Made by a program: the position numbers and the translations under genes | Notes under the pieces: generated by a model | What the model saw: only the letters and a program-made list of their open reading frames with translations | The model's database searches: none | What the model was told of the DNA's origin: nothing | Shown here: one piece after another, positions 1 to 64,000 of the stretch | Numbering within the stretch: position 1 is the stretch's first letter | Layout: each line of letters begins with the position of its first letter | Assembly: GCA_965248355.1 (NCBI GenBank) | Contig: OZ252098.1 | Location: forward strand, 2,912,001-2,976,000 | Reading direction: 5' to 3' | DNA: 64,000 bases | Source: Candidatus Latescibacterota bacterium | GTDB lineage: Bacteria; Latescibacterota; UBA2968; UBA8231

Positions 1-73
1 GGCGTAGGCCGCGGTCCCCGACGCCGAGGGCGGGAACCGGGTGCCGAAGAGCAGGACCCGCGGCGCCTCCCGG

Positions 74-1327
74 TCAGCCACCGGGGGCCGGCTCCCGGGC
101 GCCGGTGGCCGCGATCCAGGCGAAGCGCAGGGCGTGGACCGCCAGGGTCGCCGCCATGGCCCAGGCCATGACCTGGAAGGCGGCGGCCGCGGCCCCGAGA
201 CCGGCGCCGGTGGTGAGGATGAGCAGGTGGACGTTGCGGCGGGCGGCGACGAGGTGGAAGGCGGCGTCGAAGGGCCGGGCGTCGAACAGCTCGTACCCGA
301 AGAGGGCCTTGAAGCCGCCGCTGAAGAGCTTGTCGAGGAGAAAGGCGGACACCAGCGTCCAGCAGGCGGCGGCGGCCGGCGACGGGGTCAGCAGCCGCCC
401 GTCGCCCAGGTGCCACCCGAGGGCGGCGAACCACAGCCCGAGGCCGGGTATGGCGGAGGCGTGCTCGAAGCCGCCCATCCGGTCACTCCGGTTGACGGTC
501 AGCCGGGCGAGCTTGCCGTCCACCGAGTCGAGGAGGACGCCGGCCCAGGCGCACAGGATCCCGGCCCCCAGGCGCCCGGCGGCGAAGCAGGGGACGGCCG
601 CCCAGATGCCGAGGACGGAGAGCAGGGTCAGCAGGTTGGGCGGCACCGTGGTCCGGCTCAGGCCCCGGGTGAGGAAGCGCACGAGGTGGTAGTAGCCGTA
701 GCGGGCGACGACGTCGATGACCCCCTTGAAGGTGCGGTGGAACATGAGCCGGTCGATCGGGCGCAGCTGCCGCGGATCGTCCAGGCGGATCAGGAAGGGG
801 GCCATGGTGAGCCGCAGCTCCGGGACATAGCCCTCGAGGTCCCCTGCCTCCACGACCCGCAGCGGAGCGCCGGGACCCGGCTCCCAGGGTCCGCCGCCGG
901 CCGGCTGGGCCAGCAAGGCCGCCGAGGGCAGATGGGCCGCCGCGGCGCCCTCGCCGCGGACAACGCATCCGGGGCCGGCGGCCAGCAGGTGGTCGAGAAC
1001 CCGGTCGTCGACCACGGCGTCGCCCTCCAGGAACAGGACCGGTCCGTCCACGTGGTCCGCCAGCCAGCGGCGGGCCTCCGGGGAGCCGGCCACCTCCACG
1101 AGACGGCGCTGCTGCGGGTGCAGGCGGTCCAGATCGGGGCGGAAGCGGGCCACCGCGGCGGCGGTCTCCGGGGTCACGCAGATCACGGCGCGGCGCAGGC
1201 CGCGGCGGGAGCCCTCGCGCAGGAGCCGCTCCGCGAGGCTCATCCCCCAGAGGCGCCAGCCGGCGGCCCCTCGGGTGGCGTCGATGCACAGGGTCGGCGG
1301 CGGGGCCGGCGCCGCGGGATCGTCCAT
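74..1327 (-). CDS. CDP-alcohol phosphatidyltransferase family protein with N-terminal nucleotidyltransferase-like domain
   Basis: LDSVDGKLAR motif followed by TM helices; N-terminal 'LWGMSLAERLL...FLEGDAVVD' resembles an NTP-transferase-like domain; start trimmed to ATG 1327 (MDDPAAP). Confidence 0.8.
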   Translation of the reverse strand: MDDPAAPAPPPTLCIDATRGAAGWRLWGMSLAERLLREGSRRGLRRAVICVTPETAAAVARFRPDLDRLHPQQRRLVEVAGSPEARRWLADHVDGPVLFLEGDAVVDDRVLDHLLAAGPGCVVRGEGAAAAHLPSAALLAQPAGGGPWEPGPGAPLRVVEAGDLEGYVPELRLTMAPFLIRLDDPRQLRPIDRLMFHRTFKGVIDVVARYGYYHLVRFLTRGLSRTTVPPNLLTLLSVLGIWAAVPCFAAGRLGAGILCAWAGVLLDSVDGKLARLTVNRSDRMGGFEHASAIPGLGLWFAALGWHLGDGRLLTPSPAAAACWTLVSAFLLDKLFSGGFKALFGYELFDARPFDAAFHLVAARRNVHLLILTTGAGLGAAAAAFQVMAWAMAATLAVHALRFAWIAATGAREPAPGG

Positions 1328-1449
1328 GGGGGGAAGGTGGGGCCGGGGGCGGGGTCCGGGCAACCGGGACCGCAGGCGGCCCGAGGCTTTCCGCAAGGCG
1401 GTCCGGTGCGGCCCTTGAGCATGGATGCCCGCCTTCGTAGAGTGCGCCC

Positions 1450-2043
1450 ATGGAACCGACCGAACGACCATCGCGCGCGCCTCTTCCCGACCCGGGCTCC
1501 GTGCGCCGCCTCGGGCTGATCCTGGTCCTCGTCTCCCTGTCCACGTTCTTCGCGGCCGGGCTGGCCGTGTTCGTCTTCAGCCACCAGTCGCGTCCCTCCC
1601 AGGACAGCCTCTCCCTGCCTCCCGTCCTGTGGCTGTCGACGCTGCTGCTGCTGCTGTCGGGCATGGCCGTGGAGGGGGCCGCCCGTCAGGCCCGCCGGGC
1701 GCGGCTCTCCGAGGTCGGCCGCTGGCTGCGCGTCGGCTTCGTCCTCGGCCTGCTCTTCACCCTGGCCCAGGCCCTCGGCATGGCCTCCCTGCTGGCCCAG
1801 CACGAGTCATCGCTGACCACGGGCGCCTTCATCGGCCTGGCGGGCCTCACCTTCGCCCTCGTCCTCATCCACGCCCTTCACGTGGCCGCGGGCCTGGTCC
1901 TGCTGGGCCTGCTGGCGGTGCGGGCGGGCCTGGACAGCCTCGGGCTGGAGCACCTGCCCGCGGTGCGCAGCGCCGCCGCCTACTGGCACTTCCTCGAGAT
2001 CGTCTGGGTGGTGCTGCTGATCGCCTTCTACGCCGCAGGCTGA
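1450..2043 (+). CDS. Cytochrome c oxidase subunit III family protein (stand-alone)
   Basis: 5 TM helices, HALHV and YWHFLEIVW motifs. Confidence 0.85.
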   Translation: MEPTERPSRAPLPDPGSVRRLGLILVLVSLSTFFAAGLAVFVFSHQSRPSQDSLSLPPVLWLSTLLLLLSGMAVEGAARQARRARLSEVGRWLRVGFVLGLLFTLAQALGMASLLAQHESSLTTGAFIGLAGLTFALVLIHALHVAAGLVLLGLLAVRAGLDSLGLEHLPAVRSAAAYWHFLEIVWVVLLIAFYAAG

Positions 2044-2118
2044 CCGCGGTCGAGACGGCCGCGGCTCCGGTGCGGGGACCCCCGGGCCGGGCTCGGGGGG
2101 GATGCCCCCCGGGGCGGC

Positions 2119-3144
2119 TCACGGCGTCGGCGCGTCCGCCCGGATCAGGCCCTCCGACTTCAGCTCCGCCCACAGCTCCGCCGGGATCGGGCGGCTCCAC
2201 GAGTCCAGGTTCGACCGCACCTGCCCGGGATGCACGGCGCCGGGGATCACCGCCGACACCAGGGGATGGGCGAGAGGGAACTGGATGGCCGCCGCCGGCA
2301 GCGGCACGTCGTGGCGCTCGCAGACCGCCTGGATGCGGCCGGCCTTCTCGAGGATCTCGGGCGGCGCCGGGCCGTAGGCGTACACGGCGCCCTCCTTCGG
2401 GCCCGTGACCAGGATCCCGGAGGCGAAGGGGGCGCCGATGACAACGCTGACGCCGCGCTCCTGGCAGAGGGGGAACTCCGCGTCGAGCACGTCCTGGTCG
2501 AGCAACGTGTAGGGCATGGCGACGATGAAGAAGTCGAGATCGACCAGGTCGAGCAGCCGCGGGATGGCGGCGCGCACGTTGATGCCGGCGCCGATGGCGC
2601 CGATGCGCCCGTCGCGGCGCAGCTCCTCGAGGGCCCGGGCGCCGCTGGCGTAGAGCTGTCCCTCGTGGGCGGAGAGGCGCTTGTCGGTGGTCTGCACGAG
2701 GCTGTCGAGGTCGTGCACCAGCAGCAGGTCCACCGACGGCAGGCCCAGGCGCAAAAGGCTGTCCTCCCACGAGCGCATGACCCCGTCGTAGGTGTAGTCG
2801 TAGTGGAACTCGAAGGGCAGTCCGCCGCTCCAGACGCCGGGGTCGAAACGCTCCAGGTCGCGGACCGCCTTGAAGACGCGGCCCACCTTGGTGGACAGCA
2901 CGAACCGCGACCGCTCCCGCCGCCGCAGGAAGTCGCCCGTGCGGTGCTCGGAGAGGCCGTACCCGTAGTACGGCGCGGTGTCGTAGAGGCGCATGCCGCC
3001 CTCCCAGGCCGCGGCCAGCGTCGCCTGCGCCTGGTCGTCGGGGACGCGCTCGAACAACTGGCCGAGGTGGGCGCCGCCGAAACCGACCTCGGTGACGGTC
3101 ACCCCGGTGCGCCCGAGGCTGCGTTGGGAGAGAGTCTTCGTCAT
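2119..3144 (-). CDS. Aldo/keto reductase (D-threo-aldose dehydrogenase-like)
   Basis: GFGGA, YDTAPYYGYGLSE, LSTKVGR, LLVHD, IPGA motifs. Confidence 0.9.
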   Translation of the reverse strand: MTKTLSQRSLGRTGVTVTEVGFGGAHLGQLFERVPDDQAQATLAAAWEGGMRLYDTAPYYGYGLSEHRTGDFLRRRERSRFVLSTKVGRVFKAVRDLERFDPGVWSGGLPFEFHYDYTYDGVMRSWEDSLLRLGLPSVDLLLVHDLDSLVQTTDKRLSAHEGQLYASGARALEELRRDGRIGAIGAGINVRAAIPRLLDLVDLDFFIVAMPYTLLDQDVLDAEFPLCQERGVSVVIGAPFASGILVTGPKEGAVYAYGPAPPEILEKAGRIQAVCERHDVPLPAAAIQFPLAHPLVSAVIPGAVHPGQVRSNLDSWSRPIPAELWAELKSEGLIRADAPTP

Positions 3145-3165
3145 CGGATCCTCACTCAAAGGGAG

Positions 3166-5082
3166 TCACGAACGAAACGTAATCAAGTAAACGAGCCCGG
3201 GGTCGGAGGACCCCTCGACGACTACTCCATCAGGAGCACGCTTCACCGTCTCCGGGCCATCGCCCTGCCACAGGCGCGCGAAGTACAGGCCGCCCGCCCG
3301 CCGGCGCCGCGCGGCATCCCAGTAGACCCGGTGCGCGCCAGCCGTCCGGTACCCGTCGATCAGCGTGGCGATGCGTTGGCCCAGGAGGTTGAAGATCTGC
3401 AGGCGCACGGAGCCGGGCTCCTCGAGCCGATAGCCGATGGTGGTGCCGGCGTTGAAGGGATTGGGGGCGCTGCTCAGCGGTGCGGAGACCCCGGCCTCCT
3501 CCTGGTGAACGGCGACGAAGGTAGCGGTCCGCCTCTGGTGCCAGTCCAGGGCTCCGGCCAGATCGGCCTGTCCGTGACCCCACAGGTTGTTGGGCGCGGG
3601 CATCTCGCCGATGGCGCGGGCGGAACCGGCGAAGGCCTCGTAGACCTCCTGGCGGGTCGCCTCGGGGAACCGTTGCAGAAAGGCGGCGATCAGGCCCGAG
3701 ACCCTCGCCGCCGCCAGGCTCGTGCCCAGATCCCAGACATACTCCTGCCCGCCTTCGATGCCGGGCCCCCAGCCCATGCCCGGTGCGACGAGATCCGGCT
3801 TGACCCGGCCGGCCGGCGAGGGCCCCCGGGCCGAGAGCGGGAGCAGCCGGCCCTGACCCAGCCCCGGATACAAGGCCAGCAAGTGGTTCCGCAGCTCCTT
3901 GTAGAACCGCGGATCTTCGTCGAGGGCGCCCCGGCCCGTGGTGTCGGCGAGACCGCCCACGGCGATGACCTGCGGCAGAACGGCCGGATACACGATCGTC
4001 GAGTAGAGGTCCATGGGCCGATAGCCGGGCAGGGAGGCGAAGCGATCCTCTTCCCGACCGTATCCACGCAAGGCCCGCGCCTGCAACATGCCTTCGCCGC
4101 GCGCGGCCAACAGGTAGGGGTCCCCGCCCCATTCGTACCCGGGATCGTCCAGGGTCGCGCTGAGGAACTCGTGGTCGCCATCCCTGACCAGGTCCATGAG
4201 CGGTGAGTCCCGGAGGAGACGCCATCTCACCGTAACCCCGTTCTCCAGGGTGTCCGAGGCCATCGTCGATCCGCGGAGGGTCTCCACCCGCCTCCACGAC
4301 AGCCCCTCCATCGATCGGCCGAGGCCGAGCTCCACGTCCGAGCCCTCCCGGAGCCACAGGTCGAGGTGAAGCCTGGATGGATCCCCCGGCCTCCCGAGCA
4401 AGTCGTCCGGATGCAGAGTGGTGAAGACGGGCGCCTCGCCGAGGACGACCTCCCAGTGGAGGCGGGTGCCGTCCCCGTAGATGAAGGGGGCGAGGAGATT
4501 GCCCGCCGCGGCGACGATGATGCGGCGGTCGTCGGCCGCCAGCAGACGGCCCAGCCGGGCGACCTCCTGCTTCGGCTCGTCGGTGTAGATGCTGAAGTTG
4601 ACCACCGCCCGGCGCCCCAGGGCCTCGGCCTTGCCGAAGACGTAGCCGGCGGCGTCGGTCAGGGAGGTGAAGCTGGAGACGAAGATGATGTCGGCTTCGG
4701 GAGCCGTGCCCGGTACCCGGGCCCCGGGCCACGCCGAACCCGCCGCCAGTCCCGCCATCATCGTGCCGTGATCGGCCGCCAGGTCCCCGAAGAGCCAGTC
4801 GATGCCGGAATCGGGGCCGGCGGGAGGGGATTCGCCGGCATCCCGCAGGGCGGCCTCGATCGCCTCCCGGTCCCACTCCCGGCCTTCGGCCCGCAGGTAG
4901 AGCACGCGGCTGCGGTCCGGGTTTCGTGGATCCCGGAAGGCTTCGTGACGCCAGTTCAGCCCGTTGTCGACGATGCCGACGATCACGCCGCGGCCCGTGG
5001 GCAGGTCGGCGTGCAGCGGCGGCAGGCAGAGCAGCAGGAGCAGCGGCGCCATGGCGGCGCAAGGCCCGCGCGGGGATCCCAT
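3166..5082 (-). CDS. Secreted S8 (subtilisin-like) peptidase with FlgD-Ig/T9SS-like C-terminal domain
   Basis: Signal peptide; triad IVDNG / DHGTMMAG / GTSLAAA, AAAGN; C-terminal PNPFNAGTTIGYRL...IFNLLGQRIATL; start 5082 or 5052. Confidence 0.85.
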   Translation of the reverse strand: MGSPRGPCAAMAPLLLLLCLPPLHADLPTGRGVIVGIVDNGLNWRHEAFRDPRNPDRSRVLYLRAEGREWDREAIEAALRDAGESPPAGPDSGIDWLFGDLAADHGTMMAGLAAGSAWPGARVPGTAPEADIIFVSSFTSLTDAAGYVFGKAEALGRRAVVNFSIYTDEPKQEVARLGRLLAADDRRIIVAAAGNLLAPFIYGDGTRLHWEVVLGEAPVFTTLHPDDLLGRPGDPSRLHLDLWLREGSDVELGLGRSMEGLSWRRVETLRGSTMASDTLENGVTVRWRLLRDSPLMDLVRDGDHEFLSATLDDPGYEWGGDPYLLAARGEGMLQARALRGYGREEDRFASLPGYRPMDLYSTIVYPAVLPQVIAVGGLADTTGRGALDEDPRFYKELRNHLLALYPGLGQGRLLPLSARGPSPAGRVKPDLVAPGMGWGPGIEGGQEYVWDLGTSLAAARVSGLIAAFLQRFPEATRQEVYEAFAGSARAIGEMPAPNNLWGHGQADLAGALDWHQRRTATFVAVHQEEAGVSAPLSSAPNPFNAGTTIGYRLEEPGSVRLQIFNLLGQRIATLIDGYRTAGAHRVYWDAARRRRAGGLYFARLWQGDGPETVKRAPDGVVVEGSSDPGLVYLITFRS

Positions 5083-5166
5083 CCTGGGGTTGCCTTCCCT
5101 GTTTGGGGCGCTCGCCGCGCCCGGGTTACATTCCCCGAACCCGGTCAAACATACGACGGAGCGGAT

Positions 5167-6294
5167 ATGGATCTGCACCAAAGGTACGGACTGCGGCGCG
5201 TGATCAACGCCTGCGGCAAGATGACCCACCTGGGGGGCGCCATCGTGCTGCCCGAGATCGCCGCGGCCGCGGCCGAGTCGATGCGCCACTTCTTCGTCCT
5301 CGACGAGCTGCAGGCCGCCGCCGGCCGCGTCATCGCCGCCTCCTCCGGCGCCGAGAGCGGCTGCGTCACCGCCTGCAGCGCCGCCGGCCTCACCCTCGGC
5401 GTGGCCGCCTCGATGACGGGCGCGAACCTGCCCAAGGTCCTGCAGCTGCCGGACACCACCGGCCTGCCCGACCGGGTGCTGATCCAGAAGGGGCACTGCG
5501 TCAACTACGGCCAGCCCGTGACCCAGGCGATCCGCCTGGCCGGGGCCCGCCCCGTGGAGCTGGGGTCCGTCAACCGCTGCACCGAGGCCGAGCTGCTGGA
5601 GGGGCTGGCCGGCGAGGGCGTGACCGCGGTGCTCCACATCGAGTCCTTCCACACGGTGCGCTTCGGCTGGGTGCCGCTGCCCCGCGTCGTCGCCCTGGCC
5701 CACGAGCACGGCGTGCCCGTCATCGTCGACGGCGCCGCCCAGGACCTGCGCCTGCGCGAGCTGATCGCCGCCGGCGCCGACCTGGTGATCACCAGCGGCC
5801 ACAAGTTCCTGTGCTCCACCACCGGAGGGATCGTCGCCGGCCGCAAGGCCCTGGTGGACGCCGTCTACCTGCAGAACCGCGGCATCGGCCGCCCCATGAA
5901 GGCCGGCAAGGAGGCGATCACCGGCGCCATGGCGGCCCTCGAGTACCGCGAGTCCCAGGACGTGGCCGCCTGGACGGCCGAGCAGGACCGCCGCGTGCGC
6001 CGCATCCTCGACCGCCTGGCGCCGGTGCCGGGACTGGCCCTGTCCGTCGAACCCGACGCCAACGGCTGCCCCTTCTCGCGGGCCCGCCTGACGCCCGATC
6101 CCGACACCACCGGGCACACGGCCGCCTCCCTGACCCAGGCGCTGGCGGAGGGCGATCCCACCGTCGTCGCCCGCGCCCACCACGTCGATCAGGGCTACAT
6201 CTTCCTGGACGCCATCGAGATGACGGACGAGGAGATCGACTTCGCCTGCCACAAGGTGGAGCGCATCCTCACGGAGAAGAGACCGGCCTCGTGA
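5167..6294 (+). CDS. SelA-like PLP-dependent enzyme (D-glucosaminate-6-P ammonia-lyase-like)
   Basis: RRVINACGKMTHLGG, IVDGAA, TSGHKFL (PLP Lys), GIGRPMKAGKE. Confidence 0.85.
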   Translation: MDLHQRYGLRRVINACGKMTHLGGAIVLPEIAAAAAESMRHFFVLDELQAAAGRVIAASSGAESGCVTACSAAGLTLGVAASMTGANLPKVLQLPDTTGLPDRVLIQKGHCVNYGQPVTQAIRLAGARPVELGSVNRCTEAELLEGLAGEGVTAVLHIESFHTVRFGWVPLPRVVALAHEHGVPVIVDGAAQDLRLRELIAAGADLVITSGHKFLCSTTGGIVAGRKALVDAVYLQNRGIGRPMKAGKEAITGAMAALEYRESQDVAAWTAEQDRRVRRILDRLAPVPGLALSVEPDANGCPFSRARLTPDPDTTGHTAASLTQALAEGDPTVVARAHHVDQGYIFLDAIEMTDEEIDFACHKVERILTEKRPAS

Positions 6295-7037
6295 AGGTCC
6301 TGCTCGTGGGCGGCTCCGGCCACGTGGGCACCATGGTCACGCCCCACCTGCGGCAGGCCCACGAGCTGCGCGTCCTCGACCTGGCGCCGCCGGCCCACGA
6401 CGTCGACTTCGTCGAGGGCTCCATCGCCGATCCCGAGGCCCTGGCCCGGGCCCTGGACGGCATGGACAGCTTCATCACCATGGTGATGAAGGGCGGCCAG
6501 GGGGGCCTCTCCCGCGACCACACACCGCAACTGGTCATCGACAACTACACCGTCAACTGCCTCGGCCTGCACCTGCTGCTGCTGACCGCCCACGGCCTGG
6601 GCATCCACCGCGGCCTCCACACCGGCACCATGAGCCAGCACCACCGCGGCCGGGAATGGTACCCCGGCGAGGACCACGTCCCCCTCGACGGACCCAACGT
6701 CTACGGCCTCACCAAGGGCCTGGCCGAGAGCATCTGCCGCTACTTCGCCCGCGAGTTCCAGATGAACCTGGCCGTCTTCCGCATCACCGGGCCGTCGACG
6801 CGGGAAGACTTCATCGAGCGCCGCAACGCCCCGCCCGTGGCCGGCGTCGTGCCCACCGACGAGGAGGACCTCGCCCGGGCCTACCTGGCCGGCCTCGACT
6901 TCGTGCGCGAGGGCCGCGGCCGCTTCGACGCCTTCTTCATCGCCGGCGACGAGAACCACCGGGAGGTCAACCTCTCCAAGGCCAGGGCCCTGCTCGGCTG
7001 GGAGCCGAGGAGCCACCGGCTGCTGGATTGCCGATGA
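6291..7037 (+). CDS. NAD-dependent epimerase/dehydratase (extended SDR)
   Basis: GTG start overlapping upstream stop; GGSGHVG Rossmann motif, YGLTK. Confidence 0.85.
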   Translation: MKVLLVGGSGHVGTMVTPHLRQAHELRVLDLAPPAHDVDFVEGSIADPEALARALDGMDSFITMVMKGGQGGLSRDHTPQLVIDNYTVNCLGLHLLLLTAHGLGIHRGLHTGTMSQHHRGREWYPGEDHVPLDGPNVYGLTKGLAESICRYFAREFQMNLAVFRITGPSTREDFIERRNAPPVAGVVPTDEEDLARAYLAGLDFVREGRGRFDAFFIAGDENHREVNLSKARALLGWEPRSHRLLDCR

Positions 7038-8140
7038 GTCTTCCCACAGTTGGCCAGCCGGCGCCACCGATCGAGGTGGCTGAATGGATCGCCGGCAGAC
7101 CGGAAGGCGAGGATGTGCTTTCCGGGAGAAATGTGATCCTTGAATTCTGGGGGACCCATTGTGGGCCTTGCATAAGCGCCATCCCTCACCTCAATGAACT
7201 CGCCTCCACCTATGGAGGTCCGGACACCCTGTTCGTCTCGCTGAGCCCGGAGGACTCCCCCACCATAGAGCGCTTCCTGGAGAAGCGGCCCATCAAGGGC
7301 TCGGTCGCTGTCGATCGCGAGCGCGCGACCTTTGACGCCTACCGGATACGCGGCATCCCTCACACCTTCATCATCGACTCCAACGGTCTGCTTCGCTGGC
7401 ACGGCCATCCCAATCTCCTTACGGCGGAACTGCTGGAGACGTTCCTGCGCACGGACCAGGTTCCCGAGGTGGCCGAACCAGCCGCCGCGCCGGAGACCGT
7501 GCCCGCCGAAGCACCGGATGCTCCCTTCTTCCTGCGGATCAACCGGAATGCTTCCGACCGCAGGGAATCGAGTTCAGGTTTCGGCGAGGGGCGATTCGAG
7601 ACCGAGTTACACGGTCGCCGGGTGGTGGAGGTGATCCGCGACCTGCTGGATCACCCCCGCTCCCGGCTCCGGATCGAGGGGCAGGAGCCGGAGGACCTGT
7701 GGGACCTGGAGTTGCGTTCGACCAGCCCCCTGAAGCCGGAGGCCGCCAGGCAGAGAGCCGTGGACGTCCTCTGCGACCTGTGCGGGATCACGATCTCTCG
7801 CGTGCTGGAAGAGCGGGAAGGGTGGAAGCTGACCTGCCGTCGGCCGCGGATGACGGACATGTCGGAACTGGGCGGCGGCATGTCCACGAGCACATCGGAG
7901 ACGGAGTTCACAGGCTCCAACATCACGATCGATCAGCTCGTAAGTGATCTCGAGAGATCGACGGATCGAATCTTCTTCAACGAGACGCGGCTGCAAGGGA
8001 AGTATGATTTCCTACTGCCTCTCGAAGACCTCGAGCAGACACGGCGCGTGCTGGAAGAGGAGTACGGCCTCGGGGTCGAGGCCGAGGTGCGCGAAGTCGA
8101 GATCGTGACTCTCCGCATCACCGGCGAAGCCATCGCCTGA
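7034..8140 (+). CDS. TlpA/redoxin-domain protein fused to a TIGR03435-like domain
   Basis: EFWGTHCGPC, GIPHTFIID; C-terminal NETRLQGKYDF...LEEEYGL pattern. Confidence 0.7.
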   Translation: MSLPTVGQPAPPIEVAEWIAGRPEGEDVLSGRNVILEFWGTHCGPCISAIPHLNELASTYGGPDTLFVSLSPEDSPTIERFLEKRPIKGSVAVDRERATFDAYRIRGIPHTFIIDSNGLLRWHGHPNLLTAELLETFLRTDQVPEVAEPAAAPETVPAEAPDAPFFLRINRNASDRRESSSGFGEGRFETELHGRRVVEVIRDLLDHPRSRLRIEGQEPEDLWDLELRSTSPLKPEAARQRAVDVLCDLCGITISRVLEEREGWKLTCRRPRMTDMSELGGGMSTSTSETEFTGSNITIDQLVSDLERSTDRIFFNETRLQGKYDFLLPLEDLEQTRRVLEEEYGLGVEAEVREVEIVTLRITGEAIA

Positions 8141-8144
8141 TTCC

Positions 8145-9936
8145 GTGGCCGATTCGATAGCCCAGGCAGCCAGGTACTACCCCCGGTGCCTGCGCCTGAT
8201 CTGGGATGCGACCAGGCTGTACGGCATCCTGGCCGTCGTGGTGAACATGCTCAGCGCCGTGGTCCCGGCGGCCCAGGTCTGGATCACCAAGATCGTCATC
8301 GACAACGTGGCCGGGGCCGTAGGTGGTCCGGCCGACGCCCCGGTGGACTGGGTCGGCCTGCTGATGCCGGTGGCCGGCGTCTTCGGCGTCTGGATCCTCG
8401 GGTCCCTGTGCGGGGCGGCGGCAACCGGGCTGCAGGAGAAGGTCGGGGTCGATGTCAGCAACCACAGCCAGGACCTGATCCTGAGGAAGGCCGCCCGGCT
8501 CGACATCGCTTCGAGAGAAGGCCCGGAGCGAGACCTATCGCGCCCACAACCTCGCCGTCCTCTCCCTGCTGATCGCCTCCTCACTGACCGGGCTGGCCTC
8601 CATGCTGGTCCTGCTGGTCTCGGTCCACTGGGCCGCGCCGATCGTGCTGCTCCTCACGTCGGCGCCGCAGGTGATCGTCGGCGGCCACTACGCCGGCAAG
8701 CGCTTCTCGCTGGTGGGCGCGATGGCGGCCAACCGGCGCATGGCCGAGTACCTGTCGGGGCTGCTCGGCTCTCGCGAGGCCGTCAAGGAGATCCGCATCT
8801 TCGCCTTGCACGAGGAACTGCTGAGGCGCTTCGGCCGCTTCTGGCGGTCGTGGGGAAAGGAGACGATCCGCCTCCGCTTCGCCCAGGAACGCTTCGGTTT
8901 TCTCCTGGGACTGATGACGATGGTGGGGACGGCGTCCATCTGGGCCTACGCCGTGGTGCGGGCCGTGGGCGGCCACATCAGCCTTGGCACCGTGGCCCTG
9001 GCCTTCCAGGCGGCCGAGCAGGGACGGTCGGGATTCTCCAGTCTCTTCAGCAATCTCGGCCTGTTCTACGAGCACACGATCTTCGCCGGCACTCTCTTCC
9101 GCTTCCTCGACCTCGATCCGCGCTCCGTCGACGGGGCGCTGGCACCGCCCCCCGCCTCGCCCGCGCCGGTACCCGAACGACTGACCCAGGGCATCGAGTT
9201 CCGCAACGTCTCCTTTCGTTATCCAGGCTCCGATCGGGATGTGCTGAGGGACGTCTCCTTCGCCGTCGGGGCGCGCGAATCGGCGGCCATCGTCGGGGAG
9301 AACGGCGCCGGCAAGACCACCCTCATCAAGCTCCTGGCCCGGTTCTACGATCCCACGGAGGGCGCCGTCTACCTCGATGGACGGGATCTCCGGGAATACG
9401 ACCTGGCAGACCTTCGCCGCCAGATCGGGGTGATCTTCCAGGACTTCGTGCGATACGGCCTTTCGGCGAAAGAGAACGTCGGCTTCGGCCAGGTGGACCT
9501 CCTCGACGATGCCGCCCGGATCGAGCGCGCCGCCCTCGACGGCGGCGCCGTGGACCTCATCAAGGGCCTGCCGAAGGGATACGACACGGTCCTGGGGAAG
9601 GAGTTCGACGAGGGCGTCGACCTGTCCGGCGGCGAGTGGCAGAAGATCGCCCTGAGCCGTGCCTTCATGAAGGAGGCGCAGATCCTCATCCTGGACGAGC
9701 CCACGGCCGCCCTCGATGCCTTCGCCGAGCAGGATGTGTTCTCGCGCTTCGCCGACCTCACGTCGGACCGGACGGCCATCTTCATATCCCACCGCTTCTC
9801 CACGGTGCGCATGGCCGATCGGATCCTCGTCCTCCAGCAGGGCGAGCTCGTCGAGCAGGGGAGCCACGAGCAGCTCCTGGCCGAGGACGGCAGGTACGCG
9901 CGGATGTTCAACACTCAGGCGGAGCGCTATCGGTAG
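8145..9936 (+). pseudogene. ABC transporter ATP-binding/permease, frameshifted by a short deletion near 8510
   Basis: Frame from 8145 reads a TMD start to 'AARLDIA'; the continuation 'EKARSETYRAHNL...' is in the 8602 frame; GENGAGKTT, LSGGEWQK, LDEPT intact. Confidence 0.75.
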
Positions 9937-9978
9937 GCGCGGCCCGGCGGAGCCGCCCCGCCACAGAGGAGGAGAGCC

Positions 9979-10884
9979 ATGCGTCCTTACCTCGTTTCCC
10001 TCCTGACCCTCGGACCGATCCTGGGCCTCGCCCCCGGTGCCCACGCCCACATCGGCGACGAGGTCTACCCCTTCTTCGAGCTGCTCGACGAAGACCTGGA
10101 CCGGATCGACCTGAGCGATGGCAGCGTCGAGGACTGGTACGAGGTCGTCGGCGAGCCCTCGTTGACGGCCAGCGACTTCGTCTGGGAGGATCAGTCGTAC
10201 GATCCGTCGGATGTGGACTTCCGAATCTGGCTCGGCTGGCACCAGGGCAGCAGTACGATCTGGATCGCCATGGAGCGCGTCGATGACCTCTACTTCAACC
10301 TCTACGACGGGGACGAACCTTGGGAGATGCAGAACTGGGATTCCAGCCTCCGCTTCATGGTCGACGGCGACCACACAGGTGGGGAATACAGCTACTTTCT
10401 CGGGAGGTATTTCGAAGACTGCACGGCCGAGCAAGTCCTGGAGGACAACCGTCAGGCGCAGGAGTGGATGGCGATCGCCGAGACCCCCAACGGCGAGCAT
10501 CTGTTTCACTTCGGTGCCAGCAAATGGGTGGCGGGGAAGCCGTACGCTGCCGCCGGGGGCGGTGCCATCGGTCAGAGCCCGGTCACCACGGTCACCGAGG
10601 TCAAGGTGACGCCCTTCGACGACCTCATCTACGACGACGAAGACGCCTCCGAGGCCTCGCGATTCTACCCTGGCAAGACCATCGGGTTCGAGATAGTCAC
10701 CTACGACAAGGACGGGCTCGGGCAGAAGAGCCGTCTGTCGCTAACCGGCAGCACGCGTGCACTGAGAAACGCCGATTTCCTCCACGACGGCCTGTTGGTG
10801 GGGGCTGGAGAGCAGCAGGGCCTTGACGACGGCTCCGCCGTGGAGCCGTCCTCCTGGGGAAGGATCAAGGCGGCCCTGGAGTAG
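9979..10884 (+). CDS. Secreted CBM9/DOMON-like protein, paralog 1, with SAVEPSSWGRIK tail
   Basis: Signal peptide AHA|HIGD; VDGDH, E-x-K-V-TPFD, PGKTIGF..DKD pattern; clearly similar to three other genes in the window. Confidence 0.7.
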   Translation: MRPYLVSLLTLGPILGLAPGAHAHIGDEVYPFFELLDEDLDRIDLSDGSVEDWYEVVGEPSLTASDFVWEDQSYDPSDVDFRIWLGWHQGSSTIWIAMERVDDLYFNLYDGDEPWEMQNWDSSLRFMVDGDHTGGEYSYFLGRYFEDCTAEQVLEDNRQAQEWMAIAETPNGEHLFHFGASKWVAGKPYAAAGGGAIGQSPVTTVTEVKVTPFDDLIYDDEDASEASRFYPGKTIGFEIVTYDKDGLGQKSRLSLTGSTRALRNADFLHDGLLVGAGEQQGLDDGSAVEPSSWGRIKAALE

Positions 10885-10935
10885 CCTGGGTGGTATCGAG
10901 CACGAGCAGAGGTCTGGGCCCGGGTGGCCGAAGAA

Positions 10936-11361
10936 TCAGGCCGAATTCGCGGCGGGGTGCACGTCCTGAAAGGTGACGAGTTGGGCAAGAGCCAGCCGAA
11001 CCGTCAGGTTGTTGTTCTCATAGCCGGAGATGCCCGCATGGGACGGATCTTCGGCGGTAGGCATGCGCTCAATAGCCAATAGCCGGTTGCCCCTTTCCCC
11101 CGCTTCCTTTGCAGCTCGAACATTCAGGACCGCAAACCTGCCGCTCCTGGCAACCTGGTATCCCTTCTCCCGGAAAGCCTGCCTGACTCCTTTAACCGCC
11201 TTCTCCAATGACGGCTGGCCGAAGTACTCGAGCCAGTTGACCGAGAGATGGTCCTCACCCTGCCTCAAGCTGAAGGCCTGCTCCGTGGGCAACCCATCCT
11301 CGTCGACGGCCGATGGCTTGCAGTACCTGGAAACATGATCCGTGTCGGGCAACGCCGTCAT
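10936..11361 (-). CDS. Hypothetical protein, possible ADP-ribosyltransferase-like (Tse2/RES-like) fold
   Basis: SRY...AF...LSVNW...SHAGI motif order; lower GC; overlaps upstream partner (ATGA). Confidence 0.55.
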   Translation of the reverse strand: MTALPDTDHVSRYCKPSAVDEDGLPTEQAFSLRQGEDHLSVNWLEYFGQPSLEKAVKGVRQAFREKGYQVARSGRFAVLNVRAAKEAGERGNRLLAIERMPTAEDPSHAGISGYENNNLTVRLALAQLVTFQDVHPAANSA

Positions 11362-11822
11362 GGACGGTGCATCCGCATCGTGAACGGCTCGATGGCCGCC
11401 ATGACCTCACTCCTCGGCGAGGTGCCGCTGATATTCCACTGATCCTCCGGGTCACCGGGACTGGACAGCGCGGCAAACCGGATCGATCCCGAAGCAAGGA
11501 ATTCCATTGCCATGACGTCGTTGGAGGGAGCCCTCCACTGCGCGGAGAGAAGACCTTCCGCGCCGAGAGAAATCTGTGGGTGAGGAAGCTGCCGTTCGCC
11601 AACGAGAAAGGTGGCAAGGGAACGCAAGGATTCGATTTGCATGGGGGGGTGTTCGGGGTCTTCGTCAACGACCTGCTGGAGGTAGTCCAGGCGAGCAGCG
11701 ATCCTTTCAAGTCCGGATCGCCGGAGGAATGCAACTACCCCCTCGCACGTGTCGTACCGCTCTTGGGTGATCATGGCCTCAATCCCTCGGAGCCCTTCGC
11801 GATTGGTTTCCACCGGGTACAA
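11358..11822 (-). CDS. Hypothetical protein (partner of 10936..11361)
   Basis: 154-aa ORF with protein-like composition, translationally coupled to the downstream ORF; start uncertain. Confidence 0.55.
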   Translation of the reverse strand: MYPVETNREGLRGIEAMITQERYDTCEGVVAFLRRSGLERIAARLDYLQQVVDEDPEHPPMQIESLRSLATFLVGERQLPHPQISLGAEGLLSAQWRAPSNDVMAMEFLASGSIRFAALSSPGDPEDQWNISGTSPRSEVMAAIEPFTMRMHRP

Positions 11823-12011
11823 ACACGGTCGGCCGCCTTGGGGTCAAGAAATCGTCGGGACGACCGCCAGTCTCACCGGGCAATATCCGTGCCGGACTAG
11901 TCCCCCTTGGGGCCTCCCGGCTTGGGGCCTCCCGGCCGCTCCAGCCACGCCTGCACCCCCGATCTTCCCCTATATTCCCGCTTCCCCCAAGCCACGGGAG
12001 CACCTGACCAC

Positions 12012-13577
12012 ATGCATCTGCACTGGTTCGACTTCCTCATCGTGCTCGTCTACGTGGGCGGCACGATCACCGCCGGCCTGCTGGCGCGCTCGGCGATCCG
12101 GGGCATCTCGGACTTCCTCGTCGCCGGCCGCAGCCTGACGACGCACACGGCCGTGGCCACCATGGTCTCCACCGGCCTCGGCCTGGTGACGGTCATGTAT
12201 TTCGCCGAGGAGGGCTTCGTCAACGGCTTCTCGCCCTTCATCCTCGGGGTGATCGCCACCGGCGCCCACATCGTCATCGGCAAGACCGGCTTCCTCGTGA
12301 GCCGGCTGCGCCACCTGCGCATCATGACCGTGCCGGAGATGTACGAGCTGAAGTACTCCCGGGGCGTGCGCCTCCTCGGGGGCTGCATCCTCGGCCTGGC
12401 CGGCACCCTCAACATGAGCCTCTTCCCCATCCTCGGCTCCAAGTTCGTCGTCGGCTTCACCGGCATGCCCGAGAGCTGGACGAACCCGGTGATGATCGCC
12501 TTGCTGGTCATCGTCGTGTTCTACACCCTCATGGGCGGCATGGTCTCGGTGGTGCTCACCGACTTCGCCCAGTTCGTGCTGCTCACCCTCGGCTTCTTCC
12601 TGGGCACCTTCTTCATCCTCAACCACCCCGACCTGGGCTTCGGCACCATCGTCAGCTCGCTGGAAACGCACAAGGGAGCCGCCGCCTTCGACCCCATCGG
12701 CAACCCCTCCTTCGGGTGGACCTTCATCATCTACTTCCTGTGCGTCTCCTTCGTGGGCATCGTCTGGCAGCCGGAGATGTCGCGGCCCCTGTCGGCCGAG
12801 AACGCCCGCGTGGCGCGGCGCATCTTCTGGATCCAGGGGCTGACCTCGGCCGGCCGCGCCCTTGTGCCCATGTTCTGGGGCGCCGCCGCCTTCGCCTGGA
12901 CGCGGCTGCCCTCGTACGCCGGCGCCTACGCCCAGGACGGCCAGTCGGCGGTGCCGGAGATGCTCGGCCAGATCCTGCCCGCCGGGGCCGCGGGGCTGCT
13001 GCTGGCCGGCATGTTCGCCGCCTTCATGTCCACCCACGACTCCTACCTGCTGGCCTGGAGCGGCGTCATCGTGCGCGACGTCATCTCGCCGATCAAGGCG
13101 ATGCGCGCCGGCAGCGACCAGCAGCGCCACGGCGACGACACCTGGGGCGGGCTGAGCAGCCGCGAGGAGATCTACTGGACGCGGGCCATCATCGTCTGCC
13201 TGGCGGTGCTGCTGGCCCTGTTCGGCATCTTCTTCATCGACCGCCTGCCCGAGACGGCGATGAAGTTCATGTACCTCACCGGCACCATCTACTTCGCCGG
13301 CACCGTGGGCACCGTGGTCCTGGGCCTCTACTGGAAGAAGGCCAACCGCGTGGGCGCCTACTGCGCCCTGGTCCTGGGCGCCACCGGGCCCCTCAACTTC
13401 CTGATCATGAGCGTCTTCCCCGAGCTGGTGCCCGAGGCCCTGCGCGGCTTCGTGGAGAACTCGAACCTGACCAACTTCTCGAGCCTGGTCCTCGGCGGCC
13501 TGGGCATGATCGTGGGCTCGCTGCTGACGCAGAAGAAGTACCCGCCCCGCCACATCGACTTCGGCGACATGGAGTAA
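12012..13577 (+). CDS. Sodium:solute symporter family protein
   Basis: DFLVAGRSL, YTLMGGMVSVVLTD, AAFMSTHDS, many TM helices. Confidence 0.92.
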   Translation: MHLHWFDFLIVLVYVGGTITAGLLARSAIRGISDFLVAGRSLTTHTAVATMVSTGLGLVTVMYFAEEGFVNGFSPFILGVIATGAHIVIGKTGFLVSRLRHLRIMTVPEMYELKYSRGVRLLGGCILGLAGTLNMSLFPILGSKFVVGFTGMPESWTNPVMIALLVIVVFYTLMGGMVSVVLTDFAQFVLLTLGFFLGTFFILNHPDLGFGTIVSSLETHKGAAAFDPIGNPSFGWTFIIYFLCVSFVGIVWQPEMSRPLSAENARVARRIFWIQGLTSAGRALVPMFWGAAAFAWTRLPSYAGAYAQDGQSAVPEMLGQILPAGAAGLLLAGMFAAFMSTHDSYLLAWSGVIVRDVISPIKAMRAGSDQQRHGDDTWGGLSSREEIYWTRAIIVCLAVLLALFGIFFIDRLPETAMKFMYLTGTIYFAGTVGTVVLGLYWKKANRVGAYCALVLGATGPLNFLIMSVFPELVPEALRGFVENSNLTNFSSLVLGGLGMIVGSLLTQKKYPPRHIDFGDME

Positions 13578-13582
13578 GGACG

Positions 13583-13735
13583 ATGGAAACCACCACCTGG
13601 ATCGAGATCTGGAGCTACGTCTTCCTGCTGGCCAGCGGCCTGTTCTACGGCACCGTGGCCGTGGTCGCCCTCAAGGGTTTCGGCGACGTGGCGAACATGG
13701 TGAAGGCCATGATCGCCCGGGGGAGGGAGCCGTAA
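13583..13735 (+). CDS. Small single-TM membrane protein (SSS accessory-like)
   Basis: METTTWIEIWSYVF..., RBS (AAGGA) directly after the SSS stop. Confidence 0.65.
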   Translation: METTTWIEIWSYVFLLASGLFYGTVAVVALKGFGDVANMVKAMIARGREP

Positions 13736-13824
13736 GGCCACCCCTCCCGGGGCTTTGCGAAATCGGCGTGGGGGGCCCTCTACCAGTGGCCGTGCCCCCC
13801 TCCCCGAGAACAAGGAGGAGCCCC

Positions 13825-14775
13825 ATGCGCACCTCCCCCATCTTCCTGCTGGCCCTTGCCCCTCTCTTGGGCATCAATAGCGTCACCCACGCCCACATCG
13901 GCGACGAGATCTACCCCTTCTACGAGCTGCTCGACGAGGACCTCGACCTCATCGACCTCACTGACGGCAGCGTCGAGGACTGGCTCGAGGTCGTCGGTGA
14001 ACCCTCGCTGACGGCCGCCGACTTCTACTACCCGTACTCCAGCTACGATCCAACAAACTGTGACAACCGTTTCTGGCTCGGCTGGCACCGGCGCAGCGGT
14101 ACCCTCTGGGTCGCCATGGAGCGCTTCGATGACATCTACTTCAACAACTATGCGGGAAAGATTGTCGAGGGGCTGATTCTCCCTACGATGCATCTCTGGG
14201 ATTCCTACTTCAGCTTCATGGTCGACGGCGACCACTCCGGCGGCCCGTACTGGTTTTCATTCAACAGCTGCGAGGGGTGCACGGTCGAGGAGGCCAAGGT
14301 CCTGAACAACCGCCAGGCCCAGCACTGGATGGCCATCGCCGAGGCGGCGGACGGCCAGCACGTGGGCTATGTCGGCGCCAGCGAGTGGGCCGTGAGGGAG
14401 CCGTACGCCGCGGCCGGAGGCGGCGTCCTCGGCGCCACCCCTGCGACCACGGTCACCGAGATGAAGGTGACCCCCTTCGACGACCTCATCTACAACGACG
14501 AGGCCGCTTCCGTAGCCTCGGAGTTGTATCCCGGCAAGATCATCGGGTTCACCATCCATACGACCGACAACGACGCCACCGAGTACAGTGACGGAATGGG
14601 TCCGTCGCGCCGCCAGCGGCTGTCCGGCGAGGTGCGGACCGGGCACTTCGCCGATTTCTTCGTCGACGGCCTGCTCGTCGGCGCCGGAGAGGATCCATCC
14701 CGCTACGACGACCGTTCCGCCGTGGAGCCGTCCTCCTGGGGGCGGATCAAGGCCGCCCTCCGAGTGGGTCCCTAA
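13825..14775 (+). CDS. Secreted CBM9/DOMON-like protein, paralog 2
   Basis: AGGAGG RBS, signal peptide THA|HIGD, same scaffold and SAVEPSSWGRIKAAL tail. Confidence 0.7.
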   Translation: MRTSPIFLLALAPLLGINSVTHAHIGDEIYPFYELLDEDLDLIDLTDGSVEDWLEVVGEPSLTAADFYYPYSSYDPTNCDNRFWLGWHRRSGTLWVAMERFDDIYFNNYAGKIVEGLILPTMHLWDSYFSFMVDGDHSGGPYWFSFNSCEGCTVEEAKVLNNRQAQHWMAIAEAADGQHVGYVGASEWAVREPYAAAGGGVLGATPATTVTEMKVTPFDDLIYNDEAASVASELYPGKIIGFTIHTTDNDATEYSDGMGPSRRQRLSGEVRTGHFADFFVDGLLVGAGEDPSRYDDRSAVEPSSWGRIKAALRVGP

Positions 14776-14963
14776 GCGGGCAGACGCCGCCAGCTCGACC
14801 TGGGACTCGGTGCCCCGTAGTACCCCGGGACCGTTGGTGAATGCTCGACGCCTGCCTTGAGGACGGCATCCGCCCGGCCCCGCTTGCTCCGGATTATCCC
14901 CGCGCATATACTGCACATATATTCACCGTCCTCCGGCGCCCGCGACAAAGGCAGGCCGCCCCC

Positions 14964-16049
14964 ATGCCCGACCCCATCGCCCCCCAGCCTCCCGGCAAGA
15001 GGGGCCGCGCCGCCGGCTTCAACCCCCCCAACCGCTTCGAGCCCCTGCACCTGGAGCCCGACCCGGCCGAGCCCGGCGAGGAGGGCTTTCAGGAGCGGGT
15101 CCCCACCAGCTACCTGATCGACGCCAGCCGCTCGATCCTGGCCGAGAACGACTCGCCCGACGTCGGCTTCCGCTTCAGCCTGAACCCCTACCGCGGCTGC
15201 GAGCACGGCTGCGTCTACTGCTACGCCCGGCCCAGCCACGAGTACCTGGGGTTCTCGGCGGGGCTCGACTTCGAGACCAAGATCCTGGTCAAGGAGCAGG
15301 CCCCGGAGCTGCTGGAGGCGGCCCTGCGCAAGAGGTCGTGGCAGCCGCAGGTCGTGGCCCTGTCGGGCAACACCGACTGCTACCAGCCGGTGGAGCGGCG
15401 GCTTCAGCTCACGCGGCGGTGCCTGGAGGTGTTCCTCAAGTTCCGCAACCCGGTGAGCCTGATCACCAAGAACCACCTGGTCACGCGCGACCTCGACATC
15501 CTTGAGAGCATGGCGGCCCTCGACCTGGTGCACGTGACCCTGTCGATCACCAGCCTCGACCGCCGGCTCACGGCGGCCATGGAGCCGCGCACGTCGCGGC
15601 CCGAGCGGCGGCTGCAAGCCCTTGAGGAGCTGTCCCGGGCCGGCGTGCCGGCAGGGGTCAACGTGGCGCCCCTGATCCCGGGGCTCAACGATTCGGAGGC
15701 GCCGGCCATCCTGGAGGCGGCGGCGGCGCGGGGGGCGCGCTGGGCCCACTACATCCTGGTGCGCCTGCCCGGGGCCGTGCGGCCCCTGTTCCTGGACTGG
15801 CTGCAGCGCCACTACCCCGACCGGGCGAGCAAGGTCGTGCACCGGCTCGAGGCGGTGCGGGGGGGACAGCTCTCCGACGCCCGCTACGGCAGCCGCATGC
15901 GGGGCGAGGGGGAGCTGGCGGAGCTGGTGAGCCGGTTCTTCGAGATCGCCAAGAGGCGGCACGGGCTGGACCGGGATGGGCACGAGCTGGCCGTGCACCG
16001 GTTCCGGCGCCAGGGGGCGGATCAGCTGGAGCTGTTCGGGGAGGGGTGA
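14964..16049 (+). CDS. PA0069/SplB-like radical SAM protein
   Basis: [19 protein letters not shown] (CxxxCxxC), NTDCYQP, C-terminal QLELF. Confidence 0.9.
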   Translation: MPDPIAPQPPGKRGRAAGFNPPNRFEPLHLEPDPAEPGEEGFQERVPTSYLIDASRSILAENDSPDVGFRFSLNPYRGCEHGCVYCYARPSHEYLGFSAGLDFETKILVKEQAPELLEAALRKRSWQPQVVALSGNTDCYQPVERRLQLTRRCLEVFLKFRNPVSLITKNHLVTRDLDILESMAALDLVHVTLSITSLDRRLTAAMEPRTSRPERRLQALEELSRAGVPAGVNVAPLIPGLNDSEAPAILEAAAARGARWAHYILVRLPGAVRPLFLDWLQRHYPDRASKVVHRLEAVRGGQLSDARYGSRMRGEGELAELVSRFFEIAKRRHGLDRDGHELAVHRFRRQGADQLELFGEG

Positions 16050-16089
16050 GGGCGGCTGCCCGGACTGCCCGGGGCCTCCCGGCGGCCTG

Positions 16090-16632
16090 TTGGCCCTCGC
16101 CCTGGCCGGGGGCCTGGTCGTCGTGGACGGTCCGCCCGGCTCCCTGCTGAACCGGCTGCCGCGGAGCCAGTGGCAGCAACTGCCCCGGGGCACCCCCGCC
16201 CCCGACTTCCAGCTGGCCGCGGTCGCAGGATCCGGACTGGAACTGGCCGACCTGAAGGGCCGGTCCTCGGCAGTCGTGTTCGTCACCACCACCTGCCGCT
16301 ACTGCAACGAGTTGAAGGCCAACCTGCTCGGCGCGGGGCTGCCGGACCTGGATGGGCGCCTGGTCTTCATCAACGGTCCCGACGACGGTCCGTCAGCAGA
16401 GCCGCCCGAGGACAGCGTCGAGGCGCGGATCCGCGACTTGTACCCCGTCCTTCAGGACACCACGGGAGAGACGTCGCTGGCGTACTACGCCGTCAGCGTG
16501 CCCACGGCCTACCGGCTCGACCCGGAGGGCACGGTGGCGGCGGCGGCCCGGGGCGTCGAGCCGGTCCAGGAACTGGTCGAGGAGCTGGCCCAGGCCGTGG
16601 CCTTGGACGAGGACTGCCGGTCGTGTCGCTAG
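16090..16632 (+). CDS. Membrane-anchored TlpA/peroxiredoxin-like thiol-disulfide oxidoreductase
   Basis: APDFQL...LADLKGR, TTTCRYC, VSVPTAYRLD (cis-Pro loop), C-terminal CRSC; start uncertain (in-frame TTG 16090; may be 5'-truncated). Confidence 0.7.
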   Translation: MALALAGGLVVVDGPPGSLLNRLPRSQWQQLPRGTPAPDFQLAAVAGSGLELADLKGRSSAVVFVTTTCRYCNELKANLLGAGLPDLDGRLVFINGPDDGPSAEPPEDSVEARIRDLYPVLQDTTGETSLAYYAVSVPTAYRLDPEGTVAAAARGVEPVQELVEELAQAVALDEDCRSCR

Positions 16633-17675
16633 GCGATCCTGTCCTTTGGGTGGAGCTGGCGATGCTGTCGGCGCTGCTGACGGCCGGCCTCTGTGTCGCC
16701 TACACGGATCTCCGGTTCCAGCGGGTGCCGAACCGCTACACCTTGGGGCTGCTCGGCATCGGCGTGACCGGCCAGGTGGCGATGGTGGGACTGGGCGTGG
16801 GCGGCTGGAACCAGGTCGCAGGGACCCTGCTCCTGGGGCTGGGCGTGGCGCTCCTGATGATGCTGGCGGGGGTCTGGTCGCCGGGCGACGCCAAGATGTA
16901 CTGGGCGGCCGTGGCCGCCCTGCCGCCGAGCCTGTGCCCGGTGGGGAAATGGCTCTCCCTGGAAACGCCTCCGGCCGCTCTCATAGTCAACGCCCTGGTC
17001 GCCTACGTCGCAGTGCTCCTGGCGGTGGTGGCCTGGCGTCAACGGCCGTTGAAGACGGTCAAGGGAAACCGGGGGCCATGGCTGCAGGCCGCCGCCGGGC
17101 TGGGGGGCCTGCTCGGCTTGGCCCTGAGCTTCGCCCAGCTCGTCCTGAACCGGCCCCTGAGCTACCTGGAAGCCTTCGCGTTCCTCGTCGTGGGATACCG
17201 CCTGCTGGAGTGGGGCCTGAAGCCGGATAGGCGTCCGGTGGTGATGATCCCCGGGCTGGCGGCTCTCGCGCTGCTGGCCGTGTCGACCGGCGGCTGGAAG
17301 GACTATCTCCTGATCTGGGCTACGACGTGGCTGCTGGAGCTGGCCTTTCAGCAGGTACGGCACGGGAGCGGGCGGGCCTTCGGGTACGAAGTGCCGATAG
17401 GGCGGCTTCAGCCGGGGGCGATCCTGCGGCACCGGATGATCCTGGCCGGGGACGATGGGGCGGAGGTGATCTGGGAGGGCGGGGAGAGCCTCGATCGGGA
17501 AAGGGTCAACCTGCTGCAAAAGCGGACGGCCTCCGGCGACCTGCCCCGGAGGGTCGAGCTGGCGCGGGCCATGCCCTTCGTCCCCTTCCTCGTGCTTGGC
17601 GGGCTAGCCACCGCCGCCTTCGGCGGCCACTTGGCCCCGCCCTTGAGGGCCTTGCTCGTGTGGCTCAACGGATGA
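16623..17675 (+). CDS. A24 family prepilin/preflagellin peptidase (GxGD-type aspartic protease, FlaK-like long form)
   Basis: YTDLRFQRVPN (Asp1), SPGDAK (Asp2), multiple TM helices, C-terminal AMPFVPFL. Confidence 0.85.
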   Translation: MSLGDPVLWVELAMLSALLTAGLCVAYTDLRFQRVPNRYTLGLLGIGVTGQVAMVGLGVGGWNQVAGTLLLGLGVALLMMLAGVWSPGDAKMYWAAVAALPPSLCPVGKWLSLETPPAALIVNALVAYVAVLLAVVAWRQRPLKTVKGNRGPWLQAAAGLGGLLGLALSFAQLVLNRPLSYLEAFAFLVVGYRLLEWGLKPDRRPVVMIPGLAALALLAVSTGGWKDYLLIWATTWLLELAFQQVRHGSGRAFGYEVPIGRLQPGAILRHRMILAGDDGAEVIWEGGESLDRERVNLLQKRTASGDLPRRVELARAMPFVPFLVLGGLATAAFGGHLAPPLRALLVWLNG

Positions 17676-17780
17676 ATTCGCACCCCCTGCGGCTGAGAGA
17701 GGAGGCATGTGGCGCACAGCAGGATGGAATGGAGGAGTCTCGGAATCAACGCAGTTCATTTCCTTACGGAGGAGTGAGTT

Positions 17781-18086
17781 ATGTTGAAGCGGTTTCGTAA
17801 CCTTGTGGGCGGCTTCATCGCCAGCGAGGACGGCGTCAGGCAGCAGGCGATCCTGCCCGTGGCCTGGGTCGGTGCCGTGATGATGGCTGGGGCCGTCGTG
17901 CTAAACATGCCCGACAAGGCGCAGGCCAGCACCTATTGTTGGGCGGGTGGGTGCCCCAACACGAGCCCCGCTGTCAACTGCAACTATGAGTGTCAGAACA
18001 GCAGCAGCTGCGAGCAGAATTGGGGCACATGCCTCTACTATGGTTCATCGGGGCTCAAGCGCTGCCGGTGTCAGGACCCGTCGTAG
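17781..18086 (+). CDS. Cys-rich defensin-like peptide precursor with Flp-pilin-like leader
   Basis: GGAGGAG RBS; leader ...FIASEDG|V, hydrophobic segment, AQA site, 52-aa core with 8 Cys including CxxxC, GxC, CxC. Confidence 0.75.
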   Translation: MLKRFRNLVGGFIASEDGVRQQAILPVAWVGAVMMAGAVVLNMPDKAQASTYCWAGGCPNTSPAVNCNYECQNSSSCEQNWGTCLYYGSSGLKRCRCQDPS

Positions 18087-20235
18087 TGCACCTTCGTGCT
18101 GATGCGTTGCGCGTCTGACGTGCATCAGCAAGATCCTGGGAGCGGGGGCATGGCCCTCGCTCCCCTCTTCAATGGAGATGAACACCATGCATTTCGCTAT
18201 CTCCTGCCTGCTGGTCTTGCTCGCCACCCGTGTCTTCGCCCACGCCGGCGACGAGATCTACCCCTTCCTCGAGCTGCTCGACGAGGACCTGGACCGCATC
18301 GACCTGACCGACGGCAGCGTCGAGGACTGGCTCGAGGTCCTCGGCGAGCCCTCGCTGACGGCCAGCGACTTCTATTGGGTGAACTATCACTACGATCCCT
18401 CGGAATTGGACTTCCGCATCTGGCTCGCCTGGCACCAGGGCAGCAACACCGTCTGGGTCGCCATGGAGCGCTTCGACGACCTCTACTTCAACCGCTACGA
18501 CGGGGGCAATGTCGCCGATATGTGGCTTTGGGATTCCAACATCGCCTTCTTTGTCGACGGCGACCACACCGCCGGGCAGTACAGCCAATATCACGGGCCC
18601 GACTGCAAGTATTGCACCCCCGAGCGGATTCTTGCCCGCAACCGTCAGGCGCAGCGGTGGTTGGCGATTGCCGAGGCGGCCAATGGCGAGATCCTGGGCT
18701 ACGACGGCTTCAGCGAGTGGGTGGTCCGGGAACCGTACGCCGCCGCGGGCAGCGGCGTCATCGGCCAGAGCCCGGCGATCACGGTCGTCGAGTTCAAGGT
18801 GACGCCCTTCGACGATCTCATCTACGACGACGAGGACGCCTCCGAGGTCTCGCAACTCCGCCCTGGCAAGACCATCGGGTTCACCATGACCACGAACGAC
18901 AACGACGCGACGGAGTACAAGGACGGATTGGGGCCGGCGATCCATCTCTCCCTCGGCCCCGAGGTGCTGAACCTGAGGGTCAACGCCTCTCTCTTCGTCG
19001 ACGGCCTGCTGGTCGGCGCGGGAGAAGACCCCTCCAGCTACGACGACGTTTCCGCCGTGGAGCCGTCCTCCTGGGCGCGCATCAAGGCCGCCCTGAAGTA
19101 GACCGCCCAGGGGGGCCACCGCCCTCCGGCCCCGCCAGCACGCCTGCGCCCCGATCTTCCCCTATATTCCCCGCTTCATCGGGGCTGAAGCGCTGCCGGT
19201 GTCAGTGGCCGTCGTAGTTCATCCTCGGGCGCCCTGATGCGTTGCGCGTCTGACGTGCATCAGCAAGATCTTGGGAGCGGGGGCATGGCCCTCGCTCCCT
19301 CTTCCTTGGAGACGAACATCATGCGTTTCGGTATTTCCTGCCTGTTGGTCTTGCTCGCCACCCGTGTCGTCGCCCACATCGGCGACGAGATCTACCCCTT
19401 CCTCGAGCTCCTCGACGAGGACCTTGCTCGCATCGACCTGACCGATGGCAGCGTCGAGGACTGGTTGGAAGTCATCGGCGAGCCCTCGCTGACGGCCAGC
19501 GACTTCTATTGGCTGAACTATCGCTACGATCCCTCGGAATTGGACTTCCGCATCTGGCTCGCGTGGCACCAGGCCAGCAACACCGTCTGGGTCGCCATGG
19601 AGCGCTTCGACGACCTCTACTTCAACCGCTACGACGGGGGCGGACTCAGCCGGATGCACCTCTGGGATTCCAGCATCGCCTTCCTGGTCGACGGCGACCA
19701 CACCGCCGGGGTGTACGGCGAATGGATCGGGGCCGAGCGCGACTGCGAGACATGCACGCCCGAGCGGGTTCTTTCCCACAACCGTCAGGCGCAGCGGTGG
19801 ATGGCGATTGCCGAGGCGCCCGATGGCGACATCCTGGACTACGACGGCTTCAGCGAGTGGGTGGTCCGGGAACCGTACGCCCTCGCCGGCAGCGGCGTCC
19901 TCGGCCATAGCCCGGCGACCACGGTCGTCGAGTTCATGGTGACGCCCTTCGACGATCTCATCTACGACGACGAGGACGCCTCCGAGGTCTCGCAACTCCA
20001 CCCTGGCAAGACCATCGGGTTCACCATGACCACCAGCGACAACGACGCTACTGGGCACCAGGACGGATTCGGGCCCAAGATACAGCTCACCCTCGGCGCC
20101 GAGGTGCTGAACCTGAGGGTCAACGCCTCTCTCTTCGTCGACGGCCTGTTGGTCGGCGCCGGAGAAGACCCCTCCCGCTACGACGACGTTTCCGCCGTGG
20201 AGCCGTCCTCCTGGGCGCGCATCAAGGCCGCCCTG
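18044..20235 (+). repeat. Tandem duplication (~18044-19095 / ~19175-20235) covering the defensin 3' end, spacer and CBM9-like gene
   Basis: Near-identical intergenic and coding sequence in both copies (e.g. gatgcgttgcgcgtctgacgtgcatcagcaagatc). Confidence 0.85.
18187..19101 (+). CDS. Secreted CBM9/DOMON-like protein, paralog 3
   Basis: Signal peptide VFA|HAGD; tail SAVEPSSWARIKAALK. Confidence 0.7.
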   Translation: MHFAISCLLVLLATRVFAHAGDEIYPFLELLDEDLDRIDLTDGSVEDWLEVLGEPSLTASDFYWVNYHYDPSELDFRIWLAWHQGSNTVWVAMERFDDLYFNRYDGGNVADMWLWDSNIAFFVDGDHTAGQYSQYHGPDCKYCTPERILARNRQAQRWLAIAEAANGEILGYDGFSEWVVREPYAAAGSGVIGQSPAITVVEFKVTPFDDLIYDDEDASEVSQLRPGKTIGFTMTTNDNDATEYKDGLGPAIHLSLGPEVLNLRVNASLFVDGLLVGAGEDPSSYDDVSAVEPSSWARIKAALK

Positions 20236-20250
20236 CGGGTGCGTCGCTGA
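19321..20250 (+). CDS. Secreted CBM9/DOMON-like protein, paralog 4
   Basis: Closest to paralog 3; tail SAVEPSSWARIKAALRVRR. Confidence 0.7.
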   Translation: MRFGISCLLVLLATRVVAHIGDEIYPFLELLDEDLARIDLTDGSVEDWLEVIGEPSLTASDFYWLNYRYDPSELDFRIWLAWHQASNTVWVAMERFDDLYFNRYDGGGLSRMHLWDSSIAFLVDGDHTAGVYGEWIGAERDCETCTPERVLSHNRQAQRWMAIAEAPDGDILDYDGFSEWVVREPYALAGSGVLGHSPATTVVEFMVTPFDDLIYDDEDASEVSQLHPGKTIGFTMTTSDNDATGHQDGFGPKIQLTLGAEVLNLRVNASLFVDGLLVGAGEDPSRYDDVSAVEPSSWARIKAALRVRR

Positions 20251-20257
20251 GCGGTGC

Positions 20258-20495
20258 AACCGCTTCGAGCCCCTGCACCTGGAGCCCGACCCGGCCGAGC
20301 CCGGCGAGGAGGGCTTTGAGGAGCGGGTCCCCACCAGCTACCTGATCGACGCCGGACGTCGGCTTCCGCTTCAGCCTCAACCCCTACCGCGGCTGCGAGC
20401 ACGGCTGCGTCTACTGCTACGCCCGGCCCGGCCACGAGTACCTCGGGTTCTCGGCGGGGCTCGACTTCGAGACCAGGATCCTGGTCAAGGAGCAG
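20258..20495 (+). pseudogene. Truncated duplicate of the PA0069 radical SAM 5' region
   Basis: Near-identical to ~15030-15299 with a 32-nt deletion between cgcc microhomologies; no start, 3' end missing. Confidence 0.9.
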
Positions 20496-20613
20496 CCGCG
20501 TCTCCCTGGCACACACCGATGTTTCCCGGAGGACCCACCCGACTCCGCGGCGGAGGTCGGGCGGATTCCTGCAAGTCCTTGGCCTCCAGGCCCGTGGAAG
20601 GCACGGGTGGAGC

Positions 20614-20629
20614 TGGCACGGTCTTTGTA
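20614..20629 (+). promoter_or_regulatory. Putative sigma54 (-24/-12) promoter
   Basis: TGGCACG-GTCT-TTGTA versus consensus TGGCACG-N4-TTGCW; ~50 nt upstream of the GT4 start; near-identical copy at 23834. Confidence 0.55.
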
Positions 20630-20676
20630 TCGGGCCTGTGTGCAACGTGGCATCCCTCCAACCCCGTCGATGGGAT

Positions 20677-21912
20677 ATGTCGCAGCCAGGCGTCACCCGC
20701 CCTGTGCCATCCGCGCGTCCTCAGCCGCGCCGGCCGGGTCCCGGTCCCGCAACCGGCCGTGGCCCGGGCCGGGGCATCATCGTGCTCAACGGCAACTTCG
20801 CGCCGGCGTCGGCGGCGGGACCTTTCAAGTACGGAGCCGTGGCCTATGCCCTGAAGGCGGCGGAGGCCCTCGACCGCCAGGGGCTGTTGGCCGGATTCCT
20901 TCTCTACCGGCGCGACGAGCGGTTGCACCGGCCGCGTCTGGAGCCGGTGTCGTTGCTCGGGTATCCCGCCCTCGAGCTCGGCTTTCACTTCGACATGGAT
21001 CGCGAGGTGTTGGCCGCGGCCCTGGAGGACGCCCGCGCGCGCCTGAACCGCGGGTGCCTCTACTACCAGACCAACGTGCTGCTGCCCTTTCACCCGCCGG
21101 GGCGGCCCCTCGTCGTCACCCATCACGCGCCCTTCGTCGACCACGTGGTCGAGGTCATGGGGGACCGCCTGGCCGCGGAGGCCTTCGGGGCCGGGCGCGC
21201 CAAGCTGGAGCACCTGCGGCACAGCCAGCGCATCGGACTGGACTGCCTGGTCCGCAGCCGCGGTTCCGCCGTGGAGATCTCGTCGATCCAGGCCGACTAC
21301 CTGCGGATGCACGGTGTGGAGCCTCGGTTCATCCACAGGATCTACCCACCCCTGGAGTGGCCCGACGGGGTGAACGGCCTCTCGCGGGAGGGTGCGCGTC
21401 TGCGGCGCTTCATCGCCGAGGCCGGCCCCCGGTTGGTCCTGTGCACGGCCTGCTCGCGGCTGGACGCCTTCAAGAACGTCGAACTCCTCGTGCAGGCCGC
21501 GTTGCGGCTGGTGAGGTCGGGTCTCGACCTGCGCGTGCTGATCATCGGGGGCCCCCCTCGGGATGGGGAGCGGCGGCGCCTGGAGAGACTGGTGGACGAG
21601 GGCCTGGCTCACCGTTTCCGCTTTGCCCCCAGGGTCCCGCGCGAAGACCTGGCCCGGGTGCTCGATGACCTGGCCGGCCGCGGCCTCTTCGTCTGTCCTT
21701 CCCGCTACGAGACTTGTGGTCTGACCCCCCTGGAGGCGGCGGCGCGGGGGGTGTGCACGTTGGTGGCGGACACGCCCGACAGGGTCGAGGCCGCGATCGC
21801 TGGTTCCGCCCCGGCACCGGTTCTCGCCCACGGTGGAGGGCCTTGGAGCCGCCGTGCGCCGAGTCGCCGAGCGACGGTCGGACCCTTGTTCGACGATCGG
21901 AGTCCTCGATGA
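20677..21912 (+). CDS. Family 4 glycosyltransferase (probable frameshift near 21794)
   Basis: [25 protein letters not shown] (E-x7-E); more natural-looking C-terminus continues in the 21833 frame. Confidence 0.8.
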
Positions 21913-22069
21913 GAACGCACAGGCCGGCAGCCGCGCCTTCGACGAGCTTGTTCATCGCGGCGTGGCTCCGGATCACGGCACCGGAGGTTCGCGGCAGACG
22001 CCTGCCGCGCCGGCAGCGACCGGCCAGAGCTCTCTCCGGAGCCGTCCCATCCCGCCTGAGAAGTCCACC

Positions 22070-22705
22070 ATGCCCGGGGGCCGTTCCGCCCGCCTGGATC
22101 TGTCCACCCACTTCAACAACGCCGGCATCACCCCGGACGGGCGGCCGGGGGCCGGGGGCCTCGACGGGATGGGCACGGCCTTCCGCGCCGAGTGCCTCCC
22201 GGCCCCGGGGGGGACCATCGTCAGCGAGGAGACGCCCTTCCTCTTTCCGGGCCGGGACCGCGAGTCGAAGGACAACATCGCCTGCGAGGCCCAGGAGATC
22301 CCGTTGCCGCCGGGCGCCTGGGACGCCCTCCACGTGCTGGGCATGTGCGACTGGCGGGCCTTCGAGGAGCCCCTCCGGTTGAAGGCCCCCGACGGCACCT
22401 GCTTGGAGACGCGCCTGGGACTCAGCGACGCCCCGCGTTACCAGGGGCTTCAGTACGGAGAGAGCGTGGCTCTCTCGTGTCCACTGACGGCCCCCGATAC
22501 CTCGATTCCCCTTTCCTCCCTCATCGGGACCTCCCCGCCGGGAGCGGGTTACGAGATGAAGGAGACCCGCATCGAGGCGGGGATCTGGCACCAGGTGATC
22601 CACTTCCATGGGCCCCGGCCGCTATCGGGACTGGTGCTGCCGGACAACCCGTCCATGCACCTCTTCGCCTTGACCTTGGTCGCGGCGGACGAGGTCTCCC
22701 CATGA
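22070..22705 (+). CDS. Hypothetical beta-sandwich (carbohydrate-binding-like) protein; possibly the C-terminal domain of the upstream GT4
   Basis: LDLSTHFNNAGIT...DNIACEAQEIPLP...LHVLG...LPDNPSMHLFALTL; stop overlaps next start. Confidence 0.6.
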   Translation: MPGGRSARLDLSTHFNNAGITPDGRPGAGGLDGMGTAFRAECLPAPGGTIVSEETPFLFPGRDRESKDNIACEAQEIPLPPGAWDALHVLGMCDWRAFEEPLRLKAPDGTCLETRLGLSDAPRYQGLQYGESVALSCPLTAPDTSIPLSSLIGTSPPGAGYEMKETRIEAGIWHQVIHFHGPRPLSGLVLPDNPSMHLFALTLVAADEVSP

Positions 22706-23712
22706 AGAAGCGCATCGACGGTATTCCCTTCTGCACCAACCGGCACTACAACTGTGTCTACGTGGTGCTCGACAGCCTGCTGCGCTTCCACGGCCACGAG
22801 CCCACCGTGCCCTGCTTTTCCAATTGGGACTTCGTCTACTCCCGGGATGGCGGGCCGTTCGCCATCCACGGCCGCGCCATCCCCCTTCCCAGGATGCTCA
22901 ACGCCTTCGGGATCGGACTGCTCAACCGCGGCGCGGCGGACGGGGAAGCCGCGTGGAAGGCCGTGAGAACGCTGATAGACGCGGATACCCCGGTGGCCGT
23001 CGGCGTCGACGTCTTCGCCCTCGCCCGGGCCGGCCTCTACCCCCGCCTGCGCCATGCCGACCACCAGTACATCGCCGCCGGGTACGACGACGAGGCGGGT
23101 ACCGTCCACCTGATCGATCCCTCCCCCTGGCAGCCTTGTGCACGGGACCTCCCCCTCGGCCTGTTCCTCGCCAGTTGGGACATGAGCGAGTTCTCCGGGG
23201 TACGGGACCGGTACAACTGGACCTGGCTGGAGGCGCCGGCGCCACGTCCCACCTTGCGCCGCGGCCCCATGCAGGCCCTCCTGCGGCGCAACCTCCGGAG
23301 CATGTCGGCCTCCAGCGGCCAGGGCGGTCTCGTCCTGGGCCTGGAGGGTATCGGACAGCTCGCCGAGGATGCCGGGGCCTGGGCGGCATACGAGGAGCCC
23401 TTCCTCAAAAAGCACTTGCGGCGGTGCGCCGAGCTCCTGCTGGAGATCGCCGTGCTCCGGGAGGGGCACGGCCACTTCCTGCGCCACCTGGGCCAGCTCT
23501 TCGACCGTCCCGCGCTGGCCGGCCTCGGCGGGGAACTCGAGGCGATCTCGCAGGGCTGGTTCGTCGTGAAGAACCTGTGCCTCAAGGGCGCCCTCAAGGA
23601 GCCGGCGAGCCTCCTGCCCCGCATTCAGTCCCGGCTCCACGACATCGAGGCCCGCGAACGGAAAGCCCTGGCGGGGCTGGCAGCGGCGGTGGAAGCGCCG
23701 GCCCGGCTTTGA
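22702..23712 (+). CDS. BtrH N-terminal-like papain-fold protein (acyltransferase/peptidase)
   Basis: YNC (Cys), HQYIAAGYD (His), LIDP (Asp); helical C-terminal domain. Confidence 0.75.
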   Translation: MKKRIDGIPFCTNRHYNCVYVVLDSLLRFHGHEPTVPCFSNWDFVYSRDGGPFAIHGRAIPLPRMLNAFGIGLLNRGAADGEAAWKAVRTLIDADTPVAVGVDVFALARAGLYPRLRHADHQYIAAGYDDEAGTVHLIDPSPWQPCARDLPLGLFLASWDMSEFSGVRDRYNWTWLEAPAPRPTLRRGPMQALLRRNLRSMSASSGQGGLVLGLEGIGQLAEDAGAWAAYEEPFLKKHLRRCAELLLEIAVLREGHGHFLRHLGQLFDRPALAGLGGELEAISQGWFVVKNLCLKGALKEPASLLPRIQSRLHDIEARERKALAGLAAAVEAPARL

Positions 23713-23833
23713 AGTGTCACCTCCACGACGCATGGCTGACGCCGGACACACACAACTCGCCCGAGCCTCGACCGGGCCGCGCGGAGGCCGCAAGTCGTTG
23801 CCGTCCAGAACGCGCCGACCGCGCCGCCGGCCC

Positions 23834-23849
23834 TGGCACGGCCTTTGTA
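23834..23849 (+). promoter_or_regulatory. Putative sigma54 (-24/-12) promoter
   Basis: TGGCACG-GCCT-TTGTA, ~57 nt upstream of the second GT4. Confidence 0.55.
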
Positions 23850-23905
23850 TCGGACATGGGCGCCAGAGCATCCGCCCACCCACTCTCGCCGCGGAGACGC
23901 GCTGA

Positions 23906-25111
23906 ATGAACATCGGCCTGATCGGTCACGGCTTCCGGCCCATCGCCGGGGGCCTGGAGCGCCCGCTTCGGGACTGCGCCGCCGGCCTCGCCCGGCGCGG
24001 CTGCCGGGTCCGCGTGCTGTCCATCGTCGGAGAGGGGTGCCGGCTGCCGCGCGACGAGGTCCTGCACCCGCCCGGCGGCTCCCCCGTCCAGGTGCACCGG
24101 GCCGCGGTGCCGCGCCCGGCCGCCAACGGCGATCCTCTTGCCGAGCCGGAGATCCCGGCCAGCGCCTGCCGGGGGCTCGCCCCGCACTGGTGCTCGCTGC
24201 TGGCCGACGCCGACGTGGTCTGCACCTTCGGCGCTTCACCGGCCCTGGCCGGCGCCGAGGTCCGCGCGCGGCTCGGACTCCCCTTCATCGCCGTTCTCCC
24301 CGGTCTGCCCAGCCAGGCCGACGCCCGCTTCCAGGAGGTCCTGCGCTGCGGCGCCGATCTGTTCGTCGGCGTCTCCCGCTCCATGTGCCGGCGCGCCGAG
24401 GAGCGCTTCGGCCTGCGCATGATCCCGGTCTGCAACGGCGTCGATACCGGGTTCTTCCAGCCCGTAGCGGCCCCGGCCGCCGAGTCGGCCCTCGGCCGCT
24501 ACGAGGTGCTGCGCGGCCTCCCGGGCCCGCTGATCACCAGCCCCGCGCGGCTCGATCCGGGTAATGGGCTCGAGCTGCTGATCGAGGCCTTCGAGCTGGT
24601 CGTCTCCCTGCGCCCCGACACCAGTCTGCTGATCACGGGCCTCGGCAGCCTCCGCCATCACCCCCTGGGGAACTCCTACGCCGATTACCTGGCCGGCCTG
24701 GTGGAACTGAAGGAGCTGGGCGCCAAGGTGCGCTTCGGCCGCGGCGTGTTCGAGGCCCGGCACATGCCCGCTCTCTACTCGCGCTCCCACCTGTGCGTCC
24801 TGACCGGCGCCGGCGAGGGCTTCGGCCTCGAATGGGCCGAGTCGCTGGCCTGCGAGACACCGGTGGTGGCCACCCGCACCGAAGGCATGGCCGAACTCTT
24901 CGGCCACGGCACCGGAGGCCTCTTGGTCGACGGCCGCGATCCGGTGAAGGTGGCCCAGGGCATCCTCCCCCTGCTCGACGACGACGGCCTGCGGCGCCGC
25001 CTCGGCCGCAGCGGCCGCGAGCACGTCCGCCGCGCCTTCCCGCTGCAGGCGCAGGCCGACCGCTACCTCGAGCTGTTCACGTCCATCCGGGCCGCCCGCG
25101 CCGCCGCCTGA
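23906..25111 (+). CDS. Family 4 glycosyltransferase
   Basis: FRPIAGGLE, NGVDTGFF, ARLDPGNG, EGFGLEWAE (E-x7-E), TPVVAT. Confidence 0.88.
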   Translation: MNIGLIGHGFRPIAGGLERPLRDCAAGLARRGCRVRVLSIVGEGCRLPRDEVLHPPGGSPVQVHRAAVPRPAANGDPLAEPEIPASACRGLAPHWCSLLADADVVCTFGASPALAGAEVRARLGLPFIAVLPGLPSQADARFQEVLRCGADLFVGVSRSMCRRAEERFGLRMIPVCNGVDTGFFQPVAAPAAESALGRYEVLRGLPGPLITSPARLDPGNGLELLIEAFELVVSLRPDTSLLITGLGSLRHHPLGNSYADYLAGLVELKELGAKVRFGRGVFEARHMPALYSRSHLCVLTGAGEGFGLEWAESLACETPVVATRTEGMAELFGHGTGGLLVDGRDPVKVAQGILPLLDDDGLRRRLGRSGREHVRRAFPLQAQADRYLELFTSIRAARAAA

Positions 25112-25125
25112 GGAGACCGGAAAGG

Positions 25126-26559
25126 ATGCCTCAAATGCAGCCGGAGTTTCTCGAGTATCTCCATCTTCCCGACGACGGCACGGCCCTGCTGAAGCCCACC
25201 CTCGAGAGTCTGCTCGAGTTGGCCAGAGAAGAGGCCGGGGACGAGTTCCCGTCGATCCGGCAACGACTCGAGGACGCCCACGCCGCGCTCGGCGGCGATG
25301 CCCGGGCCGCCGCGAGTTCCTTCCAGGGGGTCCAGGCGGCATGGCCGAATCCCGCCGCTTCCATGGCGGCCGGCGTCGCCCTCGCCCTGGCGTCGGATTG
25401 GCGCGGCGCCCTGGAGGTCTTCTCCGCGAACGCCGACCTGCTCGAGGCGAGGGGCCTTCCCGAGGCGGCTCTGGGCTGCCGGCTGAACCAGGCCTACATG
25501 CACTCCGTTCTGGGCGACTCGTCCAGCGCCGAGTCGACCCTCGATCAAGTCGTGGGGGCCTCGAGGCTCGCCGGGAAGACCCGGCTGCTGGCAACCGGAC
25601 TCCACGCCAAGGCGGTCCTCCGGTTGCGTCACGGCCGTTTCCCGGAGGCCCGGCAGGAGTGTGAGAGGGCGATGGCGGAATGCCCCGGGGAGCCCGAGCT
25701 GGCCCAGGTCATGGGTACGCAGGGCGTTGCCTCCCAGGCCCTCGGAGAGCTCCCGCGGGCGGAGAAGGAGTTCAGGGCCTCCCTGTCGCTGGCCTCGGGG
25801 GCTTCGCCCTTAGCGGAGTTGCGGGCCTCGGTCAACCTGGCCGTGCTCTGCCAGCTCACGGCGCGCGGCACCGAGGCCCTGGACCTGCTCGCCGGGGCCA
25901 CGGCCATCGCCGAGCGGCAGGGGGACGTGCGGTTCCTCGCCAAGGTTCGGTTCCTGCGGGCCCTGCTGGCCTTCGCGGAGACCGGGGAGGAGGCCATCCC
26001 GGCCGCCCTCGACGGCGTCGAGCAGATGCGCATCCATGGCTACCGCAAGGGAGAGCTGGACTCCATTGCCATGGTGGTCCCGTGCCTCCTCGAGTGCGGC
26101 AAGGCCCTGGAAGCGGAGACCCTGGCCGCGTCGGCGGTGAGCACGGCGGAAGAAACCGGATACCTGGCCGGGCTCCTCGAAGCGATGTCCAGCGCCGCCC
26201 TGGTCCATCTCGCCGGCGCCGACCTCGAGCGCGCGAGGGAGATGGCTTGCCGCCTCCTTGAGAAGAGCGCCGCGGCGGAGCTGCCCATGATCGCCGTCAA
26301 GGCCCACCGGGTCCTGTCGGACGTGTCGCTGCAGGAGGGAGAGCCGGAAAGAGCCCTGGAGCACCTTCGACGGGCGGAGGGAGCGGCCGCGGAGATGGGG
26401 GCCCAGGTGCTGCAGTGCCACCTCATGGAGGGAGTGGCCGGCCTCCTCGAGATCTGCGGAAGAATCGACGAGGCCGAGGCGGAGAGAGCGGCCGCCCAGG
26501 CGCGGGCGCTCTCCATCGGAGTGGGGAGGACTACCGGAGTCGGGAACAACATCGAATGA
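25126..26559 (+). CDS. TPR-repeat (MalT-TPR-like) protein with no recognisable output domain
   Basis: Repeated Ala/Leu-rich helical TPR-like units (e.g. NLAVLCQLTARGTEALDLL). Confidence 0.7.
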   Translation: MPQMQPEFLEYLHLPDDGTALLKPTLESLLELAREEAGDEFPSIRQRLEDAHAALGGDARAAASSFQGVQAAWPNPAASMAAGVALALASDWRGALEVFSANADLLEARGLPEAALGCRLNQAYMHSVLGDSSSAESTLDQVVGASRLAGKTRLLATGLHAKAVLRLRHGRFPEARQECERAMAECPGEPELAQVMGTQGVASQALGELPRAEKEFRASLSLASGASPLAELRASVNLAVLCQLTARGTEALDLLAGATAIAERQGDVRFLAKVRFLRALLAFAETGEEAIPAALDGVEQMRIHGYRKGELDSIAMVVPCLLECGKALEAETLAASAVSTAEETGYLAGLLEAMSSAALVHLAGADLERAREMACRLLEKSAAAELPMIAVKAHRVLSDVSLQEGEPERALEHLRRAEGAAAEMGAQVLQCHLMEGVAGLLEICGRIDEAEAERAAAQARALSIGVGRTTGVGNNIE

Positions 26560-26608
26560 ACACGGGGGCATCTACGAGGGCGCTACATTCACCGGAAGGA
26601 GATCCATC

Positions 26609-26836
26609 ATGAACAGACTCATCAAGCCCCAGAAGCAGTCTTACACCGGCGAGGACGCCCAGGTCCTTGCTTATTCCGATGCCTGCGAGATAGCATGGCT
26701 CATGAACCTCTGCTCTGGCGGCATAGGCGCCGCAGTCTTGTTGGGCCTCGCCGTGCCGCCGGCCCTGGTCGCGTTCGGCGTGTCGTGCTTCATCATGTAC
26801 GTCATCACCTCGGCGGCGTGCAAGGGCTACATCTGA
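26609..26836 (+). CDS. RiPP/bacteriocin-like precursor peptide 1 (75 aa)
   Basis: GAAGGAG RBS; leader MNRLIKPQKQSYTGEDAQVLAY, 4-Cys hydrophobic core ending KGYI. Confidence 0.88.
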   Translation: MNRLIKPQKQSYTGEDAQVLAYSDACEIAWLMNLCSGGIGAAVLLGLAVPPALVAFGVSCFIMYVITSAACKGYI

Positions 26837-26950
26837 TCCATTCCTCCCCGGCCCTTCTTTCAGTCGTGGACCGTCCTGATGAGCGGGACGAACAACGAAT
26901 GAACAGGGGGCATCTACGTGGGCGCTACATTCACCGGAAGGAGATCCATC

Positions 26951-27166
26951 ATGAACAGACTCAACAAGCCCCGAAAGCAGTCCTACACGGGCGATGACAC
27001 TCAGGTCGTTGCCTACTCCCGTCTCTGCGAGATGACGTGGACGACCGCCTTCTGCACAAGCTCCCTGCCCTTCCTCGGCGGCGTGCATCCCTTCCTGGTC
27101 GCGGTGGGAGTGAGCTGCTCCATCTTCTCCATGGTCTGTTCGGCGGTGAGCAACGGTTACATCTGA
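26951..27166 (+). CDS. RiPP/bacteriocin-like precursor peptide 2 (71 aa)
   Basis: Same RBS/5' block; leader MNRLNKPRKQSYTGDDTQVVAY, core ending NGYI. Confidence 0.88.
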   Translation: MNRLNKPRKQSYTGDDTQVVAYSRLCEMTWTTAFCTSSLPFLGGVHPFLVAVGVSCSIFSMVCSAVSNGYI

Positions 27167-27387
27167 TCCCGTCACGCCGAGACTTGCGGCATAGACGCGA
27201 ACGTCGATAAGACAAACCCCTTAGCGCCCCGTAGATGCCCCCATGATCGAATCGTCTCGTCCCTGCCATGATCCCCATCCATGCCACCGGTTCTTTTGGA
27301 GTCGGGGCCCGTGACGGGGGGACGAACAACGAATTGAACAGGGGGCATCTACGTGGGCGCTACATTCACATCGGAAGGAGATCCATC

Positions 27388-27609
27388 ATGAGCAAACTCA
27401 TCAAGCCGCAGAAGCAGTCCTACACCGGCGAGGACTCCCAGGTCCTTGCCTACTCCCTTGCCTGCGAGATTGCGTGGGCCACCCAGTACTGCGTGGCCTT
27501 GGTAGCGGTTGCTCTCATTTTTGGCGGGCCGGCTGGGGTGGCCGGGGTTGGCATCCTGTGTGTCGTCATCTACGTCGTCTCCACGTCGGCGTGCCACGGT
27601 TACATCTGA
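27388..27609 (+). CDS. RiPP/bacteriocin-like precursor peptide 3 (73 aa)
   Basis: Same RBS/5' block; leader MSKLIKPQKQSYTGEDSQVLAY, core ending HGYI. Confidence 0.88.
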   Translation: MSKLIKPQKQSYTGEDSQVLAYSLACEIAWATQYCVALVAVALIFGGPAGVAGVGILCVVIYVVSTSACHGYI

Positions 27610-27683
27610 CCTTCTCCCGAGAATTGCACCGTGCCTAGTACTCACTGACCAACCAAACCCCTTAGCGCCCCGTAGATGCCCCC

Positions 27684-29348
27684 ATGATCACAACATTCCT
27701 GTCGTCCTTGCCCCGGGTTTCGGAAGCGCTCTCCTACGCGGTCCGGGTCGAGGCCCGCACCCTGCGCCACGAGGCCCGGTCGAAGCCGGGAGACTTCTGG
27801 CCTGCCGTCGTACTCCTGGCCGCGGCCGGAGGGTTCTTCTGGCTGGGTCTCTGGTTATCACTCCACATCACCAAGGGCCTTCTCGGCGACGGGAACCCCG
27901 AGCTGGCCCTGGCCCTGGCCTCCGTGTTTCTCGCCTCCTACGCCTTCCTGTGGTTCTGCTTCGCCGTCGGCTTCGGCGGAGAGATCGTACCGATCTCCCG
28001 CCTGGAGAAGCTCGCCCAGCTTCGATGGACCCCGGGGCAGGCCTACGCGGCGGGCCTGGTGATGGCCGCCTTCAAGCCCCTGCCCCTGTTCTTCTCCCTG
28101 AGCTTCCTGACGATCGGGCTCACGCTCTTCCCGCCGGCCGGCGCCGCGTCCGTGCTGGCCTCGGGCCTGGCCACGGGCGTGACCGCTCTCGGCATCGTCG
28201 CCTTGACCCAGGGCGCCCGCTGCGCCATCGAGCTGGCGTCCTGGAAGGGCGCGCTGAGGACACTCGCCCGCGTCCTCGCGGGCGGACTGTTCGTGGCCCT
28301 GAGCCTGTTGCTCGCCTGGTCCCTGGTCGGCGGCGACTGGATCGAGCGGATTCGCGGGATTCCGGGCTCCTGGATCGAGATGGCGCCCACAAGCCTGCTG
28401 GCCCGGGCCTATCACCTGGCGGGGGAGGGACGCCTCGCGGACCTGCCGGGGCCCCTGGCCCTGCTCGGCGCCTTCGCGGCGGCCGGCTTCCTCTTCGGCT
28501 GGCGCCTCACCCGCCGGCGGGTCTTCCTCGCGGGCGGGTCCCGCCTGGCCCCGGCCGGCCCGCGCGACCGGATCCCGGGTCTGGCGCGGTGGCTCGGGCG
28601 GGTCCTGCCGCCGCCCTATCCGAACTTGGTGGTCCGCGAGGTGCTGGCCGCGATTCGCTGGAAGCAGCTCTGGATACAGGCGGCGTTGGCCGCGATGTTC
28701 GCATGCGGCGCTGCCATCACTCCTGCTCTCGCCCTCGCGGCCGGCGACGGACGCGCCAGTTTTCCCTACCCCTGGCAGATGCATGGCCTGGCGGTCGGCT
28801 TTCTCGCCGTCTTCCAGAGCGGGCTCGCGACCAACCTGTTCTCGAGAGACGGCAGGGCCGCCTGCGAGTACCTGCTTCTGCCCCTTGCCGAGCGGGAGAT
28901 CCTGGCGAGCAAGAACATCGCCTTCGCGATCATCCAGTACGCGGTGACGGCCCTCTGCGCCCCTGTCCTCCTCTTCGTGCTCTGGTTCCACGATCTCCTC
29001 GGACCCGGGCTCCAGGCCCTCGGGGCCGTGGTCCTGGCCCCCTTGGCGTTTGTCATCAGCGGCAACTATCTCTCGATCCTCAACCCCGCCAAGTCGCCCG
29101 GATCGAAGAAAGACCCGAGAGGCCATGTCCCGCGGAACAGCGGCCTCCTCCAGCTACTGCTGGGGACTCTCCTCGGCGCCGCGACGGCCCTGTATTTCTC
29201 GATCGATTCCGGGTACCTGCGCTACGCGGCGGCGGCCTTCGGGGTCCTGGCCGCGGCGGGGCTGCCGGCGGGGTACGTCCTCGCCCTGCGCCACCAGACC
29301 CGGCTGCTCCGGCAACGGCGCCTCGCCGTGGCGGAAGTGTTCTCGTAA
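27684..29348 (+). CDS. Polytopic ABC-2-type permease (export/immunity)
   Basis: ~12 TM helices; NLFSRDG..YLLLPL..ILASKN motif; precedes ABC ATPase. Confidence 0.75.
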   Translation: MITTFLSSLPRVSEALSYAVRVEARTLRHEARSKPGDFWPAVVLLAAAGGFFWLGLWLSLHITKGLLGDGNPELALALASVFLASYAFLWFCFAVGFGGEIVPISRLEKLAQLRWTPGQAYAAGLVMAAFKPLPLFFSLSFLTIGLTLFPPAGAASVLASGLATGVTALGIVALTQGARCAIELASWKGALRTLARVLAGGLFVALSLLLAWSLVGGDWIERIRGIPGSWIEMAPTSLLARAYHLAGEGRLADLPGPLALLGAFAAAGFLFGWRLTRRRVFLAGGSRLAPAGPRDRIPGLARWLGRVLPPPYPNLVVREVLAAIRWKQLWIQAALAAMFACGAAITPALALAAGDGRASFPYPWQMHGLAVGFLAVFQSGLATNLFSRDGRAACEYLLLPLAEREILASKNIAFAIIQYAVTALCAPVLLFVLWFHDLLGPGLQALGAVVLAPLAFVISGNYLSILNPAKSPGSKKDPRGHVPRNSGLLQLLLGTLLGAATALYFSIDSGYLRYAAAAFGVLAAAGLPAGYVLALRHQTRLLRQRRLAVAEVFS

Positions 29349-29366
29349 CAGGAGGCTGAGACCGAC

Positions 29367-30134
29367 ATGGAACCGACCGTGGAGCTGGAAGACCTGACCA
29401 AGCGTTACCGGTCCACCGTGGCCGTCCGTTCCCTCTCCCTGAAGGTGGAGCCGGGGGCGATCCTCGGTCTCGTGGGGCCGAACGGCGCCGGCAAGACGAC
29501 GCTGCTGAACATGTTGGCCGGGCTCCTCGAGCCGAGCGAGGGCTCGGTGCGCCTCTTCGGACGCACCTACGCCGAGGCCGGCAACGACATCCGGGCCCTC
29601 ACCGGCGTCATGCGGGACGATCCGGGGCTCTACGAGAGCCTCACCGGATCGGAGCACCTGAGCTTCACCGGCTCGGCGTACGGCCTCGATCCTGCAGAGG
29701 TCGCGGAGCGGTCCCGCGAGGTGCTGGCGTTCATGGACCTGGAGCAGGCCGCCGGCGAGACCGCCGCCACCTACTCGGCGGGCATGAGGAAGAAGCTGGC
29801 CCTGGCCTGCATCCTGCTGCACCGGCCCCGGATGGTCCTCCTCGACGAGCCCTTCGCCGCCCTGGACCCCGAAGCCGCCCTCCGGGTGGAGGAGCTGCTC
29901 CGCCGGCTGTCGGCCGGCGGCGCCACCGTGGTCCTCAGCTCCCACGTCCTCGAGCGCGTCGACCGGCTCTGCTCCGAGCTGGCCTTCATCAACAAGGGAG
30001 AGCTGATCCTGCGGGGCCCGCCCGACGAGCTGCGCGCCCGGGGGGCCGAGGGCAAGAAGGCCGGGAGTCTCGAGGAGCTGTACATGGATCTCGTCGCCCC
30101 GGAAGGGGAGCGGCGGGGGCTCTCGTGGTTGTGA
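29367..30134 (+). CDS. ABC transporter ATP-binding protein
   Basis: GPNGAGKTT, YSAGMRKK, LDEP, SSH. Confidence 0.92.
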   Translation: MEPTVELEDLTKRYRSTVAVRSLSLKVEPGAILGLVGPNGAGKTTLLNMLAGLLEPSEGSVRLFGRTYAEAGNDIRALTGVMRDDPGLYESLTGSEHLSFTGSAYGLDPAEVAERSREVLAFMDLEQAAGETAATYSAGMRKKLALACILLHRPRMVLLDEPFAALDPEAALRVEELLRRLSAGGATVVLSSHVLERVDRLCSELAFINKGELILRGPPDELRARGAEGKKAGSLEELYMDLVAPEGERRGLSWL

Positions 30135-31885
30135 GCCTGCCGGGCTGGCTCTCCTTTCGGCGACGGAAGCCGGCGGGGGGGTCCCTCCTCCCCTTTCTCT
30201 GGACCTTCCTCAGGCCCTACCGGCTGCGCGCGGCCGAGGCCTTCGCCGCCATGGTCCTGGCGGCGGCCCTCACCGTGCCCCTGCCGCTGGTGACGATCTA
30301 CCTCGTGGACGAGGTCTTCGCGGCCGGCTCGCGGAACACCCTCCACGTCGTCTGCGCCGGGGTGCTGGCCGTCTCCATCCTGAGCACGCTCCTGAGCCTG
30401 CTGCAGAGCTACCTGCTCACCGTCTTCGCGCGGCGCGTGTTCTTCGACATGGAGGTCACCCTCACCCGGAGACTGCTCGCGCAGTCGGCGGCCTACTTCC
30501 GAAAGGCGAGCCCCGGCTATCTCGCCACCCGGGCCAGCGACGACGTGCGCCAGCTCGGGGCCCTCATGGCCGGGACCTGGATCCAGGCCATGAACTCGGC
30601 CTTCGTGCTCGTCGTGGGCGCCGCGGTGATGACCGCCCTGAGTCCCGGGCTGGCCGCGATCCTGCTGGCCCACGTGCCCGTCCTGGCCGTGGTCAGCGTG
30701 CTCGTGGGTCAGAGGGTCCACGACCTCAACGCCGCGGTCCAGGAGCGCCGGGGGCAGACCCAGGCGGTGCGCATCGAGTCGCTGGAGAACATCACGGTGG
30801 TCAAAGCCTTCGGCGCCGAGCGCCGGCAGGTCGGACTGATCGCCAACAGGCTGCACCAGGAGCTCGACGCGGGCCTGGCCCGCGATGTCCGAGTGCTGGC
30901 GCTCTCCGGTGTCCAGAGCCTGGTGCACGCCGCCGGCTTTCTCGTCCTGCTGTGGGTGGGCGGGCTCGAGGTGATGAACGGCCAGCTGTCGCTCGGACAA
31001 CTCCTGGCGCTCAACTCCCTTCTCGCCCTCGTGCTCACGCCGACGGTACAGCTGTCCAACGTCTACATGAGCGTCAAGATGGCCCTCGGGATCCTGCAGC
31101 GGGTGCGCGACTTCGCCGGGCTTCCCCTGCACAGGGAGCGCGCCGGCAAGCCGCTCCTCGACATCGGTCCGGGCCGCGTGGAGTTCGAGAAGGTCTCCTT
31201 CCGGTTGCCGGGAGGGGGCGCCGTTCTGCACGACGTGTCGGCCACCTTCCCGGCCGGCCGGATCACCGCGGTGGTGGGCGGGACCGGAATGGGCAAGAGC
31301 ACGCTTGTGCGGCTCCTGCTCCAGCTGGAGGCCCCGTCGCGGGGATCGATCCTGATCGACGGCCGGGACTCGAGCGAATACGACCCCCGGAGCATCCGGG
31401 CCCACATCGGCTACGTCGAGCAGGAGGTGCACCTGTTCTCGGCGACGATCCGCCAGAACATCCTCTACGGCCGTCCCAGGGCCGCCGGAGACGACCTGGC
31501 CTGGGCGATCGAGATATCCGACTGCGCCGAGTTCCTCTCCCGGTTCCCGGACGGGATGGACACGCGCATCGGCGCCAACGGCGTCGAGCTCTCCAGGGGC
31601 CAGAAGCAGCGAGTCTGCCTGGCCCGGGCCATGGTCCGCAGACCGAGGATCCTCGTTCTCGACGAGACCACCGCCTCCCTGGACCCCGAGACCGAACAGA
31701 CCGTGATCCGCGCCCTGACGCAGGCCGGCGAGGGACGGACGACCGTCTACGTGAGCCATCGCCTCGCCTCGCTGGATTTCGCCGACCGGGTCGTGGTCAT
31801 GAACGGCGGGCGGGTGACGGGGGAAGGCAGTTTCCAGGACTGGGTCTCCGGAGGCGGGCCGGTCGCCGCCAGTGCCGGCCCATGA
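30125..31885 (+). CDS. Fused ABC exporter (TMD+NBD) without a C39 peptidase domain
   Basis: 6-TM domain then GGTGMGKST, LSRGQKQR, LDETT. Confidence 0.9.
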   Translation: MVVSLPGWLSFRRRKPAGGSLLPFLWTFLRPYRLRAAEAFAAMVLAAALTVPLPLVTIYLVDEVFAAGSRNTLHVVCAGVLAVSILSTLLSLLQSYLLTVFARRVFFDMEVTLTRRLLAQSAAYFRKASPGYLATRASDDVRQLGALMAGTWIQAMNSAFVLVVGAAVMTALSPGLAAILLAHVPVLAVVSVLVGQRVHDLNAAVQERRGQTQAVRIESLENITVVKAFGAERRQVGLIANRLHQELDAGLARDVRVLALSGVQSLVHAAGFLVLLWVGGLEVMNGQLSLGQLLALNSLLALVLTPTVQLSNVYMSVKMALGILQRVRDFAGLPLHRERAGKPLLDIGPGRVEFEKVSFRLPGGGAVLHDVSATFPAGRITAVVGGTGMGKSTLVRLLLQLEAPSRGSILIDGRDSSEYDPRSIRAHIGYVEQEVHLFSATIRQNILYGRPRAAGDDLAWAIEISDCAEFLSRFPDGMDTRIGANGVELSRGQKQRVCLARAMVRRPRILVLDETTASLDPETEQTVIRALTQAGEGRTTVYVSHRLASLDFADRVVVMNGGRVTGEGSFQDWVSGGGPVAASAGP

Positions 31886-32325
31886 GGATTCCCTCCCGCA
31901 TCGAGTGGACCGGGGCAGCGGTCCTGATCTGCGCGGCCGCCTGCTCCCTGCTCCTGCTGATGGGGCTGGTCCTCATCGACGTGGAGCGGGGGGTCCGGGT
32001 CTCGGGGACGGTGACGGGAGGGGATGGTACCTGGCGGCTCGAGGGCCCCGTGTCGAGCCGGAGTCTCGGGCTCCTGGGCGACGCCCGGTACGTCCTCGCC
32101 GCGAGGGGGAACCGCCGGATCCTGTTGGGAGAAGTGCGGGCGGTCGACGCGCGGTTCCGCCCAGGCGCGGGGGAAGTCCTCGCCGCCGTGGAGTTCGAGT
32201 CCACGGCCAACGGCGACGGCCGGTCCCATCCCGTGGAAGAGGGCCCCGCGAGCCTTTTCCTGGCCACACGGCCTTCGGGGCCCTTGCTGCTCGCCCTCCT
32301 CGAAAAGGTGAGCCCCGCGAGGTAA
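31882..32325 (+). CDS. Small membrane-anchored protein (truncated HlyD/adaptor-like)
   Basis: N-terminal TM then 'DVERGVRVSGTV'; ATGA overlap with exporter. Confidence 0.5.
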   Translation: MRIPSRIEWTGAAVLICAAACSLLLLMGLVLIDVERGVRVSGTVTGGDGTWRLEGPVSSRSLGLLGDARYVLAARGNRRILLGEVRAVDARFRPGAGEVLAAVEFESTANGDGRSHPVEEGPASLFLATRPSGPLLLALLEKVSPAR

Positions 32326-32415
32326 AGCGCGAGGGGCGCCTGGGGAGACGCCCGTGCGATCGTTCCCGGAGAGTCCGGGAATGCCCGCCTGAGCCAAACC
32401 AGAAAAGGTCATGTC

Positions 32416-33189
32416 ATGAAGAGATGGGCAGAGAGAGGCACGAAGGAGGAGGAGAGGGCGCACCTGGTGGACCGCGTGCGCCTCGTGGTGGCGTCGCCGC
32501 GGCAGGCTCTCGGCGCCATCCTCGAGAGCCGCCCCTGGGTGGACGTATTCGTGGTGCTGAGCCTGGGGAGCGCGCTGTTCTCGTGCCTCTCCCTGCACCT
32601 GGCGGGGGACCAACTGGAGCTCGTGCCGGCCGGACTGCTCACCGAGTCCCAGCAGGATGTCGTCGCCGTCCTGAGGTTCGCGGCGATCGTCCTGCTTGCG
32701 TTCCCGGTCACCCTCGTCAGCCTCCTGGCGCCCGCGTTCTTCCTGTGGCTGCTGGTGCAGATGTTCGAGGAATGGAGCGACTTCCGGTCGATCCTGGCCG
32801 TCGTCGCCCACGCGAGTCTGGTGTTGCTGTTCTCCCAGGCGGCGGACACCATCCTGCTCGCCCTGAGATTGCAGGGGCAAGAGGCCGTGGGCCTCTCGGA
32901 GATGGGAGCCCAGGCCGATCTGGGCCTGCTCTTCGACCTCGGCGGGGCCCCCCTTCTCGCGGTCCTCCTGTCGTACACCAGCCCTTTCAAGATCTGGTTC
33001 TATGGACTCCTCGTCCTCGGCATCGGCCGGGCCTGCCGGCTGACCTGGCCGCGCAGCGCCGGCGTCGTGGCGCTCCTCCTCGTCGCCAGCCTCGCGCTGA
33101 GAGTGAGCCTCACCTTCCTGACGGATTCGGCCTCCGAGTCCCTCACCGCCGACTCCGACTGCCCCGCCTGCGAGCTGCTGCCACACTGA
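32416..33189 (+). CDS. Yip1-domain membrane protein with C-terminal CxxC
   Basis: VVASPRQAL...FRSILAVVAHA...SPFKIWFYGLLVLGI; ends DSDCPACELLPH. Confidence 0.8.
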   Translation: MKRWAERGTKEEERAHLVDRVRLVVASPRQALGAILESRPWVDVFVVLSLGSALFSCLSLHLAGDQLELVPAGLLTESQQDVVAVLRFAAIVLLAFPVTLVSLLAPAFFLWLLVQMFEEWSDFRSILAVVAHASLVLLFSQAADTILLALRLQGQEAVGLSEMGAQADLGLLFDLGGAPLLAVLLSYTSPFKIWFYGLLVLGIGRACRLTWPRSAGVVALLLVASLALRVSLTFLTDSASESLTADSDCPACELLPH

Positions 33190-35114
33190 TGGCCAATCTC
33201 TCCTTTGCGGACCTGACGGGACGTGGGGTGCGCGTCGCCATCATCGACAGCGGCCTCGACACCTCCCGCCCCGACCTCGCGAGGAACGTCGTCGGAGGCG
33301 TCTCGATCCAAGTCGGGGACGACGGGACCATTCGGCGGAGCGAGGACTACGCCGACGAGGCGGGACACGGCACCGCCTGCGCCGGGATCCTCCGCGGCCT
33401 GGCTCCCGAGGTGGAGCTGTCGATCATCCGGATCTTCGACGCCCTCCTCTCCGCCCGGGCCTCGGTCCTGGAGGCCGCCCTCGAGCACGCCGGCGAGGAG
33501 GGCGCTCACGTCATCAACGCGAGCCTCGGAGTCACCGACACCGCGGTCGCCGGCCGTCTCCGGGATGTCTGCCGCAGCCTTCAGCGCGCCGGCATCTGCA
33601 TCGTCTCCGCTCAACCCCGCGGCGGCGAGCGCAGCTTTCCCGCGGAGTTCGAGGAGGTGATCGGCGTCGAGGACGGGGACGTCCGCGGCAAGTACGGGTA
33701 CCACTACCGCGCCGGCCGGCCCATCGAATGCGTCGCCAAGGGAGGCCCCCGCCGGGTCGTCTGGCTGAACGGGGAAGAGGCGCTGAAGAGCGGCGCGAGC
33801 TACGCCGCACCCCATATCAGCGGCATCGTGGCGCTCCTGAAGGAACGGTACCCAACGGCCGGCCTCGAGGAGATGCGGAGGCTGCTCGAGAGCAACGCCA
33901 CCAGCCCCCCGAGCGCGAGTCCCCGGGGACGGGGGAAGAAAGCCCGGAGCCCCGGGGGAAAGGGGCGCCCCGGCCGGGTGGATCGGCGGCCCTCCTCGCC
34001 GTGGATGCGCCGCGTCGTCCTGTACCCCTACAGCAAGGAGCTCCACGGCCTCGTCCGCTTTCGGGATCTCACGGGCCTGGAGGTGGTGGGCGTGGCCGAT
34101 CCGGCGGGCCGGCGCCTGGTGGGCAAGGACGCGGGAGAAGCGATCGGCGCGGAACCCGCGGGTGTCATGATCGGGCCTGCCCTCGCCGGCGAGCTGGGCG
34201 CCGGTGACACGGTGATCCTGGGCTATCTCGACGAGCTCGGACGGATCGCGAAACGCGACCTGCTGAGGGATGCCATCGAAGCCGCCCTCGCCGGCAACCG
34301 CAACGTCTACAGCCTGAATGCGGTGCCCGAGTTGAGGTATGGAGACTTGTACGCCGAGAGCCGCCGCAGGGGGCTCCGGTTGGCCTATCCCTCGGTCTCC
34401 ATCGCCGAGGTGGAGAGGACGATCCGGGAGAAGTCGACCCTGGGCAAGATCGCCGTGCCCGTCATCGGCTTCTTCGGGACGAGCTCCCAGCAGGGAAAGT
34501 TCACCGCCCAGCTGGCCTTGCGCCGCCATCTGCTGAAGCAGGGCTACCGGGTCGGCCAGCTCGGCACGGAGCACCAGTCCGGGCTCTTCGGTTTCGACTA
34601 CACCTTCCCCATGGGGTACGCCTCGCCCCTCGAACTGCCCCTTCAGCGCTTCGAGCCCTTCCTGGACGCCAAGCTCAGGGAGATCCATCACGACAAGAAG
34701 CCCGATGTGCTCATCGTCGGGTCCCAGTCGGGCACCATCCCCTTCGCCATCGACGAGCCCCGGAGCCATCACTTCGGGAGTCTCGCCTTCCTGTTGGGCG
34801 CCAAACCCGATGTCTGCGTGCTGGCGGTCAACTGCATGGACCCGGAGGAGTACGTGAGGCACACCATCGACGCCATCCGGATCGTCGGGAAGGCCCGGAC
34901 GATCTGTCTCCTGCTCAGCGACAAGCAGAGGCGCGTGGAGTCGGCCCATGGCCACACCTGGATGAGTTCCAGGGTCCTGAAGGGCGCGGCGCTGCAGGAG
35001 GCGCTGAAGGACCTGGAGGACCGGTTCGGCCTTCCCGCGGTATGCCCCGCCGACCCCGGCGGTCAACGCCGCCTCGCAGAGACCGTGGAGACGGCGCTCT
35101 CGGCGGCCGCCTGA
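33189..35114 (+). CDS. S8 peptidase fused to a DUF1611/TIGR04066-like P-loop domain (peptide maturation protein)
   Basis: IIDSG / GHGTACAG / SGASYAAPH triad; C-terminal PVIGFFGTSSQQGKFT...GYRVGQLGTE...VGSQSG. Confidence 0.8.
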   Translation: MANLSFADLTGRGVRVAIIDSGLDTSRPDLARNVVGGVSIQVGDDGTIRRSEDYADEAGHGTACAGILRGLAPEVELSIIRIFDALLSARASVLEAALEHAGEEGAHVINASLGVTDTAVAGRLRDVCRSLQRAGICIVSAQPRGGERSFPAEFEEVIGVEDGDVRGKYGYHYRAGRPIECVAKGGPRRVVWLNGEEALKSGASYAAPHISGIVALLKERYPTAGLEEMRRLLESNATSPPSASPRGRGKKARSPGGKGRPGRVDRRPSSPWMRRVVLYPYSKELHGLVRFRDLTGLEVVGVADPAGRRLVGKDAGEAIGAEPAGVMIGPALAGELGAGDTVILGYLDELGRIAKRDLLRDAIEAALAGNRNVYSLNAVPELRYGDLYAESRRRGLRLAYPSVSIAEVERTIREKSTLGKIAVPVIGFFGTSSQQGKFTAQLALRRHLLKQGYRVGQLGTEHQSGLFGFDYTFPMGYASPLELPLQRFEPFLDAKLREIHHDKKPDVLIVGSQSGTIPFAIDEPRSHHFGSLAFLLGAKPDVCVLAVNCMDPEEYVRHTIDAIRIVGKARTICLLLSDKQRRVESAHGHTWMSSRVLKGAALQEALKDLEDRFGLPAVCPADPGGQRRLAETVETALSAAA

Positions 35115-35116
35115 AG

Positions 35117-36061
35117 ATGACCGGACCCATGGGAGCGATGAGGAAGGCGATGCTCGCCGCGCTCGCGGCGGGCCTGTTCGTGCCGGGATGCCGGGGCGGC
35201 CAGGAAAGCTCCACGGTGCCGGGGCACCCGGTCGTCCGGGCCGTCCGTGGAGAGCTGACCGACAGGCTCTCGGCCGATGGCCGTCTCGAGTTCGCCGAGA
35301 TCGTGGACGTCAGCTCCACTCTCTCGGGCACCGTGACCTGGATCGCCGGGGAGGGTGGGATCGTGAAGGAGGGTGACCGGGTCGCCACCGTGCGGGGGCG
35401 GCAGGGACGGACCGCCAACGTCCCGGCGACCCGGGGAGGCACCGTGGTGAAGCGGCACGTGGACGCGGGAGAGAGCGTCCTCTCCGGTTTCGAGGGCGGG
35501 ACCGCGCTGGTATCCATCGCCTCCACGGAGAGCTTCATCGCCCGCTGCGACGTGGCCGAAGTGGACGTCGAGTCCTGGAGCCGGGACGGGCCGGCGGAAA
35601 TCACCGTGCAGGCCTTCCCCGAAGACCGCCTCGAGGGACGGGTGAAGCGGATTTCGAAGATGGGCCGCAGGAGCCCGGGCAGCCACATGATCACCTTTGA
35701 AGCGGTGATCGGCCTGCAAGAGACCACCGACCGGCTGCGCCACAACATGTCCTGTGTCGTGGAGGTTCCGACGTACGTGCAGAGGGACGTGATCTCCCTG
35801 CCGTTGCAGGCCGTCGTGCTCGAGGGCTTCGAAGCCGCCGCCTGGAGAGCCCGCGGTCCGGTGGGAGCCCGCGCCTGGTTGTGCTCGGCGGAGGACCCCG
35901 GCGGCGGAGGCGCGGCGCCGGCTTGCCCCCGGGACCACTTCAGGCAAGTGGGGCTGAGGATCTCGCGAGGCACGGAGAGCCGCGTCGTGGTCCTGTCCGG
36001 GCTCCGGGCCGGGGATCTCGTCGCCGCCGATGCAGCCGCCCTCGAGGAGGAGGCGGAGTGA
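35117..36061 (+). CDS. Efflux periplasmic adaptor (MacA-like), putative lipoprotein
   Basis: Lipobox-like VPGC, lipoyl-type repeats, LSGLRAGDLV terminus. Confidence 0.8.
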   Translation: MTGPMGAMRKAMLAALAAGLFVPGCRGGQESSTVPGHPVVRAVRGELTDRLSADGRLEFAEIVDVSSTLSGTVTWIAGEGGIVKEGDRVATVRGRQGRTANVPATRGGTVVKRHVDAGESVLSGFEGGTALVSIASTESFIARCDVAEVDVESWSRDGPAEITVQAFPEDRLEGRVKRISKMGRRSPGSHMITFEAVIGLQETTDRLRHNMSCVVEVPTYVQRDVISLPLQAVVLEGFEAAAWRARGPVGARAWLCSAEDPGGGGAAPACPRDHFRQVGLRISRGTESRVVVLSGLRAGDLVAADAAALEEEAE

Positions 36062-37281
36062 GTCCGCGTCTCAGGCGCCGTTGCCGAGTTGCCAGGGCCG
36101 CCGTGGTGCAGGGCCTCCGGTATCAGCTCCGCGGCAACCTGCCGCGCACCGCCCTCGCCTGTTTCGGGATCACCGTGGGCGCGGCGGGGCTTGTTGCGGT
36201 GCTGTCCGTGGGCGGCGGGCTCAGACGCCTGCTGATCTCGGACGCCCGGCAGGCGGGGGGCCATCTGAGCGTGATCATCGCGCCGCCGCCGGGCCCGGAG
36301 AGACGCGCCCCCCTGACTCTGGCGGATATCGATCGCATCGGACGGATTCCCGGCGTGGAAGCCGTGGTCCCCGAGACCAGCGCCCCGGGGCGGATAGGGG
36401 CCGGAGGGCGGCAGGTTCCGGCGCAGGTGCGGGGGGTCACACCGGAGTTCCTGTCCCGCCGCGACTGGGGGCTGGACAGGGGCCGGGGGATCGTCACCGA
36501 GGATGTGTACTCGTCGCGGCGAGTCTGCGTCCTCGGCCACTCCGTCGCCTCCCGGCTGTTCCCCGACGCGCAGAGGACGGACGGCGCCGTATCCATCGAT
36601 GGCCTGCGGTTCTCCGTGGCCGGGGTGCTGGAGCCACGCTCCCCTCGGGATCCGGGCGGCAACGACGTGGTGCTCGTCCCCATCACGACCTCCCTCGAGG
36701 CGCTCCGGATCCGGGAAGTCGGCAGGGCGACCGTTCAGGCCGCCCACGTGGAGGAGGTCCCCGCCATCGTCGAACGAATCAAGACGTGGCTGGCGCGGGA
36801 GCACCGATACGGCGAGGACTTCCGGGTCCGTTCGGCCGTCGCCGACGCCCAGGGCGCCGTCCGGGCCCTCCGGGGGATCGAGGTGTCGCTGGGGGCGTTG
36901 GCGGCGATCTGCCTCGGCCTCGGGGGCCTGGGCATCCTGAACGTCATGCTGGCCTCTCTCGATGAGCGCGTCTACGAGATGGGTCTGCGCTCGGCCATCG
37001 GGGCTCCCGGCCACGCCCTCCTGCTGCAGCTCCTGGCCGAGTCACTCGCCATGAACCTGGCGGGCTTCCTCCCGGGGATCGCCCTGGGCGCCGGGGTCTC
37101 GTCCTGCGTGGAGTGGTCCGTCTCCCTCTTCCTGCCCGGGGCTGACTTCCGCGCAGCCGTAACGGGCGAGGCCTTGCTGGCGGCCGGGCTGGCCTCGGGC
37201 GGGGTCGGCCTGCTGTCGGGGGTCTTCCCGGCTCTGCGCGCGGCGCGCATGAGCCCGGTGCAGGCCCTGAAGGAGACCTGA
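36058..37281 (+). CDS. MacB/FtsX-family ABC permease
   Basis: GGLGILNVMLASLDERVYEMGLRSAIGA; PALRAARMSPVQALK. Confidence 0.88.
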   Translation: MSPRLRRRCRVARAAVVQGLRYQLRGNLPRTALACFGITVGAAGLVAVLSVGGGLRRLLISDARQAGGHLSVIIAPPPGPERRAPLTLADIDRIGRIPGVEAVVPETSAPGRIGAGGRQVPAQVRGVTPEFLSRRDWGLDRGRGIVTEDVYSSRRVCVLGHSVASRLFPDAQRTDGAVSIDGLRFSVAGVLEPRSPRDPGGNDVVLVPITTSLEALRIREVGRATVQAAHVEEVPAIVERIKTWLAREHRYGEDFRVRSAVADAQGAVRALRGIEVSLGALAAICLGLGGLGILNVMLASLDERVYEMGLRSAIGAPGHALLLQLLAESLAMNLAGFLPGIALGAGVSSCVEWSVSLFLPGADFRAAVTGEALLAAGLASGGVGLLSGVFPALRAARMSPVQALKET

Positions 37282-37287
37282 GAGGGA

Positions 37288-38511
37288 ATGCGGAGTCTGC
37301 ACGCGGCGCCCATGGCCCTGGCGGCGATACGGCGGTTCCGCCTGAGGGCCGTCGTCGCGGTCGTCTCGGTGGCCATCGGAGTCGCAGCCATGGTGGCGAT
37401 CCAATCCTTCGGCGCCGCCATCCAGCGGCTGGTGATGGGCGAGCTCGGCAGGCTCGGGCTCGAAGGGCTGGTCCTGGTGCACCCCCGTCCGGCGCTGGCC
37501 CTGCAGGGGCCGGGGCCGATGCTGACCCTGCAGCAGGTGCGGGAGCTCGAACGCGGCGTGCCCGATCTCGACTACGTCGTGCCCATCTTGCATTTGGATC
37601 TCGAGATCCGGTCCGGAGGCCGCGGGACGTATGCCCGGGCCACGGGCACGGCACCCGACTACCGCCGGCTTCTCGGAGACAAGATGGCGGCGGGCCGGTT
37701 TCTCGACGAGACCGACGATCTGACTCGCCGCAGGGTCTGTGTCCTCGGCGCCGACCTGGCCAAGCGACTCCTGCGAGGCGGCCATCCCGTTGGACGGAAG
37801 GTCCTCCTGGCCGGCACCACCTACACGGTCGTGGGAGTGCTCGAGGGAAGGCGGTTGATGGATTCCGCCTGGGGCGACGAGCGGCTCATCATCCCCATCC
37901 GCACGCTGCAGAGCTTTCACGGGGGGCCGCCCGGGATCCACGCCATCCACGCATCCCTGGCGGCCGGTGCCGACGCTTCGAGAGCTCTGGCCGCGGTTCG
38001 TCGAGGGCTGGCCCGCGGCGGCGGCGGCCAGGACCTCGATCATTACGAGGTCATGAGCGGCCGGGAGGTGCTTCAGGACATCAACCAGGCCCTGATCGTG
38101 GCGCGCCTCGTGACGACGGCCATCGCCGGGATGGCCCTGCTCGTCGGGGCCGTGGGCGTCCTCAATACCATGCTCATCTCGGTGGAGCAGCGTGTCTGCG
38201 AGATCGGCCTTCGCAAGGCCCTTGGCGCCCGGCCGATGGCCCTCGTGAGCCAGTTTCTCACCGAGGCCGTGGTCCTGAGCTGCTGCGGGGGAGTACTGGG
38301 CCTGGCGCTGGGATGGGGGCTCGCCAGGGGCGGGGAGGCGGTGCTCTCCGGATGGCTCGGAACCTCCATGGCAGGGTCCACCGACTGGGGGACCGCGGGG
38401 CTCGCCCTCGCCGTCTCCCTGACCGTGGGCATCTGCTCCGGCGTCGTCCCCGCGGTTCAGGCCGCGGAACTCCCTCCCGCGGAGGCCATGAGGAATGCTG
38501 GTCGAGCTTGA
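37288..38511 (+). CDS. MacB/FtsX-family ABC permease
   Basis: GVLNTMLISVEQRVCEIGLRKALGA. Confidence 0.88.
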   Translation: MRSLHAAPMALAAIRRFRLRAVVAVVSVAIGVAAMVAIQSFGAAIQRLVMGELGRLGLEGLVLVHPRPALALQGPGPMLTLQQVRELERGVPDLDYVVPILHLDLEIRSGGRGTYARATGTAPDYRRLLGDKMAAGRFLDETDDLTRRRVCVLGADLAKRLLRGGHPVGRKVLLAGTTYTVVGVLEGRRLMDSAWGDERLIIPIRTLQSFHGGPPGIHAIHASLAAGADASRALAAVRRGLARGGGGQDLDHYEVMSGREVLQDINQALIVARLVTTAIAGMALLVGAVGVLNTMLISVEQRVCEIGLRKALGARPMALVSQFLTEAVVLSCCGGVLGLALGWGLARGGEAVLSGWLGTSMAGSTDWGTAGLALAVSLTVGICSGVVPAVQAAELPPAEAMRNAGRA

Positions 38512-39208
38512 ATCCGCCTGCAAGGTCTACCGGAAGGGGCCGGAGCGGGTGCGCGCCCTGTGGGATGTCGACGCCGCCTTCGGCCCCGGAGAGTTCGTGG
38601 CCCTCATGGGTCCCTCCGGCTCCGGGAAGACGACGATGCTCAACATCATCGGCTGTCTCGACTACCTGACGGCGGGGAGGTATCTGCTGCAGGGAGAGGA
38701 TGTAACCGGCTTGAATCCCATCCGCCTCGCCGAGGTCCGAAGCCGGAAGATCGGGTTCGTCTTCCAGAGCTTTCACCTGCTGCCGAGGGCGACGGCCGCG
38801 GAGAACGTCGAGCTCCCCCGGATCTACGCGGGATCAAGCCGGCGCCAGCGCAGAGAGTGCGCCCACGCGGCCCTCGAACGAGTCGGACTGGCGGATCGCC
38901 GCGACTTCCGGCCGGAAGAGCTGTCCGGGGGCCAGCGGCAGCGAGTGGCCATCGCCAGGGCCCTGGTGAATGAACCCTCTCTCATTCTGGCCGATGAGCC
39001 GACCGGCAGCCTGGACCCCCAGGCCGCCGGAGGGGTCATGGACCTCTTCACGAGACTGAACGACGAAGGCATCGCCATCGTCCTGGTCACCCACCAGGAA
39101 GACGTGGCACGGCACGCCAGGCGGAAGATCCGCCTGGCCGATGGGCGGGTGATCCCCGCACCCGACGGACCGGCGTGTCCCGCGCAAACACGAGAGACCC
39201 ACAGATGA
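38495..39208 (+). CDS. MacB/LolD-type ABC ATP-binding protein
   Basis: GPSGSGKTT, LSGGQRQR, ADEPTG, VTH. Confidence 0.92.
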   Translation: MLVELESACKVYRKGPERVRALWDVDAAFGPGEFVALMGPSGSGKTTMLNIIGCLDYLTAGRYLLQGEDVTGLNPIRLAEVRSRKIGFVFQSFHLLPRATAAENVELPRIYAGSSRRQRRECAHAALERVGLADRRDFRPEELSGGQRQRVAIARALVNEPSLILADEPTGSLDPQAAGGVMDLFTRLNDEGIAIVLVTHQEDVARHARRKIRLADGRVIPAPDGPACPAQTRETHR

Positions 39209-39471
39209 CGAAAGCGGAGATCACCGGCAGGGTCCGGGAGGCCGTGGTGAAGGCCCTTGAGCTGCCCATCGGGCCCGAGGAACTCCCCGAGAGCGAGCCC
39301 CTCTTCGGCGCCGACGGCGAAGTCGATTCGATCCTGTCGATCAAGCTGGTCGTCGAGCTGGAGGAAGCCTTCGGAATCGACGTCGACGATGACGATCTGA
39401 CGGAGGAACTCTTCGGGACGGTCGCGGCCCTGGCGGCGTACGTGGAAACCAAACTGGCTGGCCGGGGGTGA
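39205..39471 (+). CDS. Acyl carrier protein
   Basis: Acidic 88 aa; VDSILSIKLVVELEEAFGIDV with the phosphopantetheine Ser. Confidence 0.88.
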   Translation: MTKAEITGRVREAVVKALELPIGPEELPESEPLFGADGEVDSILSIKLVVELEEAFGIDVDDDDLTEELFGTVAALAAYVETKLAGRG

Positions 39472-39641
39472 ACCGGCGCGCACTCTGGAGGCACAATGAA
39501 GTCTTGGTTGCAGAACATCGCCGCCGGCAACGGGCGGCGCTGCCGAGGTGGCCAAAAGACGGCGACCTCCGCGAGAGCCGCCGCCTGACCCACCTAAGCA
39601 CGAGTGATGTAGACACTTACCATCACTACACACTTACAATC

Positions 39642-40187
39642 CTACACAAGGAACGAAGAAGGGGGGACATACCCCAACTGACGATGATCTTCCGCCTTCG
39701 CCCCATCTTGAAGCCATTGTATAGGCTCTTCACACTTCTTCGTCGGATTCACCCATACGATGCCACACAACTCCACAACACTTCCTGAGGCCCTCCTGAA
39801 CAAGACACGAGCTCCCTCATCCCTCGAAACTATCCGATGATCTGCCCCGAGTGCAGCTTCAATAAGGTGCGCATCTTTGTAGGCCCTATCCATCTCGCCT
39901 GGGCTGACAGCCGCATCGATACGACTCCGTAGGTCCGCATCTTCAGGGATCTTCATGTACGCTACTAGCTTCTTGCCCCGCATCAACGAGAGCCAACTCG
40001 CCGCGTAGTTTGATTTGTGTCGACGCCACTCTGAGTAAATTGCTCGGGTCATCACGACGCGAAATTCCGCCTCCATCACCCGGAGCAAGAAGGACCCGCA
40101 CGCTCCTGAAACCAAACCAGAGGTGGCGCTCGCTGACCTGACTACATCAGCATCTATTACCAATCTGTAAGGGTAGTGCTTCGCCAC
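39642..40187 (-). CDS. PIN-like domain protein
   Basis: LVIDADV...E...KDAHLIEAAL..IVSRD acidic pattern; low GC. Confidence 0.6.
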   Translation of the reverse strand: MAKHYPYRLVIDADVVRSASATSGLVSGACGSFLLRVMEAEFRVVMTRAIYSEWRRHKSNYAASWLSLMRGKKLVAYMKIPEDADLRSRIDAAVSPGEMDRAYKDAHLIEAALGADHRIVSRDEGARVLFRRASGSVVELCGIVWVNPTKKCEEPIQWLQDGAKAEDHRQLGYVPPSSFLV

Positions 40188-40192
40188 TACCC

Positions 40193-41515
40193 TTACAGTT
40201 CTTTATCCATAGTATCTAGGTAAGCACCATGCGCTTCCAACTCAACCTTTCCAAAATCAATAGGCCACTCGCCAAACGCGCCGCTCTCATCCAGGTCCGC
40301 ACTGTCTATGCTGGTCACACCTTCACGATCTCTCGAGAACCAGTGTAACCTAACCAACTTAGGATCAATATAACCCTTAGCTACTAGGGTCTGGATCTGA
40401 ATCAACAACAGCGAGCTGTGCGTCTCTATAACCAGTCGTTTCCCTCGTTTCGCCGCATCTACAAGGATCTTCGCCAAAGCATGCTGCGCGCCAGGATGAA
40501 GATGCAGCTCCGGTTGCTCTATATACACAAGCTGTCCAGGCTCACTAGCCAGGAGCGCCACAAGCACAGGGAGCACCTGCGAAACTCCAAATCCAACATC
40601 AGCTATGTCTACCAGGTCAGACTGAGGTTGTTTTTCTTCCAATGTGCGACCAACCCGCAACTCAGCCTGAGCATCACTGATACCTCTAGCAGAAACCTCA
40701 GAGGTCAATCCCAATTCCGAGAACATAGATCCCAGTTGCTGAATCTCGCCCTTCCCTCCTTCCTGCCAAGAGGAGACTAGGGAGGGTATGTACTTCTCAA
40801 AAGTGTCAGAAAACTCAGGCCCGAAAACTGCCGCGAACTTCCTGTAGGTCCGCTCCGGACTTCCCCGCAATCCCGGAACATGAATCACTCGTTGAATGTC
40901 ATTCCTAACACAAAGAATAGACGGCGACGGAAGATTAACGGAGTCATAGTCCTTTAGAGCAATCTCCAAGAAGATGCGTTTCCTAACAACCTGCAATTGT
41001 CGATTCTTGTAGATCCTTCTGAACTCCTCCGGCACGAGTTTTCTTGCCGCTTCCTTCAACTCCGCCGATCTCATCCCCGGAGTTATGTGGTAGCGGTAGG
41101 GTGCTTCAGTTCTCGATGTGGGAGTAGTTGAACACTCGAGCCGCCTTACTTCTGGAGGTCGGCCTTGAGAAGCGCCGAAACTGAACTTAACGGAGTGACG
41201 GCCGAGGTAATCTCGACTTTCAATTGCAACGCTCAGAGCCTTGGTCGCGCGAGCCTTTCGAGATCGCGAAATGAATTGATCAGCTGATGTGAACCTGACA
41301 TTCGGACCGTCTAACATCAAGGGACCGGGATCGTAGGTGGAGTCAAGAGTCTGCTTCATTAGCAGCAGAGGTTGCATAATGCTTGACTTTCCAGAGCTAT
41401 TTGCACCTGCCAGTATTGTTAACGGACGTATCTCGATTCTCCGTTGATTTGCAATAGACTTAAACCCCTGAACGGAAATGGCGCTGATTCCGTAATGCTG
41501 CTTTGACTGAGCCAT
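40193..41515 (-). CDS. AAA_15/AAA_21-type ATPase (DUF3696-like C-terminus)
   Basis: GFKSI, GANSSGKSS, DVGFGVSQVLP, IEQPELHLHP, IETHS, GEWPIDF. Confidence 0.85.
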   Translation of the reverse strand: MAQSKQHYGISAISVQGFKSIANQRRIEIRPLTILAGANSSGKSSIMQPLLLMKQTLDSTYDPGPLMLDGPNVRFTSADQFISRSRKARATKALSVAIESRDYLGRHSVKFSFGASQGRPPEVRRLECSTTPTSRTEAPYRYHITPGMRSAELKEAARKLVPEEFRRIYKNRQLQVVRKRIFLEIALKDYDSVNLPSPSILCVRNDIQRVIHVPGLRGSPERTYRKFAAVFGPEFSDTFEKYIPSLVSSWQEGGKGEIQQLGSMFSELGLTSEVSARGISDAQAELRVGRTLEEKQPQSDLVDIADVGFGVSQVLPVLVALLASEPGQLVYIEQPELHLHPGAQHALAKILVDAAKRGKRLVIETHSSLLLIQIQTLVAKGYIDPKLVRLHWFSRDREGVTSIDSADLDESGAFGEWPIDFGKVELEAHGAYLDTMDKEL

Positions 41516-41741
41516 GGGACAAGACTCCGCTTGCTCGTGACGTTGCTTTGCCAGATGGGCACCACTTATGGTGCTTCCGCCTGCTGACTTACCCAATCCA
41601 GATGATTCTCGCTTGATTCTCGCTTCATACCCAACACAAGTCAAGTCCGAATCGAATTGCGATCGGTAGTGTACCCCAAATCCTGGACAGGTGGCTAAGC
41701 GAGACTTTGCGTCCACCGACCCACTGTCCGGAGGGGCTTGG

Positions 41742-42035
41742 ATGACGAGGAAACGCAAGACGCATTCGGCGCAGTTCAAGGCCAAGGTGGCCTTGGAGGC
41801 TCTGCGCGAACGGCAGACAGTCAACGAGCTGGCCCACAAGTTCTCCGTCCACCCCAGCCAGATCCACGGCTGGAAGAAGCAGTTGCTGGAGCGGCTGCCC
41901 GAGGTCTTCCGGGGCCCCGGGACCCGCCGGGCCGACGACGAGGCCGCCTTGGTGCCCGAGCTCTACCAGCAGATCGGGCGGCTGCAGATGGAACTGGAGT
42001 GGCTTCAAAAAAAACACGAGGCTCTCGGTGGCTGA
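41742..42035 (+). CDS. IS3 transposase OrfA (HTH)
   Basis: [17 protein letters not shown]...[18 protein letters not shown]. Confidence 0.9.
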
Positions 42036-42855
42036 GCGCCGCGCCCTCATCGAGCCGCACCCCGGCCCGCTGAGCGTGCATCGGCAGTGCCAACTGCTCG
42101 GGCTGGCCCGCTCCAGTTTCTACTACCGCCCGGAGGCGCCGGATCGGCTCACCCTCGACCTGATGAACGCCATCGACCGGATCTACACCGAGCACCCGGT
42201 CTACGGCGTGCGCCGGATCTGCGCGGCCCTGAGGCGGGACGGCTACCCGGTCAATCCCAAGCGCGTGCACCGCCTGATGAAGGCCCTGGGCCTGCAGGCG
42301 ATCTATCCCCGGCCGCGACCGACCACCCCCAACCCTCAGCACCGGGTCTATCCGTATCTGCTGCGAGGGGTGACCGTGAACCGGCCGGACCAGGTGTGGT
42401 GCAGCGACATCACCCATCTGCCGATGCCCTCCGGCTTCGTCTACCTGGTGGCGGTCATGGACTGGTTCAGCCGCTACGTGCTGGCCTGGCGGGTCTCCAA
42501 CACCCTCGACGCGGCCTTCTGCCTGGAGGCCCTGGAGGAAGCCCTGAGCCAGGGGCGGCCGGAGATCTTCAACACCGACCAGGGGGCCCAGTTCACCAGC
42601 ACCGCCTTCACCGGGCGGGTCGAGGCGGCCGGGGCCCGGGTGAGCATGGACGGCCGCGGCCGGGTGCTGGACAACATCTTCATCGAGCGGCTGTGGCGCT
42701 CCCTGAAGTACGAGGACATCTACCTGAAGGCCTACGACAGCGTCCCCGAGTTGATCGAGGGCGTGGCGGCCTACTTCCGCTTCTACAACCTCGAGCGGCC
42801 GCACCAGGCCTTCGACTACGAGACCCCCAGCGATGTCTACCACCGGGCGGCCTGA
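42028..42855 (+). CDS. IS3 transposase OrfB (DDE integrase core)
   Basis: [29 protein letters not shown]. Confidence 0.92.
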
Positions 42856-43153
42856 GCGCGGGGGCTCCTCACGGCCTCGGTGGCCCGGCCTGGGTGCAAG
42901 TCCGGGAGGCGGGGCTTCGGTCCCAGCGCCGGGGCGCAGTACGGCTCCATTACATCTCGAGACTCTCGCTTGTACAAGCCCAATTCCTGTCCAGTTGACG
43001 GGGTACACTTCCATCTTGGGCAGAACCCCCGTCTCTGTTCTGAGGAATTCCGGCTTTACGGGCTAGCGGTCGCATATTGCGATCGAAGGGCAACGCGAGC
43101 ATAAGCCGGATTCCTAAGCTGTCTGGGGAATTGAGACGAAATGACCGCAGGAG

Positions 43154-45049
43154 TTATCTCAATCTGCGTTCAGGCCTCACCTCCCCCCGCACCACCCCGC
43201 CCACCCCCACCACATACCCCCCCGCCTTCAGCCCCCCCAGCTCCTCCACCGCCCCGTTATCTCCGCCCACCTCCCCCCGCACCACCCCGCCCACCCCCAC
43301 CACATACCCCCCCGCCTTCAGCCCCCCCAGCTCCTCCACCGCCCCGTCCGCCCAGCGCACCGTCACCTCCTCGGCCGCCTCCGCCTCCCCCAGCCCGAAG
43401 GTCAGCTCCCGCGCCCCCTGGCTCAGGTACGACGATCCCGTGCGCACCCGCAGCGACTGGATCCGCCCGCCGGCCCGCACCGTCACCAGCGCGCCCAGGG
43501 CGTCGGTCCCCGGGGATCTCCCCCGCAGGCGCAGGACCAGGGCCCGGCCGCCCTCCAGGTCGTTGCGCAGCAGCCGGGGGGTCCCTCCGTTGGTGGTGAT
43601 CAGCACGTCCGGGTCGCCGTCCCCCTCCACGTCGCCCACGGCCAGGCCGCGGCCCACGAGGGGCTCGACCAGCGCCGGCCCGGCCCAGGCACTCGCGTCG
43701 AGCAGCAGGCCCCGGCCGTCGTTCCAGAACAGCTGCGGCGGCTGGGCGTAGGCGATCTCCCGCTGCACGGCGTTGATCTCGGGCTCGATGTGGCCGTTGG
43801 CCAGGATCAGGTCCTGGCGGCCGTCCAGGTCGTAGTCGAAGAACCGCAGGCCAAAGGTCAGGGTCGGCAGGGTGGGCTGCACAAGCCGGCTCTTGCCGGC
43901 CCCGTCGAGGAAGACGGTGCCGCCCGCCGCCGTCTGCCGGTAGAGGGACAGGGACTCGCGGCTGAAGTTGCCGATGCCGATGGCCAGCACGCCGTCGCCG
44001 GCCAGGTCGGCCACGTCCACGCCCATGCCGGCCCGGGCCCGGCCCGACTCGTCGTAGCCGATGCCGGCCGCCGTGCCCACCTCCTCGAAGCGGCCGCCGA
44101 GGTTACGCAGCAGGAAGTTGGGCTGCGTGTCGTTGGTGATCACCAGGTCGACGCGGCCGTCGGCGTCGAAGTCGGCGGCGGCCACGCCCATCGACTTGGC
44201 GTGGGGCAGCAGCAGTCCGGCCTCCTCGGTAATGTCCAAGAAGGCGCCGTCGCCGCGGTTGCGGTAGAGGCGCGGCGTCGAGCCCGTGTACTGCTGCGGC
44301 GTGGCGTACGACTTGTTCTTGCCGTCGAAGCTGGCGTAGAGGTCGTTGGCCGGCGACCACTGCACGTAGTTGGTCACCAGCAGGTCGGGCCGCCCGTCGC
44401 CGTCGACGTCGGCCCAGGCCGCGCCCGTGGACCACTCCGGGTGCCGGCCGCCGTCCTCGCCGGTCCAGGTCTCCCCCGCCACCCCGGCCGGCCCCGCCAC
44501 GTCGGCGAACCCGAGGGGCCGGTCCTGGCGCAGCAGCAGGTTGTCGCCCAGGGTCGTCAGGTAGAGGTCGGCGTCGCCGTCGGCGTCGTAGTCGGCGGCG
44601 GTCACGCCCATGCCGTAGACGCTCACGTCAACGCCCGAGCCGGCGGTGACGTCGGTGAAGGACCCGGCGCCGTCGTTGGCGAACAGGGCCGACGTGGGCG
44701 CCGATCCCTCCCCCTCGTGGCCCGGCCACCAGGCGCCGTTGACCAGCAGGGCGTCGTCGTCGCCGTCGCCGTCGAGGTCGTGGAGGGCGCAGCCGGAGCC
44801 CATGGTCTCGGGCATCCACTTGTCGCCGAAGGCGCCGGTCTCGTGGCGGAAGCTCAGGCCCGCCGCCGCCGCGGTCTCGGTGAAGGTCACCGCCGGCGGC
44901 GCCGGTGCGTCCCCGGCGCGGGCGTAGTCGGGGGCCGGGCGCGAGTACGCCGGCGGCTCCGGGGCGACCTCGGGGGCCTCCTCGCCGCACGCGGCCAGCA
45001 GCAGCGCCGCCGCCGGGGCCAGCCGCCGCAGGCGGCGTCCGCGGGCCAT
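43154..45049 (-). CDS. CRTAC1/ASPIC-UnbV family lipoprotein with FG-GAP repeats
   Basis: LLAAC lipobox, repeated DxDxDGxxD, GSSYLSQ...FGLG ASPIC motif; TGATG overlap with upstream gene. Confidence 0.88.
   Translation of the reverse strand: MARGRRLRRLAPAAALLLAACGEEAPEVAPEPPAYSRPAPDYARAGDAPAPPAVTFTETAAAAGLSFRHETGAFGDKWMPETMGSGCALHDLDGDGDDDALLVNGAWWPGHEGEGSAPTSALFANDGAGSFTDVTAGSGVDVSVYGMGVTAADYDADGDADLYLTTLGDNLLLRQDRPLGFADVAGPAGVAGETWTGEDGGRHPEWSTGAAWADVDGDGRPDLLVTNYVQWSPANDLYASFDGKNKSYATPQQYTGSTPRLYRNRGDGAFLDITEEAGLLLPHAKSMGVAAADFDADGRVDLVITNDTQPNFLLRNLGGRFEEVGTAAGIGYDESGRARAGMGVDVADLAGDGVLAIGIGNFSRESLSLYRQTAAGGTVFLDGAGKSRLVQPTLPTLTFGLRFFDYDLDGRQDLILANGHIEPEINAVQREIAYAQPPQLFWNDGRGLLLDASAWAGPALVEPLVGRGLAVGDVEGDGDPDVLITTNGGTPRLLRNDLEGGRALVLRLRGRSPGTDALGALVTVRAGGRIQSLRVRTGSSYLSQGARELTFGLGEAEAAEEVTVRWADGAVEELGGLKAGGYVVGVGGVVRGEVGGDNGAVEELGGLKAGGYVVGVGGVVRGEVRPERRLR
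43178..43347. repeat. Tandem direct repeat (80 nt, period 90) in the CRTAC1 3' end
   Basis: 43178-43257 equals 43268-43347; duplicates GAVEELGGLKAGGYVVGVGGVVRGEV. Confidence 0.9.
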
Positions 45050-47985
45050 CAGGTCCCGCCCCCGGCGCCGGCCTCCGCGGGCGAAAGCTCGTGCAGATGG
45101 ATGGCCTGGGTCTCGAGGTTGTCGTGGGGGTGGTCCAGGCGGTAGCGGCGGGTCACGGCCTGGGCCGACTCGTCGATCTGGTAGTACTCGTAGGCCTGCT
45201 CCGCGGCCTCCGCTTCCTGCTGCCGCCCCAGGCTGCGCAGGCTGAGCATGCGGTGGTAGTGGGCGCCGCGGTCCTCGGGATCGATCCGCAGGGCCTGGTC
45301 GAGGGCCTCCAGGGCCGGCTCGAAGCGGCCGTCCAGGTAGAGGACGCGGCCGAGGTTGCGCCACGCCGCGCGGTCGGCCGGGAAGCTCTCCAGCACGTGG
45401 CGGTAGGCCAGCTCGGCGTCGGCGTAGCGGCCGCTCTTCTGGTGGGCCACGCCCCACACCCAGGCGGTCTGGGCGTCGGCCGGGGCCAGCTCCTCGCAGC
45501 GCTGCAGCAGCTCGTAGGCGCCCTCGAGGTCGCCGTCGGCCAGGGCCGCCCGCGCCATGTTGCGCGGCCCGTCCACGCGCTCCGGATGGCGCCGGGCCAG
45601 CTCCGAGAAGGCGGACGTGGCCCCGCGGGTGTCCCCCTGCAGCAGCAGCCCGATGCCGTAGTCGTTGAGCCGCTGCCAGGCGTCGGGGCCGGGAGCGGCC
45701 CGCCGCGCGGCGGCTCCCTGGACCAGGGGCAGGGTGAGGGTGTGGGCGGCGATCTCCGTCACCGGCAGGTCGGGCACCTCGTCGAAGGGCCGGAACCCCT
45801 CCCGGTTGGCGTGGAAGGCGAACTCGGTGTAGGCGCGGTCGAACTTGCGCCACAGCAGGCGCGCCGTGACCGTCAGCGACCCTCCGCCGTAACCCGCCGG
45901 CACGGTGAACCCGTAGTGGGCCACGTCCGCCGTGCCCGGGCCGACGACGCGCACGTAGACCGGCGCGTGGATGTCCTGGGCGTTGCGGCGGTGGATGGCC
46001 CGGCCCTCGCCGTCGACCAGCAGGGCCTTGTAGAAGTGGGCCGCCGGGTCCACGTGCCCGTCGGCGCCGAGGGCGCCGCTTCTCGCCAGCACGCGGCCCT
46101 CGGCGTCGGCCACGGTGATCTCCAGCCAGCCCTCGTTGGAGTCGTTGGTGCCGCCCGGGAAGGTGTGCCCCACGCCGAGGTTGCGCACCGAGACGTCGAA
46201 CTCCAGGCGCTCGCCGGGGCGCACGGGCGGCGGCGTTAGGGCGGGCTGGTACTCGACCGGCCCGCCGGGCCGGCGCAGGGCGGCGATGTCGACGCGCAGC
46301 TTCGAGTCGCGCAGAAAGGCCTCGATCCGCTCGATCGTCTCGCGGTCGCCGCGCAGGAAGGGCAGGGCCGTGTTCACCGCCAGGAAGCGGTGGGAGCGCA
46401 CCAACCCGTCCTTGGCCGACACGTCCCCCTCCACGGCCTCCTCCAGGGGCATGTGGCAGTCCTGGCAGACGCGCCGGAACCCGGGCCGGTAGAAGGTGCG
46501 CGAGGCGTTGAGGGCGACGCCGCTGTCGTGCCAGTTGTCGTACTCGTCCTGGCCGCGCAGCCAGCGGTAGCCGTTGAGCCTCGTGTCCAGGCTCACCTTG
46601 TGGCAGGTGGCGCAGAACTCGGAGGTCTGGAAGAAGGGCTTGAGCATCTGGCGCTTGTGGACCGCCGGCCGCGCCTTCAGGGCCGTGTCGTGGAGCAGCC
46701 GCAGGATCCCGTGCTCCGTGTCGGCGAACAGGTAGGGGTCCTCCTGGTGGTCGGCGATGTTGTAGTTGCCGTTGCCGGTGACGTCGTGGATGTGGTCGAT
46801 GGCATGGCAGGCCAGGCAGGTGAGCCCCGCCTGCGCCTGCGGTGTGCTGCGGTCGATCTCCTCCGTCATCTGGCCGGCCAGCATCAGCGCCGGGTCGTGG
46901 CAGCCGGAGCACCACTTCGACTTCACCAGCGCCTGGCGCCCCGTCAGGTCCTTCCCGCCCCGGTCCGGGTCCAGCCGCGAGAAGTGGTCGATGTGGGCCT
47001 CCACCTCGGCGTTGAGGGAGGTGGAGTGTTCCCGCATGTCGTTGATGGTGGCCTCGTAGAAAGGATTGTTGAAGGAGGCGAAGCGATGGGCCGAGGCCGC
47101 CCACTGGGCCACCACCGAGGCGTGGCAGCGCTGGCAGTCGAAGGCCCCCAGCCTCTCGCTGACGACGAAGCCCTGCTGCTCGATCTCGCGGTCCAGGAAC
47201 TCCTGCTCGGGCAGGCCGCCGCGGGTGATGATCCGCGACGGCAGATAGGAGCCCGTGGTGGTCGTCGTGGCGGCCGGGAAGAAGGGGCTCTGGAAGGGGA
47301 CGAAGTTGGCGGGCACGAACTCCGTGGGGCCGCCGCCGAGCTGCCGCTGCCGCGACCCGGGCCCGGTGTGGGTGCCGCTGGCGAAGGCCTCCCGCGCCGC
47401 CTCGGTGTAGGCCTCGCGGTCGTAGGTGAGGCCGTGGACGACGATGGCGAGGCCGGCCAGACCCGCCGTGGCCAGGGGCACGACGCGGTAGCTGCGGGCC
47501 GAGGGCTTCCAGATCGAGATGCGCCGGTGGGCCAGGTAGAAGACGGGCAGGGCCGCCGCCGCAGCCACGTGGCACCACCAGGCCCAGGCGTTGTCGCGGC
47601 TGTTGGCCTCGGTGAGGATGAAGAGGCCCGTCACCAGCAGCGTCACCCCCAGGGTCACGGAGGCCAGGCCGGTGTAGATCGCCCGCCGGCGGTGGCGGCG
47701 CCAGACCGTGGGCAGGTGCCACTCGACGAAGGCCAGGGCCAGGATCACCAGGATGATCCCCCCCACGGTGTGCCAGAGCACCATGGACTGGTAGAACCGG
47801 GGCAGGGAGAGGTCGGTGACCGCGAAGTAGCCGAGGCCGAGGATGTCGGCGGCGCGGTTGGCCAGCAGGTAGAGGGTGTCGGCCAGCATCAGCACGCCGA
47901 GGCCGACGACCAGCAGCAGCAGCCGCTTCTGCAGGGGGCCGAGGCGGGAGCGGCGCGGGGCGGGTGCGGGGGGCGATTCGTTCAC
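45049..47985 (-). CDS. Membrane-anchored pentaheme cytochrome c with C-terminal TPRs
   Basis: ~5 N-terminal TM helices; CQRCH, CSGCH, CLACH, CATCH, CQDCH; GHTFPGG; TPR tail. Confidence 0.85.
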   Translation of the reverse strand: MNESPPAPAPRRSRLGPLQKRLLLLVVGLGVLMLADTLYLLANRAADILGLGYFAVTDLSLPRFYQSMVLWHTVGGIILVILALAFVEWHLPTVWRRHRRRAIYTGLASVTLGVTLLVTGLFILTEANSRDNAWAWWCHVAAAAALPVFYLAHRRISIWKPSARSYRVVPLATAGLAGLAIVVHGLTYDREAYTEAAREAFASGTHTGPGSRQRQLGGGPTEFVPANFVPFQSPFFPAATTTTTGSYLPSRIITRGGLPEQEFLDREIEQQGFVVSERLGAFDCQRCHASVVAQWAASAHRFASFNNPFYEATINDMREHSTSLNAEVEAHIDHFSRLDPDRGGKDLTGRQALVKSKWCSGCHDPALMLAGQMTEEIDRSTPQAQAGLTCLACHAIDHIHDVTGNGNYNIADHQEDPYLFADTEHGILRLLHDTALKARPAVHKRQMLKPFFQTSEFCATCHKVSLDTRLNGYRWLRGQDEYDNWHDSGVALNASRTFYRPGFRRVCQDCHMPLEEAVEGDVSAKDGLVRSHRFLAVNTALPFLRGDRETIERIEAFLRDSKLRVDIAALRRPGGPVEYQPALTPPPVRPGERLEFDVSVRNLGVGHTFPGGTNDSNEGWLEITVADAEGRVLARSGALGADGHVDPAAHFYKALLVDGEGRAIHRRNAQDIHAPVYVRVVGPGTADVAHYGFTVPAGYGGGSLTVTARLLWRKFDRAYTEFAFHANREGFRPFDEVPDLPVTEIAAHTLTLPLVQGAAARRAAPGPDAWQRLNDYGIGLLLQGDTRGATSAFSELARRHPERVDGPRNMARAALADGDLEGAYELLQRCEELAPADAQTAWVWGVAHQKSGRYADAELAYRHVLESFPADRAAWRNLGRVLYLDGRFEPALEALDQALRIDPEDRGAHYHRMLSLRSLGRQQEAEAAEQAYEYYQIDESAQAVTRRYRLDHPHDNLETQAIHLHELSPAEAGAGGGT

Positions 47986-48109
47986 GGGTCCGAGGGCGCG
48001 GAAGGGGGGCGGGCGCCTGTGTCTCGGGGAGGCGTCCTGGCGGCACTCAAGATAAGGGACGGTGCCCGGCCATGCCCGAGGCCGGGACCGGTCCGCGGCG
48101 CCTGAAACT

Positions 48110-48275
48110 GCACCACGGACCCTCGGGGACAGCGTTGGGACGCACCAAAATGCGCCGCGATGGTTTCGTCTCGGTGGACGCCGGCCCGCGTACGGCTCGC
48201 CTGACGACGCAGCCGTTGCAATTGATGGGCAGCGCGCCCTGTGTGAATAGCGACGCCACCGGCGGCTCCGTTCGT
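48110..48275 (+). pseudogene. C-terminal fragment of a glycoside-hydrolase-like protein
   Basis: Reads 'MRRDGFVSVDAG...LTTQPL...VNSDATGGSVR', a recognisable C-terminal motif with no upstream body. Confidence 0.5.
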
Positions 48276-48402
48276 TCTGGACCCCGGCGGGACGGTACGA
48301 TATTCGGCCGGCTTTGCCTTCTTCTGATCTGGAAGTTCACGCAGCCCTTCAGCGGCAAGGTGCTCTTTCTTCCCGAAGCCCCCCGCAGGGAGGAGAGTGA
48401 TA

Positions 48403-50985
48403 CTACCAACCCTGCGTGACCACTTCGTGCTGCAGCACCCTCTGCTGGCCGTGGGGGCCGCCGACGACGAATGTGAGCTTGCATTGTTCACCGGGCACGA
48501 GATTGTTGATCGTCACACTCGGGGTGTGTGTCTGAAGCGATGTGTCGATGAATCGGCGGTGATTGTGGCCGCGGTTGACCCAGGTCCAGACCCGCACGGG
48601 TTGCGACGCTGAGAATCGAACCACGGCGCTGTGGCGCGTTGTTTCTACGTCGGTGATCATGGCGCTCAGAGGTTCCGCGTCTGCCAGTTGAATGGCGTGC
48701 TCGATAAGTCTCTGCCTCATGTGTCGAAGCTCGTCCTGGCTTGCGCCCGCCAGTACGTGTTCAACCGCCGAATCGATTTCATCGAGCGCTTGTTGGGCCA
48801 GCTGCGGGTCCTGGCCCTCGATTTGAGCCGCCTGTTTTACGATCCAAAGCAGTTTGTAATCTTCCCATCCATCGCGGTAGGCTTCCAATCGCCGGCTGGT
48901 GATGGGGCCATCGTGTCCCATGTAGATGAAGCCAACATTGGTGTAGGGCCCTTTCGGGGCGACGTCGGGAAATCCATCGTAACGTCCCCACCACCGCGGC
49001 GCGGTGAAGACCCAGAAACCGTATCCGTCAAGTCCGAGTTTCCAAGCCAGCCAAGGGCGGCTGCGCAGCATGCTGTGCGGCGCCTTCGGGTTGGCACGCG
49101 GTTGGGCGGTGCGCTCGGGGGAGCTCCAAAAGGCGTGTCGGTAGGCCCACCAAGGTTTGCCTGTTTCCAGGAAGAACTCTTCGGCTTCGCCATTACGGCC
49201 GAACCCAAGTCCCTTCGTCGAAAGCCACGGACTGTAGGGAACAATCACGTCAATGTACGGTTCGGCTTTCTTCGTCGTCTCGAGATCCTCGATCCGGTTG
49301 GCCCAGATCTGAATGCGCCGGTCGGCCTGTCGCACCAGCTTCCCGAGGGGTAGAAAGTCGTCACCGATGTGCTCGTCATTCAGGTACAAGCCCCATCGAT
49401 CGTCGGCCAGGCCGTAGTTGCTGCGGATGTGCTGTGCGAGCATTTTTGTGTACGCGATGAAATTCCGTTTCCACTGATCGTACTCGGCTTCGAGGAAGTG
49501 CGGTCCCCAGCGCTCCGTCCCGCGTCGGATCGTGAGCCCAACGACAAGATAGTCGTGATGCGTGAACTCACGGCGGAGCATCATCCGGTCGAACTCATCG
49601 ACTCTTATTCCCACAATTTCGTTGTCTTCATTCAAGATCGGTTGCGGTGCCCCGTCCCGGTACGACATTTGCACGACGTTCGTGCCCGTTCGCCGCATCA
49701 AGTCCATGTAGGGCTTGTTCTTTCCCCGGCCCTCGGACATCCAGCCATGTGACGGCGAATAGGACCAGAACGTGACCCAGATCGGCACCCGCTGCGGCAG
49801 AACGACCGGGGCGACATCCAGTTCAAAGGGAATCTCCAGCTTGGGGCCACTGCGCAAGGGAGTGAGACGCACGCGGCCCTTCCATAGACCGGCCGGCATG
49901 CCGCGCGTGTCGACCAGCACGAAGAAACTGCCCGTTTCCCCGGGGCTGAGGCGCAAGCCATTGGCGCTGTTGGCTCGTGGCAGTGGATCAGGCACCAGTT
50001 TCTTGAGACGCGTCAGAATGTAGTCCACGAAATGAATCTGCACGCGATCCGTGCGCAACCGCAGCTGGGTTTGTTCGTGGCGGACGCTGGCCAGGTCGAA
50101 ACGTACCGGGAGCGTGGTATCGCTGTGGTTGCGCACGTGGATGGCCAAGGGCACGTACTCCCCGCAGGTGCCGGTAACGCGAATTTCGTCCGTGAGGCTG
50201 TGGGCATGTGATGCGCCGACACCTTTCTGTTTGATTCTCACCTGACCCGTGCCCTCCGTATCCGGATAGATCGGATCGTACGGGTTCGTCGTCCAGACCT
50301 CGTATTGAACCGTCGGCTCTTTGGCCTCGAGGGTGCGGGTATTCATCACTTCGGCGCGCGAGGTCATCTGGCTGAGTTCCAACGGCGTGTCACTGGCAAA
50401 CAGGTACACGGGTTTCCAAATGCCGCCCCCGCCGTCCCCGCCGCGTTTCACTCGCACCGCAAACACGTCTGGTCCCTGCCCGCGCAGGTGCTCCTGGGTC
50501 TCCAGGGCGAAGGGGGTGATCCACATGCGGCCACGTCTCTTGCTCTTTGAGCCCACAAGTCCCTCACTGATGAGCGTATGCTCTCCGACCCTCTGGCCGT
50601 TCAACCAGACCCAGGCCTGCTCGTCCACGCAATTGAAATACAAGTAGACGTACTTCTTGTTCTCGAGCGCCTCGGGTACCTCGTAACGGACGCGGTACCA
50701 GCCAAAATCGGACTCTGCGATCAGCCCCTGATTCTCCCAACCCTCCCAGTCGTCCGTGCGCAGTGCGGTCCAATCGCTGTCATCAAGGTCGGCGGCGTTC
50801 CACCGCTCCTTCAAGCCCAGATCATTGGTGTCGAGCTTGACCTGCCAGACGACCGGCAAGGACGCCTGCTCGATGGCCGCAGCAACGGTTGCGAGCGTGA
50901 GTATGCATATGACGCACGAGACTACACACGAGACTACAGTAGAGCGACGCAACACGGGTGTTCTCCTTCCAATCGCGTTTGACAT
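48403..50985 (-). CDS. Secreted glycoside hydrolase-like protein (GH2-type sugar-binding domain + DUF4091/GH123-like domain)
   Basis: FGWYR, FNCVDEQAWVWLNGQRVGEH, GGIWKPV; C-terminal SRRLEAYRDGWEDY. Confidence 0.75.
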   Translation of the reverse strand: MSNAIGRRTPVLRRSTVVSCVVSCVICILTLATVAAAIEQASLPVVWQVKLDTNDLGLKERWNAADLDDSDWTALRTDDWEGWENQGLIAESDFGWYRVRYEVPEALENKKYVYLYFNCVDEQAWVWLNGQRVGEHTLISEGLVGSKSKRRGRMWITPFALETQEHLRGQGPDVFAVRVKRGGDGGGGIWKPVYLFASDTPLELSQMTSRAEVMNTRTLEAKEPTVQYEVWTTNPYDPIYPDTEGTGQVRIKQKGVGASHAHSLTDEIRVTGTCGEYVPLAIHVRNHSDTTLPVRFDLASVRHEQTQLRLRTDRVQIHFVDYILTRLKKLVPDPLPRANSANGLRLSPGETGSFFVLVDTRGMPAGLWKGRVRLTPLRSGPKLEIPFELDVAPVVLPQRVPIWVTFWSYSPSHGWMSEGRGKNKPYMDLMRRTGTNVVQMSYRDGAPQPILNEDNEIVGIRVDEFDRMMLRREFTHHDYLVVGLTIRRGTERWGPHFLEAEYDQWKRNFIAYTKMLAQHIRSNYGLADDRWGLYLNDEHIGDDFLPLGKLVRQADRRIQIWANRIEDLETTKKAEPYIDVIVPYSPWLSTKGLGFGRNGEAEEFFLETGKPWWAYRHAFWSSPERTAQPRANPKAPHSMLRSRPWLAWKLGLDGYGFWVFTAPRWWGRYDGFPDVAPKGPYTNVGFIYMGHDGPITSRRLEAYRDGWEDYKLLWIVKQAAQIEGQDPQLAQQALDEIDSAVEHVLAGASQDELRHMRQRLIEHAIQLADAEPLSAMITDVETTRHSAVVRFSASQPVRVWTWVNRGHNHRRFIDTSLQTHTPSVTINNLVPGEQCKLTFVVGGPHGQQRVLQHEVVTQGW

Positions 50986-51142
50986 CTTCGATTCCCAGAA
51001 GATACTGGCAGATTTGAGTGCGGTGGGCAAACACTGCTACGAGCACGCGAGATGCGGGAGAGGAAGGCGGCCCGGGCGGTGAGGAAGACAAGGGACGCGA
51101 CCCCCGGCCGTCCGAGGCCCCCGCCGGTCCGTCGGCGGCGCC

Positions 51143-52333
51143 TCAGGCCGTGAGCAGCTCGAAGGTCTGGCGGGCCACGATCCACTCCTCGTCGGTGCGC
51201 AGCACGTGCAGGCGCACGCGGCTGCCGGCGGCGTGCAGGCTCCCCTCGCCGCGGACGGCCTCGTTCTTCGCCGGGTCCAGCTCCACGCCGAGGAACTCCA
51301 GCCCGGCCAGCACCTGGGCGCGCACCAGGCTGGAGTGCTCGCCGATGCCCCCGGTGAAACTGACCGCGTCCAGGCCCCCCAGCTCCACGGCGAAGGCCCC
51401 GAGGTAGTCGCGGATCGAGGAGGTGAAGACCTCGATGGCGAGGGCGCAGCGCCGGTCGCCGGCGGCGGCCTTCTCCTCGATGTCGCGCATGTCGTTGGAG
51501 GCCCCGCTCAGCCCCAGCAGCCCGCCCTCGGTGGCGCAGATCTCCAGGGCCTCGTCGAGGGAGATCCCCTCGCGGTCGCAGACCACCTGCAGGGCCCAGG
51601 GATCGAGGTCGCCGATGCGGTTGTTCTGGGGCACCCCGCCCTGGGGGCTCAGCCCGTGGGAGGCGCCCCGGGACTCGCCGTCCTTCACCGCGCACAGGGA
51701 CGACGAGCCGCCCAGATGGCAGTTGACGTGGCGCAGGCGGTCCGTGCCCTCCAGCTCCAGCACCTTCTCGGCGGCGTAGCGGTGCGAGGCCCCGTGGAAG
51801 CCGTAGCGCCGGATGCCGTAGTCCTCGTACCAGTGCCAGGGGACGGCGTAGAGCTGCCGCCGCAGGGGGGCGGTGCCGTGGAAGGCCGGCTCGAAGCAGC
51901 CCACCCGCGGCGCGTGCGGGGCCACCCGGGCGAACCCGCGGATGGCGGCCACGTACGCCGGGTTGTGGGCCGGCGCCAGACGGTAGAAGTCCTCCATGCG
52001 CCCCAGGACCTCCTCGTCCAGCTCGACGACGCCGATGATGCCCCGGGCGTGGACGGTCTTGAAGCCGACCGCTTCCAGCTCCTCCACCGACGACAGCGGC
52101 GCGCCGCTGCCGCCGGTGAGCCGAGCCAGGGCCTCGTCGATGGCGGCCCCGTGGTCGGGCAGGTCGCACTCCTGCTCCACCGGGTCGCCGCCGCCGAGGC
52201 GGTACTCGTGCACGGAGCCGCCGGCGCCGCCGATGCGGTCCATGCCCCCCTGGGCGAGGACCTCGCCGCCGGGCATGTCGAAGAGCTTGTACTTGAAGGA
52301 GGTGCTGCCGAGGTTGGCCACCAGGATCTTCAT
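51143..52333 (-). CDS. ackA: Acetate/propionate kinase
   Basis: ANLGSTSFKY, APAHNP, RRYGFHGASH, CHLGGSSS, FTGGIGE, TDEE. Confidence 0.9.
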   Translation of the reverse strand: MKILVANLGSTSFKYKLFDMPGGEVLAQGGMDRIGGAGGSVHEYRLGGGDPVEQECDLPDHGAAIDEALARLTGGSGAPLSSVEELEAVGFKTVHARGIIGVVELDEEVLGRMEDFYRLAPAHNPAYVAAIRGFARVAPHAPRVGCFEPAFHGTAPLRRQLYAVPWHWYEDYGIRRYGFHGASHRYAAEKVLELEGTDRLRHVNCHLGGSSSLCAVKDGESRGASHGLSPQGGVPQNNRIGDLDPWALQVVCDREGISLDEALEICATEGGLLGLSGASNDMRDIEEKAAAGDRRCALAIEVFTSSIRDYLGAFAVELGGLDAVSFTGGIGEHSSLVRAQVLAGLEFLGVELDPAKNEAVRGEGSLHAAGSRVRLHVLRTDEEWIVARQTFELLTA

Positions 52334-52447
52334 GGGCTCCGCTCCCTCTCTTCCATGGCCCGCTCGGCCCGCAAACACAACCGCACCGCGACCTCGGCCG
52401 TGGTCAGGTCCCTCCGCCGGTGACTACATTCGGTCATTAGACTGGAC

Positions 52448-53755
52448 TTAACGCCTTTCAGGCAGTTGAGATCTATCAAGATCTCCGTTGTTGATAAGCT
52501 GTAGAGTAGCCGTATCCTGTGATACCCCAAAATGCTGGGCGGCGTCCTGCCTACTCTCCTCCGAGAAATCTCCTCCTACAAAGTCTCGCAAGAAATCAAT
52601 AGGGCAAAGAAACTCTGCCCCAAAAGCCCTCTGCCTCTTCTGCCTAAAAGTATAGGTGCGAGTAGCAGGACGGAGATTCTCACACTGCCAGAAATCCGTC
52701 AGGATACGATCACCCAAGAGACGAGCAGCACCAAATCGTCGCCCCTGTCTCGATCGAGGACTCAAAACAATCGCGTTCTCAAGAACAAAAGAGAGGCTTG
52801 AGCCCCTGCGCCTCTTGAGAAATTGAGGACTGATACCACACAACTCAGCCAGGGTCTTGTCAGAGATAGCAAAGCCCTACCCCTCCTGACTTCGAAGAGC
52901 GCGTGCCGCTTCCACACCCTCTACCCAGGGAAGAGTGTAATGCTCAGGACTCCCCGAAAGCAGAGCGCCATCAGAAGAGCGGATCTCAGTCCCGTACTCC
53001 TGAGCGAGAGACTGCAGCCCAGAAAGGAGATCCGGATCATCAAGCGCGACCTCCGATACGGCCTCGCTGCCGAATTTCTCTACCTCCGCCAGCAATCGAT
53101 CGATCAACCGCCTAGGAGCTTCGTCCGGATCAAACCCGGCGCAAGCCTCAAGCTTCCGGTAGAAGGATATTTCAGGATCCTTTCGCTCAGATTCCAAATC
53201 CTCCCAAATGCTCTGAAGAGCTGTGTCCTTAAGAGGACGAGAATCAAGACGATCCAAAACTCGCTTCACGAAATCCTCAACTCCGCTCTCAAATGCTTCC
53301 GTCGTGACAGTCACCTCCTCATCAGAGGTATACGTAAGTGGAGCTATCTCCAGTCTCCTTTCAGACACAGCGCGCAAAATGACATTGACGCCATCTGGAT
53401 TGATTGTAACTTTAGGCCAAGTCCAGCCAGATCCAATCGATGCTATATCATGAGACTGTTCCCAGTCAAGGCAGGAAGCACCCAAAAACCGAGGAATAGG
53501 AGGGGAGTCGGGATAAGGCTCCCAACGCAATCTCCACCAGTTCCAAGCAAACCACTCTGCTAACTGATAGCCAGATAGATTGGCCCCTTCCTGAGGCTTA
53601 TTCTCTTGATCGACTAGCTCCGAAAGACACTTATCTCTCGCGAAAATTCCTATCTCTGCCAGGGTAAGAGTGTCCTCAACCAAGAGAACTTCAGATTCAT
53701 ATTCAGGATCGTTGCTGTCCTCAACCTGCCAAGGGCCCAACCTAATCTCAAACAT
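52448..53755 (-). pseudogene. Conserved hypothetical (ImmA/IrrE-like C-terminus) interrupted by one in-frame TAG at 52877-52879
   Basis: Reading continues in frame: RSQEG*GFAISDKTLAELCGI...RQRAFGAEFLCP; low GC. Confidence 0.7.
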
Positions 53756-54059
53756 TCCTCTCCCTCCACTGGATCCTCAAATGGCCGACAAATGCACTTG
53801 GCCCTCGCAAGGGAAAGGCATGATAGAGACCTGCTGTAGTGAGCTTTGCCTCATAGACCCCATCATCGCAGGCCGTCTTCCCTCGGCGACGACCTGGACT
53901 AGACAAATTCCATCTTTGGAGAGCTTCGAGAGTCTTATGGAACTCACTGGGATGATATTGGACTTCACCAGCCATGCACTCAAGCTCATTTTCGTCCAGA
54001 TCGCTCATGCGGGCAACTACCTTCTTGCTTATAGCCCTCTCTCTTCTTCTTGGACGCAT
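53748..54059 (-). CDS. Small basic hypothetical protein (putative toxin, possibly internally deleted)
   Basis: YHPSEFHK...KTACD|DGVYEAKL...YHAFPL; overlaps the start of the downstream gene. Confidence 0.5.
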   Translation of the reverse strand: MRPRRRERAISKKVVARMSDLDENELECMAGEVQYHPSEFHKTLEALQRWNLSSPGRRRGKTACDDGVYEAKLTTAGLYHAFPLRGPSAFVGHLRIQWRERNV

Positions 54060-54098
54060 TGTCAATCCTCCAATCTATGGATGAATTTAGCCTACGTC

Positions 54099-54322
54099 CT
54101 ATAAGGCGTAAAGGCAGACGACCGCGTCCACCAGGTCACCCTCGACAAGCGGCTCCCACTCCCCGACCTGCCGTGCGCCCTGCTCCTCCGCCAAGGCGGC
54201 CCCCGCCGCCTGGTTGCGCGCCGCCACGGCCGGGACGCTGCTGCCGTCGAGGCGGCGAAAGCGAGCGCCCTCCGCCGGGCCATTCCCCCAGATCCGACGA
54301 TGCCGAGCCTGACGTCGCTCAC
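54099..54322 (-). pseudogene. Gfo/Idh/MocA oxidoreductase 5' remnant
   Basis: VRLGIVGSGGMARRR, then frameshift to VAARN...VDAVVC, truncated at the low-GC island. Confidence 0.75.
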
Positions 54323-55521
54323 GGCCGCGCCGGACTGCCGTCGGGCAGCCGCGTCTGCGTCCAGGTCTCGACGCCGTCCTGGCAGGGATGCTTCGCCGCC
54401 AGCCCCTCGTCCACGTCGATGCCGAGGCCGGGGCCGTCGTTGGGATACATGTAGCCGCCCCGCACCTCGGGCATGCCGGGGAAGATCTCGGCCACGCGGT
54501 CGTCGAAGCGGCACCACTCCTGGACCCCGAAGTTCGGCGCCCACAGGTCCAGGTGCAGGTTGGCGGCGTGGCCCACGGGGGAGACGTCGCCGGGCCCGTG
54601 CCAGGCGGTGCGGATCCCGTACATGTCTGCAAAAGCGGCTACGTTCCTCGCCGGCGTGAGACCCCCCATCTGCGACACGTGCATGCGCAGGAAGTCGATG
54701 AGCCGGTCCTGGATCAGCGGCTGCCACTCGCGCGGGTGGTTGAACAGCTCGCCCATGGCGATGGGCGTGGAGCACTGCTGGCGGATGTTGCGGAACCACT
54801 CCAGGTCCTCCGGGGCCAGCGGGTCCTCCAGGAAGTACAGCCGGAAGCGCTCCATCTCCTTGGCGAAGCCCACCGCGTCGATGGGGACCAGCCGCTCGTG
54901 CACGTCGTGGAGCAGCTCCACCCCGAACCCGAGCTGCGCGCGCACGTGGTCGAAGACCTCCAGGTGGGCGCGCATGTAGCCGCGGGGATCGAAGTAGGAC
55001 CCCGGCTGGGCGCCCTCGGGCCGGGGCCGCTCCGCCTCGAGACCGCCGTAGCCGCCCTGCTGCACGCGGATGTACTGGTAGCCCTGCTCCTGGTAGGCGC
55101 GGATCGAGTCGACGATCTCCTCCTTGCTGGCGCCGCCGGCGTGGGCGTAGCAGGCCGCCGCCTCGCGGCACTTGCCCCCGAGGAGCTGGTAGACGGGCAT
55201 GCCGGCGCGCTTGCCCTTGATGTCCCACAGGGCCTGGTCGACCCCCGAGATGGCGTTGTTCAGCACCGGCCCGTTGCGCCAGTAGCCGTTGACGCAGGAG
55301 AGCTGGTAGATCTCCTCGATGCGGTCCACGTCGCGCCCGATGAGCAGGGGCTTGAGGTGCCGCTCCACGGCGGCCACCACGGCGCGGAACCGCTGGGTGA
55401 AGGTGGCGCACCCGACGCCGTGGAGCCCGGGCTCGGAGGTGATGATCTTGACGATGACCAGTTTGGCTCCCGCCGGCTGGGTGGCGATGACCTGCACGTC
55501 GCGGATGGTGACGGTGCTCAT
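54319..55521 (-). CDS. Enolase-superfamily dehydratase (RspA/ManD-like)
   Basis: YWRNGPV, ALWDIKGK, LHDVHER, FLEDP, MGELF, TAWHGPGD. Confidence 0.9.
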   Translation of the reverse strand: MSTVTIRDVQVIATQPAGAKLVIVKIITSEPGLHGVGCATFTQRFRAVVAAVERHLKPLLIGRDVDRIEEIYQLSCVNGYWRNGPVLNNAISGVDQALWDIKGKRAGMPVYQLLGGKCREAAACYAHAGGASKEEIVDSIRAYQEQGYQYIRVQQGGYGGLEAERPRPEGAQPGSYFDPRGYMRAHLEVFDHVRAQLGFGVELLHDVHERLVPIDAVGFAKEMERFRLYFLEDPLAPEDLEWFRNIRQQCSTPIAMGELFNHPREWQPLIQDRLIDFLRMHVSQMGGLTPARNVAAFADMYGIRTAWHGPGDVSPVGHAANLHLDLWAPNFGVQEWCRFDDRVAEIFPGMPEVRGGYMYPNDGPGLGIDVDEGLAAKHPCQDGVETWTQTRLPDGSPARP

Positions 55522-55527
55522 GGGGAC

Positions 55528-55773
55528 TCATTCCTTCCCGTGGAAGCCGGACCCCATGATCAGGGGCCGGTCGGATTTCGGATTCAGGTACACGGCGTAA
55601 CCCACCTTGGGAGACTCGGTCTCCACGTGGTACTTGACGAACCCGCCCCCCGACGAGGCGGCGGCGATCAGTTCCCGGAAGATCCGGACGCCGTTGATGC
55701 TCCCCTCGATGGAGGGGTCGGCGCCGTGGAAGAGAACGAGCCCGTCACGGGTGACGATGAAGACGTAGGTGGA
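55528..55773 (-). pseudogene. Cache-domain fragment
   Basis: YVFIVTRDGLVLFHGADPSIEG...GGGFVKY...KVGYAV...GSGF with no proper start. Confidence 0.6.
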
Positions 55774-55873
55774 CGCGGTCGTAGCGCCCCGTGGTCGGGT
55801 CGAGCCCTTCGTAGCGGCACGAGGCCTCCCCCCACCCGGCGGCGCCGAAGAGGTGGACCAGGGGGTACACCTG

Positions 55874-55987
55874 CCCTCGACCAGCGGCTGCCAGTCACCG
55901 ACCCGTTGCGCGCCCAACTCGTCCGCCAGGGCCGCGCCGGTCCCCAGGTTGCGCGCCGCCACTGCCGGGACGCTGCAGCCGTCGAGG
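55874..55987 (-). pseudogene. Second Gfo/Idh/MocA remnant (diverged copy of ~54140-54250)
   Basis: LDGCSVPAVAARNLGTGAALADELGAQRVGDWQPLVEG. Confidence 0.7.
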
Positions 55988-56126
55988 GCGCCGCACCGAC
56001 GGATTGGCTGTACCTGAGAAGCTCCGACACTCGCATCACCCCCTTTCGTCAGGCCCTGATGCCACAGGACCTCGCGTGGAGTTCCTCGGTGAGTCGCAGG
56101 CCCGGGTGCCCTCACTTGTTCGAGAG

Positions 56127-56702
56127 CTACCAGGTGAAGTAGACGGTGGCCTGCGGAGCCCTTTGCAGGCCGAGGTACATACTCCGAAACACGGAGTCGA
56201 TCTGGAGGCCGCGATGATCCGGGCTTTCGTTGTGGCGGTAGCTCAGATGCAGGCCCTTGCGAATCCACACCCCGACCCGCTCGAACGGCTGCCAGGCTAC
56301 GCCGATCCCGGCGGTGGTCTCCAAGACCCAGGAGCGGTCGGTCATGTCCCCGTTCAGGATGCCAACGGAGAACGACGGTCTTCCACGGAGGAAGTAGAAG
56401 GGCTTCACCGCGTGCCCGGTTTCCCGGAACCGCATCCGAGTCACGCCGACTGCGACCCGGTAGTAGCGGCTCTCGCGGTCGGAGACCCCGAGAAACTCCC
56501 CGGTCCTGGCATCGAAGCTCGGCGCGTCGTCGTTGTCGAGACCGCTCACGTAGGCGGTGAGCTCGAGGCCCCAGGCGGTGCGCTCGTCCAGGCGCCAGAC
56601 GCTGAGGTCCTCCAGGGGCAGCCGCACGCCCACGGCGGCATCGGCCGAGGCGGCCCCGGCCGTCAGGGCCAGGGCCGCCAGGACCGTTGCGAGGCGGTTC
56701 AT
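56127..56702 (-). CDS. Small outer-membrane beta-barrel-like protein
   Basis: Signal peptide ASA|D, alternating amphipathic strands, C-terminal VYFTW. Confidence 0.65.
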   Translation of the reverse strand: MNRLATVLAALALTAGAASADAAVGVRLPLEDLSVWRLDERTAWGLELTAYVSGLDNDDAPSFDARTGEFLGVSDRESRYYRVAVGVTRMRFRETGHAVKPFYFLRGRPSFSVGILNGDMTDRSWVLETTAGIGVAWQPFERVGVWIRKGLHLSYRHNESPDHRGLQIDSVFRSMYLGLQRAPQATVYFTW

Positions 56703-57104
56703 GGAGCCAGGACGACCATGCCGCAATAGCACGGACGTCGGGGGTGTCCATGTAGACGTCGTAGTAGACCCACCACAATCCCTCGTGCTTCTTGATGTCC
56801 CAAGCCCCTTCCGCTTTCGCCTTCTCCTGCTCCGCGATGCATTCGTCGTCGTCGTCCCTGCACTCAAACACCTTGTCCTCGACCTCTTGCGGGGTCATGT
56901 CGCAGGCGCAGTGGTAGTAGTTGCAGTCCCAGTCGTACCGCGGATCGGTGTACTTCACGTAGGACCGTGTGGTCCAGGTGTAGCGGGGTTATCCACAGCA
57001 CGTAGGGGAAGGCTGTGGATGCGGCTGAAGATAGCCCTCTCATCTCGGGCCACACAAGGCCGTTGATGTGGCTGGCAGGGGATGATGGCGTGCACGCTTG
57101 AACC

Positions 57105-57459
57105 TCAGAAGACGAAGACCGCCAGAACCTCTGTCCGGCCCCATGCGAGGCTCTGTTGCGTTCTGTCCAGGCGCATCGTGTAAGGACCTGGAGGAATCGC
57201 AACCGCTTTAGCCTGGCACGGATCTGATGTCCTTATCCGTCCGAACGTGGACACCGTCCATACCTTCCACGCAGAGGAGCTCGTCTCCTTCATCATTGGT
57301 CCATCGGGCGTCGACGTTGAGCCCCGCGGCCCAGAACTCTCCGACCTTCCACAAGCTGAGGCCGTCCTTCGGCAGATGGAGTCCGACCGCCAGGCCCTCC
57401 CCGTGAGCGGCCCCGGCCACCAAGGCCAGCACAGCAACGACGATGAGAAGCTGCTTCAT
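57105..57459 (-). pseudogene. Disrupted paralog of the 56127 beta-barrel gene
   Basis: AVGLHLPKDGLSLW ~ AVGVRLPLEDLSVW; early stop, with C-terminal LAVFVF in another frame. Confidence 0.55.
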
Positions 57460-57649
57460 GCTCCAGCCTTCCTTTCTCTTCTAAGGGCGTACATGGCAAA
57501 GGCCCCCGGCAACGCTGCGAGTACCGGGGGCCTTGCACTACCGGACGATCTTCAGCTTGCGCGGAATCGTCCGGGGTTACTCGCGGCCAACGCCGCGCGG
57601 CCGAGGACCTCGACGAGGCGGGCGGAGCGCTTCTTGTCCGTGTGCCCGC

Positions 57650-57929
57650 GCGCTTGCCCTTGATGTCCCACAGCCTGGTCGACCCCGGAGATGGCGTTGT
57701 TCAGCACCGGCCCGTTGCGCCAGTAGCCGTTGATGCAGGAGAGCTGGTAGATCTCCTCGATGCGGTCCACGTCGCGCCCGATGAGCAGGGGCTTGAGGTG
57801 CCGCTCCACGGCGGCGACCACGGCGCGGAACCGCTGCGTGAAGGTGGCGCACCCGACGCCGTGGAGCCCGGGCTCGGAGGTGATGATCTTGACGATGACC
57901 TGCACGTCGCGGATGGTGACGGTGCTCAT
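57650..57929 (-). pseudogene. Truncated duplicate of the dehydratase 5' end
   Basis: Near-identical to ~55207-55521 with a 33-nt deletion (ATQPAGAKLVI lost) and a later frameshift. Confidence 0.9.
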
Positions 57930-57994
57930 GGACTATTCCTTCCCGTAGAAGCTGGATTCATCACAAGGGGCCGATCGGCTCGAATAGGCTGAGG

Positions 57995-59245
57995 CTAGGT
58001 CAGCTCGCGCAGACGTTTGTCCAGATCCGGGGGCGGAGTGAAGTGAAACATCTTCCCGGAGCGCGATCTTACGAGCAGGTCCCTCGCCTCCAGATCGAGA
58101 AGGTCGGTGCGCGCCGTCTGATAGGTCACTCCGTGACTCGTCCGGTGACCGGCGATCGAGTATCGAGTCCCGGGATGCCGGAGGGAATGGCTGAGAAGGG
58201 CCATCTGGCGGTGGTTGAGCGAGACGGACGCCCGCAGAAGCTGCTCTGTGGCGCGGACTTCCGTGAGCTTTCTCTTGAGGTAACGATGCAACTCGCCGAT
58301 CGCCTTGCGAAAGACGTCCAGTTGCGCGTCGATGAAGTAGGTCAGGTCGTTCTCGTCGGTTTCCGTGTACAGAAAAGACCGCGCGTACTTCGCCGGCGCC
58401 TTGCGCAGAATACCTGAGATCGACACGAACTCGGCCAGCCAGTAGCCCTGGGAGAGCATGGACCAGTAGAACAAGGCCCGCGCCGTGCGGCCGTTGCCGT
58501 CGATGAAGGGGTGGTCGTAGGCCAGCCAGAAGTGGAGAAGGATGGCCTTGACGACGGGATGCAGGAAGGCTTCGGACGGGTCGCGATTGGCGAAGTCGCA
58601 CATGGCCTGCAGGCGTTCGGGGATCTGCTCCGCCTCAGGCGGTCGATGGAGCAGCGTGTTGTCCTCCTCGTCGTAGACGGCAATGCCGTCGCCCGGCTGG
58701 CGCAGGTAGGGCGCCCGGGCCTCGGAGGCAAGCGTCTCTCGTGTGATCCTTTCGTGGATCCGGTAGACGACCTGCGGCGAGAGCGGCTCGTCCTTGAACT
58801 GCCCGATGAGGTGCATGGCGCTGTAGTTGTTCAGGATCATCCGCTCGCTGCGGTCCACCGGCCGGCGTCCGGAGCGGATCATCTCCTTCGCCTGTTCGCG
58901 GGTGGCCACGGCCCCCTCCAGCTGGCTGGACGTGACGGCCTCCTCGATCAGGGAGCTCTGGACGTAGCGATCCTTGGTCTGGGGGTTCGCGATCGCCTCC
59001 GGAAGCTCGATCCGACCGCTTGCATCTCGGTCGATTTCGTGCAGCCTCTTCAAGATCGAGTCAGGTGTCGAAAAGCTGAACGGCTCTCCGGCCCGGTCCT
59101 GAAGAGGGATCTCCCGCCCGGTCTGCGAGCGAGCGAACTTGAGCCCTGCCCACCACTCTTCCAGCGTCAGGCCGTCCGGACGAGGGAGATGGCGCAGATT
59201 GTCCCAGTGCCTGTAGCGCCCCCCGGCGGTAGGCCCCACGCCCAT
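57995..59245 (-). CDS. Fic family protein with C-terminal wHTH
   Basis: Canonical HPFIDGNGRTAR; inhibitory-type SSQLEG; TYQTARTDLLDL. Confidence 0.9.
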   Translation of the reverse strand: MGVGPTAGGRYRHWDNLRHLPRPDGLTLEEWWAGLKFARSQTGREIPLQDRAGEPFSFSTPDSILKRLHEIDRDASGRIELPEAIANPQTKDRYVQSSLIEEAVTSSQLEGAVATREQAKEMIRSGRRPVDRSERMILNNYSAMHLIGQFKDEPLSPQVVYRIHERITRETLASEARAPYLRQPGDGIAVYDEEDNTLLHRPPEAEQIPERLQAMCDFANRDPSEAFLHPVVKAILLHFWLAYDHPFIDGNGRTARALFYWSMLSQGYWLAEFVSISGILRKAPAKYARSFLYTETDENDLTYFIDAQLDVFRKAIGELHRYLKRKLTEVRATEQLLRASVSLNHRQMALLSHSLRHPGTRYSIAGHRTSHGVTYQTARTDLLDLEARDLLVRSRSGKMFHFTPPPDLDKRLRELT

Positions 59246-59308
59246 TGCCGGCAGCCCGGCCTTGGCCGACGCGACGATGACCTCGGGCCCGGAAACGGTG
59301 CGCTTCCG

Positions 59309-59710
59309 TCATGGCCTCGGGCCGGCCTTGCGGCCCCGGCCCAGGATCTGGTCGATGATCGACCTCTGCGCGACCCTCTCCACCACCTCTCGAGTGCCCC
59401 GCATCTCCTCGGCGATTCGGGCCTGTTCCGCCTCTATCCTCGCCAAGGTCTCCGTGGCCTGAGCCGGGTCGGAGCGGTTGAGCAGCTCGAGAGCTTCGCG
59501 AAAGGCTGCAAGGGCGCCGTTCAGCGATTTGACCGCGGCCCTCGTCGAAGCCGCGAGTTGCGAGATGTTGGCATTCGCCTCCTCGAGCCCTCGTCCGGCG
59601 CCGGCGAGGGACTGCTGGAGCGAGTCCAGTTGTTCGAGGCGCTGGACCACTTCCATGGCCCTGCGCTCGGTCTCGTTGAGCCGTTCCTCCAGCCCTTCCA
59701 TCACGTCCAT
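59309..59710 (-). CDS. Coiled-coil hypothetical protein
   Basis: Heptad-rich 133 aa, GGAGGA RBS, immediately after the helicase stop. Confidence 0.65.
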   Translation of the reverse strand: MDVMEGLEERLNETERRAMEVVQRLEQLDSLQQSLAGAGRGLEEANANISQLAASTRAAVKSLNGALAAFREALELLNRSDPAQATETLARIEAEQARIAEEMRGTREVVERVAQRSIIDQILGRGRKAGPRP

Positions 59711-59711
59711 C

Positions 59712-62700
59712 TCATCCTCCCAGAGCTTCCGTTACACCGGCCGCCTCGTAGTCCCCGGCCACTCGGCCGCCCGCTTGCGCCAGCTGGGCGACGACCTTGC
59801 GGATCCTGCGCGCCGCCGTCACGACGCGCACCCGTGGGTCCTCCAGTTGGACCGCTCCATTGAAGACCCTGCTCTCGATGAAGGCGAACTCCGGCTGCGA
59901 GTCAGCGAGGTCCAGCAGGGCCACCACAAGAGGCGGCCCGAGGTCGAAGGCGCGAGTCGAGGCGAGCTCGAACATCTCGTCGATGATCGCCTCCATCTCC
60001 GTCCGCGAGATCTCGTACTCCTCGATCCCGGTGCGGATGGCCCTTCCGAGTTCCGTCGAACTGACCATCTCATCGTGATCCGAGCACATCGATTCGGCGA
60101 GAGCTCGCGCCAGGAGCAGACCCGGGTGGTCCGGGTAGGACTCGAGGGCCCGGATGCACAGACCCCGCAGCTCTCCCGCATCCATCGCCGTCTGCACCTT
60201 GGTGACCAGCTCCCACCATTCGGACAGCTCGACCTTCTCCCGCGCCAGCAGTTCCTCGATCCGCTCGGCGCCCAGACCTTCCTGGAGATAGTCGAGGAGA
60301 CGTTTGCGGACCTCCGTGTCATCGCCCGCCTGGCGAGCGAGCCGGACGGCCTCCCGGATCGATCGCCGCCGTGAGCCCTCTATCTCGTCATAGGTGAACT
60401 CGATCAGCATCCTGATCAGGGCGAGGGCGCCTTCACGGGGCTCGTCCGCGTCGATCTCGTTGGCCCGCCGGACGAAGGGCTGGCTCTTGCCTGGCGTCGC
60501 CGCGCGCACGTAGTCGGTCAGCCGCTCCCGGCATCGGTCCAGGTCGAAGGGGTTGACGTGAAGGACGAAGCTCCGGCGCCCGAAGTCGACTTCATAGTCG
60601 CGGATCACTCCAAGCTTGAAGAGCCGGTAGATGGCCTTCTCCTGGCGCTTGCGGTCGCCGGCCTCCCACGGAAGCTCCACCCGCCGGCTGATCGACAGGT
60701 CTCCGATCCCGTCGATCAGGCTCCTGGCGTCGTCGATCTCCGGACCCGCCCCGCCGAAGGCCTGCAGATGGAACCAGAGCGCCCGGGTCACGTCGTCCCC
60801 GGTCTGGCGGTCCCGCTCGATCGCCTCGAACCGCTGGTGAAGGGCGGCGAGATCGAGATCGAGCAACTCGTCGGAGCGGCTCTCGTCGTACTCGGAGAAC
60901 ACCACGATGGACCGGGCGGGTTTCCGGTCCCGGCCGGCGCGCCCGGCTTCCTGGTAGAAGCCTTCCAGGGACCGCGGCATCCCGAAGTGCACGGTGTAGC
61001 GGATGTTCGGTTTGTCGATGCCCATTCCGAAGGCGCTGGTGGCGACGAGGACAGGAACGCGGTTGCCCTTGAAGGAGGCTGCGTTCTCGCGTTTCTGCTT
61101 TTCCCACTGCCCGCGCTCGACGGACCTCGGAGGGCTGCCGGAGTACGTGGTGACCTCCGAACCCGTCGTCTTTCGCACGATGCTCTGCGCATCCAGGACG
61201 CCGTAGATGCGGCCGTTGGCCCACGGCACGAAGACGATCCCGGACGCCGTCTCGCCGCCGGAGGGCCGGTAGAACTCCCCCCGAGGCAGTCCGAACCGGC
61301 CCGGCAGGGCGTTCATGACGCCGCGCAGGGCCGCCTCGGGGTCTTCGCCGGGCGAGGTGCGCACGATCTCGAAGCGGATCTCGGGCCGGTCGAACGACGC
61401 GGGGCGGATCAAGGCCTCCGGGCGGCTCCTGTCGATGCCGAGATCGATCAGCATGTCCCGGAGGACGGCGCGCGAGGCGGTGCCCGTGAGAGCGAGCAGC
61501 GGCGGCGGGCGGTTCTCGCGGTCCGCGCCGAGCCGCCGGAGGTTGTTCGCCAGGTTCAGGTAGGCGGGCCGGAAGTCGTGCCCCCACTCCGAGACGCAGT
61601 GGGCCTCGTCGATGACGGCGAGGTTGACGAAGGAGGACTCCACGAGGGCGCGCAGGGTGGCGCGGAACGGCGGCGACTGGAGCCGCTCGGGGGAGTGGAG
61701 CACGAACAGGTACTCGCCCCGTTCGACCCGCCCCAGCAGGCGTCCGCGTTCACCGGGCTCCATGTCTCCCGTGACCGGAAGGGCGCGGTCGATCCCGTAG
61801 GCGCCCAGGCCTTCCACCTGGTCTTCGATGAGAGCGTTGATCGGATCCACGACCAGCGTCACGCCCGGCATGAGGAGACCCGCGAGCTGGTAGATGATGC
61901 TCTTGCCGGCCCCCGTCTGAAGCAGCACCACGCAGTCGTCCTGGCGCAGCACGTTGAAGACGGCCTCGCCCTGCATCGGGCGGAACTCGCGCTTGCGAAA
62001 GATGTTCCGAAGGAACAGGCCGAGGGGGGACCGGGCCTCGTCGTAGGTCGAGGCGGCGATCGCCCGCCGACGAAGGTCGAAGGACGGCTCCGTGGCGATC
62101 AGGGCCGGGACGCAGACGCAGCGGATGACGAAGTCCCCCGCCCCGGGAGGGACGCGGTGGAAGGGGCTCGCCATGGGCTCGACGGCTATGCGAAGCTGTG
62201 GCCCCGGCGATCCGGAAGCGGCGGCCTCCACCCACTCGCCGGCGCCGTTGCGCCTCCAGCTGACGACGTACCCGTCCTCGCCGCGAACGGTGCATCGCCC
62301 GGGGACCGAGCAGCCGCCATACAGGACATCGATGCCTGCCAGTAGTTGAAGGACGTCGAGCACGCCGGCAGCCACCGCGGGTCCGGCGCCCCTGATCTCC
62401 ATCTCCCAGTCCTCCCCCGGGGTCAGCCACCCATACTCGACGGCCCGGGCGACGGCGAACTGCACCTTCGCGGCCAGGGAGCAATCGACGACGAGGGAAG
62501 TTGCGGCCCGGTCCTCACCGGCGGACGAGTCAAATGCCGTGAGTGCCTCTTCGCATCGACGGCAGATCTGATCGAGCACCGGTCCCCGGCCCTGCAGCAC
62601 CTCCGCGTTGCTGACTCGGAGAACGTCGATCCCCACGGCGCGCAGCGATTCGTCACGTTCCTCGTCGATATCCCTTGCCCCATCGTGTTCCGGACCGTCG

Positions 62701-63578
62701 ATCTCGATCGCGAGGGGACGACCGCCGGGGTGATAGAAGAGGAAATCGATGCGCCGGCCGCCCCCACCCTCTCCGCCCCCGCGGGACTCGACCAGCCTGT
62801 CGAGCGGCGCCTGCGGCGTGAACCAGTGGCCGGCCGCCGGCCCCAGGGCCTCGGGGACCCACTTCTCGAGGAACCACGCCTCGGCCTCGCTCTGCAGCAG
62901 CGCCTCGCCGGAACCGGCGTCGAAGTCGAAGCCGGGGTCCAGAACGAAGGGATCTCTCTCAACGGCCCGGGACAGGATGGCTTCGGCGCTCGCGCGAGGG
63001 GCCTGGCCGGGCGGCGGTTGCCAGCCCACCTCCGAGCCATCGGCGCCGGACTCGCTCGCCGAACCCAGGAAGCCGTGGACGCGCAGCGCTTCCTCCTCGA
63101 CGTTCAGCGTCGGGTAGGGTATCCGGCCGCGGCGCAGCACCTTCAGCAGCAGGGCGACGGCGAAGCGGGCGTGTTCCCCGGGCTCCCGGCGCTCGCGGCT
63201 TCTGCTCGAGAGCAGCACGCACTGGCTGAGGGCCTGCCTCAGACGGGCGTCACGGACCAGACGGTCCCGGAGGACTCGGGGCACCGCTCCCACCGACACG
63301 TACTCGGCGATGAAACCGGGGCGCCGCGCGCCCTCGATCCACTCGACCGGCAGCGGCGCCGGCCTGCGGGAGGGCCGGGCCGACCGGCGATCACCGTCCC
63401 GGTCTCCGAGATCCCGGGTGCCCCGGCAGTCCGGATACCGCGTGCAGCCCCAGAACCGCCCTCCGGCCTTGGGGCCGGCCCTCGCCGTGCGCAGCTTCAT
63501 CGCGGCGGCGCACGTAGGGCACGAGGGCGGTGTCGACGGGGCGGTCGATCCCTCCCGCTCCGTGTCTACCCCTCCCAC
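59712..63578 (-). CDS. RecQ-like DEAH helicase with N-terminal topoisomerase zinc ribbon and DUF559/Vsr-like nuclease domain
   Basis: CPTC...FWGCTRYPDC; RIDF..IEIDGPEH..DEERD; QTGAGKS, DEAH, ATSAFGMGIDK, QEAGRAGRD; start uncertain. Confidence 0.85.
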   Translation of the reverse strand: MGGVDTEREGSTAPSTPPSCPTCAAAMKLRTARAGPKAGGRFWGCTRYPDCRGTRDLGDRDGDRRSARPSRRPAPLPVEWIEGARRPGFIAEYVSVGAVPRVLRDRLVRDARLRQALSQCVLLSSRSRERREPGEHARFAVALLLKVLRRGRIPYPTLNVEEEALRVHGFLGSASESGADGSEVGWQPPPGQAPRASAEAILSRAVERDPFVLDPGFDFDAGSGEALLQSEAEAWFLEKWVPEALGPAAGHWFTPQAPLDRLVESRGGGEGGGGRRIDFLFYHPGGRPLAIEIDGPEHDGARDIDEERDESLRAVGIDVLRVSNAEVLQGRGPVLDQICRRCEEALTAFDSSAGEDRAATSLVVDCSLAAKVQFAVARAVEYGWLTPGEDWEMEIRGAGPAVAAGVLDVLQLLAGIDVLYGGCSVPGRCTVRGEDGYVVSWRRNGAGEWVEAAASGSPGPQLRIAVEPMASPFHRVPPGAGDFVIRCVCVPALIATEPSFDLRRRAIAASTYDEARSPLGLFLRNIFRKREFRPMQGEAVFNVLRQDDCVVLLQTGAGKSIIYQLAGLLMPGVTLVVDPINALIEDQVEGLGAYGIDRALPVTGDMEPGERGRLLGRVERGEYLFVLHSPERLQSPPFRATLRALVESSFVNLAVIDEAHCVSEWGHDFRPAYLNLANNLRRLGADRENRPPPLLALTGTASRAVLRDMLIDLGIDRSRPEALIRPASFDRPEIRFEIVRTSPGEDPEAALRGVMNALPGRFGLPRGEFYRPSGGETASGIVFVPWANGRIYGVLDAQSIVRKTTGSEVTTYSGSPPRSVERGQWEKQKRENAASFKGNRVPVLVATSAFGMGIDKPNIRYTVHFGMPRSLEGFYQEAGRAGRDRKPARSIVVFSEYDESRSDELLDLDLAALHQRFEAIERDRQTGDDVTRALWFHLQAFGGAGPEIDDARSLIDGIGDLSISRRVELPWEAGDRKRQEKAIYRLFKLGVIRDYEVDFGRRSFVLHVNPFDLDRCRERLTDYVRAATPGKSQPFVRRANEIDADEPREGALALIRMLIEFTYDEIEGSRRRSIREAVRLARQAGDDTEVRKRLLDYLQEGLGAERIEELLAREKVELSEWWELVTKVQTAMDAGELRGLCIRALESYPDHPGLLLARALAESMCSDHDEMVSSTELGRAIRTGIEEYEISRTEMEAIIDEMFELASTRAFDLGPPLVVALLDLADSQPEFAFIESRVFNGAVQLEDPRVRVVTAARRIRKVVAQLAQAGGRVAGDYEAAGVTEALGG

Positions 63579-63997
63579 AGCGACAGCAGCTCCTCCGACG
63601 TCGTCACGTCCAGCCCGATGTCCCGGAACTGGCGCAGGGCCGCCTCGTGGCCGGCCGGCCGGGGGGAGCGGGTGCAGTCGCCGACGACGGCGACGTAGTA
63701 GTCCAGGCACCAGTCGGTGGAGCAGCCCACCAGGACCACGCTCTCGCGCCGCAGGGTGCGCAGCATGAGGTCGAAGTCGGTGCCCTCGAAGGCGCAGCCC
63801 CGGTGCTTGGACAGGATGTGGTCGCCTTCCCGCGGCTGCAGGCCCGGGTGGACCCGCACCTTGTCGAAGATGACCCGGTCCGGGCCCTCGTCCCACCGGG
63901 GGACGTTCTCGATGTCGATCACCGCGAGCGCCGCCCGGCGCGGATCCACCACCTCCGCCAGGCTCTCGCAGACCTGCTTGCCGTCGATCGTCAGCAT
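63566..63997 (-). pseudogene. Isochorismatase/cysteine hydrolase with internal deletions
   Basis: VIDIEN, KHRGCAFEGT, GCSTDWC retained, but the helix after the Cys and other segments are missing (143 aa). Confidence 0.65.
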
Positions 63998-64000
63998 GGA

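Follow-up and report, generated by a model that had tools for sequence, protein, structure and literature searches.

A predicted RNA stem enclosing peptide-precursor-like genes in Latescibacterota as a candidate RNase III processing element

The gene cluster and its class

The window, that is, the whole 64,000-nucleotide stretch of Candidatus Latescibacterota DNA analysed here, contains a gene cluster lying entirely on one strand. Its first part consists of two glycosyltransferase genes and a gene for a BtrH-like protein, a TPR protein gene, three ORFs of 71–75 aa and a permease gene; after the permease come an ABC ATPase, an ABC exporter, Yip1, a fusion of an S8 protease with a TIGR04066-like domain, HlyD, two MacB proteins and a carrier protein. 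The three small ORFs have a common leader ending in VLAY, and their cores are variable, hydrophobic and Cys-containing. It is from this leader/core anatomy, together with the protease and exporter context, that the small ORFs are labelled as putative peptide precursors and the cluster as RiPP-like. No sigma-70-like promoter was found in 26300–27900. The main features are given below, where F and R are the forward and reverse copies of an inverted repeat.

24793..26559, + strand: open frame of a TPR-repeat protein, which probably starts further downstream; stop 4 nt ahead of F1
26564..26585, + strand: F1, 5′ arm of the predicted stem, N=A; without an R of its own, predicted partner R2, round the whole array
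26594..26601, + strand: Shine-Dalgarno sequence of precursor 1, GGAAGGAG, outside the stem
26609..26836, + strand: putative precursor 1, 75 aa; conserved leader of about 22 aa ending in VLAY, variable hydrophobic Cys-containing core
26906..26927, + strand: F2, 5′ arm, N=T
26951..27166, + strand: putative precursor 2, 71 aa
27213..27248, + strand: 36-nt direct-repeat block with R1; joint of cassette gain and loss between strains
27222..27242, + strand: R1, 3′ arm, reverse complement of F minus N
27341..27362, + strand: F3, 5′ arm, N=T
27388..27609, + strand: putative precursor 3, 73 aa
27654..27689, + strand: second copy of the 36-nt block, holding R2 and the permease start
27663..27683, + strand: R2, 3′ arm, adjoining the permease ATG
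27684..29348, + strand: membrane permease-like protein, 554 aa; no Pfam or NCBIfam match, no Shine-Dalgarno sequence before the ATG
33186..35114, + strand: fusion of an S8 protease with a TIGR04066-like (DUF1611) domain, the marker by which the family was collected; start deduced from its overlap with the preceding stop
39175..39471, + strand: acyl-carrier-like protein at the cluster end; gene class used as control in relatives

The cluster resembles the clostridial CLI_3235/CcpM system (TIGR04065, TIGR04066) in its TIGR04066-like protein, S8 protease and carrier-like protein, and in precursor leaders that have basic residues and end in xAY. However, it cannot be assigned to that system: no CcpM radical SAM protein was matched among the cluster genes scanned, the precursors of the window do not match the CLI_3235 precursor model, and the TIGR04066-like domain, here fused to the protease, reaches 108 bits against a cut-off of 200, which none of the 168 genomes of the phylum exceeds. 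The TIGR04066-like domain is found in 86 of these 168 genomes, where the fusion clusters combine a carrier-like protein with hypervariable small precursors that fall into at least 29 leader groups. Twelve precursors (three from the window and nine from relatives) gave no meaningful NCBIfam match when scanned, and the fusion clusters look like a large undescribed RiPP-like family.

Several other elements were seen in the window. Genes for a radical SAM protein and an A24 prepilin peptidase, followed by a 101-aa Cys-rich ORF (17781–18086), lie at 14841–18086 and may form a second peptide system, one whose leader is pilin-like; the flank helix score of the Cys-rich ORF is just 29. The regions 18172–19101 and 19237–20250 encode paralogous secreted-looking proteins, both ending in PSSWARIKAAL and with repeated flanking DNA, the former without a Pfam match. 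An IS3-like element (HTH_21 and rve integrase) lies at 41691–42855, just past the cluster.

Copies and locus specificity of the repeat

When the repeat was searched for again in the stretch, all copies of the initial annotation were recovered: three forward copies starting at 26564, 26906 and 27341, and two reverse copies starting at 27222 and 27663. The forward arm has the composition GGGGGCATCTACG-N-GGGCGCTA, in which the variable base N is A at 26564–26585 and T at 26906–26927 and 27341–27362, and R, at 27222–27242 and 27663–27683, is the exact reverse complement of F minus N. The last R ends at 27683 and is directly adjoined by the permease ATG at 27684, as had been described. Precursor 1 has an F and no R. 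R is embedded in a 36-nt block, identical at 27213–27248 and 27654–27689. Across 13 F copies from four genomes, N is T in nine, A in two and C in two, while no change is seen at the 12 positions on its left or the 6 on its right.

In 100 shuffles, chance matches to F/R had a mean of 0.00–0.01. Throughout the single-contig 5.5-Mb genome, the 21-mer was found at up to three mismatches only in its five local copies; five genome matches at four mismatches look unrelated to F/R. The copies are confined to the locus, and a dispersed REP or MITE element, the finding which the initial annotation had set against its own reading, is rejected because the genome has no further copies at up to three mismatches. 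In Rfam there was no match at the gathering score, the best being 17.5 bits against 46.7 and located inside an ORF. Multi-copy matches in a pattern search of the phylum were confined to the same genus, and a metagenome pattern scan gave 103 stretches, of which each of the 80 listed holds a single match and is taken as chance. At 69% GC, a scan of the whole genome for inverted repeats gave too much noise for candidates to be ranked; outside the window, a near-perfect inverted repeat of about 40 bp with a 172-nt loop was seen at G000 C1:4217978–4218228.

Predicted fold in the window

The predicted F:R duplex consists of 13 bp, one bulge and 8 bp, with an energy of −44.3 kcal/mol, and in a single folded cassette the F:R pairing probability is 0.95. 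For the array of the window, the predicted lowest-energy state consists of an R1:F3 hairpin and an outer F1:R2 stem, and states in which ORFs are singly enclosed lie 11–13 kcal/mol above it. That is to say, the original proposal that pairing closes a precursor ORF into a loop agrees with the helices predicted across the family (described below), but the window array in its lowest-energy fold closes the whole array instead. F2:R1 could form first, during transcription. C/A-rich, G-poor linkers lie inside both arms (27640–27662 and 26586–26593) in every cassette and are predicted to be largely unpaired, so that the arms would stay accessible.

An anti-Shine-Dalgarno sequence just past the stop codon, suspected by eye, was inconsistent across 11 folded cassettes. 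Likewise, 5′/3′ pairing of the icaR type, occluding the Shine-Dalgarno sequence, found no consistent partner for that sequence in the 11 cassettes; across the family, the 5′ arm ends 18–66 nt ahead of the ATG, and the ribosome-binding site is therefore free.

Predicted enclosing helices across the phylum

At distant loci, found by the permease or precursor profile, the gene order is TPR, small ORF and permease-like, and in G121, G122, G035 and G010 the small ORF lies inside a predicted helix whose sequence differs from that of the window. The phylum-wide comparison was based on the 168 genomes of Latescibacterota. Regions of 20 kb round 60 of the 131 TIGR04066-like places listed, picked for high score and long contigs, were fetched and analysed together with 8 other loci and the window. 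Precursors were picked by a leader pattern (66 matches), from which 6 were removed as non-precursors after their low scores were known; 12 precursors were added by eye from a score-free list, and 5 precursors of the window family were added, one being lost at a contig end. The final set comprised 76 precursor ORFs from 58 loci of 42 genomes. For each ORF the best helix between −95..−10 and +1..+160 was compared with 200 dinucleotide shuffles.

A helix enclosing the ORF between 5′UTR and 3′UTR was found at p≤0.01 for 42/76 precursors (42/82 with the six removed matches), and for 45/76 when only Watson-Crick pairs were scored, compared with 1/37 carrier-protein genes and 0/257 other small ORFs at p≤0.01. 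At a score of at least 36, the counts were 37/76 for precursors, 0/37 for carrier genes and 9/702 for long genes. The stem occurs in 29 of the 42 precursor-holding genomes and in 20/29 leader groups (22/29 with Watson-Crick-only scoring), mostly with unrelated sequences, the groups not being fully independent events because they possibly have common ancestry. Own flanks scored at least 30 in 19/29 groups, against 11 of 812 pairs of crossed flanks. At p≤0.01 the stem is absent from 34/76 precursors and 9/29 leader groups.

Medians for the predicted stems are 20 bp and −36.5 kcal/mol; lengths range over 13–35 bp, with short stems of 13–16 bp in 6/20 groups. The single bulge emphasised by the initial annotation is not a family feature, since the helices of several relatives are unbroken. 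In helices defined by Watson-Crick pairs, the internal defects on the mRNA strand are G-U in 19 cases versus A-C in 3 (p=0.0009; 11 groups versus 1), compared with 11 G-U and 20 A-C in the crossed control; defects of the G-U rather than the A-C kind on the mRNA strand argue for an RNA stem. An earlier permissive symmetric count (G-U 87 versus A-C 82) gave no bias because its alignments extended into unpaired flanks, and it was replaced by the count above. Related stems also change on both arms, as between G019 and G033 and among G113, G116 and G033. The claim that an RNA duplex enclosing precursor ORFs is under selection is thus upheld on a wider basis: the predicted helix is kept through sequence turnover phylum-wide, and its wobbles favour the mRNA strand. 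The further suggestion that permease initiation is occluded does not hold as a general trait; it is local at most, because among the 20 groups the 3′ arm adjoins the next start in the window's lineage only.

A strong local 3′ hairpin (≤ −20 kcal/mol) is found in 8/11 stemless groups versus 2/18 groups with a stem (Mann-Whitney p=0.026 for energies and 0.069 for z-scores), as if the enclosing stem and the 3′ hairpin were alternatives. The relation of stem presence to the nearness of an upstream gene was not significant (13/18 versus 4/10, p=0.12). Three plasmid loci from beyond the phylum (Bacillus, Clostridium, Streptomyces) gave no candidate at p≤0.01; the best value, 0.049, belongs to the one Clostridium precursor tested, which has a weak enclosing helix together with a 3′ hairpin. 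At the Bacillus plasmid locus (L265, NZ_CP139484.1, 9648–15448), an S8/TIGR04066-like fusion is accompanied by DUF692 and carrier-protein genes and by two 44-aa precursors that are nearly identical and have no enclosing stem. At L204, L205, L207 and L212, stemless precursors of the MQKLVKRKMHY group have as neighbours several genes for small membrane proteins with CxxC, which may be immunity genes.

Cassette number and the DNA-site question

Of nine genomes of the genus, four matched the region of the repeat. There are four cassettes in G002 and three in G004, every one arranged F-ORF-R; G006, with four ORFs, has lost two R-to-F junctions, and G007 keeps just R, ahead of the permease. In G007 (L016), unrelated genes replace the precursor array and the TPR gene, and R stays together with the export and protease genes. 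In G006 (L013, 9276–9602), precursor 3 is without arms of its own and is enclosed by an upstream R and a downstream F. After the two junction deletions it could still be clamped in reverse order, and with this helix, formed by the arms of its neighbours, it is counted among the 42/76 above. A complete F-R pair is missing in 3/14 cassettes of the window's lineage. The spacer 3′ of internal R copies resembles the permease gene start, and the sequence 5′ of internal F copies resembles the TPR gene end, just as a unit with a single F and R reads TPR end, F, precursor, R and permease start. Judging from these sequences, the ancestral unit was apparently one F and one R round one gene and was then duplicated in tandem, as a result of which F and R copies became pairable in several registers. 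Within this lineage, most paired changes fall at the end of the helix, and enclosing and intergenic pairing cannot be told apart by them.

To follow variation among strains, DNA contigs were examined for 8 of the 24 runs listed, each from a different study; one run is possibly the source sample. Two of these runs lack a cassette, the joints falling within the 36-nt block, and three have one more; the cassette number among strains ranges from 2 to 4 or more. No strand-change (inversion) joint was found in the 8 DNA runs, whose contigs drop rare variants, and in four genomes all cassettes have a single orientation. The initial annotation had offered DNA recombination sites for cassette expansion or inversion as an alternative. 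This alternative is not supported: the lack of strand-change joints in the 8 runs speaks against the inversion and, with the single orientation in four genomes, against an invertible segment of the shufflon type. Cassettes are gained and lost at the direct repeats. An integron attC cassette was also rejected: the unit is F-ORF-R, and single-gene loci have one arm per side and no hairpin after the gene.

The more general idea of F and R as elements of the DNA itself (sites of inversion or recombination, MITE ends or attC-like hairpins) can point to the strains that differ in cassette number with joints at the repeat block, and to the loss of two R-to-F junctions in G006. These joints, however, lie in direct repeats, as ordinary recombination gives. 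Against this idea stand also the genome without dispersed copies, the uniform strand, the single-gene loci with an arm to either side of the gene, and the family in which sequences turn over, complementarity stays and G-U bias marks the mRNA strand. It is already largely refuted and retains a hardly perceptible likelihood.

Probable RNase III processing and its rivals

The arms are complementary, locus-specific and intergenic, and they leave the ribosome-binding site free. The preferred explanation, to which a probability of roughly 0.58 is given, is that F and R are the arms of a long-range stem from which RNase III would release a stable precursor mRNA in the manner of rRNA. That the precursor message is selectively kept, with or without RNase III, is regarded as probable. 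In this model the precursor genes would be co-transcribed with the flanking genes, and F and R would pair in vivo, looping out the precursor gene or genes within the operon message; RNase III would then cut the stem and produce a short precursor mRNA with paired ends, which would have a longer half-life than the rest of the operon, and precursor would finally be made in excess over the transporters and the protease. In the window array, whichever F/R register formed, the precursors would be separated or surrounded by RNase III sites.

RNase III processing stems enclose 16S and 23S rRNA, and in this genome both rRNAs are likewise enclosed by long stems. The genome encodes an RNase III (PF14622 above cut-off), whose translation contains the catalytic motif and a C-terminal domain of the dsRNA-binding type. 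RtcB is encoded too, yet a circular mRNA is not favoured, because RNase III ends are not known to be RtcB substrates. In B. subtilis, RNase III cuts mRNA duplexes of 10–36 bp, at sites up to 505 nt apart (bioRxiv 10.1101/2023.03.12.532304); the window's predicted duplex of 21 bp and the family's 13–35 bp lie within this range of length. In E. coli, double cuts distant in sequence are infrequent, with a median of 58 nt (PMC6212723). The WSSW preference, which is that of E. coli and differs from that of B. subtilis, appears in the stems of 13/20 groups against 12.5 expected; the word RGGCY, chosen post hoc and missing from the window's own stem, appears in 9/20 groups against 2.3. Points against release by RNase III are the rarity of distant double cuts in E. 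coli, the lack of WSSW enrichment, the short stems (6/20), the stemless precursors (34/76), the cassettes of the window's lineage without a full F-R pair (3/14), an array fold that does not enclose each ORF, and the S. aureus duplexes of icaR and yabJ-spoVG, which lower expression.

The same precursor excess could be reached by another route, in which the stem is not an RNase III substrate and protects the precursor cistron as in hbs: it would mask RNase Y or RNase E/G sites and halt 3′ exonucleases, and other nucleases would trim the flanks up to the clamp. Such protection would suit the groups with stems of 13–16 bp, which are like the 14-bp hbs pairing (PMC5737220); no RNase III sequence signature was found in the stems, two RNase Y genes and RNase E/G are encoded, and stemless groups tend to a 3′ hairpin. 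Most stems, however, are longer and stronger, of the size cut by RNase III elsewhere, and no RNase J above cut-off was found in the genome, so that a 5′ arm would be unneeded as an exonuclease block. Protection without RNase III is considered rather unlikely.

A stem that lowers expression, of the icaR or yabJ-spoVG type, would act on the precursor or on the next gene, here by hiding or stripping the permease start. R adjoins the permease ATG in each of five same-genus genomes, none of which has a Shine-Dalgarno sequence there, and cutting of the stem would leave a permease leader of about 10 nt or less. As a precedent, a duplex of the yabJ 5′UTR with the intercistronic region represses spoVG via RNase III (bioRxiv 10.64898/2026.09.18.752551). 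The precursor Shine-Dalgarno sequence, however, is never within the stem, and the contact of the 3′ arm with the next start is peculiar to one lineage. Peptide pathways normally need precursor in excess, which is a further point against a negative element, and such an element is judged improbable. A partial transcription terminator downstream of the precursor is more doubtful still: at least 5 T in the 8 nt after the 3′ arm were found in 4/20 groups, but 16/20 lack such a U-rich tail, ATGATC follows the window's R, and a terminator scan found none at R.

Comparison with known systems

In peptide pathways one operon must yield far more precursor than enzyme, and the solutions described in the sources available are local 3′ stem-loops. 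A broader picture, held to be somewhat short of an even chance, would be that Latescibacterota peptide clusters handle their precursor genes like rRNA: a sequence-independent stem, rebuilt for each precursor and duplicated as a cassette, would be cut by RNase III to give a stable closed-end mini-mRNA, and it would serve generally in place of the 3′ hairpin to set precursor-to-enzyme ratios. If this is true, the stem would be a homology-free marker for precursors and also a transferable part with which a single gene of an operon could be raised. The stem test singled out precursors here with almost no false positives, and it may help to locate hypervariable precursors in a phylum that is uncultured. 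In the literature that could be consulted, subscription journals and supplements aside, no description of stems enclosing peptide-precursor genes was found.

The rRNA processing stems are of a similar kind, and there too pairing of the flanks places a complete gene in a loop of a polycistronic transcript; here, by contrast, a translated ORF of about 70–150 codons with a free ribosome-binding site is enclosed, and cleavage is predicted. In B. subtilis, the 5′/3′-UTR pairing of hbs (14 bp, −19 kcal/mol) restricts RNase Y cleavage, so that it too is UTR-to-UTR pairing round a small, highly expressed ORF that restrains a nuclease; but hbs is a transcript with its own terminator, whereas the stems described here are of about 20 bp, lie within operons and occur throughout a gene family (PMC5737220). 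The S. aureus icaR and yabJ-spoVG cases involve RNase III, and there the cis duplexes lower expression (bioRxiv 10.64898/2026.09.18.752551); here the ribosome-binding site is outside the stem and a gain of precursor mRNA is predicted. The Clostridium cip-cel operon undergoes selective RNA processing and stabilisation (SRPS) with local 3′ stem-loops, and, as in the precursor clusters, processing together with RNA structure would set the gene ratio within one operon; the structure here is instead long-range and gene-enclosing, and it is the stemless relatives that look SRPS-like (PMC4423207). Long-range UTR pairing is already known at single genes (hbs, icaR and yabJ-spoVG), and here it is predicted as a family-wide design round peptide-precursor genes.

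Follow-up and report, generated by a model that had tools for sequence, protein, structure and literature searches.

The window, that is, the whole 64,000-nt stretch of contig OZ252098.1 that was analysed, contains three tandem small genes on the + strand: P1 (26609..26836, 75 aa), P2 (26951..27166, 71 aa) and P3 (27388..27609, 73 aa). Each gene starts with an ATG 7-8 nt 3' of a GGAAGGAGAT Shine-Dalgarno sequence, which is strong in all three cases and was counted toward a real coding family. The precursors share a near-invariant, hydrophilic leader of 22 aa that ends in AY. The cores behind it are divergent, uncharged and very hydrophobic (GRAVY 0.6-2.2; net charge -3 to +1), and each contains four Cys: the 53-aa core of P1 at positions 26, 35, 60 and 71 of the precursor, the 49-aa core of P2 at 26, 35, 56 and 63 (Cx8C...Cx6C), and the 51-aa core of P3 at 26, 35, 58 and 69. 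The GC content of the peptide array is 59-60%, whereas the flanks have about 70%. A first-pass annotation of this DNA had described the three tandem precursors with the same leader and core lengths, and the motif S-x-x-C-E-x-x-W-x4-C, a central Gly/Pro stretch, a terminal GYI and the spacing of the last two Cys (Cx10C in P1 and P3, Cx6C in P2) were all recovered here. That annotation did not mention the cluster for processing and export, the broader superfamily of leaders or the inverted repeats on either side of the peptide genes. The precursors matched no Pfam family at E 0.01 or better and no NCBIfam model.

A conserved inverted repeat has its 5' arm in the 5' UTR of P1 (26564..26585, + strand), and further copies of this arm are located at 26906-26927 and 27341-27362. 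The 3' arms (27222-27242 and 27663-27683) lie within the two copies of a 36-nt direct repeat on the + strand, found 3' of P2 (27213..27248) and 3' of P3 (27654..27689). The second copy abuts the ATG (27684) of a 554-aa membrane-protein gene, and the first copy also carries a remnant of the start of that gene. In the covariation check, 19 pairs of the flanking stem were invariant, and RNA pairing is therefore indistinguishable from sequence-specific recognition. The Rfam scan gave one sub-threshold match, judged to be chance, and no sigma-70-like site was found in the promoter scan. Three terminator-like sites (two in P1 and one in P3) lie inside the peptide coding sequences and were also taken as chance.

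A search of 5.8 billion proteins revealed 17 clusters of peptide homologues (66-75 aa, E down to 1e-41), and a second search of 1.84 billion representatives gave 9 true family members. Tandem arrays were found in the syntenic loci of three of nine other genomes of the same Gemmatimonadaceae genus, and in none of the 31 genomes of other genera, which is an accessory distribution. Because of these homologous clusters and syntenic arrays in relatives, the P1-P3 pattern is far beyond chance. The family was detected only in this one genus and in metagenomes, and in every case 3-4 copies lie in tandem within a conserved cluster; by the measure of these searches, the family is real but tiny. The copy number differs between strains, several alleles occur per strain, and P3 is missing from one metagenome contig. 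Moreover, one genome (G007) has no peptide gene of this kind and yet has kept the whole pump, protease and acyl carrier protein (ACP) cluster, at 75-91% identity, so these peptides are not an obligate companion of the machinery.

The cluster around the peptides is encoded on the + strand and is syntenic in two related loci (L015 and L016). Directly upstream of P1 is a TPR protein gene (25147..26559), which is syntenic in near and distant loci and whose start codon is not fixed. The peptides are followed by the 554-aa polytopic membrane protein (27684..29348), probably an ABC-2-type permease (weak ABC2_membrane_5 match, E 0.037), and by a DrrA-like ABC ATPase (29367..30134) that also resembles lantibiotic-protection ATPases at scores below their cut-offs. 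An MsbA/HlyB-like ABC exporter (30125..31885) matched only ABC_membrane (from residue 40) and ABC_tran; no C39 peptidase domain was found in it by Pfam. The next genes encode a 147-aa single-pass membrane protein that has no family assigned and is conserved in distant loci (31882..32325), a Yip1/YknW-like membrane protein (32416..33189), a fusion of an S8 subtilase with a TIGR04066/DUF1611 DgcN-like P-loop domain (33189..35114), a HlyD/MacA-like membrane fusion protein (35042..36061), two MacB/FtsX-type permeases (35881-37281 and 37288-38511), the ABC ATPase of this MacB-type pump (38495..39208), and an ACP with a DSI attachment motif (39175..39471). Four upstream + strand genes (20638..25111), encoding a GT1 glycosyltransferase, an ORF without assignment, a BtrH_N/DUF4872 protein and a GT4 glycosyltransferase, possibly belong to the cluster, judging by a synteny that holds within the genus only. 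Neither a sensor kinase nor a regulator was found in the window's cluster, and no outer-membrane factor was identified. Two other candidates for processing were rejected. A radical SAM protein (14841-16049) considered as a maturase belongs to the PA0069 family. Prepilin-type (class III signal peptide) processing by a Peptidase_A24-like ORF (16641-17675) is contradicted by the lack of a Gly at -1 and of a G|F/M motif; the idea arose from this ORF and the Glu at core position 5, and it is a Tyr that precedes the hydrophobic part.

In 13 pairwise comparisons by NG86, which is noisy on short, GC3-biased genes and may inflate dN/dS, the ratio was mostly 0.05-0.40 for the leader (at most 0.40 in 11 pairs) and 0.84-2.25 for the core (at least 1 in 10 pairs). 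Nine neighbouring genes gave ratios of 0.20-0.77 in 17 comparisons. Among the metagenome contigs, the core showed 19 nonsynonymous and 2 synonymous differences; outside the indel stretch the ratio was 14:2, an excess that by itself lacks significance. Judging by the substitution pattern, the leader codons are under purifying selection on the + strand. The core diversifies, as the first-pass annotation had proposed, and the compared strains indicate that variants are produced by this diversification together with the gain and loss of cassettes. A constant leader with a diversifying core and several alleles per strain might also be expected of secreted signals, such as pheromones or kin-recognition tags, whose variable cores would give strain specificity; a response regulator is indeed present in one distant subtype (L056). 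However, the window's own cluster has no such regulator or kinase, it encodes two efflux systems of toxin-protection types (as outlined in PMC4887032), and peptides so long and extremely hydrophobic would be atypical signals. We therefore regard a signalling role as very improbable.

The S8 domain of the fusion has an invariant triad (D20, H60 and S204) and leaves no room for a signal peptide or a propeptide; it is probably cytoplasmic. The fusion is widespread, with 57 of 121 Gemmatimonadota genomes encoding it. An ACP gene lies directly 3' of it in 23 of 27 distant loci, and the remaining 4 loci ended at the edge of the fetched sequence. Leader-bearing ORFs with a Shine-Dalgarno sequence adjoin the homologous fusions in 10 of these 27 loci. 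Since a profile of the window and distant precursors recovered only its own inputs and one further genome (6 of 121), this wider leader set was drawn from regular-expression scans of the fetched loci, which are not exhaustive and may include false positives. The distant cargo peptides fall into at least five unrelated classes, some of them 119-140 aa long, partly acidic and soluble-looking; they have in common a leader of the form K-P/R-x-K/R-x-x-Y...V-x-A-Y. These leaders of unrelated cargo are alike up to AY and divergent past it, which points to cleavage near AY|S, the site put forward by the first-pass annotation. Genes of types linked to disulfides or bacteriocins also occur at the distant loci and were counted in favour of a bacteriocin-like product: a thioredoxin-fold redoxin and MauE/DoxX in some of them, and a CPBP/Rce1-like protein in one subtype. 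The 340-aa ORFs of the distant loci have no detectable relation to the window ORFs at 18172 and 19237.

The C-terminal domain of the fusion suggests that maturation might go beyond cleavage. It matched the 'peptide maturation system protein' model TIGR04066 (E 1.2e-31; 110 bits, cut-off 200) over 334 of 361 model positions, and its AF2 model (pLDDT 88.1) is closest to DUF1611 structures, including the 'N-acetyltransferase DgcN' 7xrj (E 1.3e-11). A GTSSQQGKFT P-loop is invariant in the fusion. The products might thus be true RiPPs: after the S8 cut, the DgcN-like domain and the ACP would place an acyl group on the freshly exposed N-terminal amine ('cut and cap'), and nearby glycosyltransferases may decorate Ser, Thr or Cys. 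This proposal is in line with the placement of the ACP gene after the fusion and with the DSI motif of the window's ACP, as well as with the BtrH_N-type protein and the GT1/GT4 genes upstream and a GT28_C glycosyltransferase 3' of the ACP in L042 and L043. The Firmicute TIGR04066 clusters are regarded as peptide-modification clusters in the accounts of PMC4573289 and PMC10731318. On the other hand, the window's ACP fits generic ACP models, with no TIGR04069 match at E 0.001 or better, and an enzyme for loading acyl-ACP was not identified. The glycosyltransferase genes are tied to the peptides by synteny only, and within the genus only, and the P-loop may instead mean an NTPase role. Moreover, we know of no chemistry assigned to TIGR04066. 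Acylated RiPP products are a realistic possibility that we place short of even; they would extend, and do not exclude, the simpler interpretation of P1-P3 as precursors of bacteriocin-like peptides.

A helix-turn-helix hairpin had been proposed for the cores, and the AF2 model from a 20-sequence alignment agrees with it: a helix-loop-helix (helices 15-44 and 51-72, loop 45-50) is predicted at a mean pLDDT of 81.5. In the fold search with this model, none of the 26 matches listed reached E 0.001 or better, and these matches were generic helical hairpins. The Cys count is less constant than the first-pass annotation had stated: the three window genes do have four each, whereas in the family this holds for 24 of 35 unique members, with two Cys in 6 and a degenerate or truncated core in 5. 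Each of the 24 four-Cys members has intra-helix Cys spacings that agree within 2 residues between its two helices, across four spacing classes, one of which is exactly Cx6C...Cx6C. Furthermore, C1 and C4 were lost jointly in one clade and C2 and C3 in P0021, and these joint losses fit the nested disulfides C1-C4 and C2-C3 of the earlier proposal, although there are two co-loss events only and one of them is confined to a single clade. Contrary to the nested scheme, L015_4/P0017 retains C1 and C2 only; in most members, moreover, C1 and C2 are at i and i+9, on opposite faces of an ideal helix. The matched spacings and paired losses favour the nested arrangement and these two observations oppose it; we retain it as a candidate. 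No dedicated thiol oxidoreductase was found inside the window's core cluster. A redoxin is encoded 10 kb upstream, and the MauE of this genome is 1.2 Mb away.

A hairpin of this kind might also stay in the cell that makes it. The peptides would then be small two-pass inner-membrane proteins that might, for example, serve the adjacent ABC pumps as baits or as subunits with an accessory or regulatory role, and the 'leader' would be a cytoplasmic interaction tail. The hydrophobicity and near-zero net charge of the cores, the two segments of about 25 residues that flank a Pro/Gly loop, and the position of the peptide genes directly before a permease gene are consistent with such a role; the best structural matches of the model, all weak (E > 1), include small membrane subunits. 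However, a core dN/dS that approaches or exceeds 1, next to partners at 0.2-0.65, is rare among housekeeping subunits, as is a copy number that differs between strains. An N-terminal tag is also seldom common to unrelated cargo of 119-140 aa beside the same protease, and G007 has the pumps without these peptides. Resident membrane proteins are therefore an unlikely explanation.

Several known systems are partly similar. The glycocins (sublancin 168, glycocin F and thermoglycocin) are outlined in PMC12457901 as helix-loop-helix peptides with two nested disulfides, encoded in clusters with a glycosyltransferase, thioredoxin-like proteins and an ABC exporter. The peptides of the present family resemble them in the predicted hairpin and, in one subclass of the family, the Cx6C...Cx6C pattern. 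However, the cores are transmembrane-like and far longer between C2 and C3 (20-24 residues), the leader ends in AY without a GG/GA/GS motif, no C39-ABC transporter is present, and the host is of a Gram-negative phylum. The nearby glycosyltransferases are of the GT1/GT4 type (Glycos_transf_1, GT4 and Glyco_trans_1_4 matches only), and there is no GT2/SunS-type enzyme. Cx6C...Cx6C is the glycocin spacing, and GT2 (SunS-type) is the defining type of glycocin glycosyltransferase. The double-glycine-leader class II bacteriocins and class IIa microcins are likewise small, leader-bearing, Gly/Ala-rich hydrophobic peptides with tandem genes and ABC export; the window peptides lack the GG/GA cleavage motif, match no Pfam (PF10439-type) family and are not accompanied by a C39 domain. 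The ESM Atlas gave weak look-alikes only (at most 0.85), with those of Bacteriocin_IIc clusters at 0.80-0.82 serving as a lead only.

With regard to the machinery, the Firmicute clusters for Cys-rich peptides (e.g. SacP23) contain a TIGR04068 radical SAM enzyme, TIGR04066, a TIGR04069 ACP-like protein, a subtilase and an ABC transporter, as summarized in PMC4573289 and PMC10731318. The window cluster also has a subtilase, a TIGR04066-type protein, a carrier protein, an ABC exporter and a Cys-bearing precursor; however, its protease is fused to the TIGR04066-type domain, which scores under the cut-off, the precursors are unrelated in sequence, and no TIGR04068 radical SAM over the cut-off was found in the whole genome (best 84 bits vs 500, far from the window). 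Among the NCBIfam models, the S8 domain fits QhpE best, at a score under the cut-off (125 bits vs 165). According to the summary in PMC7876137, QhpE, from the maturation of quinohemoprotein amine dehydrogenase, is a cytoplasmic subtilisin-like protease that cuts the N-terminal leader off the Cys-rich small protein QhpC before export via the efflux-type ABC transporter QhpF. QhpC is an enzyme subunit, whereas the window cargo is a hydrophobic hairpin, and no qhpA, B, D or G-type genes or dehydrogenase subunits were found among the scanned neighbours. YknWXYZ of Bacillus is presented in PMC4887032 as a four-part pump protecting against the endogenous hydrophobic SDP toxin. All four component types (Yip1-type YknW, membrane fusion protein, MacB/FtsX permease and ATPase) are present in the window by Pfam, and judged by these domains the window pump has the same architecture as YknWXYZ/MacAB; orthology is not proven by score, given the weak YknW match (33 bits vs cut-off 110). 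The window pump genes also flank a protease fusion, in a diderm, and the window peptides are unrelated to SdpC.

Taken together, P1-P3 are, with slightly better than even confidence, paralogous precursors of bacteriocin-like peptides that lose their leader, are exported, carry disulfide staples and act on membranes, with further modification possible. We infer the cleavage, export, disulfides, target and activity of the products as follows. The hydrophilic 22-aa leader would be a recognition tag for the dedicated machinery, and the propeptide-less cytoplasmic S8 domain of the fusion would cut at or just after its terminal AY, in parallel to QhpE acting on QhpC. The C39-less ABC exporter would then carry the core across the inner membrane. 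In the periplasm, the nested disulfides (C1-C4 and C2-C3) may staple the uncharged, very hydrophobic hairpin of 44-53 aa, which would act on the membranes of competitors. The ABC-2-type pump (the 554-aa permease and its ATPase) and the YknWXYZ/MacAB-like pump would expel the peptide, and both might provide self-protection and/or the outer-membrane export step. Most bacteriocins are cationic, unlike these cores. Uncharged and as hydrophobic as transmembrane hairpins, the cores could remain in the producer's membrane, which counts against a bacteriocin-like role.

A broader proposal, tentative and rather doubtful as a whole, is that the AY-ending leader serves as address tag for a previously undescribed RiPP-like system that spans the phylum. 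The cytoplasmic S8::DgcN-like fusion, as the hallmark of this system, would cut the leader and at once modify the cargo with the dedicated ACP (e.g. by N-terminal acylation), and many unrelated cargo classes would be served by the system. Within it, the window peptides would represent a class of membrane-inserting hairpins stapled by disulfides, corresponding to the glycocin fold but of transmembrane length and from a diderm. The Gemmatimonadota, abundant soil and sediment bacteria, have seldom been cultured. The titles and abstracts listed for Gemmatimonadota RiPPs contain no description of this peptide system, and nothing relevant was found in the literature on DUF1611. The locus provides defined elements that can be tested: a leader that is short and conserved, a site at which it may be cleaved, and an enzyme that joins the protease to DUF1611 and comes with a dedicated ACP. 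About half of the phylum's sampled genomes encode this enzyme. The hairpin peptides themselves form a natural series, in which the Cys spacings change in a matched fashion. If the present finding is confirmed, a function would be assigned to the TIGR04066/DUF1611 'peptide maturation' proteins, and diderm bacteria would gain a peptide family that is very hydrophobic and stapled by disulfides.

The three tandem precursor genes P1, P2 and P3 were read as ORFs on the + strand at 26609-26836, 26951-27166 and 27388-27609, at the positions given in the first-pass annotation, and each starts 7-8 nt past GGAAGGAGAT. The annotation was also correct for all three peptides in the lengths of the leader (22 aa) and of the cores (53, 49 and 51 aa), the S-x-x-C-E-x-x-W-x4-C pattern, the central Gly/Pro, the terminal GYI and the Cx10C versus Cx6C spacing. 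The GC content is 59-60% in the peptide array and ~70% in the flanking DNA. The peptide family is real and very small. Searching 5.8 billion proteins with a word index revealed 17 clusters of 66-75 aa, all unnamed, and a profile search of all 1.84 billion representatives gave 10 matches at E 0.001 or better, nine of which are family members; the tenth is an unrelated 853-aa repeat protein. No meaningful Pfam or NCBIfam model match was found for the peptides, the sole hit being at chance level. The window's genome, a single contig of 5.5 Mb, has no copies beyond P1-P3. Among the 40 related genomes examined, three of the nine from the same genus have 3-4 tandem copies, and none of the 31 from other genera has the family.

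A comparison of dN/dS between leader and core, proposed in the first-pass annotation, was made by the Nei-Gojobori method on 13 orthologous or paralogous pairs; the values, which are noisy since the peptide genes are short and GC3-biased, were 0.05-0.40 for the leader in 11 pairs (0.75 and 1.35 in the remaining two) and 0.84-2.25 for the core, at or above 1 in 10 of the 13. The leader dS among P1-P3 is 0.37-0.64, which indicates that the leader is kept constant by purifying selection and not by recent gene conversion. Nine flanking genes had dN/dS of 0.20-0.77 (17 comparisons, against the same-genus loci L015 and L016); the flanking proteins share 72-94% identity with these loci, versus 57-71% for the best peptide matches. 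In contigs from four metagenome runs, the single-base differences were 19 nonsynonymous and 2 synonymous in the core (5 of them in an indel-affected stretch), and 2 nonsynonymous and 2 synonymous in the leader. These data show relaxed-to-diversifying evolution of the core; the earlier idea of a diversifying core is retained to that extent, whereas positive selection is not proven by such short, noisy genes.

The AlphaFold2 model (20-sequence alignment, mean pLDDT 81.5) is a helix-loop-helix hairpin, as anticipated, with helices at 15-44 and 51-72 and a loop at 45-50. Four core Cys (C1 to C4, in order) are present in 24 of the 35 unique sequences and fall into four spacing classes: Cx8C...Cx10C (14 members), Cx8C...Cx6C (3), Cx6C...Cx6C (5) and Cx9C...Cx10C (2). 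The first-pass annotation had proposed nested C1-C4 and C2-C3 disulfides. In all 24 four-Cys members the midpoints of C1/C4 and C2/C3 lie within one residue of each other, and in P1 both are at the centre of the predicted loop; nested pairing would therefore be the sole geometric option in a hairpin. C1 and C4 are jointly lost in four sequences of one clade, and C2 and C3 in the family member P0021. However, another member (L015_4/P0017) retains only C1 and C2, and the i to i+9 spacing sets C1 and C2 on opposite sides of an ideal helix; both count against the nested scheme. The cores are uncharged (net charge -3 to +1) with a GRAVY of 0.6-2.2, and the leader GRAVY is about -0.6 to -1.3. Five of the 35 sequences are degenerate or truncated, such as the frameshift-like L016_2/L017_2. 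In one array member of two related genomes (L016 9156-9362 and L017 3224-3430), the leader is normal but the tail is non-hydrophobic and rich in Pro/Arg; this member looks like a frameshifted, decaying copy.

An invariant element of ~21 nt precedes every peptide gene in four genomes (the window's and three relatives), and its reverse complement follows most of them. The 5' arms of this inverted repeat are at 26564-26585, 26906-26927 and 27341-27362, ahead of P1, P2 and P3; the 3' arms are at 27222-27242 and 27663-27683, after P2 and P3 but not P1. Across 11 aligned units, 19 stem pairs never vary, one changes from T-A to T-G, a pair that only the + strand RNA can accommodate, the terminal pair is A-T, G-C or G-T with two mismatches, and the variable base is a single bulged base. 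The long-range stem of the P3 unit appears in the MFE and centroid structures alike (z = -3.69); because the arms are nearly invariant, covariation cannot separate RNA pairing from sequence-specific recognition. Our guess is an RNase III-type processing or stabilising element. Fragments of the upstream TPR gene (3' end) and of the downstream 554-aa membrane-protein gene (opening codons) persist in the spacers at 26884-26905, 27318-27340 and 27243-27290, so the peptide units arose through tandem duplication of the whole unit. In one metagenome contig, 27212 is connected directly to 27654 at a 36-nt direct repeat, so that P3 is absent, and contigs from two other runs have an extra unit junction (joints 27212/27654 and 27249/26886; runs X11, X8 and X9). 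The array copy number thus differs between natural populations.

The cluster genes are all on the + strand, and their synteny is kept in L015 and L016. The order is: a GT1 glycosyltransferase, an unknown ORF, a BtrH_N/DUF4872 protein and a GT4 glycosyltransferase; a TPR protein and P1-P3; the 554-aa membrane protein (weak ABC-2 match) and a DrrA-like ATPase; an MsbA/HlyB-like ABC exporter without a C39 domain; a 147-aa membrane protein and a Yip1/YknW-like protein; a 641-aa fusion of an S8 subtilase with a TIGR04066/DUF1611 domain (33189-35114); and HlyD, two MacB/FtsX permeases, an ATPase and an ACP. The S8 domain begins at the catalytic Asp region (D20), and therefore has neither signal peptide nor propeptide; its catalytic triad is invariant across 42 homologues. 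Upstream, 15976-17675 encodes a membrane-anchored thioredoxin-fold protein with CxxC (ResA-like) and a Peptidase_A24-like membrane protein, both syntenic with the cluster inside the genus; a role for them in forming disulfides is speculative. A two-ORF IS3-type transposase (HTH_Tnp_1, then an rve integrase core) lies at 41691-42855, ~2.2 kb past the ACP gene, the last of the cluster. G007, a genome of the same genus (L039 10083-18001), retains the segment that begins with the 554-aa membrane-protein gene and ends with the ACP gene at 75-91% identity, together with the 3' repeat arm. In place of the TPR gene and all peptide genes is defence-island-like DNA of 51-60% GC that encodes an AAA_21 ATPase and a UvrD/PD-(D/E)XK helicase-nuclease, and G007 could be an immune non-producer.

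The fusion is much more widespread than the peptides. At least 415 full-length homologues were found at E 1e-10 or better (8000 candidates scored), and 57 of 121 sampled Gemmatimonadota genomes have them, with a maximum of 8 matches per genome. Among 27 distant loci, an ACP gene is directly 3' of the fusion in 23 (the other 4 loci are covered only in part), and an ABC exporter is upstream in 22. Four have the window's architecture (TPR, permeases, ATPase, exporter, 147-aa protein, Yip1, fusion, HlyD, MacB), with a thioredoxin-fold redoxin, a GT28_C glycosyltransferase and a MauE/DoxX protein in addition. A second subtype includes an AraC-type response regulator, HlyD, exporter, precursor, TPR, a CPBP/Rce1-like protein and a GNAT-like protein. 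The paralogous ORFs at 18172-19101 and 19237-20250 (309 and 337 aa, without family match) have homologues (~35% identity) near fusion loci in two other genera (L041 and L051), and may be part of the system.

Regular-expression scans of these partial loci revealed SD-preceded ORFs with the same N-terminal leader motif in 10 of the 27: K/R-L-I/V-K-P/R/K-x-K/R-x-x-Y, 5-8 residues, then V/I-x-A-Y. Past the leader, the sequences are unrelated; these cargoes include Gly/Ala-rich peptides of 78-89 aa (one early Cys and a C-terminal Cys) and proteins of 119-140 aa, partly acidic. As similarity ends at AY, the leader appears to be the tag of the fusion machinery, and AY the leader/core boundary. Subtilisins prefer an aromatic residue at cleavage position P1 and a hydrophobic one at P4, and the self-cleavage site of pro-subtilisin follows ...A-Y. 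The cargoes at L040 2296-2565, L043 3049-3285 and L045 3272-3526 share one architecture, with a C-terminal Cys and only one further Cys, early in the core, which suggests an end-to-end link or a terminal-Cys modification.

From gene context and analogy, we infer five steps. The cytoplasmic S8 domain would cut the leader, for which the precedent is QhpE, which cuts QhpC ahead of export by QhpF (PMC7876137). The core would then be carried out of the cytoplasm by the ABC exporter, and periplasmic oxidation of the Cys would give nested disulfides. The ABC-2 and YknWXYZ/MacAB-like pumps might serve in extrusion or protection; for example, YknWXYZ shields Bacillus against its own SDP toxin (PMC4887032). 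The target of the peptide would be the membranes of competitors. The DUF1611 domain was modelled with AF2 from 31 sequences (pLDDT 88.1), and its top structural matches were TM0796 (2g0t), the N-acetyltransferase DgcN (7xrj) and the DUF1611 protein 2obn (E 1e-12 to 1e-10). Given the obligatory ACP neighbour, a reasonable hypothesis is that the domain may transfer an acyl group to the cargo.

Double-glycine bacteriocins and prepilin-like proteins were ruled out as the identity of P1-P3. The proposed fold would be like that of the glycocins; however, the window cluster has neither their glycosyltransferase type, nor their C39 transporter, nor their leader type. The Firmicute TIGR04068/04066/04069 clusters have a similar gene set, whereas the window's genome is without their radical SAM, no TIGR04068-type protein scoring above cut-off in the whole genome. 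The P1-P3 cluster is filed as a new variant among leader-dependent secreted peptide systems, and there is a plausible case that it represents a new RiPP-like class.

Follow-up and report, generated by a model that had tools for sequence, protein, structure and literature searches.

The question raised by this locus is what a protein that joins an S8 protease to a DUF1611-like domain does beside a group of small precursor genes, and how its two halves might act on the encoded peptides. The window, meaning the whole stretch of 64,000 nucleotides analysed from a Candidatus Latescibacterota bacterium, carries the fusion gene at 33189..35114 of the forward strand as a single open frame of 641 amino acids. 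The ATG overlaps the stop codon of the upstream Yip1 gene and the close homologues are 640-641 amino acids long, which argues that the annotated start is right. The reading frame is open upstream as far as 31872; a longer start there, giving a frame of 1080 amino acids, was rejected since it would overlap two real genes and the homologues have 641 amino acids. A frameshift or assembly artefact was likewise rejected, as the frame is free of indels in contigs assembled from three runs of two studies (one possibly from the same source DNA).

Pfam assigns residues 11-238 of the fusion to Peptidase_S8 (83 bits, cut-off 21.8) and residues 421-624 to DUF1611 (PF07755; 48.7 bits, cut-off 25). On the forward strand, the S8 domain is encoded at 33219..33902, a flexible linker rich in Pro, Arg and Gly (21-75 residues long in the family) at 33903..34004, the Rossmann-like subdomain of the DUF1611 fold at 34005..34448 and the DUF1611 P-loop subdomain at 34449..35060, with the P-loop GTSSQQGKFT (residues 430-439) at 34476-34505. 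The preliminary description had reported an intact D/H/S triad, no signal peptide, a Pro/Arg linker and a DUF1611-like region with a Rossmann-like part and a P-loop, and all of these features hold up. The triad consists of D20, H60 and S204, which are kept in 81, 82 and 83, respectively, of 83 aligned family members. Since the catalytic Asp is already residue 20, the fusion has no signal peptide or prodomain. Residues 242-267 of the linker are modelled at low confidence and as disordered in the full-length prediction (pTM 0.59), and the DUF1611-like nature of the remainder is borne out by the Pfam score and by comparison of its fold with that of DgcN.

Subtilisins are the top Foldseek matches of the S8 domain. 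Alignment with subtilisin places Arg144 of the fusion at the position of the oxyanion-hole Asn. Asn is found at this position in 73 of the 83 family members; Arg144 is common to the fusion and its three closest homologues, and in the same four-member clade Ala203 replaces the Thr that precedes the catalytic Ser. The Arg144 codon is unchanged among the differences listed for the contigs of the second study. Arg144, Ala203 and an AziU2/AziU3-like gene pair (see below) are features beyond those given in the preliminary description. Among NCBIfam models the best match of the S8 part is QhpE (NF049966), at 125 bits and thus below the cut-off of 165 bits. QhpE is described as a subtilisin-like protease that cleaves a leader in the cytoplasm ahead of ABC export (PMC7876137).

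The C-terminal part of the fusion, folded alone, gave a model of good quality (pLDDT 88.8) that matches 2g0t, 7xrj (DgcN) and 2obn, with Z scores of 29.2, 27.8 and 24.3 among these structures and 14.3 for the next fold. Against TM0796 the model scored a Z of 29, and against DgcN (7xrj) a Z of 24.3 over 306 aligned residues, with a Foldseek E value of 2e-12. A search of PDB sequences with this domain alone gave a weak match to 2g0t (E 0.2), which improved to 1e-5 with a profile. Within the P-loop, G430, T431, G436 and K437 are invariant in all 83 members of the fused clade. The fusion also matches TIGR04066 over residues 275-612 (110 bits, below the 200-bit cut-off), and a profile comparison with 63 TIGR04066 proteins returned a match of 99.95% (E 1.5e-37). 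Judged by sequence profiles, this comparison is decisive in placing the fused C-terminal domain closer to TIGR04066 than to DgcN, and the gene, at the level of sequence, unites in one frame two proteins known from such clusters, the S8 protease and TIGR04066.

A kinship with DgcN had been proposed earlier, and it stands for the fold and fails for orthology. DgcN acts on D-glutamate with acetyl-CoA. Orthology was rejected since the fusion has no match to NF041892 at E<=0.05 (cut-off 480 bits), lies beside no DgcA gene and has the DgcN motifs replaced: GTDC..GK, TGQTG, EGQG..FH and LCH of DgcN align with GTSS.QGK, GTEH, GSQSG..P and VVN of the fusion, in an alignment of 22% identity that relies on a DgcN profile built from just four sequences. 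The genome carries a second DUF1611 gene (251 Pfam bits; 504 bits to NF041892, cut-off 480) away from the fusion; it adjoins a DgcA gene, can be aligned with PDB 7xrj over its full length and, from these matches, is the true dgcN of a dgcN-dgcA pair.

The genes around the fusion, all on the forward strand, have the appearance of a ribosomal-peptide cluster. At its 5' side lie a GT4 glycosyltransferase gene at 20638..21912, whose start is uncertain and whose membership in the cluster is surmised from its position, a gene for an AziU2/Azi28-like protein at 22070..22705 (start inferred), a gene for a BtrH-fold, AziU3/Azi29-like protein with Cys18, His121 and Asp139 at 22702..23712, a second GT4 glycosyltransferase gene at 23906..25111 and a TPR protein gene at 25126..26559 that is present in 7 of 78 related loci. 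These are followed by three precursor genes and then by genes for a large permease plus ABC ATPase, likely serving immunity or export (27684..30134), an ABC exporter (30125..31885), a membrane-anchored protein of 146 amino acids with no Pfam match (31882..32325) and the Yip1/YknW-like membrane protein (32416..33189). Downstream of the fusion are genes for an HlyD-like adaptor, two MacB/FtsX permeases and an ABC ATPase at 35117..39208 and a dedicated carrier protein at 39205..39471 whose phosphopantetheine Ser is S42. The preliminary description had reported no C39 domain in any ABC transporter of the cluster, and the ABC exporter at 30125-31885 indeed has none. No radical SAM maturase (CcpM) was found among the genes at 20638-39788; a radical SAM gene at 14841-16049 lies outside the cluster, separated from it by unrelated genes. 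Rfam gave no match at 20000-42000.

The three tandem precursor genes at 26609-27609 arose by duplication and share a leader of 22 residues that ends in V-x-A-Y in each of them: VLAY in precursor 1 (26609..26836), which has a hydrophobic core containing Cys, VVAY in precursor 2 (26951..27166) and VLAY in precursor 3 (27388..27609). The cores are hydrophobic, with two helices and paired cysteines, and the products are therefore probably membrane-active. No precursors beyond these three were found elsewhere in the genome. The same type of leader was first seen at other loci by unbiased clustering of small open reading frames, and a scoring matrix was trained with 32 leaders of other loci, chosen by hand from the results of a pattern search; the A-Y end of the training leaders is partly the result of selection, and the real test is the held-out set. 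A score of at least 16 was reached by 70 of 12,389 small open reading frames in the sense direction, training leaders included, and by 0 of 12,073 in the antisense direction. Two of the three held-out window precursors were recovered, with scores of 16.9 and 20.6; precursor 2 was absent from the frames scoring at least 13. Held-out gut peptides scored up to 28.8, and their leaders end in AY, LY or IY. Scores were lower for a CLI_3235 peptide of C. pasteurianum (14.7) and two Bacillus peptides (14.3 and 13.1), where a score of 14 is reached by 3 of the 12,073 antisense frames. Across 19 aligned precursors K6 and Y22 are invariant and the cores are divergent, and across loci the core ranges from 11 to about 120 residues.

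The V-x-A-Y leader end is found beside the fusion across phyla and QhpE is the nearest NCBIfam model, which supports the S8 domain as the best leader-peptidase candidate of the cluster, as had been suggested before. A hydrophobic P4 and an aromatic P1 residue fit subtilisin specificity. Cleavage of the leader after the Tyr of V-x-A-Y by the S8 domain is quite likely. The preliminary description had further assigned a special role to Ser as the new N-terminus, and this part did not survive. The first core residue across loci may be S, H, D, E, N, G, A or others, and Ser-specific acylation was rejected on that ground.

The fusion is widely distributed. A search of 7,994 candidates yielded 432 homologues, of which 114 of the 120 listed have both domains, and a profile search returned 1,868 clusters (at 50% identity) at E<=0.001, or 724 when E<=1e-30 is required. 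In the phylum, 46 of 101 genomes have TIGR04066-like matches, with up to seven per genome, and 0 of the 101 has one above the TIGR04066 cut-off. The best 80 of 133 confirmed genome matches gave a first set of 78 loci, mostly titled Candidatus Latescibacterota; a second set, from a more distant alignment, comprises 80 of 412 metagenome loci, mostly from the gut where the source is named. The fusion module also occurs on six Bacillus plasmids. Tailoring genes differ among these loci: radical SAM/SPASM genes are present in 46 of the 80 loci of the gut set, an MNIO gene in the Bacillus plasmid locus, GNAT, rhodanese, MauE, thioredoxin-like and CAAX-protease genes among the first set, and two GT4 genes in the window. 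A search of the literature, which covered few of the subscription journals, found no paper on the fused module.

Two further genes accompany the fusion at most of the longer loci. The carrier gene, usually directly 3' of the fusion, was found by profile search in 68 of 78 loci of the first set and 47 of 80 of the gut/metagenome set, or, with only long loci counted, in 50 of 52 loci with full flanks and in all 19 gut loci that span at least 18 kb. A BtrH-fold gene was found in 49 of 78 loci of the first set and 41 of 80 of the second (40 of 52 and 17 of 19 of the long ones), and in 11 of the 52 full-flank loci the carrier is present and no BtrH-fold gene lies within 10 kb. These are raw co-occurrence counts among loci that are kin; the BtrH profile was built from the first set only, so that the second-set count is held out, whereas the carrier profile drew on both sets, the very loci in which carriers were counted. 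Among aligned matches, 71 of 71 and 47 of 49 have the carrier Ser, as do 68 of 68 in the fused clade.

The product of 22702-23712 matches BtrH_N (PF14399; 46 bits, cut-off 29.7) and AziU3 (E 3e-9) and, weakly, Peptidase_C39_2 (E 0.005), and the product of 22070-22705 matches AziU2 (E 2e-13 in a search of PDB sequences). A Cys18/His121/Asp139 triad, assigned from sequence, is invariant in 16 of 16 BtrH-fold proteins of the window type, and of the 15 loci with an AziU2-like gene, 14 have it directly before the BtrH gene of this type, mostly just after the carrier gene. The commoner BtrH-fold type in the related loci has no conserved Cys (32 sequences; 8 of 8 with full N-termini). As most BtrH-fold partners are of the Cys-less type, transfer through a Cys thioester is impossible as a general mechanism, and herein lies the chief obstacle to one mechanism for all the clusters. 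In BtrH and AsbE, according to one report, a Cys-His-Asp triad serves to join a donor bound to a carrier with an acceptor that is free (PMC12865890). AziU2/U3 are described, in two reports, as similar to BtrH in fold but as forming an aziridine, and as functionally unrelated to CtaG (PMC12865890; PMC11168924). By these resemblances, the BtrH-fold protein of the window is a rival candidate for the enzyme that would transfer an acyl group from the carrier.

The reading that we favour, at a probability of roughly 35%, is a relay in which cutting, carrier charging and capping are divided among three parts. Cleavage of the precursors behind V-x-A-Y would fall to the S8 domain, the P-loop domain of DUF1611 fold would charge the dedicated carrier with an acyl group, and the BtrH-fold enzyme would move that group from the carrier onto the freed amine of the peptide, which would then be exported. 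No acyl-activating enzyme was found among the window genes or the 27 + 15 neighbour representatives scanned, and the P-loop domain is for this reason the candidate carrier loader. The genome has two PPTase matches. Against the relay, the chemistry known for proteins of DUF1611 fold (as given by a PDB title and an NCBIfam name) is N-acetylation of amines and not carrier loading, and the BtrH pair of the window is nearest to the aziridine-forming AziU2/U3. Arg144 at the oxyanion position, the Cys-less BtrH type and the 11 of 52 loci with no BtrH gene also count against it. Carrier-dependent acylation of the core, by whichever enzyme, is somewhat better than an even prospect.

Alternatively, one polypeptide could both cut and acylate, with the DUF1611 domain transferring an acyl group from an acyl-carrier or acyl-CoA and the BtrH-fold protein acting as an accessory; this is the model of the preliminary description with its demand for Ser dropped. 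The fold match to the N-acetyltransferase DgcN suggests such a role, the fusion would channel the new amine from one domain to the other, and the varied first core residues fit reaction at an alpha-amine. The DUF domain is moreover the sole catalytic-looking partner at every carrier-bearing locus, most BtrH-fold partners being Cys-less. This reading is nevertheless rather doubtful, as the DgcN motifs are replaced in the fusion, the clusters offer no other carrier loader and the BtrH-fold gene is retained in most long loci of both sets.

It is also possible, and about equally doubtful, that no acylation takes place, the DUF1611 domain serving together with the carrier-like protein as a scaffold or nucleotide-gated clamp, to which the leader binds and through which cleavage is tied to tailoring and export. 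The clostridial relatives of the system point in this direction. For Paenibacillus and Roseburia, two papers (PMC10731318; PMC4573289) describe a TIGR04066 gene in the company of genes for a radical SAM enzyme, an ABC transporter, a subtilase of its own and a carrier-related protein; the SacP23 paper guessed at an immunity role for TIGR04066 (PMC10731318), and the system is also found on two Clostridium plasmids. The P-loop consensus of 63 clostridial TIGR04066 sequences is ERTNKF, compared with GTSSQQGKF in the fusion, and the carrier-like protein has no Ser in 2 of 2 loci. Retention of a TIGR04066 with a degenerate P-loop and of a carrier with no Ser implies a non-catalytic role there, and the S8 protease of C. 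pasteurianum has a degenerate DUF1611-like tail (E 8e-5). That the core module is combined freely with different tailoring enzymes (radical SAM, MNIO, glycosyltransferases, GNAT) is likewise as expected of a scaffold. What speaks against it is the fused clade, where the invariance of the P-loop (83 of 83) and of the carrier Ser suggests chemistry. No BtrH gene is annotated at the two Clostridium plasmid loci, and the joint loss of P-loop, carrier Ser and BtrH in the clostridial systems (two loci for the carrier and BtrH) suggests that the three belong to one thioester pathway.

An improbable reading is that in this copy the S8 domain has little activity or does no more than bind the leader, and that the BtrH/AziU3-like enzyme with its Cys-His-Asp triad removes the leader or performs other chemistry on the core. 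Arg144, Ala203 and a BtrH-fold protein with an intact triad and a weak Peptidase_C39_2 match would agree with it, but the Ser-His-Asp triad of the S8 domain is intact, V-x-A-Y ends the leader in all three precursors, the same leader also occurs at many loci where BtrH-fold proteins are all Cys-less or absent, and QhpE provides a precedent for a slow, near single-turnover S8 protease (PMC7876137).

With the relay as the preferred reading, the locus could represent a widespread new class of ribosomal peptides, in which one leader serves almost any core and the fusion, the holo-carrier and the BtrH-fold enzyme cut the leader and acyl-cap the N-terminus through a thioester relay, with the clostridial TIGR04066/TIGR04069 systems as a catalytically decayed offshoot. 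This broader proposal is tentative, at somewhat less than even odds. If true, it would be the first case that we know of in which either a DUF1611 domain or an enzyme of BtrH/AziU fold takes part in the maturation of ribosomal peptides, and capping would constitute a core-tolerant cut-and-acylate system useful as a tool for peptide engineering. TIGR04066 and the carrier-related TIGR04069 occur in annotated bacteriocin clusters with no assigned function. Since the fused form keeps both the P-loop and the carrier Ser, it would be a catalytically intact setting for tests of what they do. The leader motif provides a route to precursors that family libraries miss.

The module shares features with four known systems and differs from each. 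QhpE is a leader peptidase and the nearest NCBIfam model for the S8 part, whereas in the fusion the S8 domain is joined to a second domain and the candidate substrates are small varied peptides rather than QhpC. The fused domain has in common with DgcN the whole two-subdomain fold and the G-T-x4-G-K loop, but the two are only 17-18% identical. The window shares PF14399 and the Cys-His-Asp triad with BtrH, AsbE and CtaG and with AziU2/U3 (PDB 7wuw, 8gs1), along with an adjacent AziU2-like partner. The members described belong to non-ribosomal pathways (PMC12865890), whereas the window pair lies in a ribosomal-peptide cluster, and most BtrH-fold relatives in the fusion clusters lack the Cys. The closest likeness in gene content is to the CLI_3235 (TIGR04065)/CcpM (TIGR04068)/TIGR04066/TIGR04069 system, which has a TIGR04066-like domain, an S8 protease, a carrier-like protein, an ABC exporter and the same type of leader. 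In the window the S8 and TIGR04066-like domains are fused, whereas the clostridial S8 is separate; the window cluster has BtrH/AziU-like and glycosyltransferase genes and no radical SAM gene, and its cores are hydrophobic and longer. The parts list is thus already known, though uncharacterised; what is new is the fused form with an intact P-loop, a BtrH/AziU-like partner and no radical SAM gene.

Upstream of the cluster, the window carries four paralogous, secreted-looking proteins (9979-10884, 13768-14775, 18172-19101 and 19237-20250) that share an N-terminal HIGDEIYPF-like motif; a scan of two of them gave no Pfam match. Genes for a radical SAM protein, an AhpC/TSA protein and an A24 prepilin peptidase, along with a short ORF that resembles a pilin, also lie upstream (14841-18086) and are treated as outside the peptide cluster. 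Directly beyond the other cluster end lie IS3-like transposase ORFs and an AbiEii-type AAA ATPase gene of lower GC content (40193-42855). A canonical dgcN-dgcA pair, which passes both NCBIfam cut-offs, is located elsewhere in the same genome (G000:C1:3821338-3824928).

Within the cluster, a perfect 36-nt direct repeat (27213-27248 and 27654-27689) occurs 3' of precursors 2 and 3, its second copy running into the start of the permease gene. Sequence similarity identifies a gene pair at 22070-23712 as AziU2/AziU3-like. AziU2 and AziU3 are described as acting in aziridine formation in non-ribosomal pathways (PMC12865890). Among the related loci, about 15 that encode ribosomal peptides have such a pair next to the carrier gene.

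One close relative (L003:1-4400) retains the transport, fusion and carrier genes, and within the 4.4 kb covered it has unrelated nuclease/ATPase-like genes in place of the precursors and TPR gene. In four other related loci (L016, L017, L039 and L067), a variant leader ending in V-E-A-Q precedes short Cys-rich cores; two of these, L016 and L039, are the only ones of the 52 loci with complete flanks that lack the carrier gene.

Related genes also occur on Clostridium and Bacillus plasmids. A C. tagluense plasmid (L183:10238-11505) has three identical 67-aa precursor genes interleaved with carrier-related genes. In a C. pasteurianum plasmid, an S8 protein with a degenerate DUF1611-like tail (L184:10420-11970; E 8e-5) is encoded next to TIGR04066, which has its own gene there; the arrangement looks like the outcome of a duplication of an ancestral fusion followed by a division of its roles. 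On a Bacillus plasmid (L182:9639-16544), an MNIO (DUF692) pair accompanies this module, together with two 44-aa precursors; the cluster offers a cultured system in which the module could be tested.
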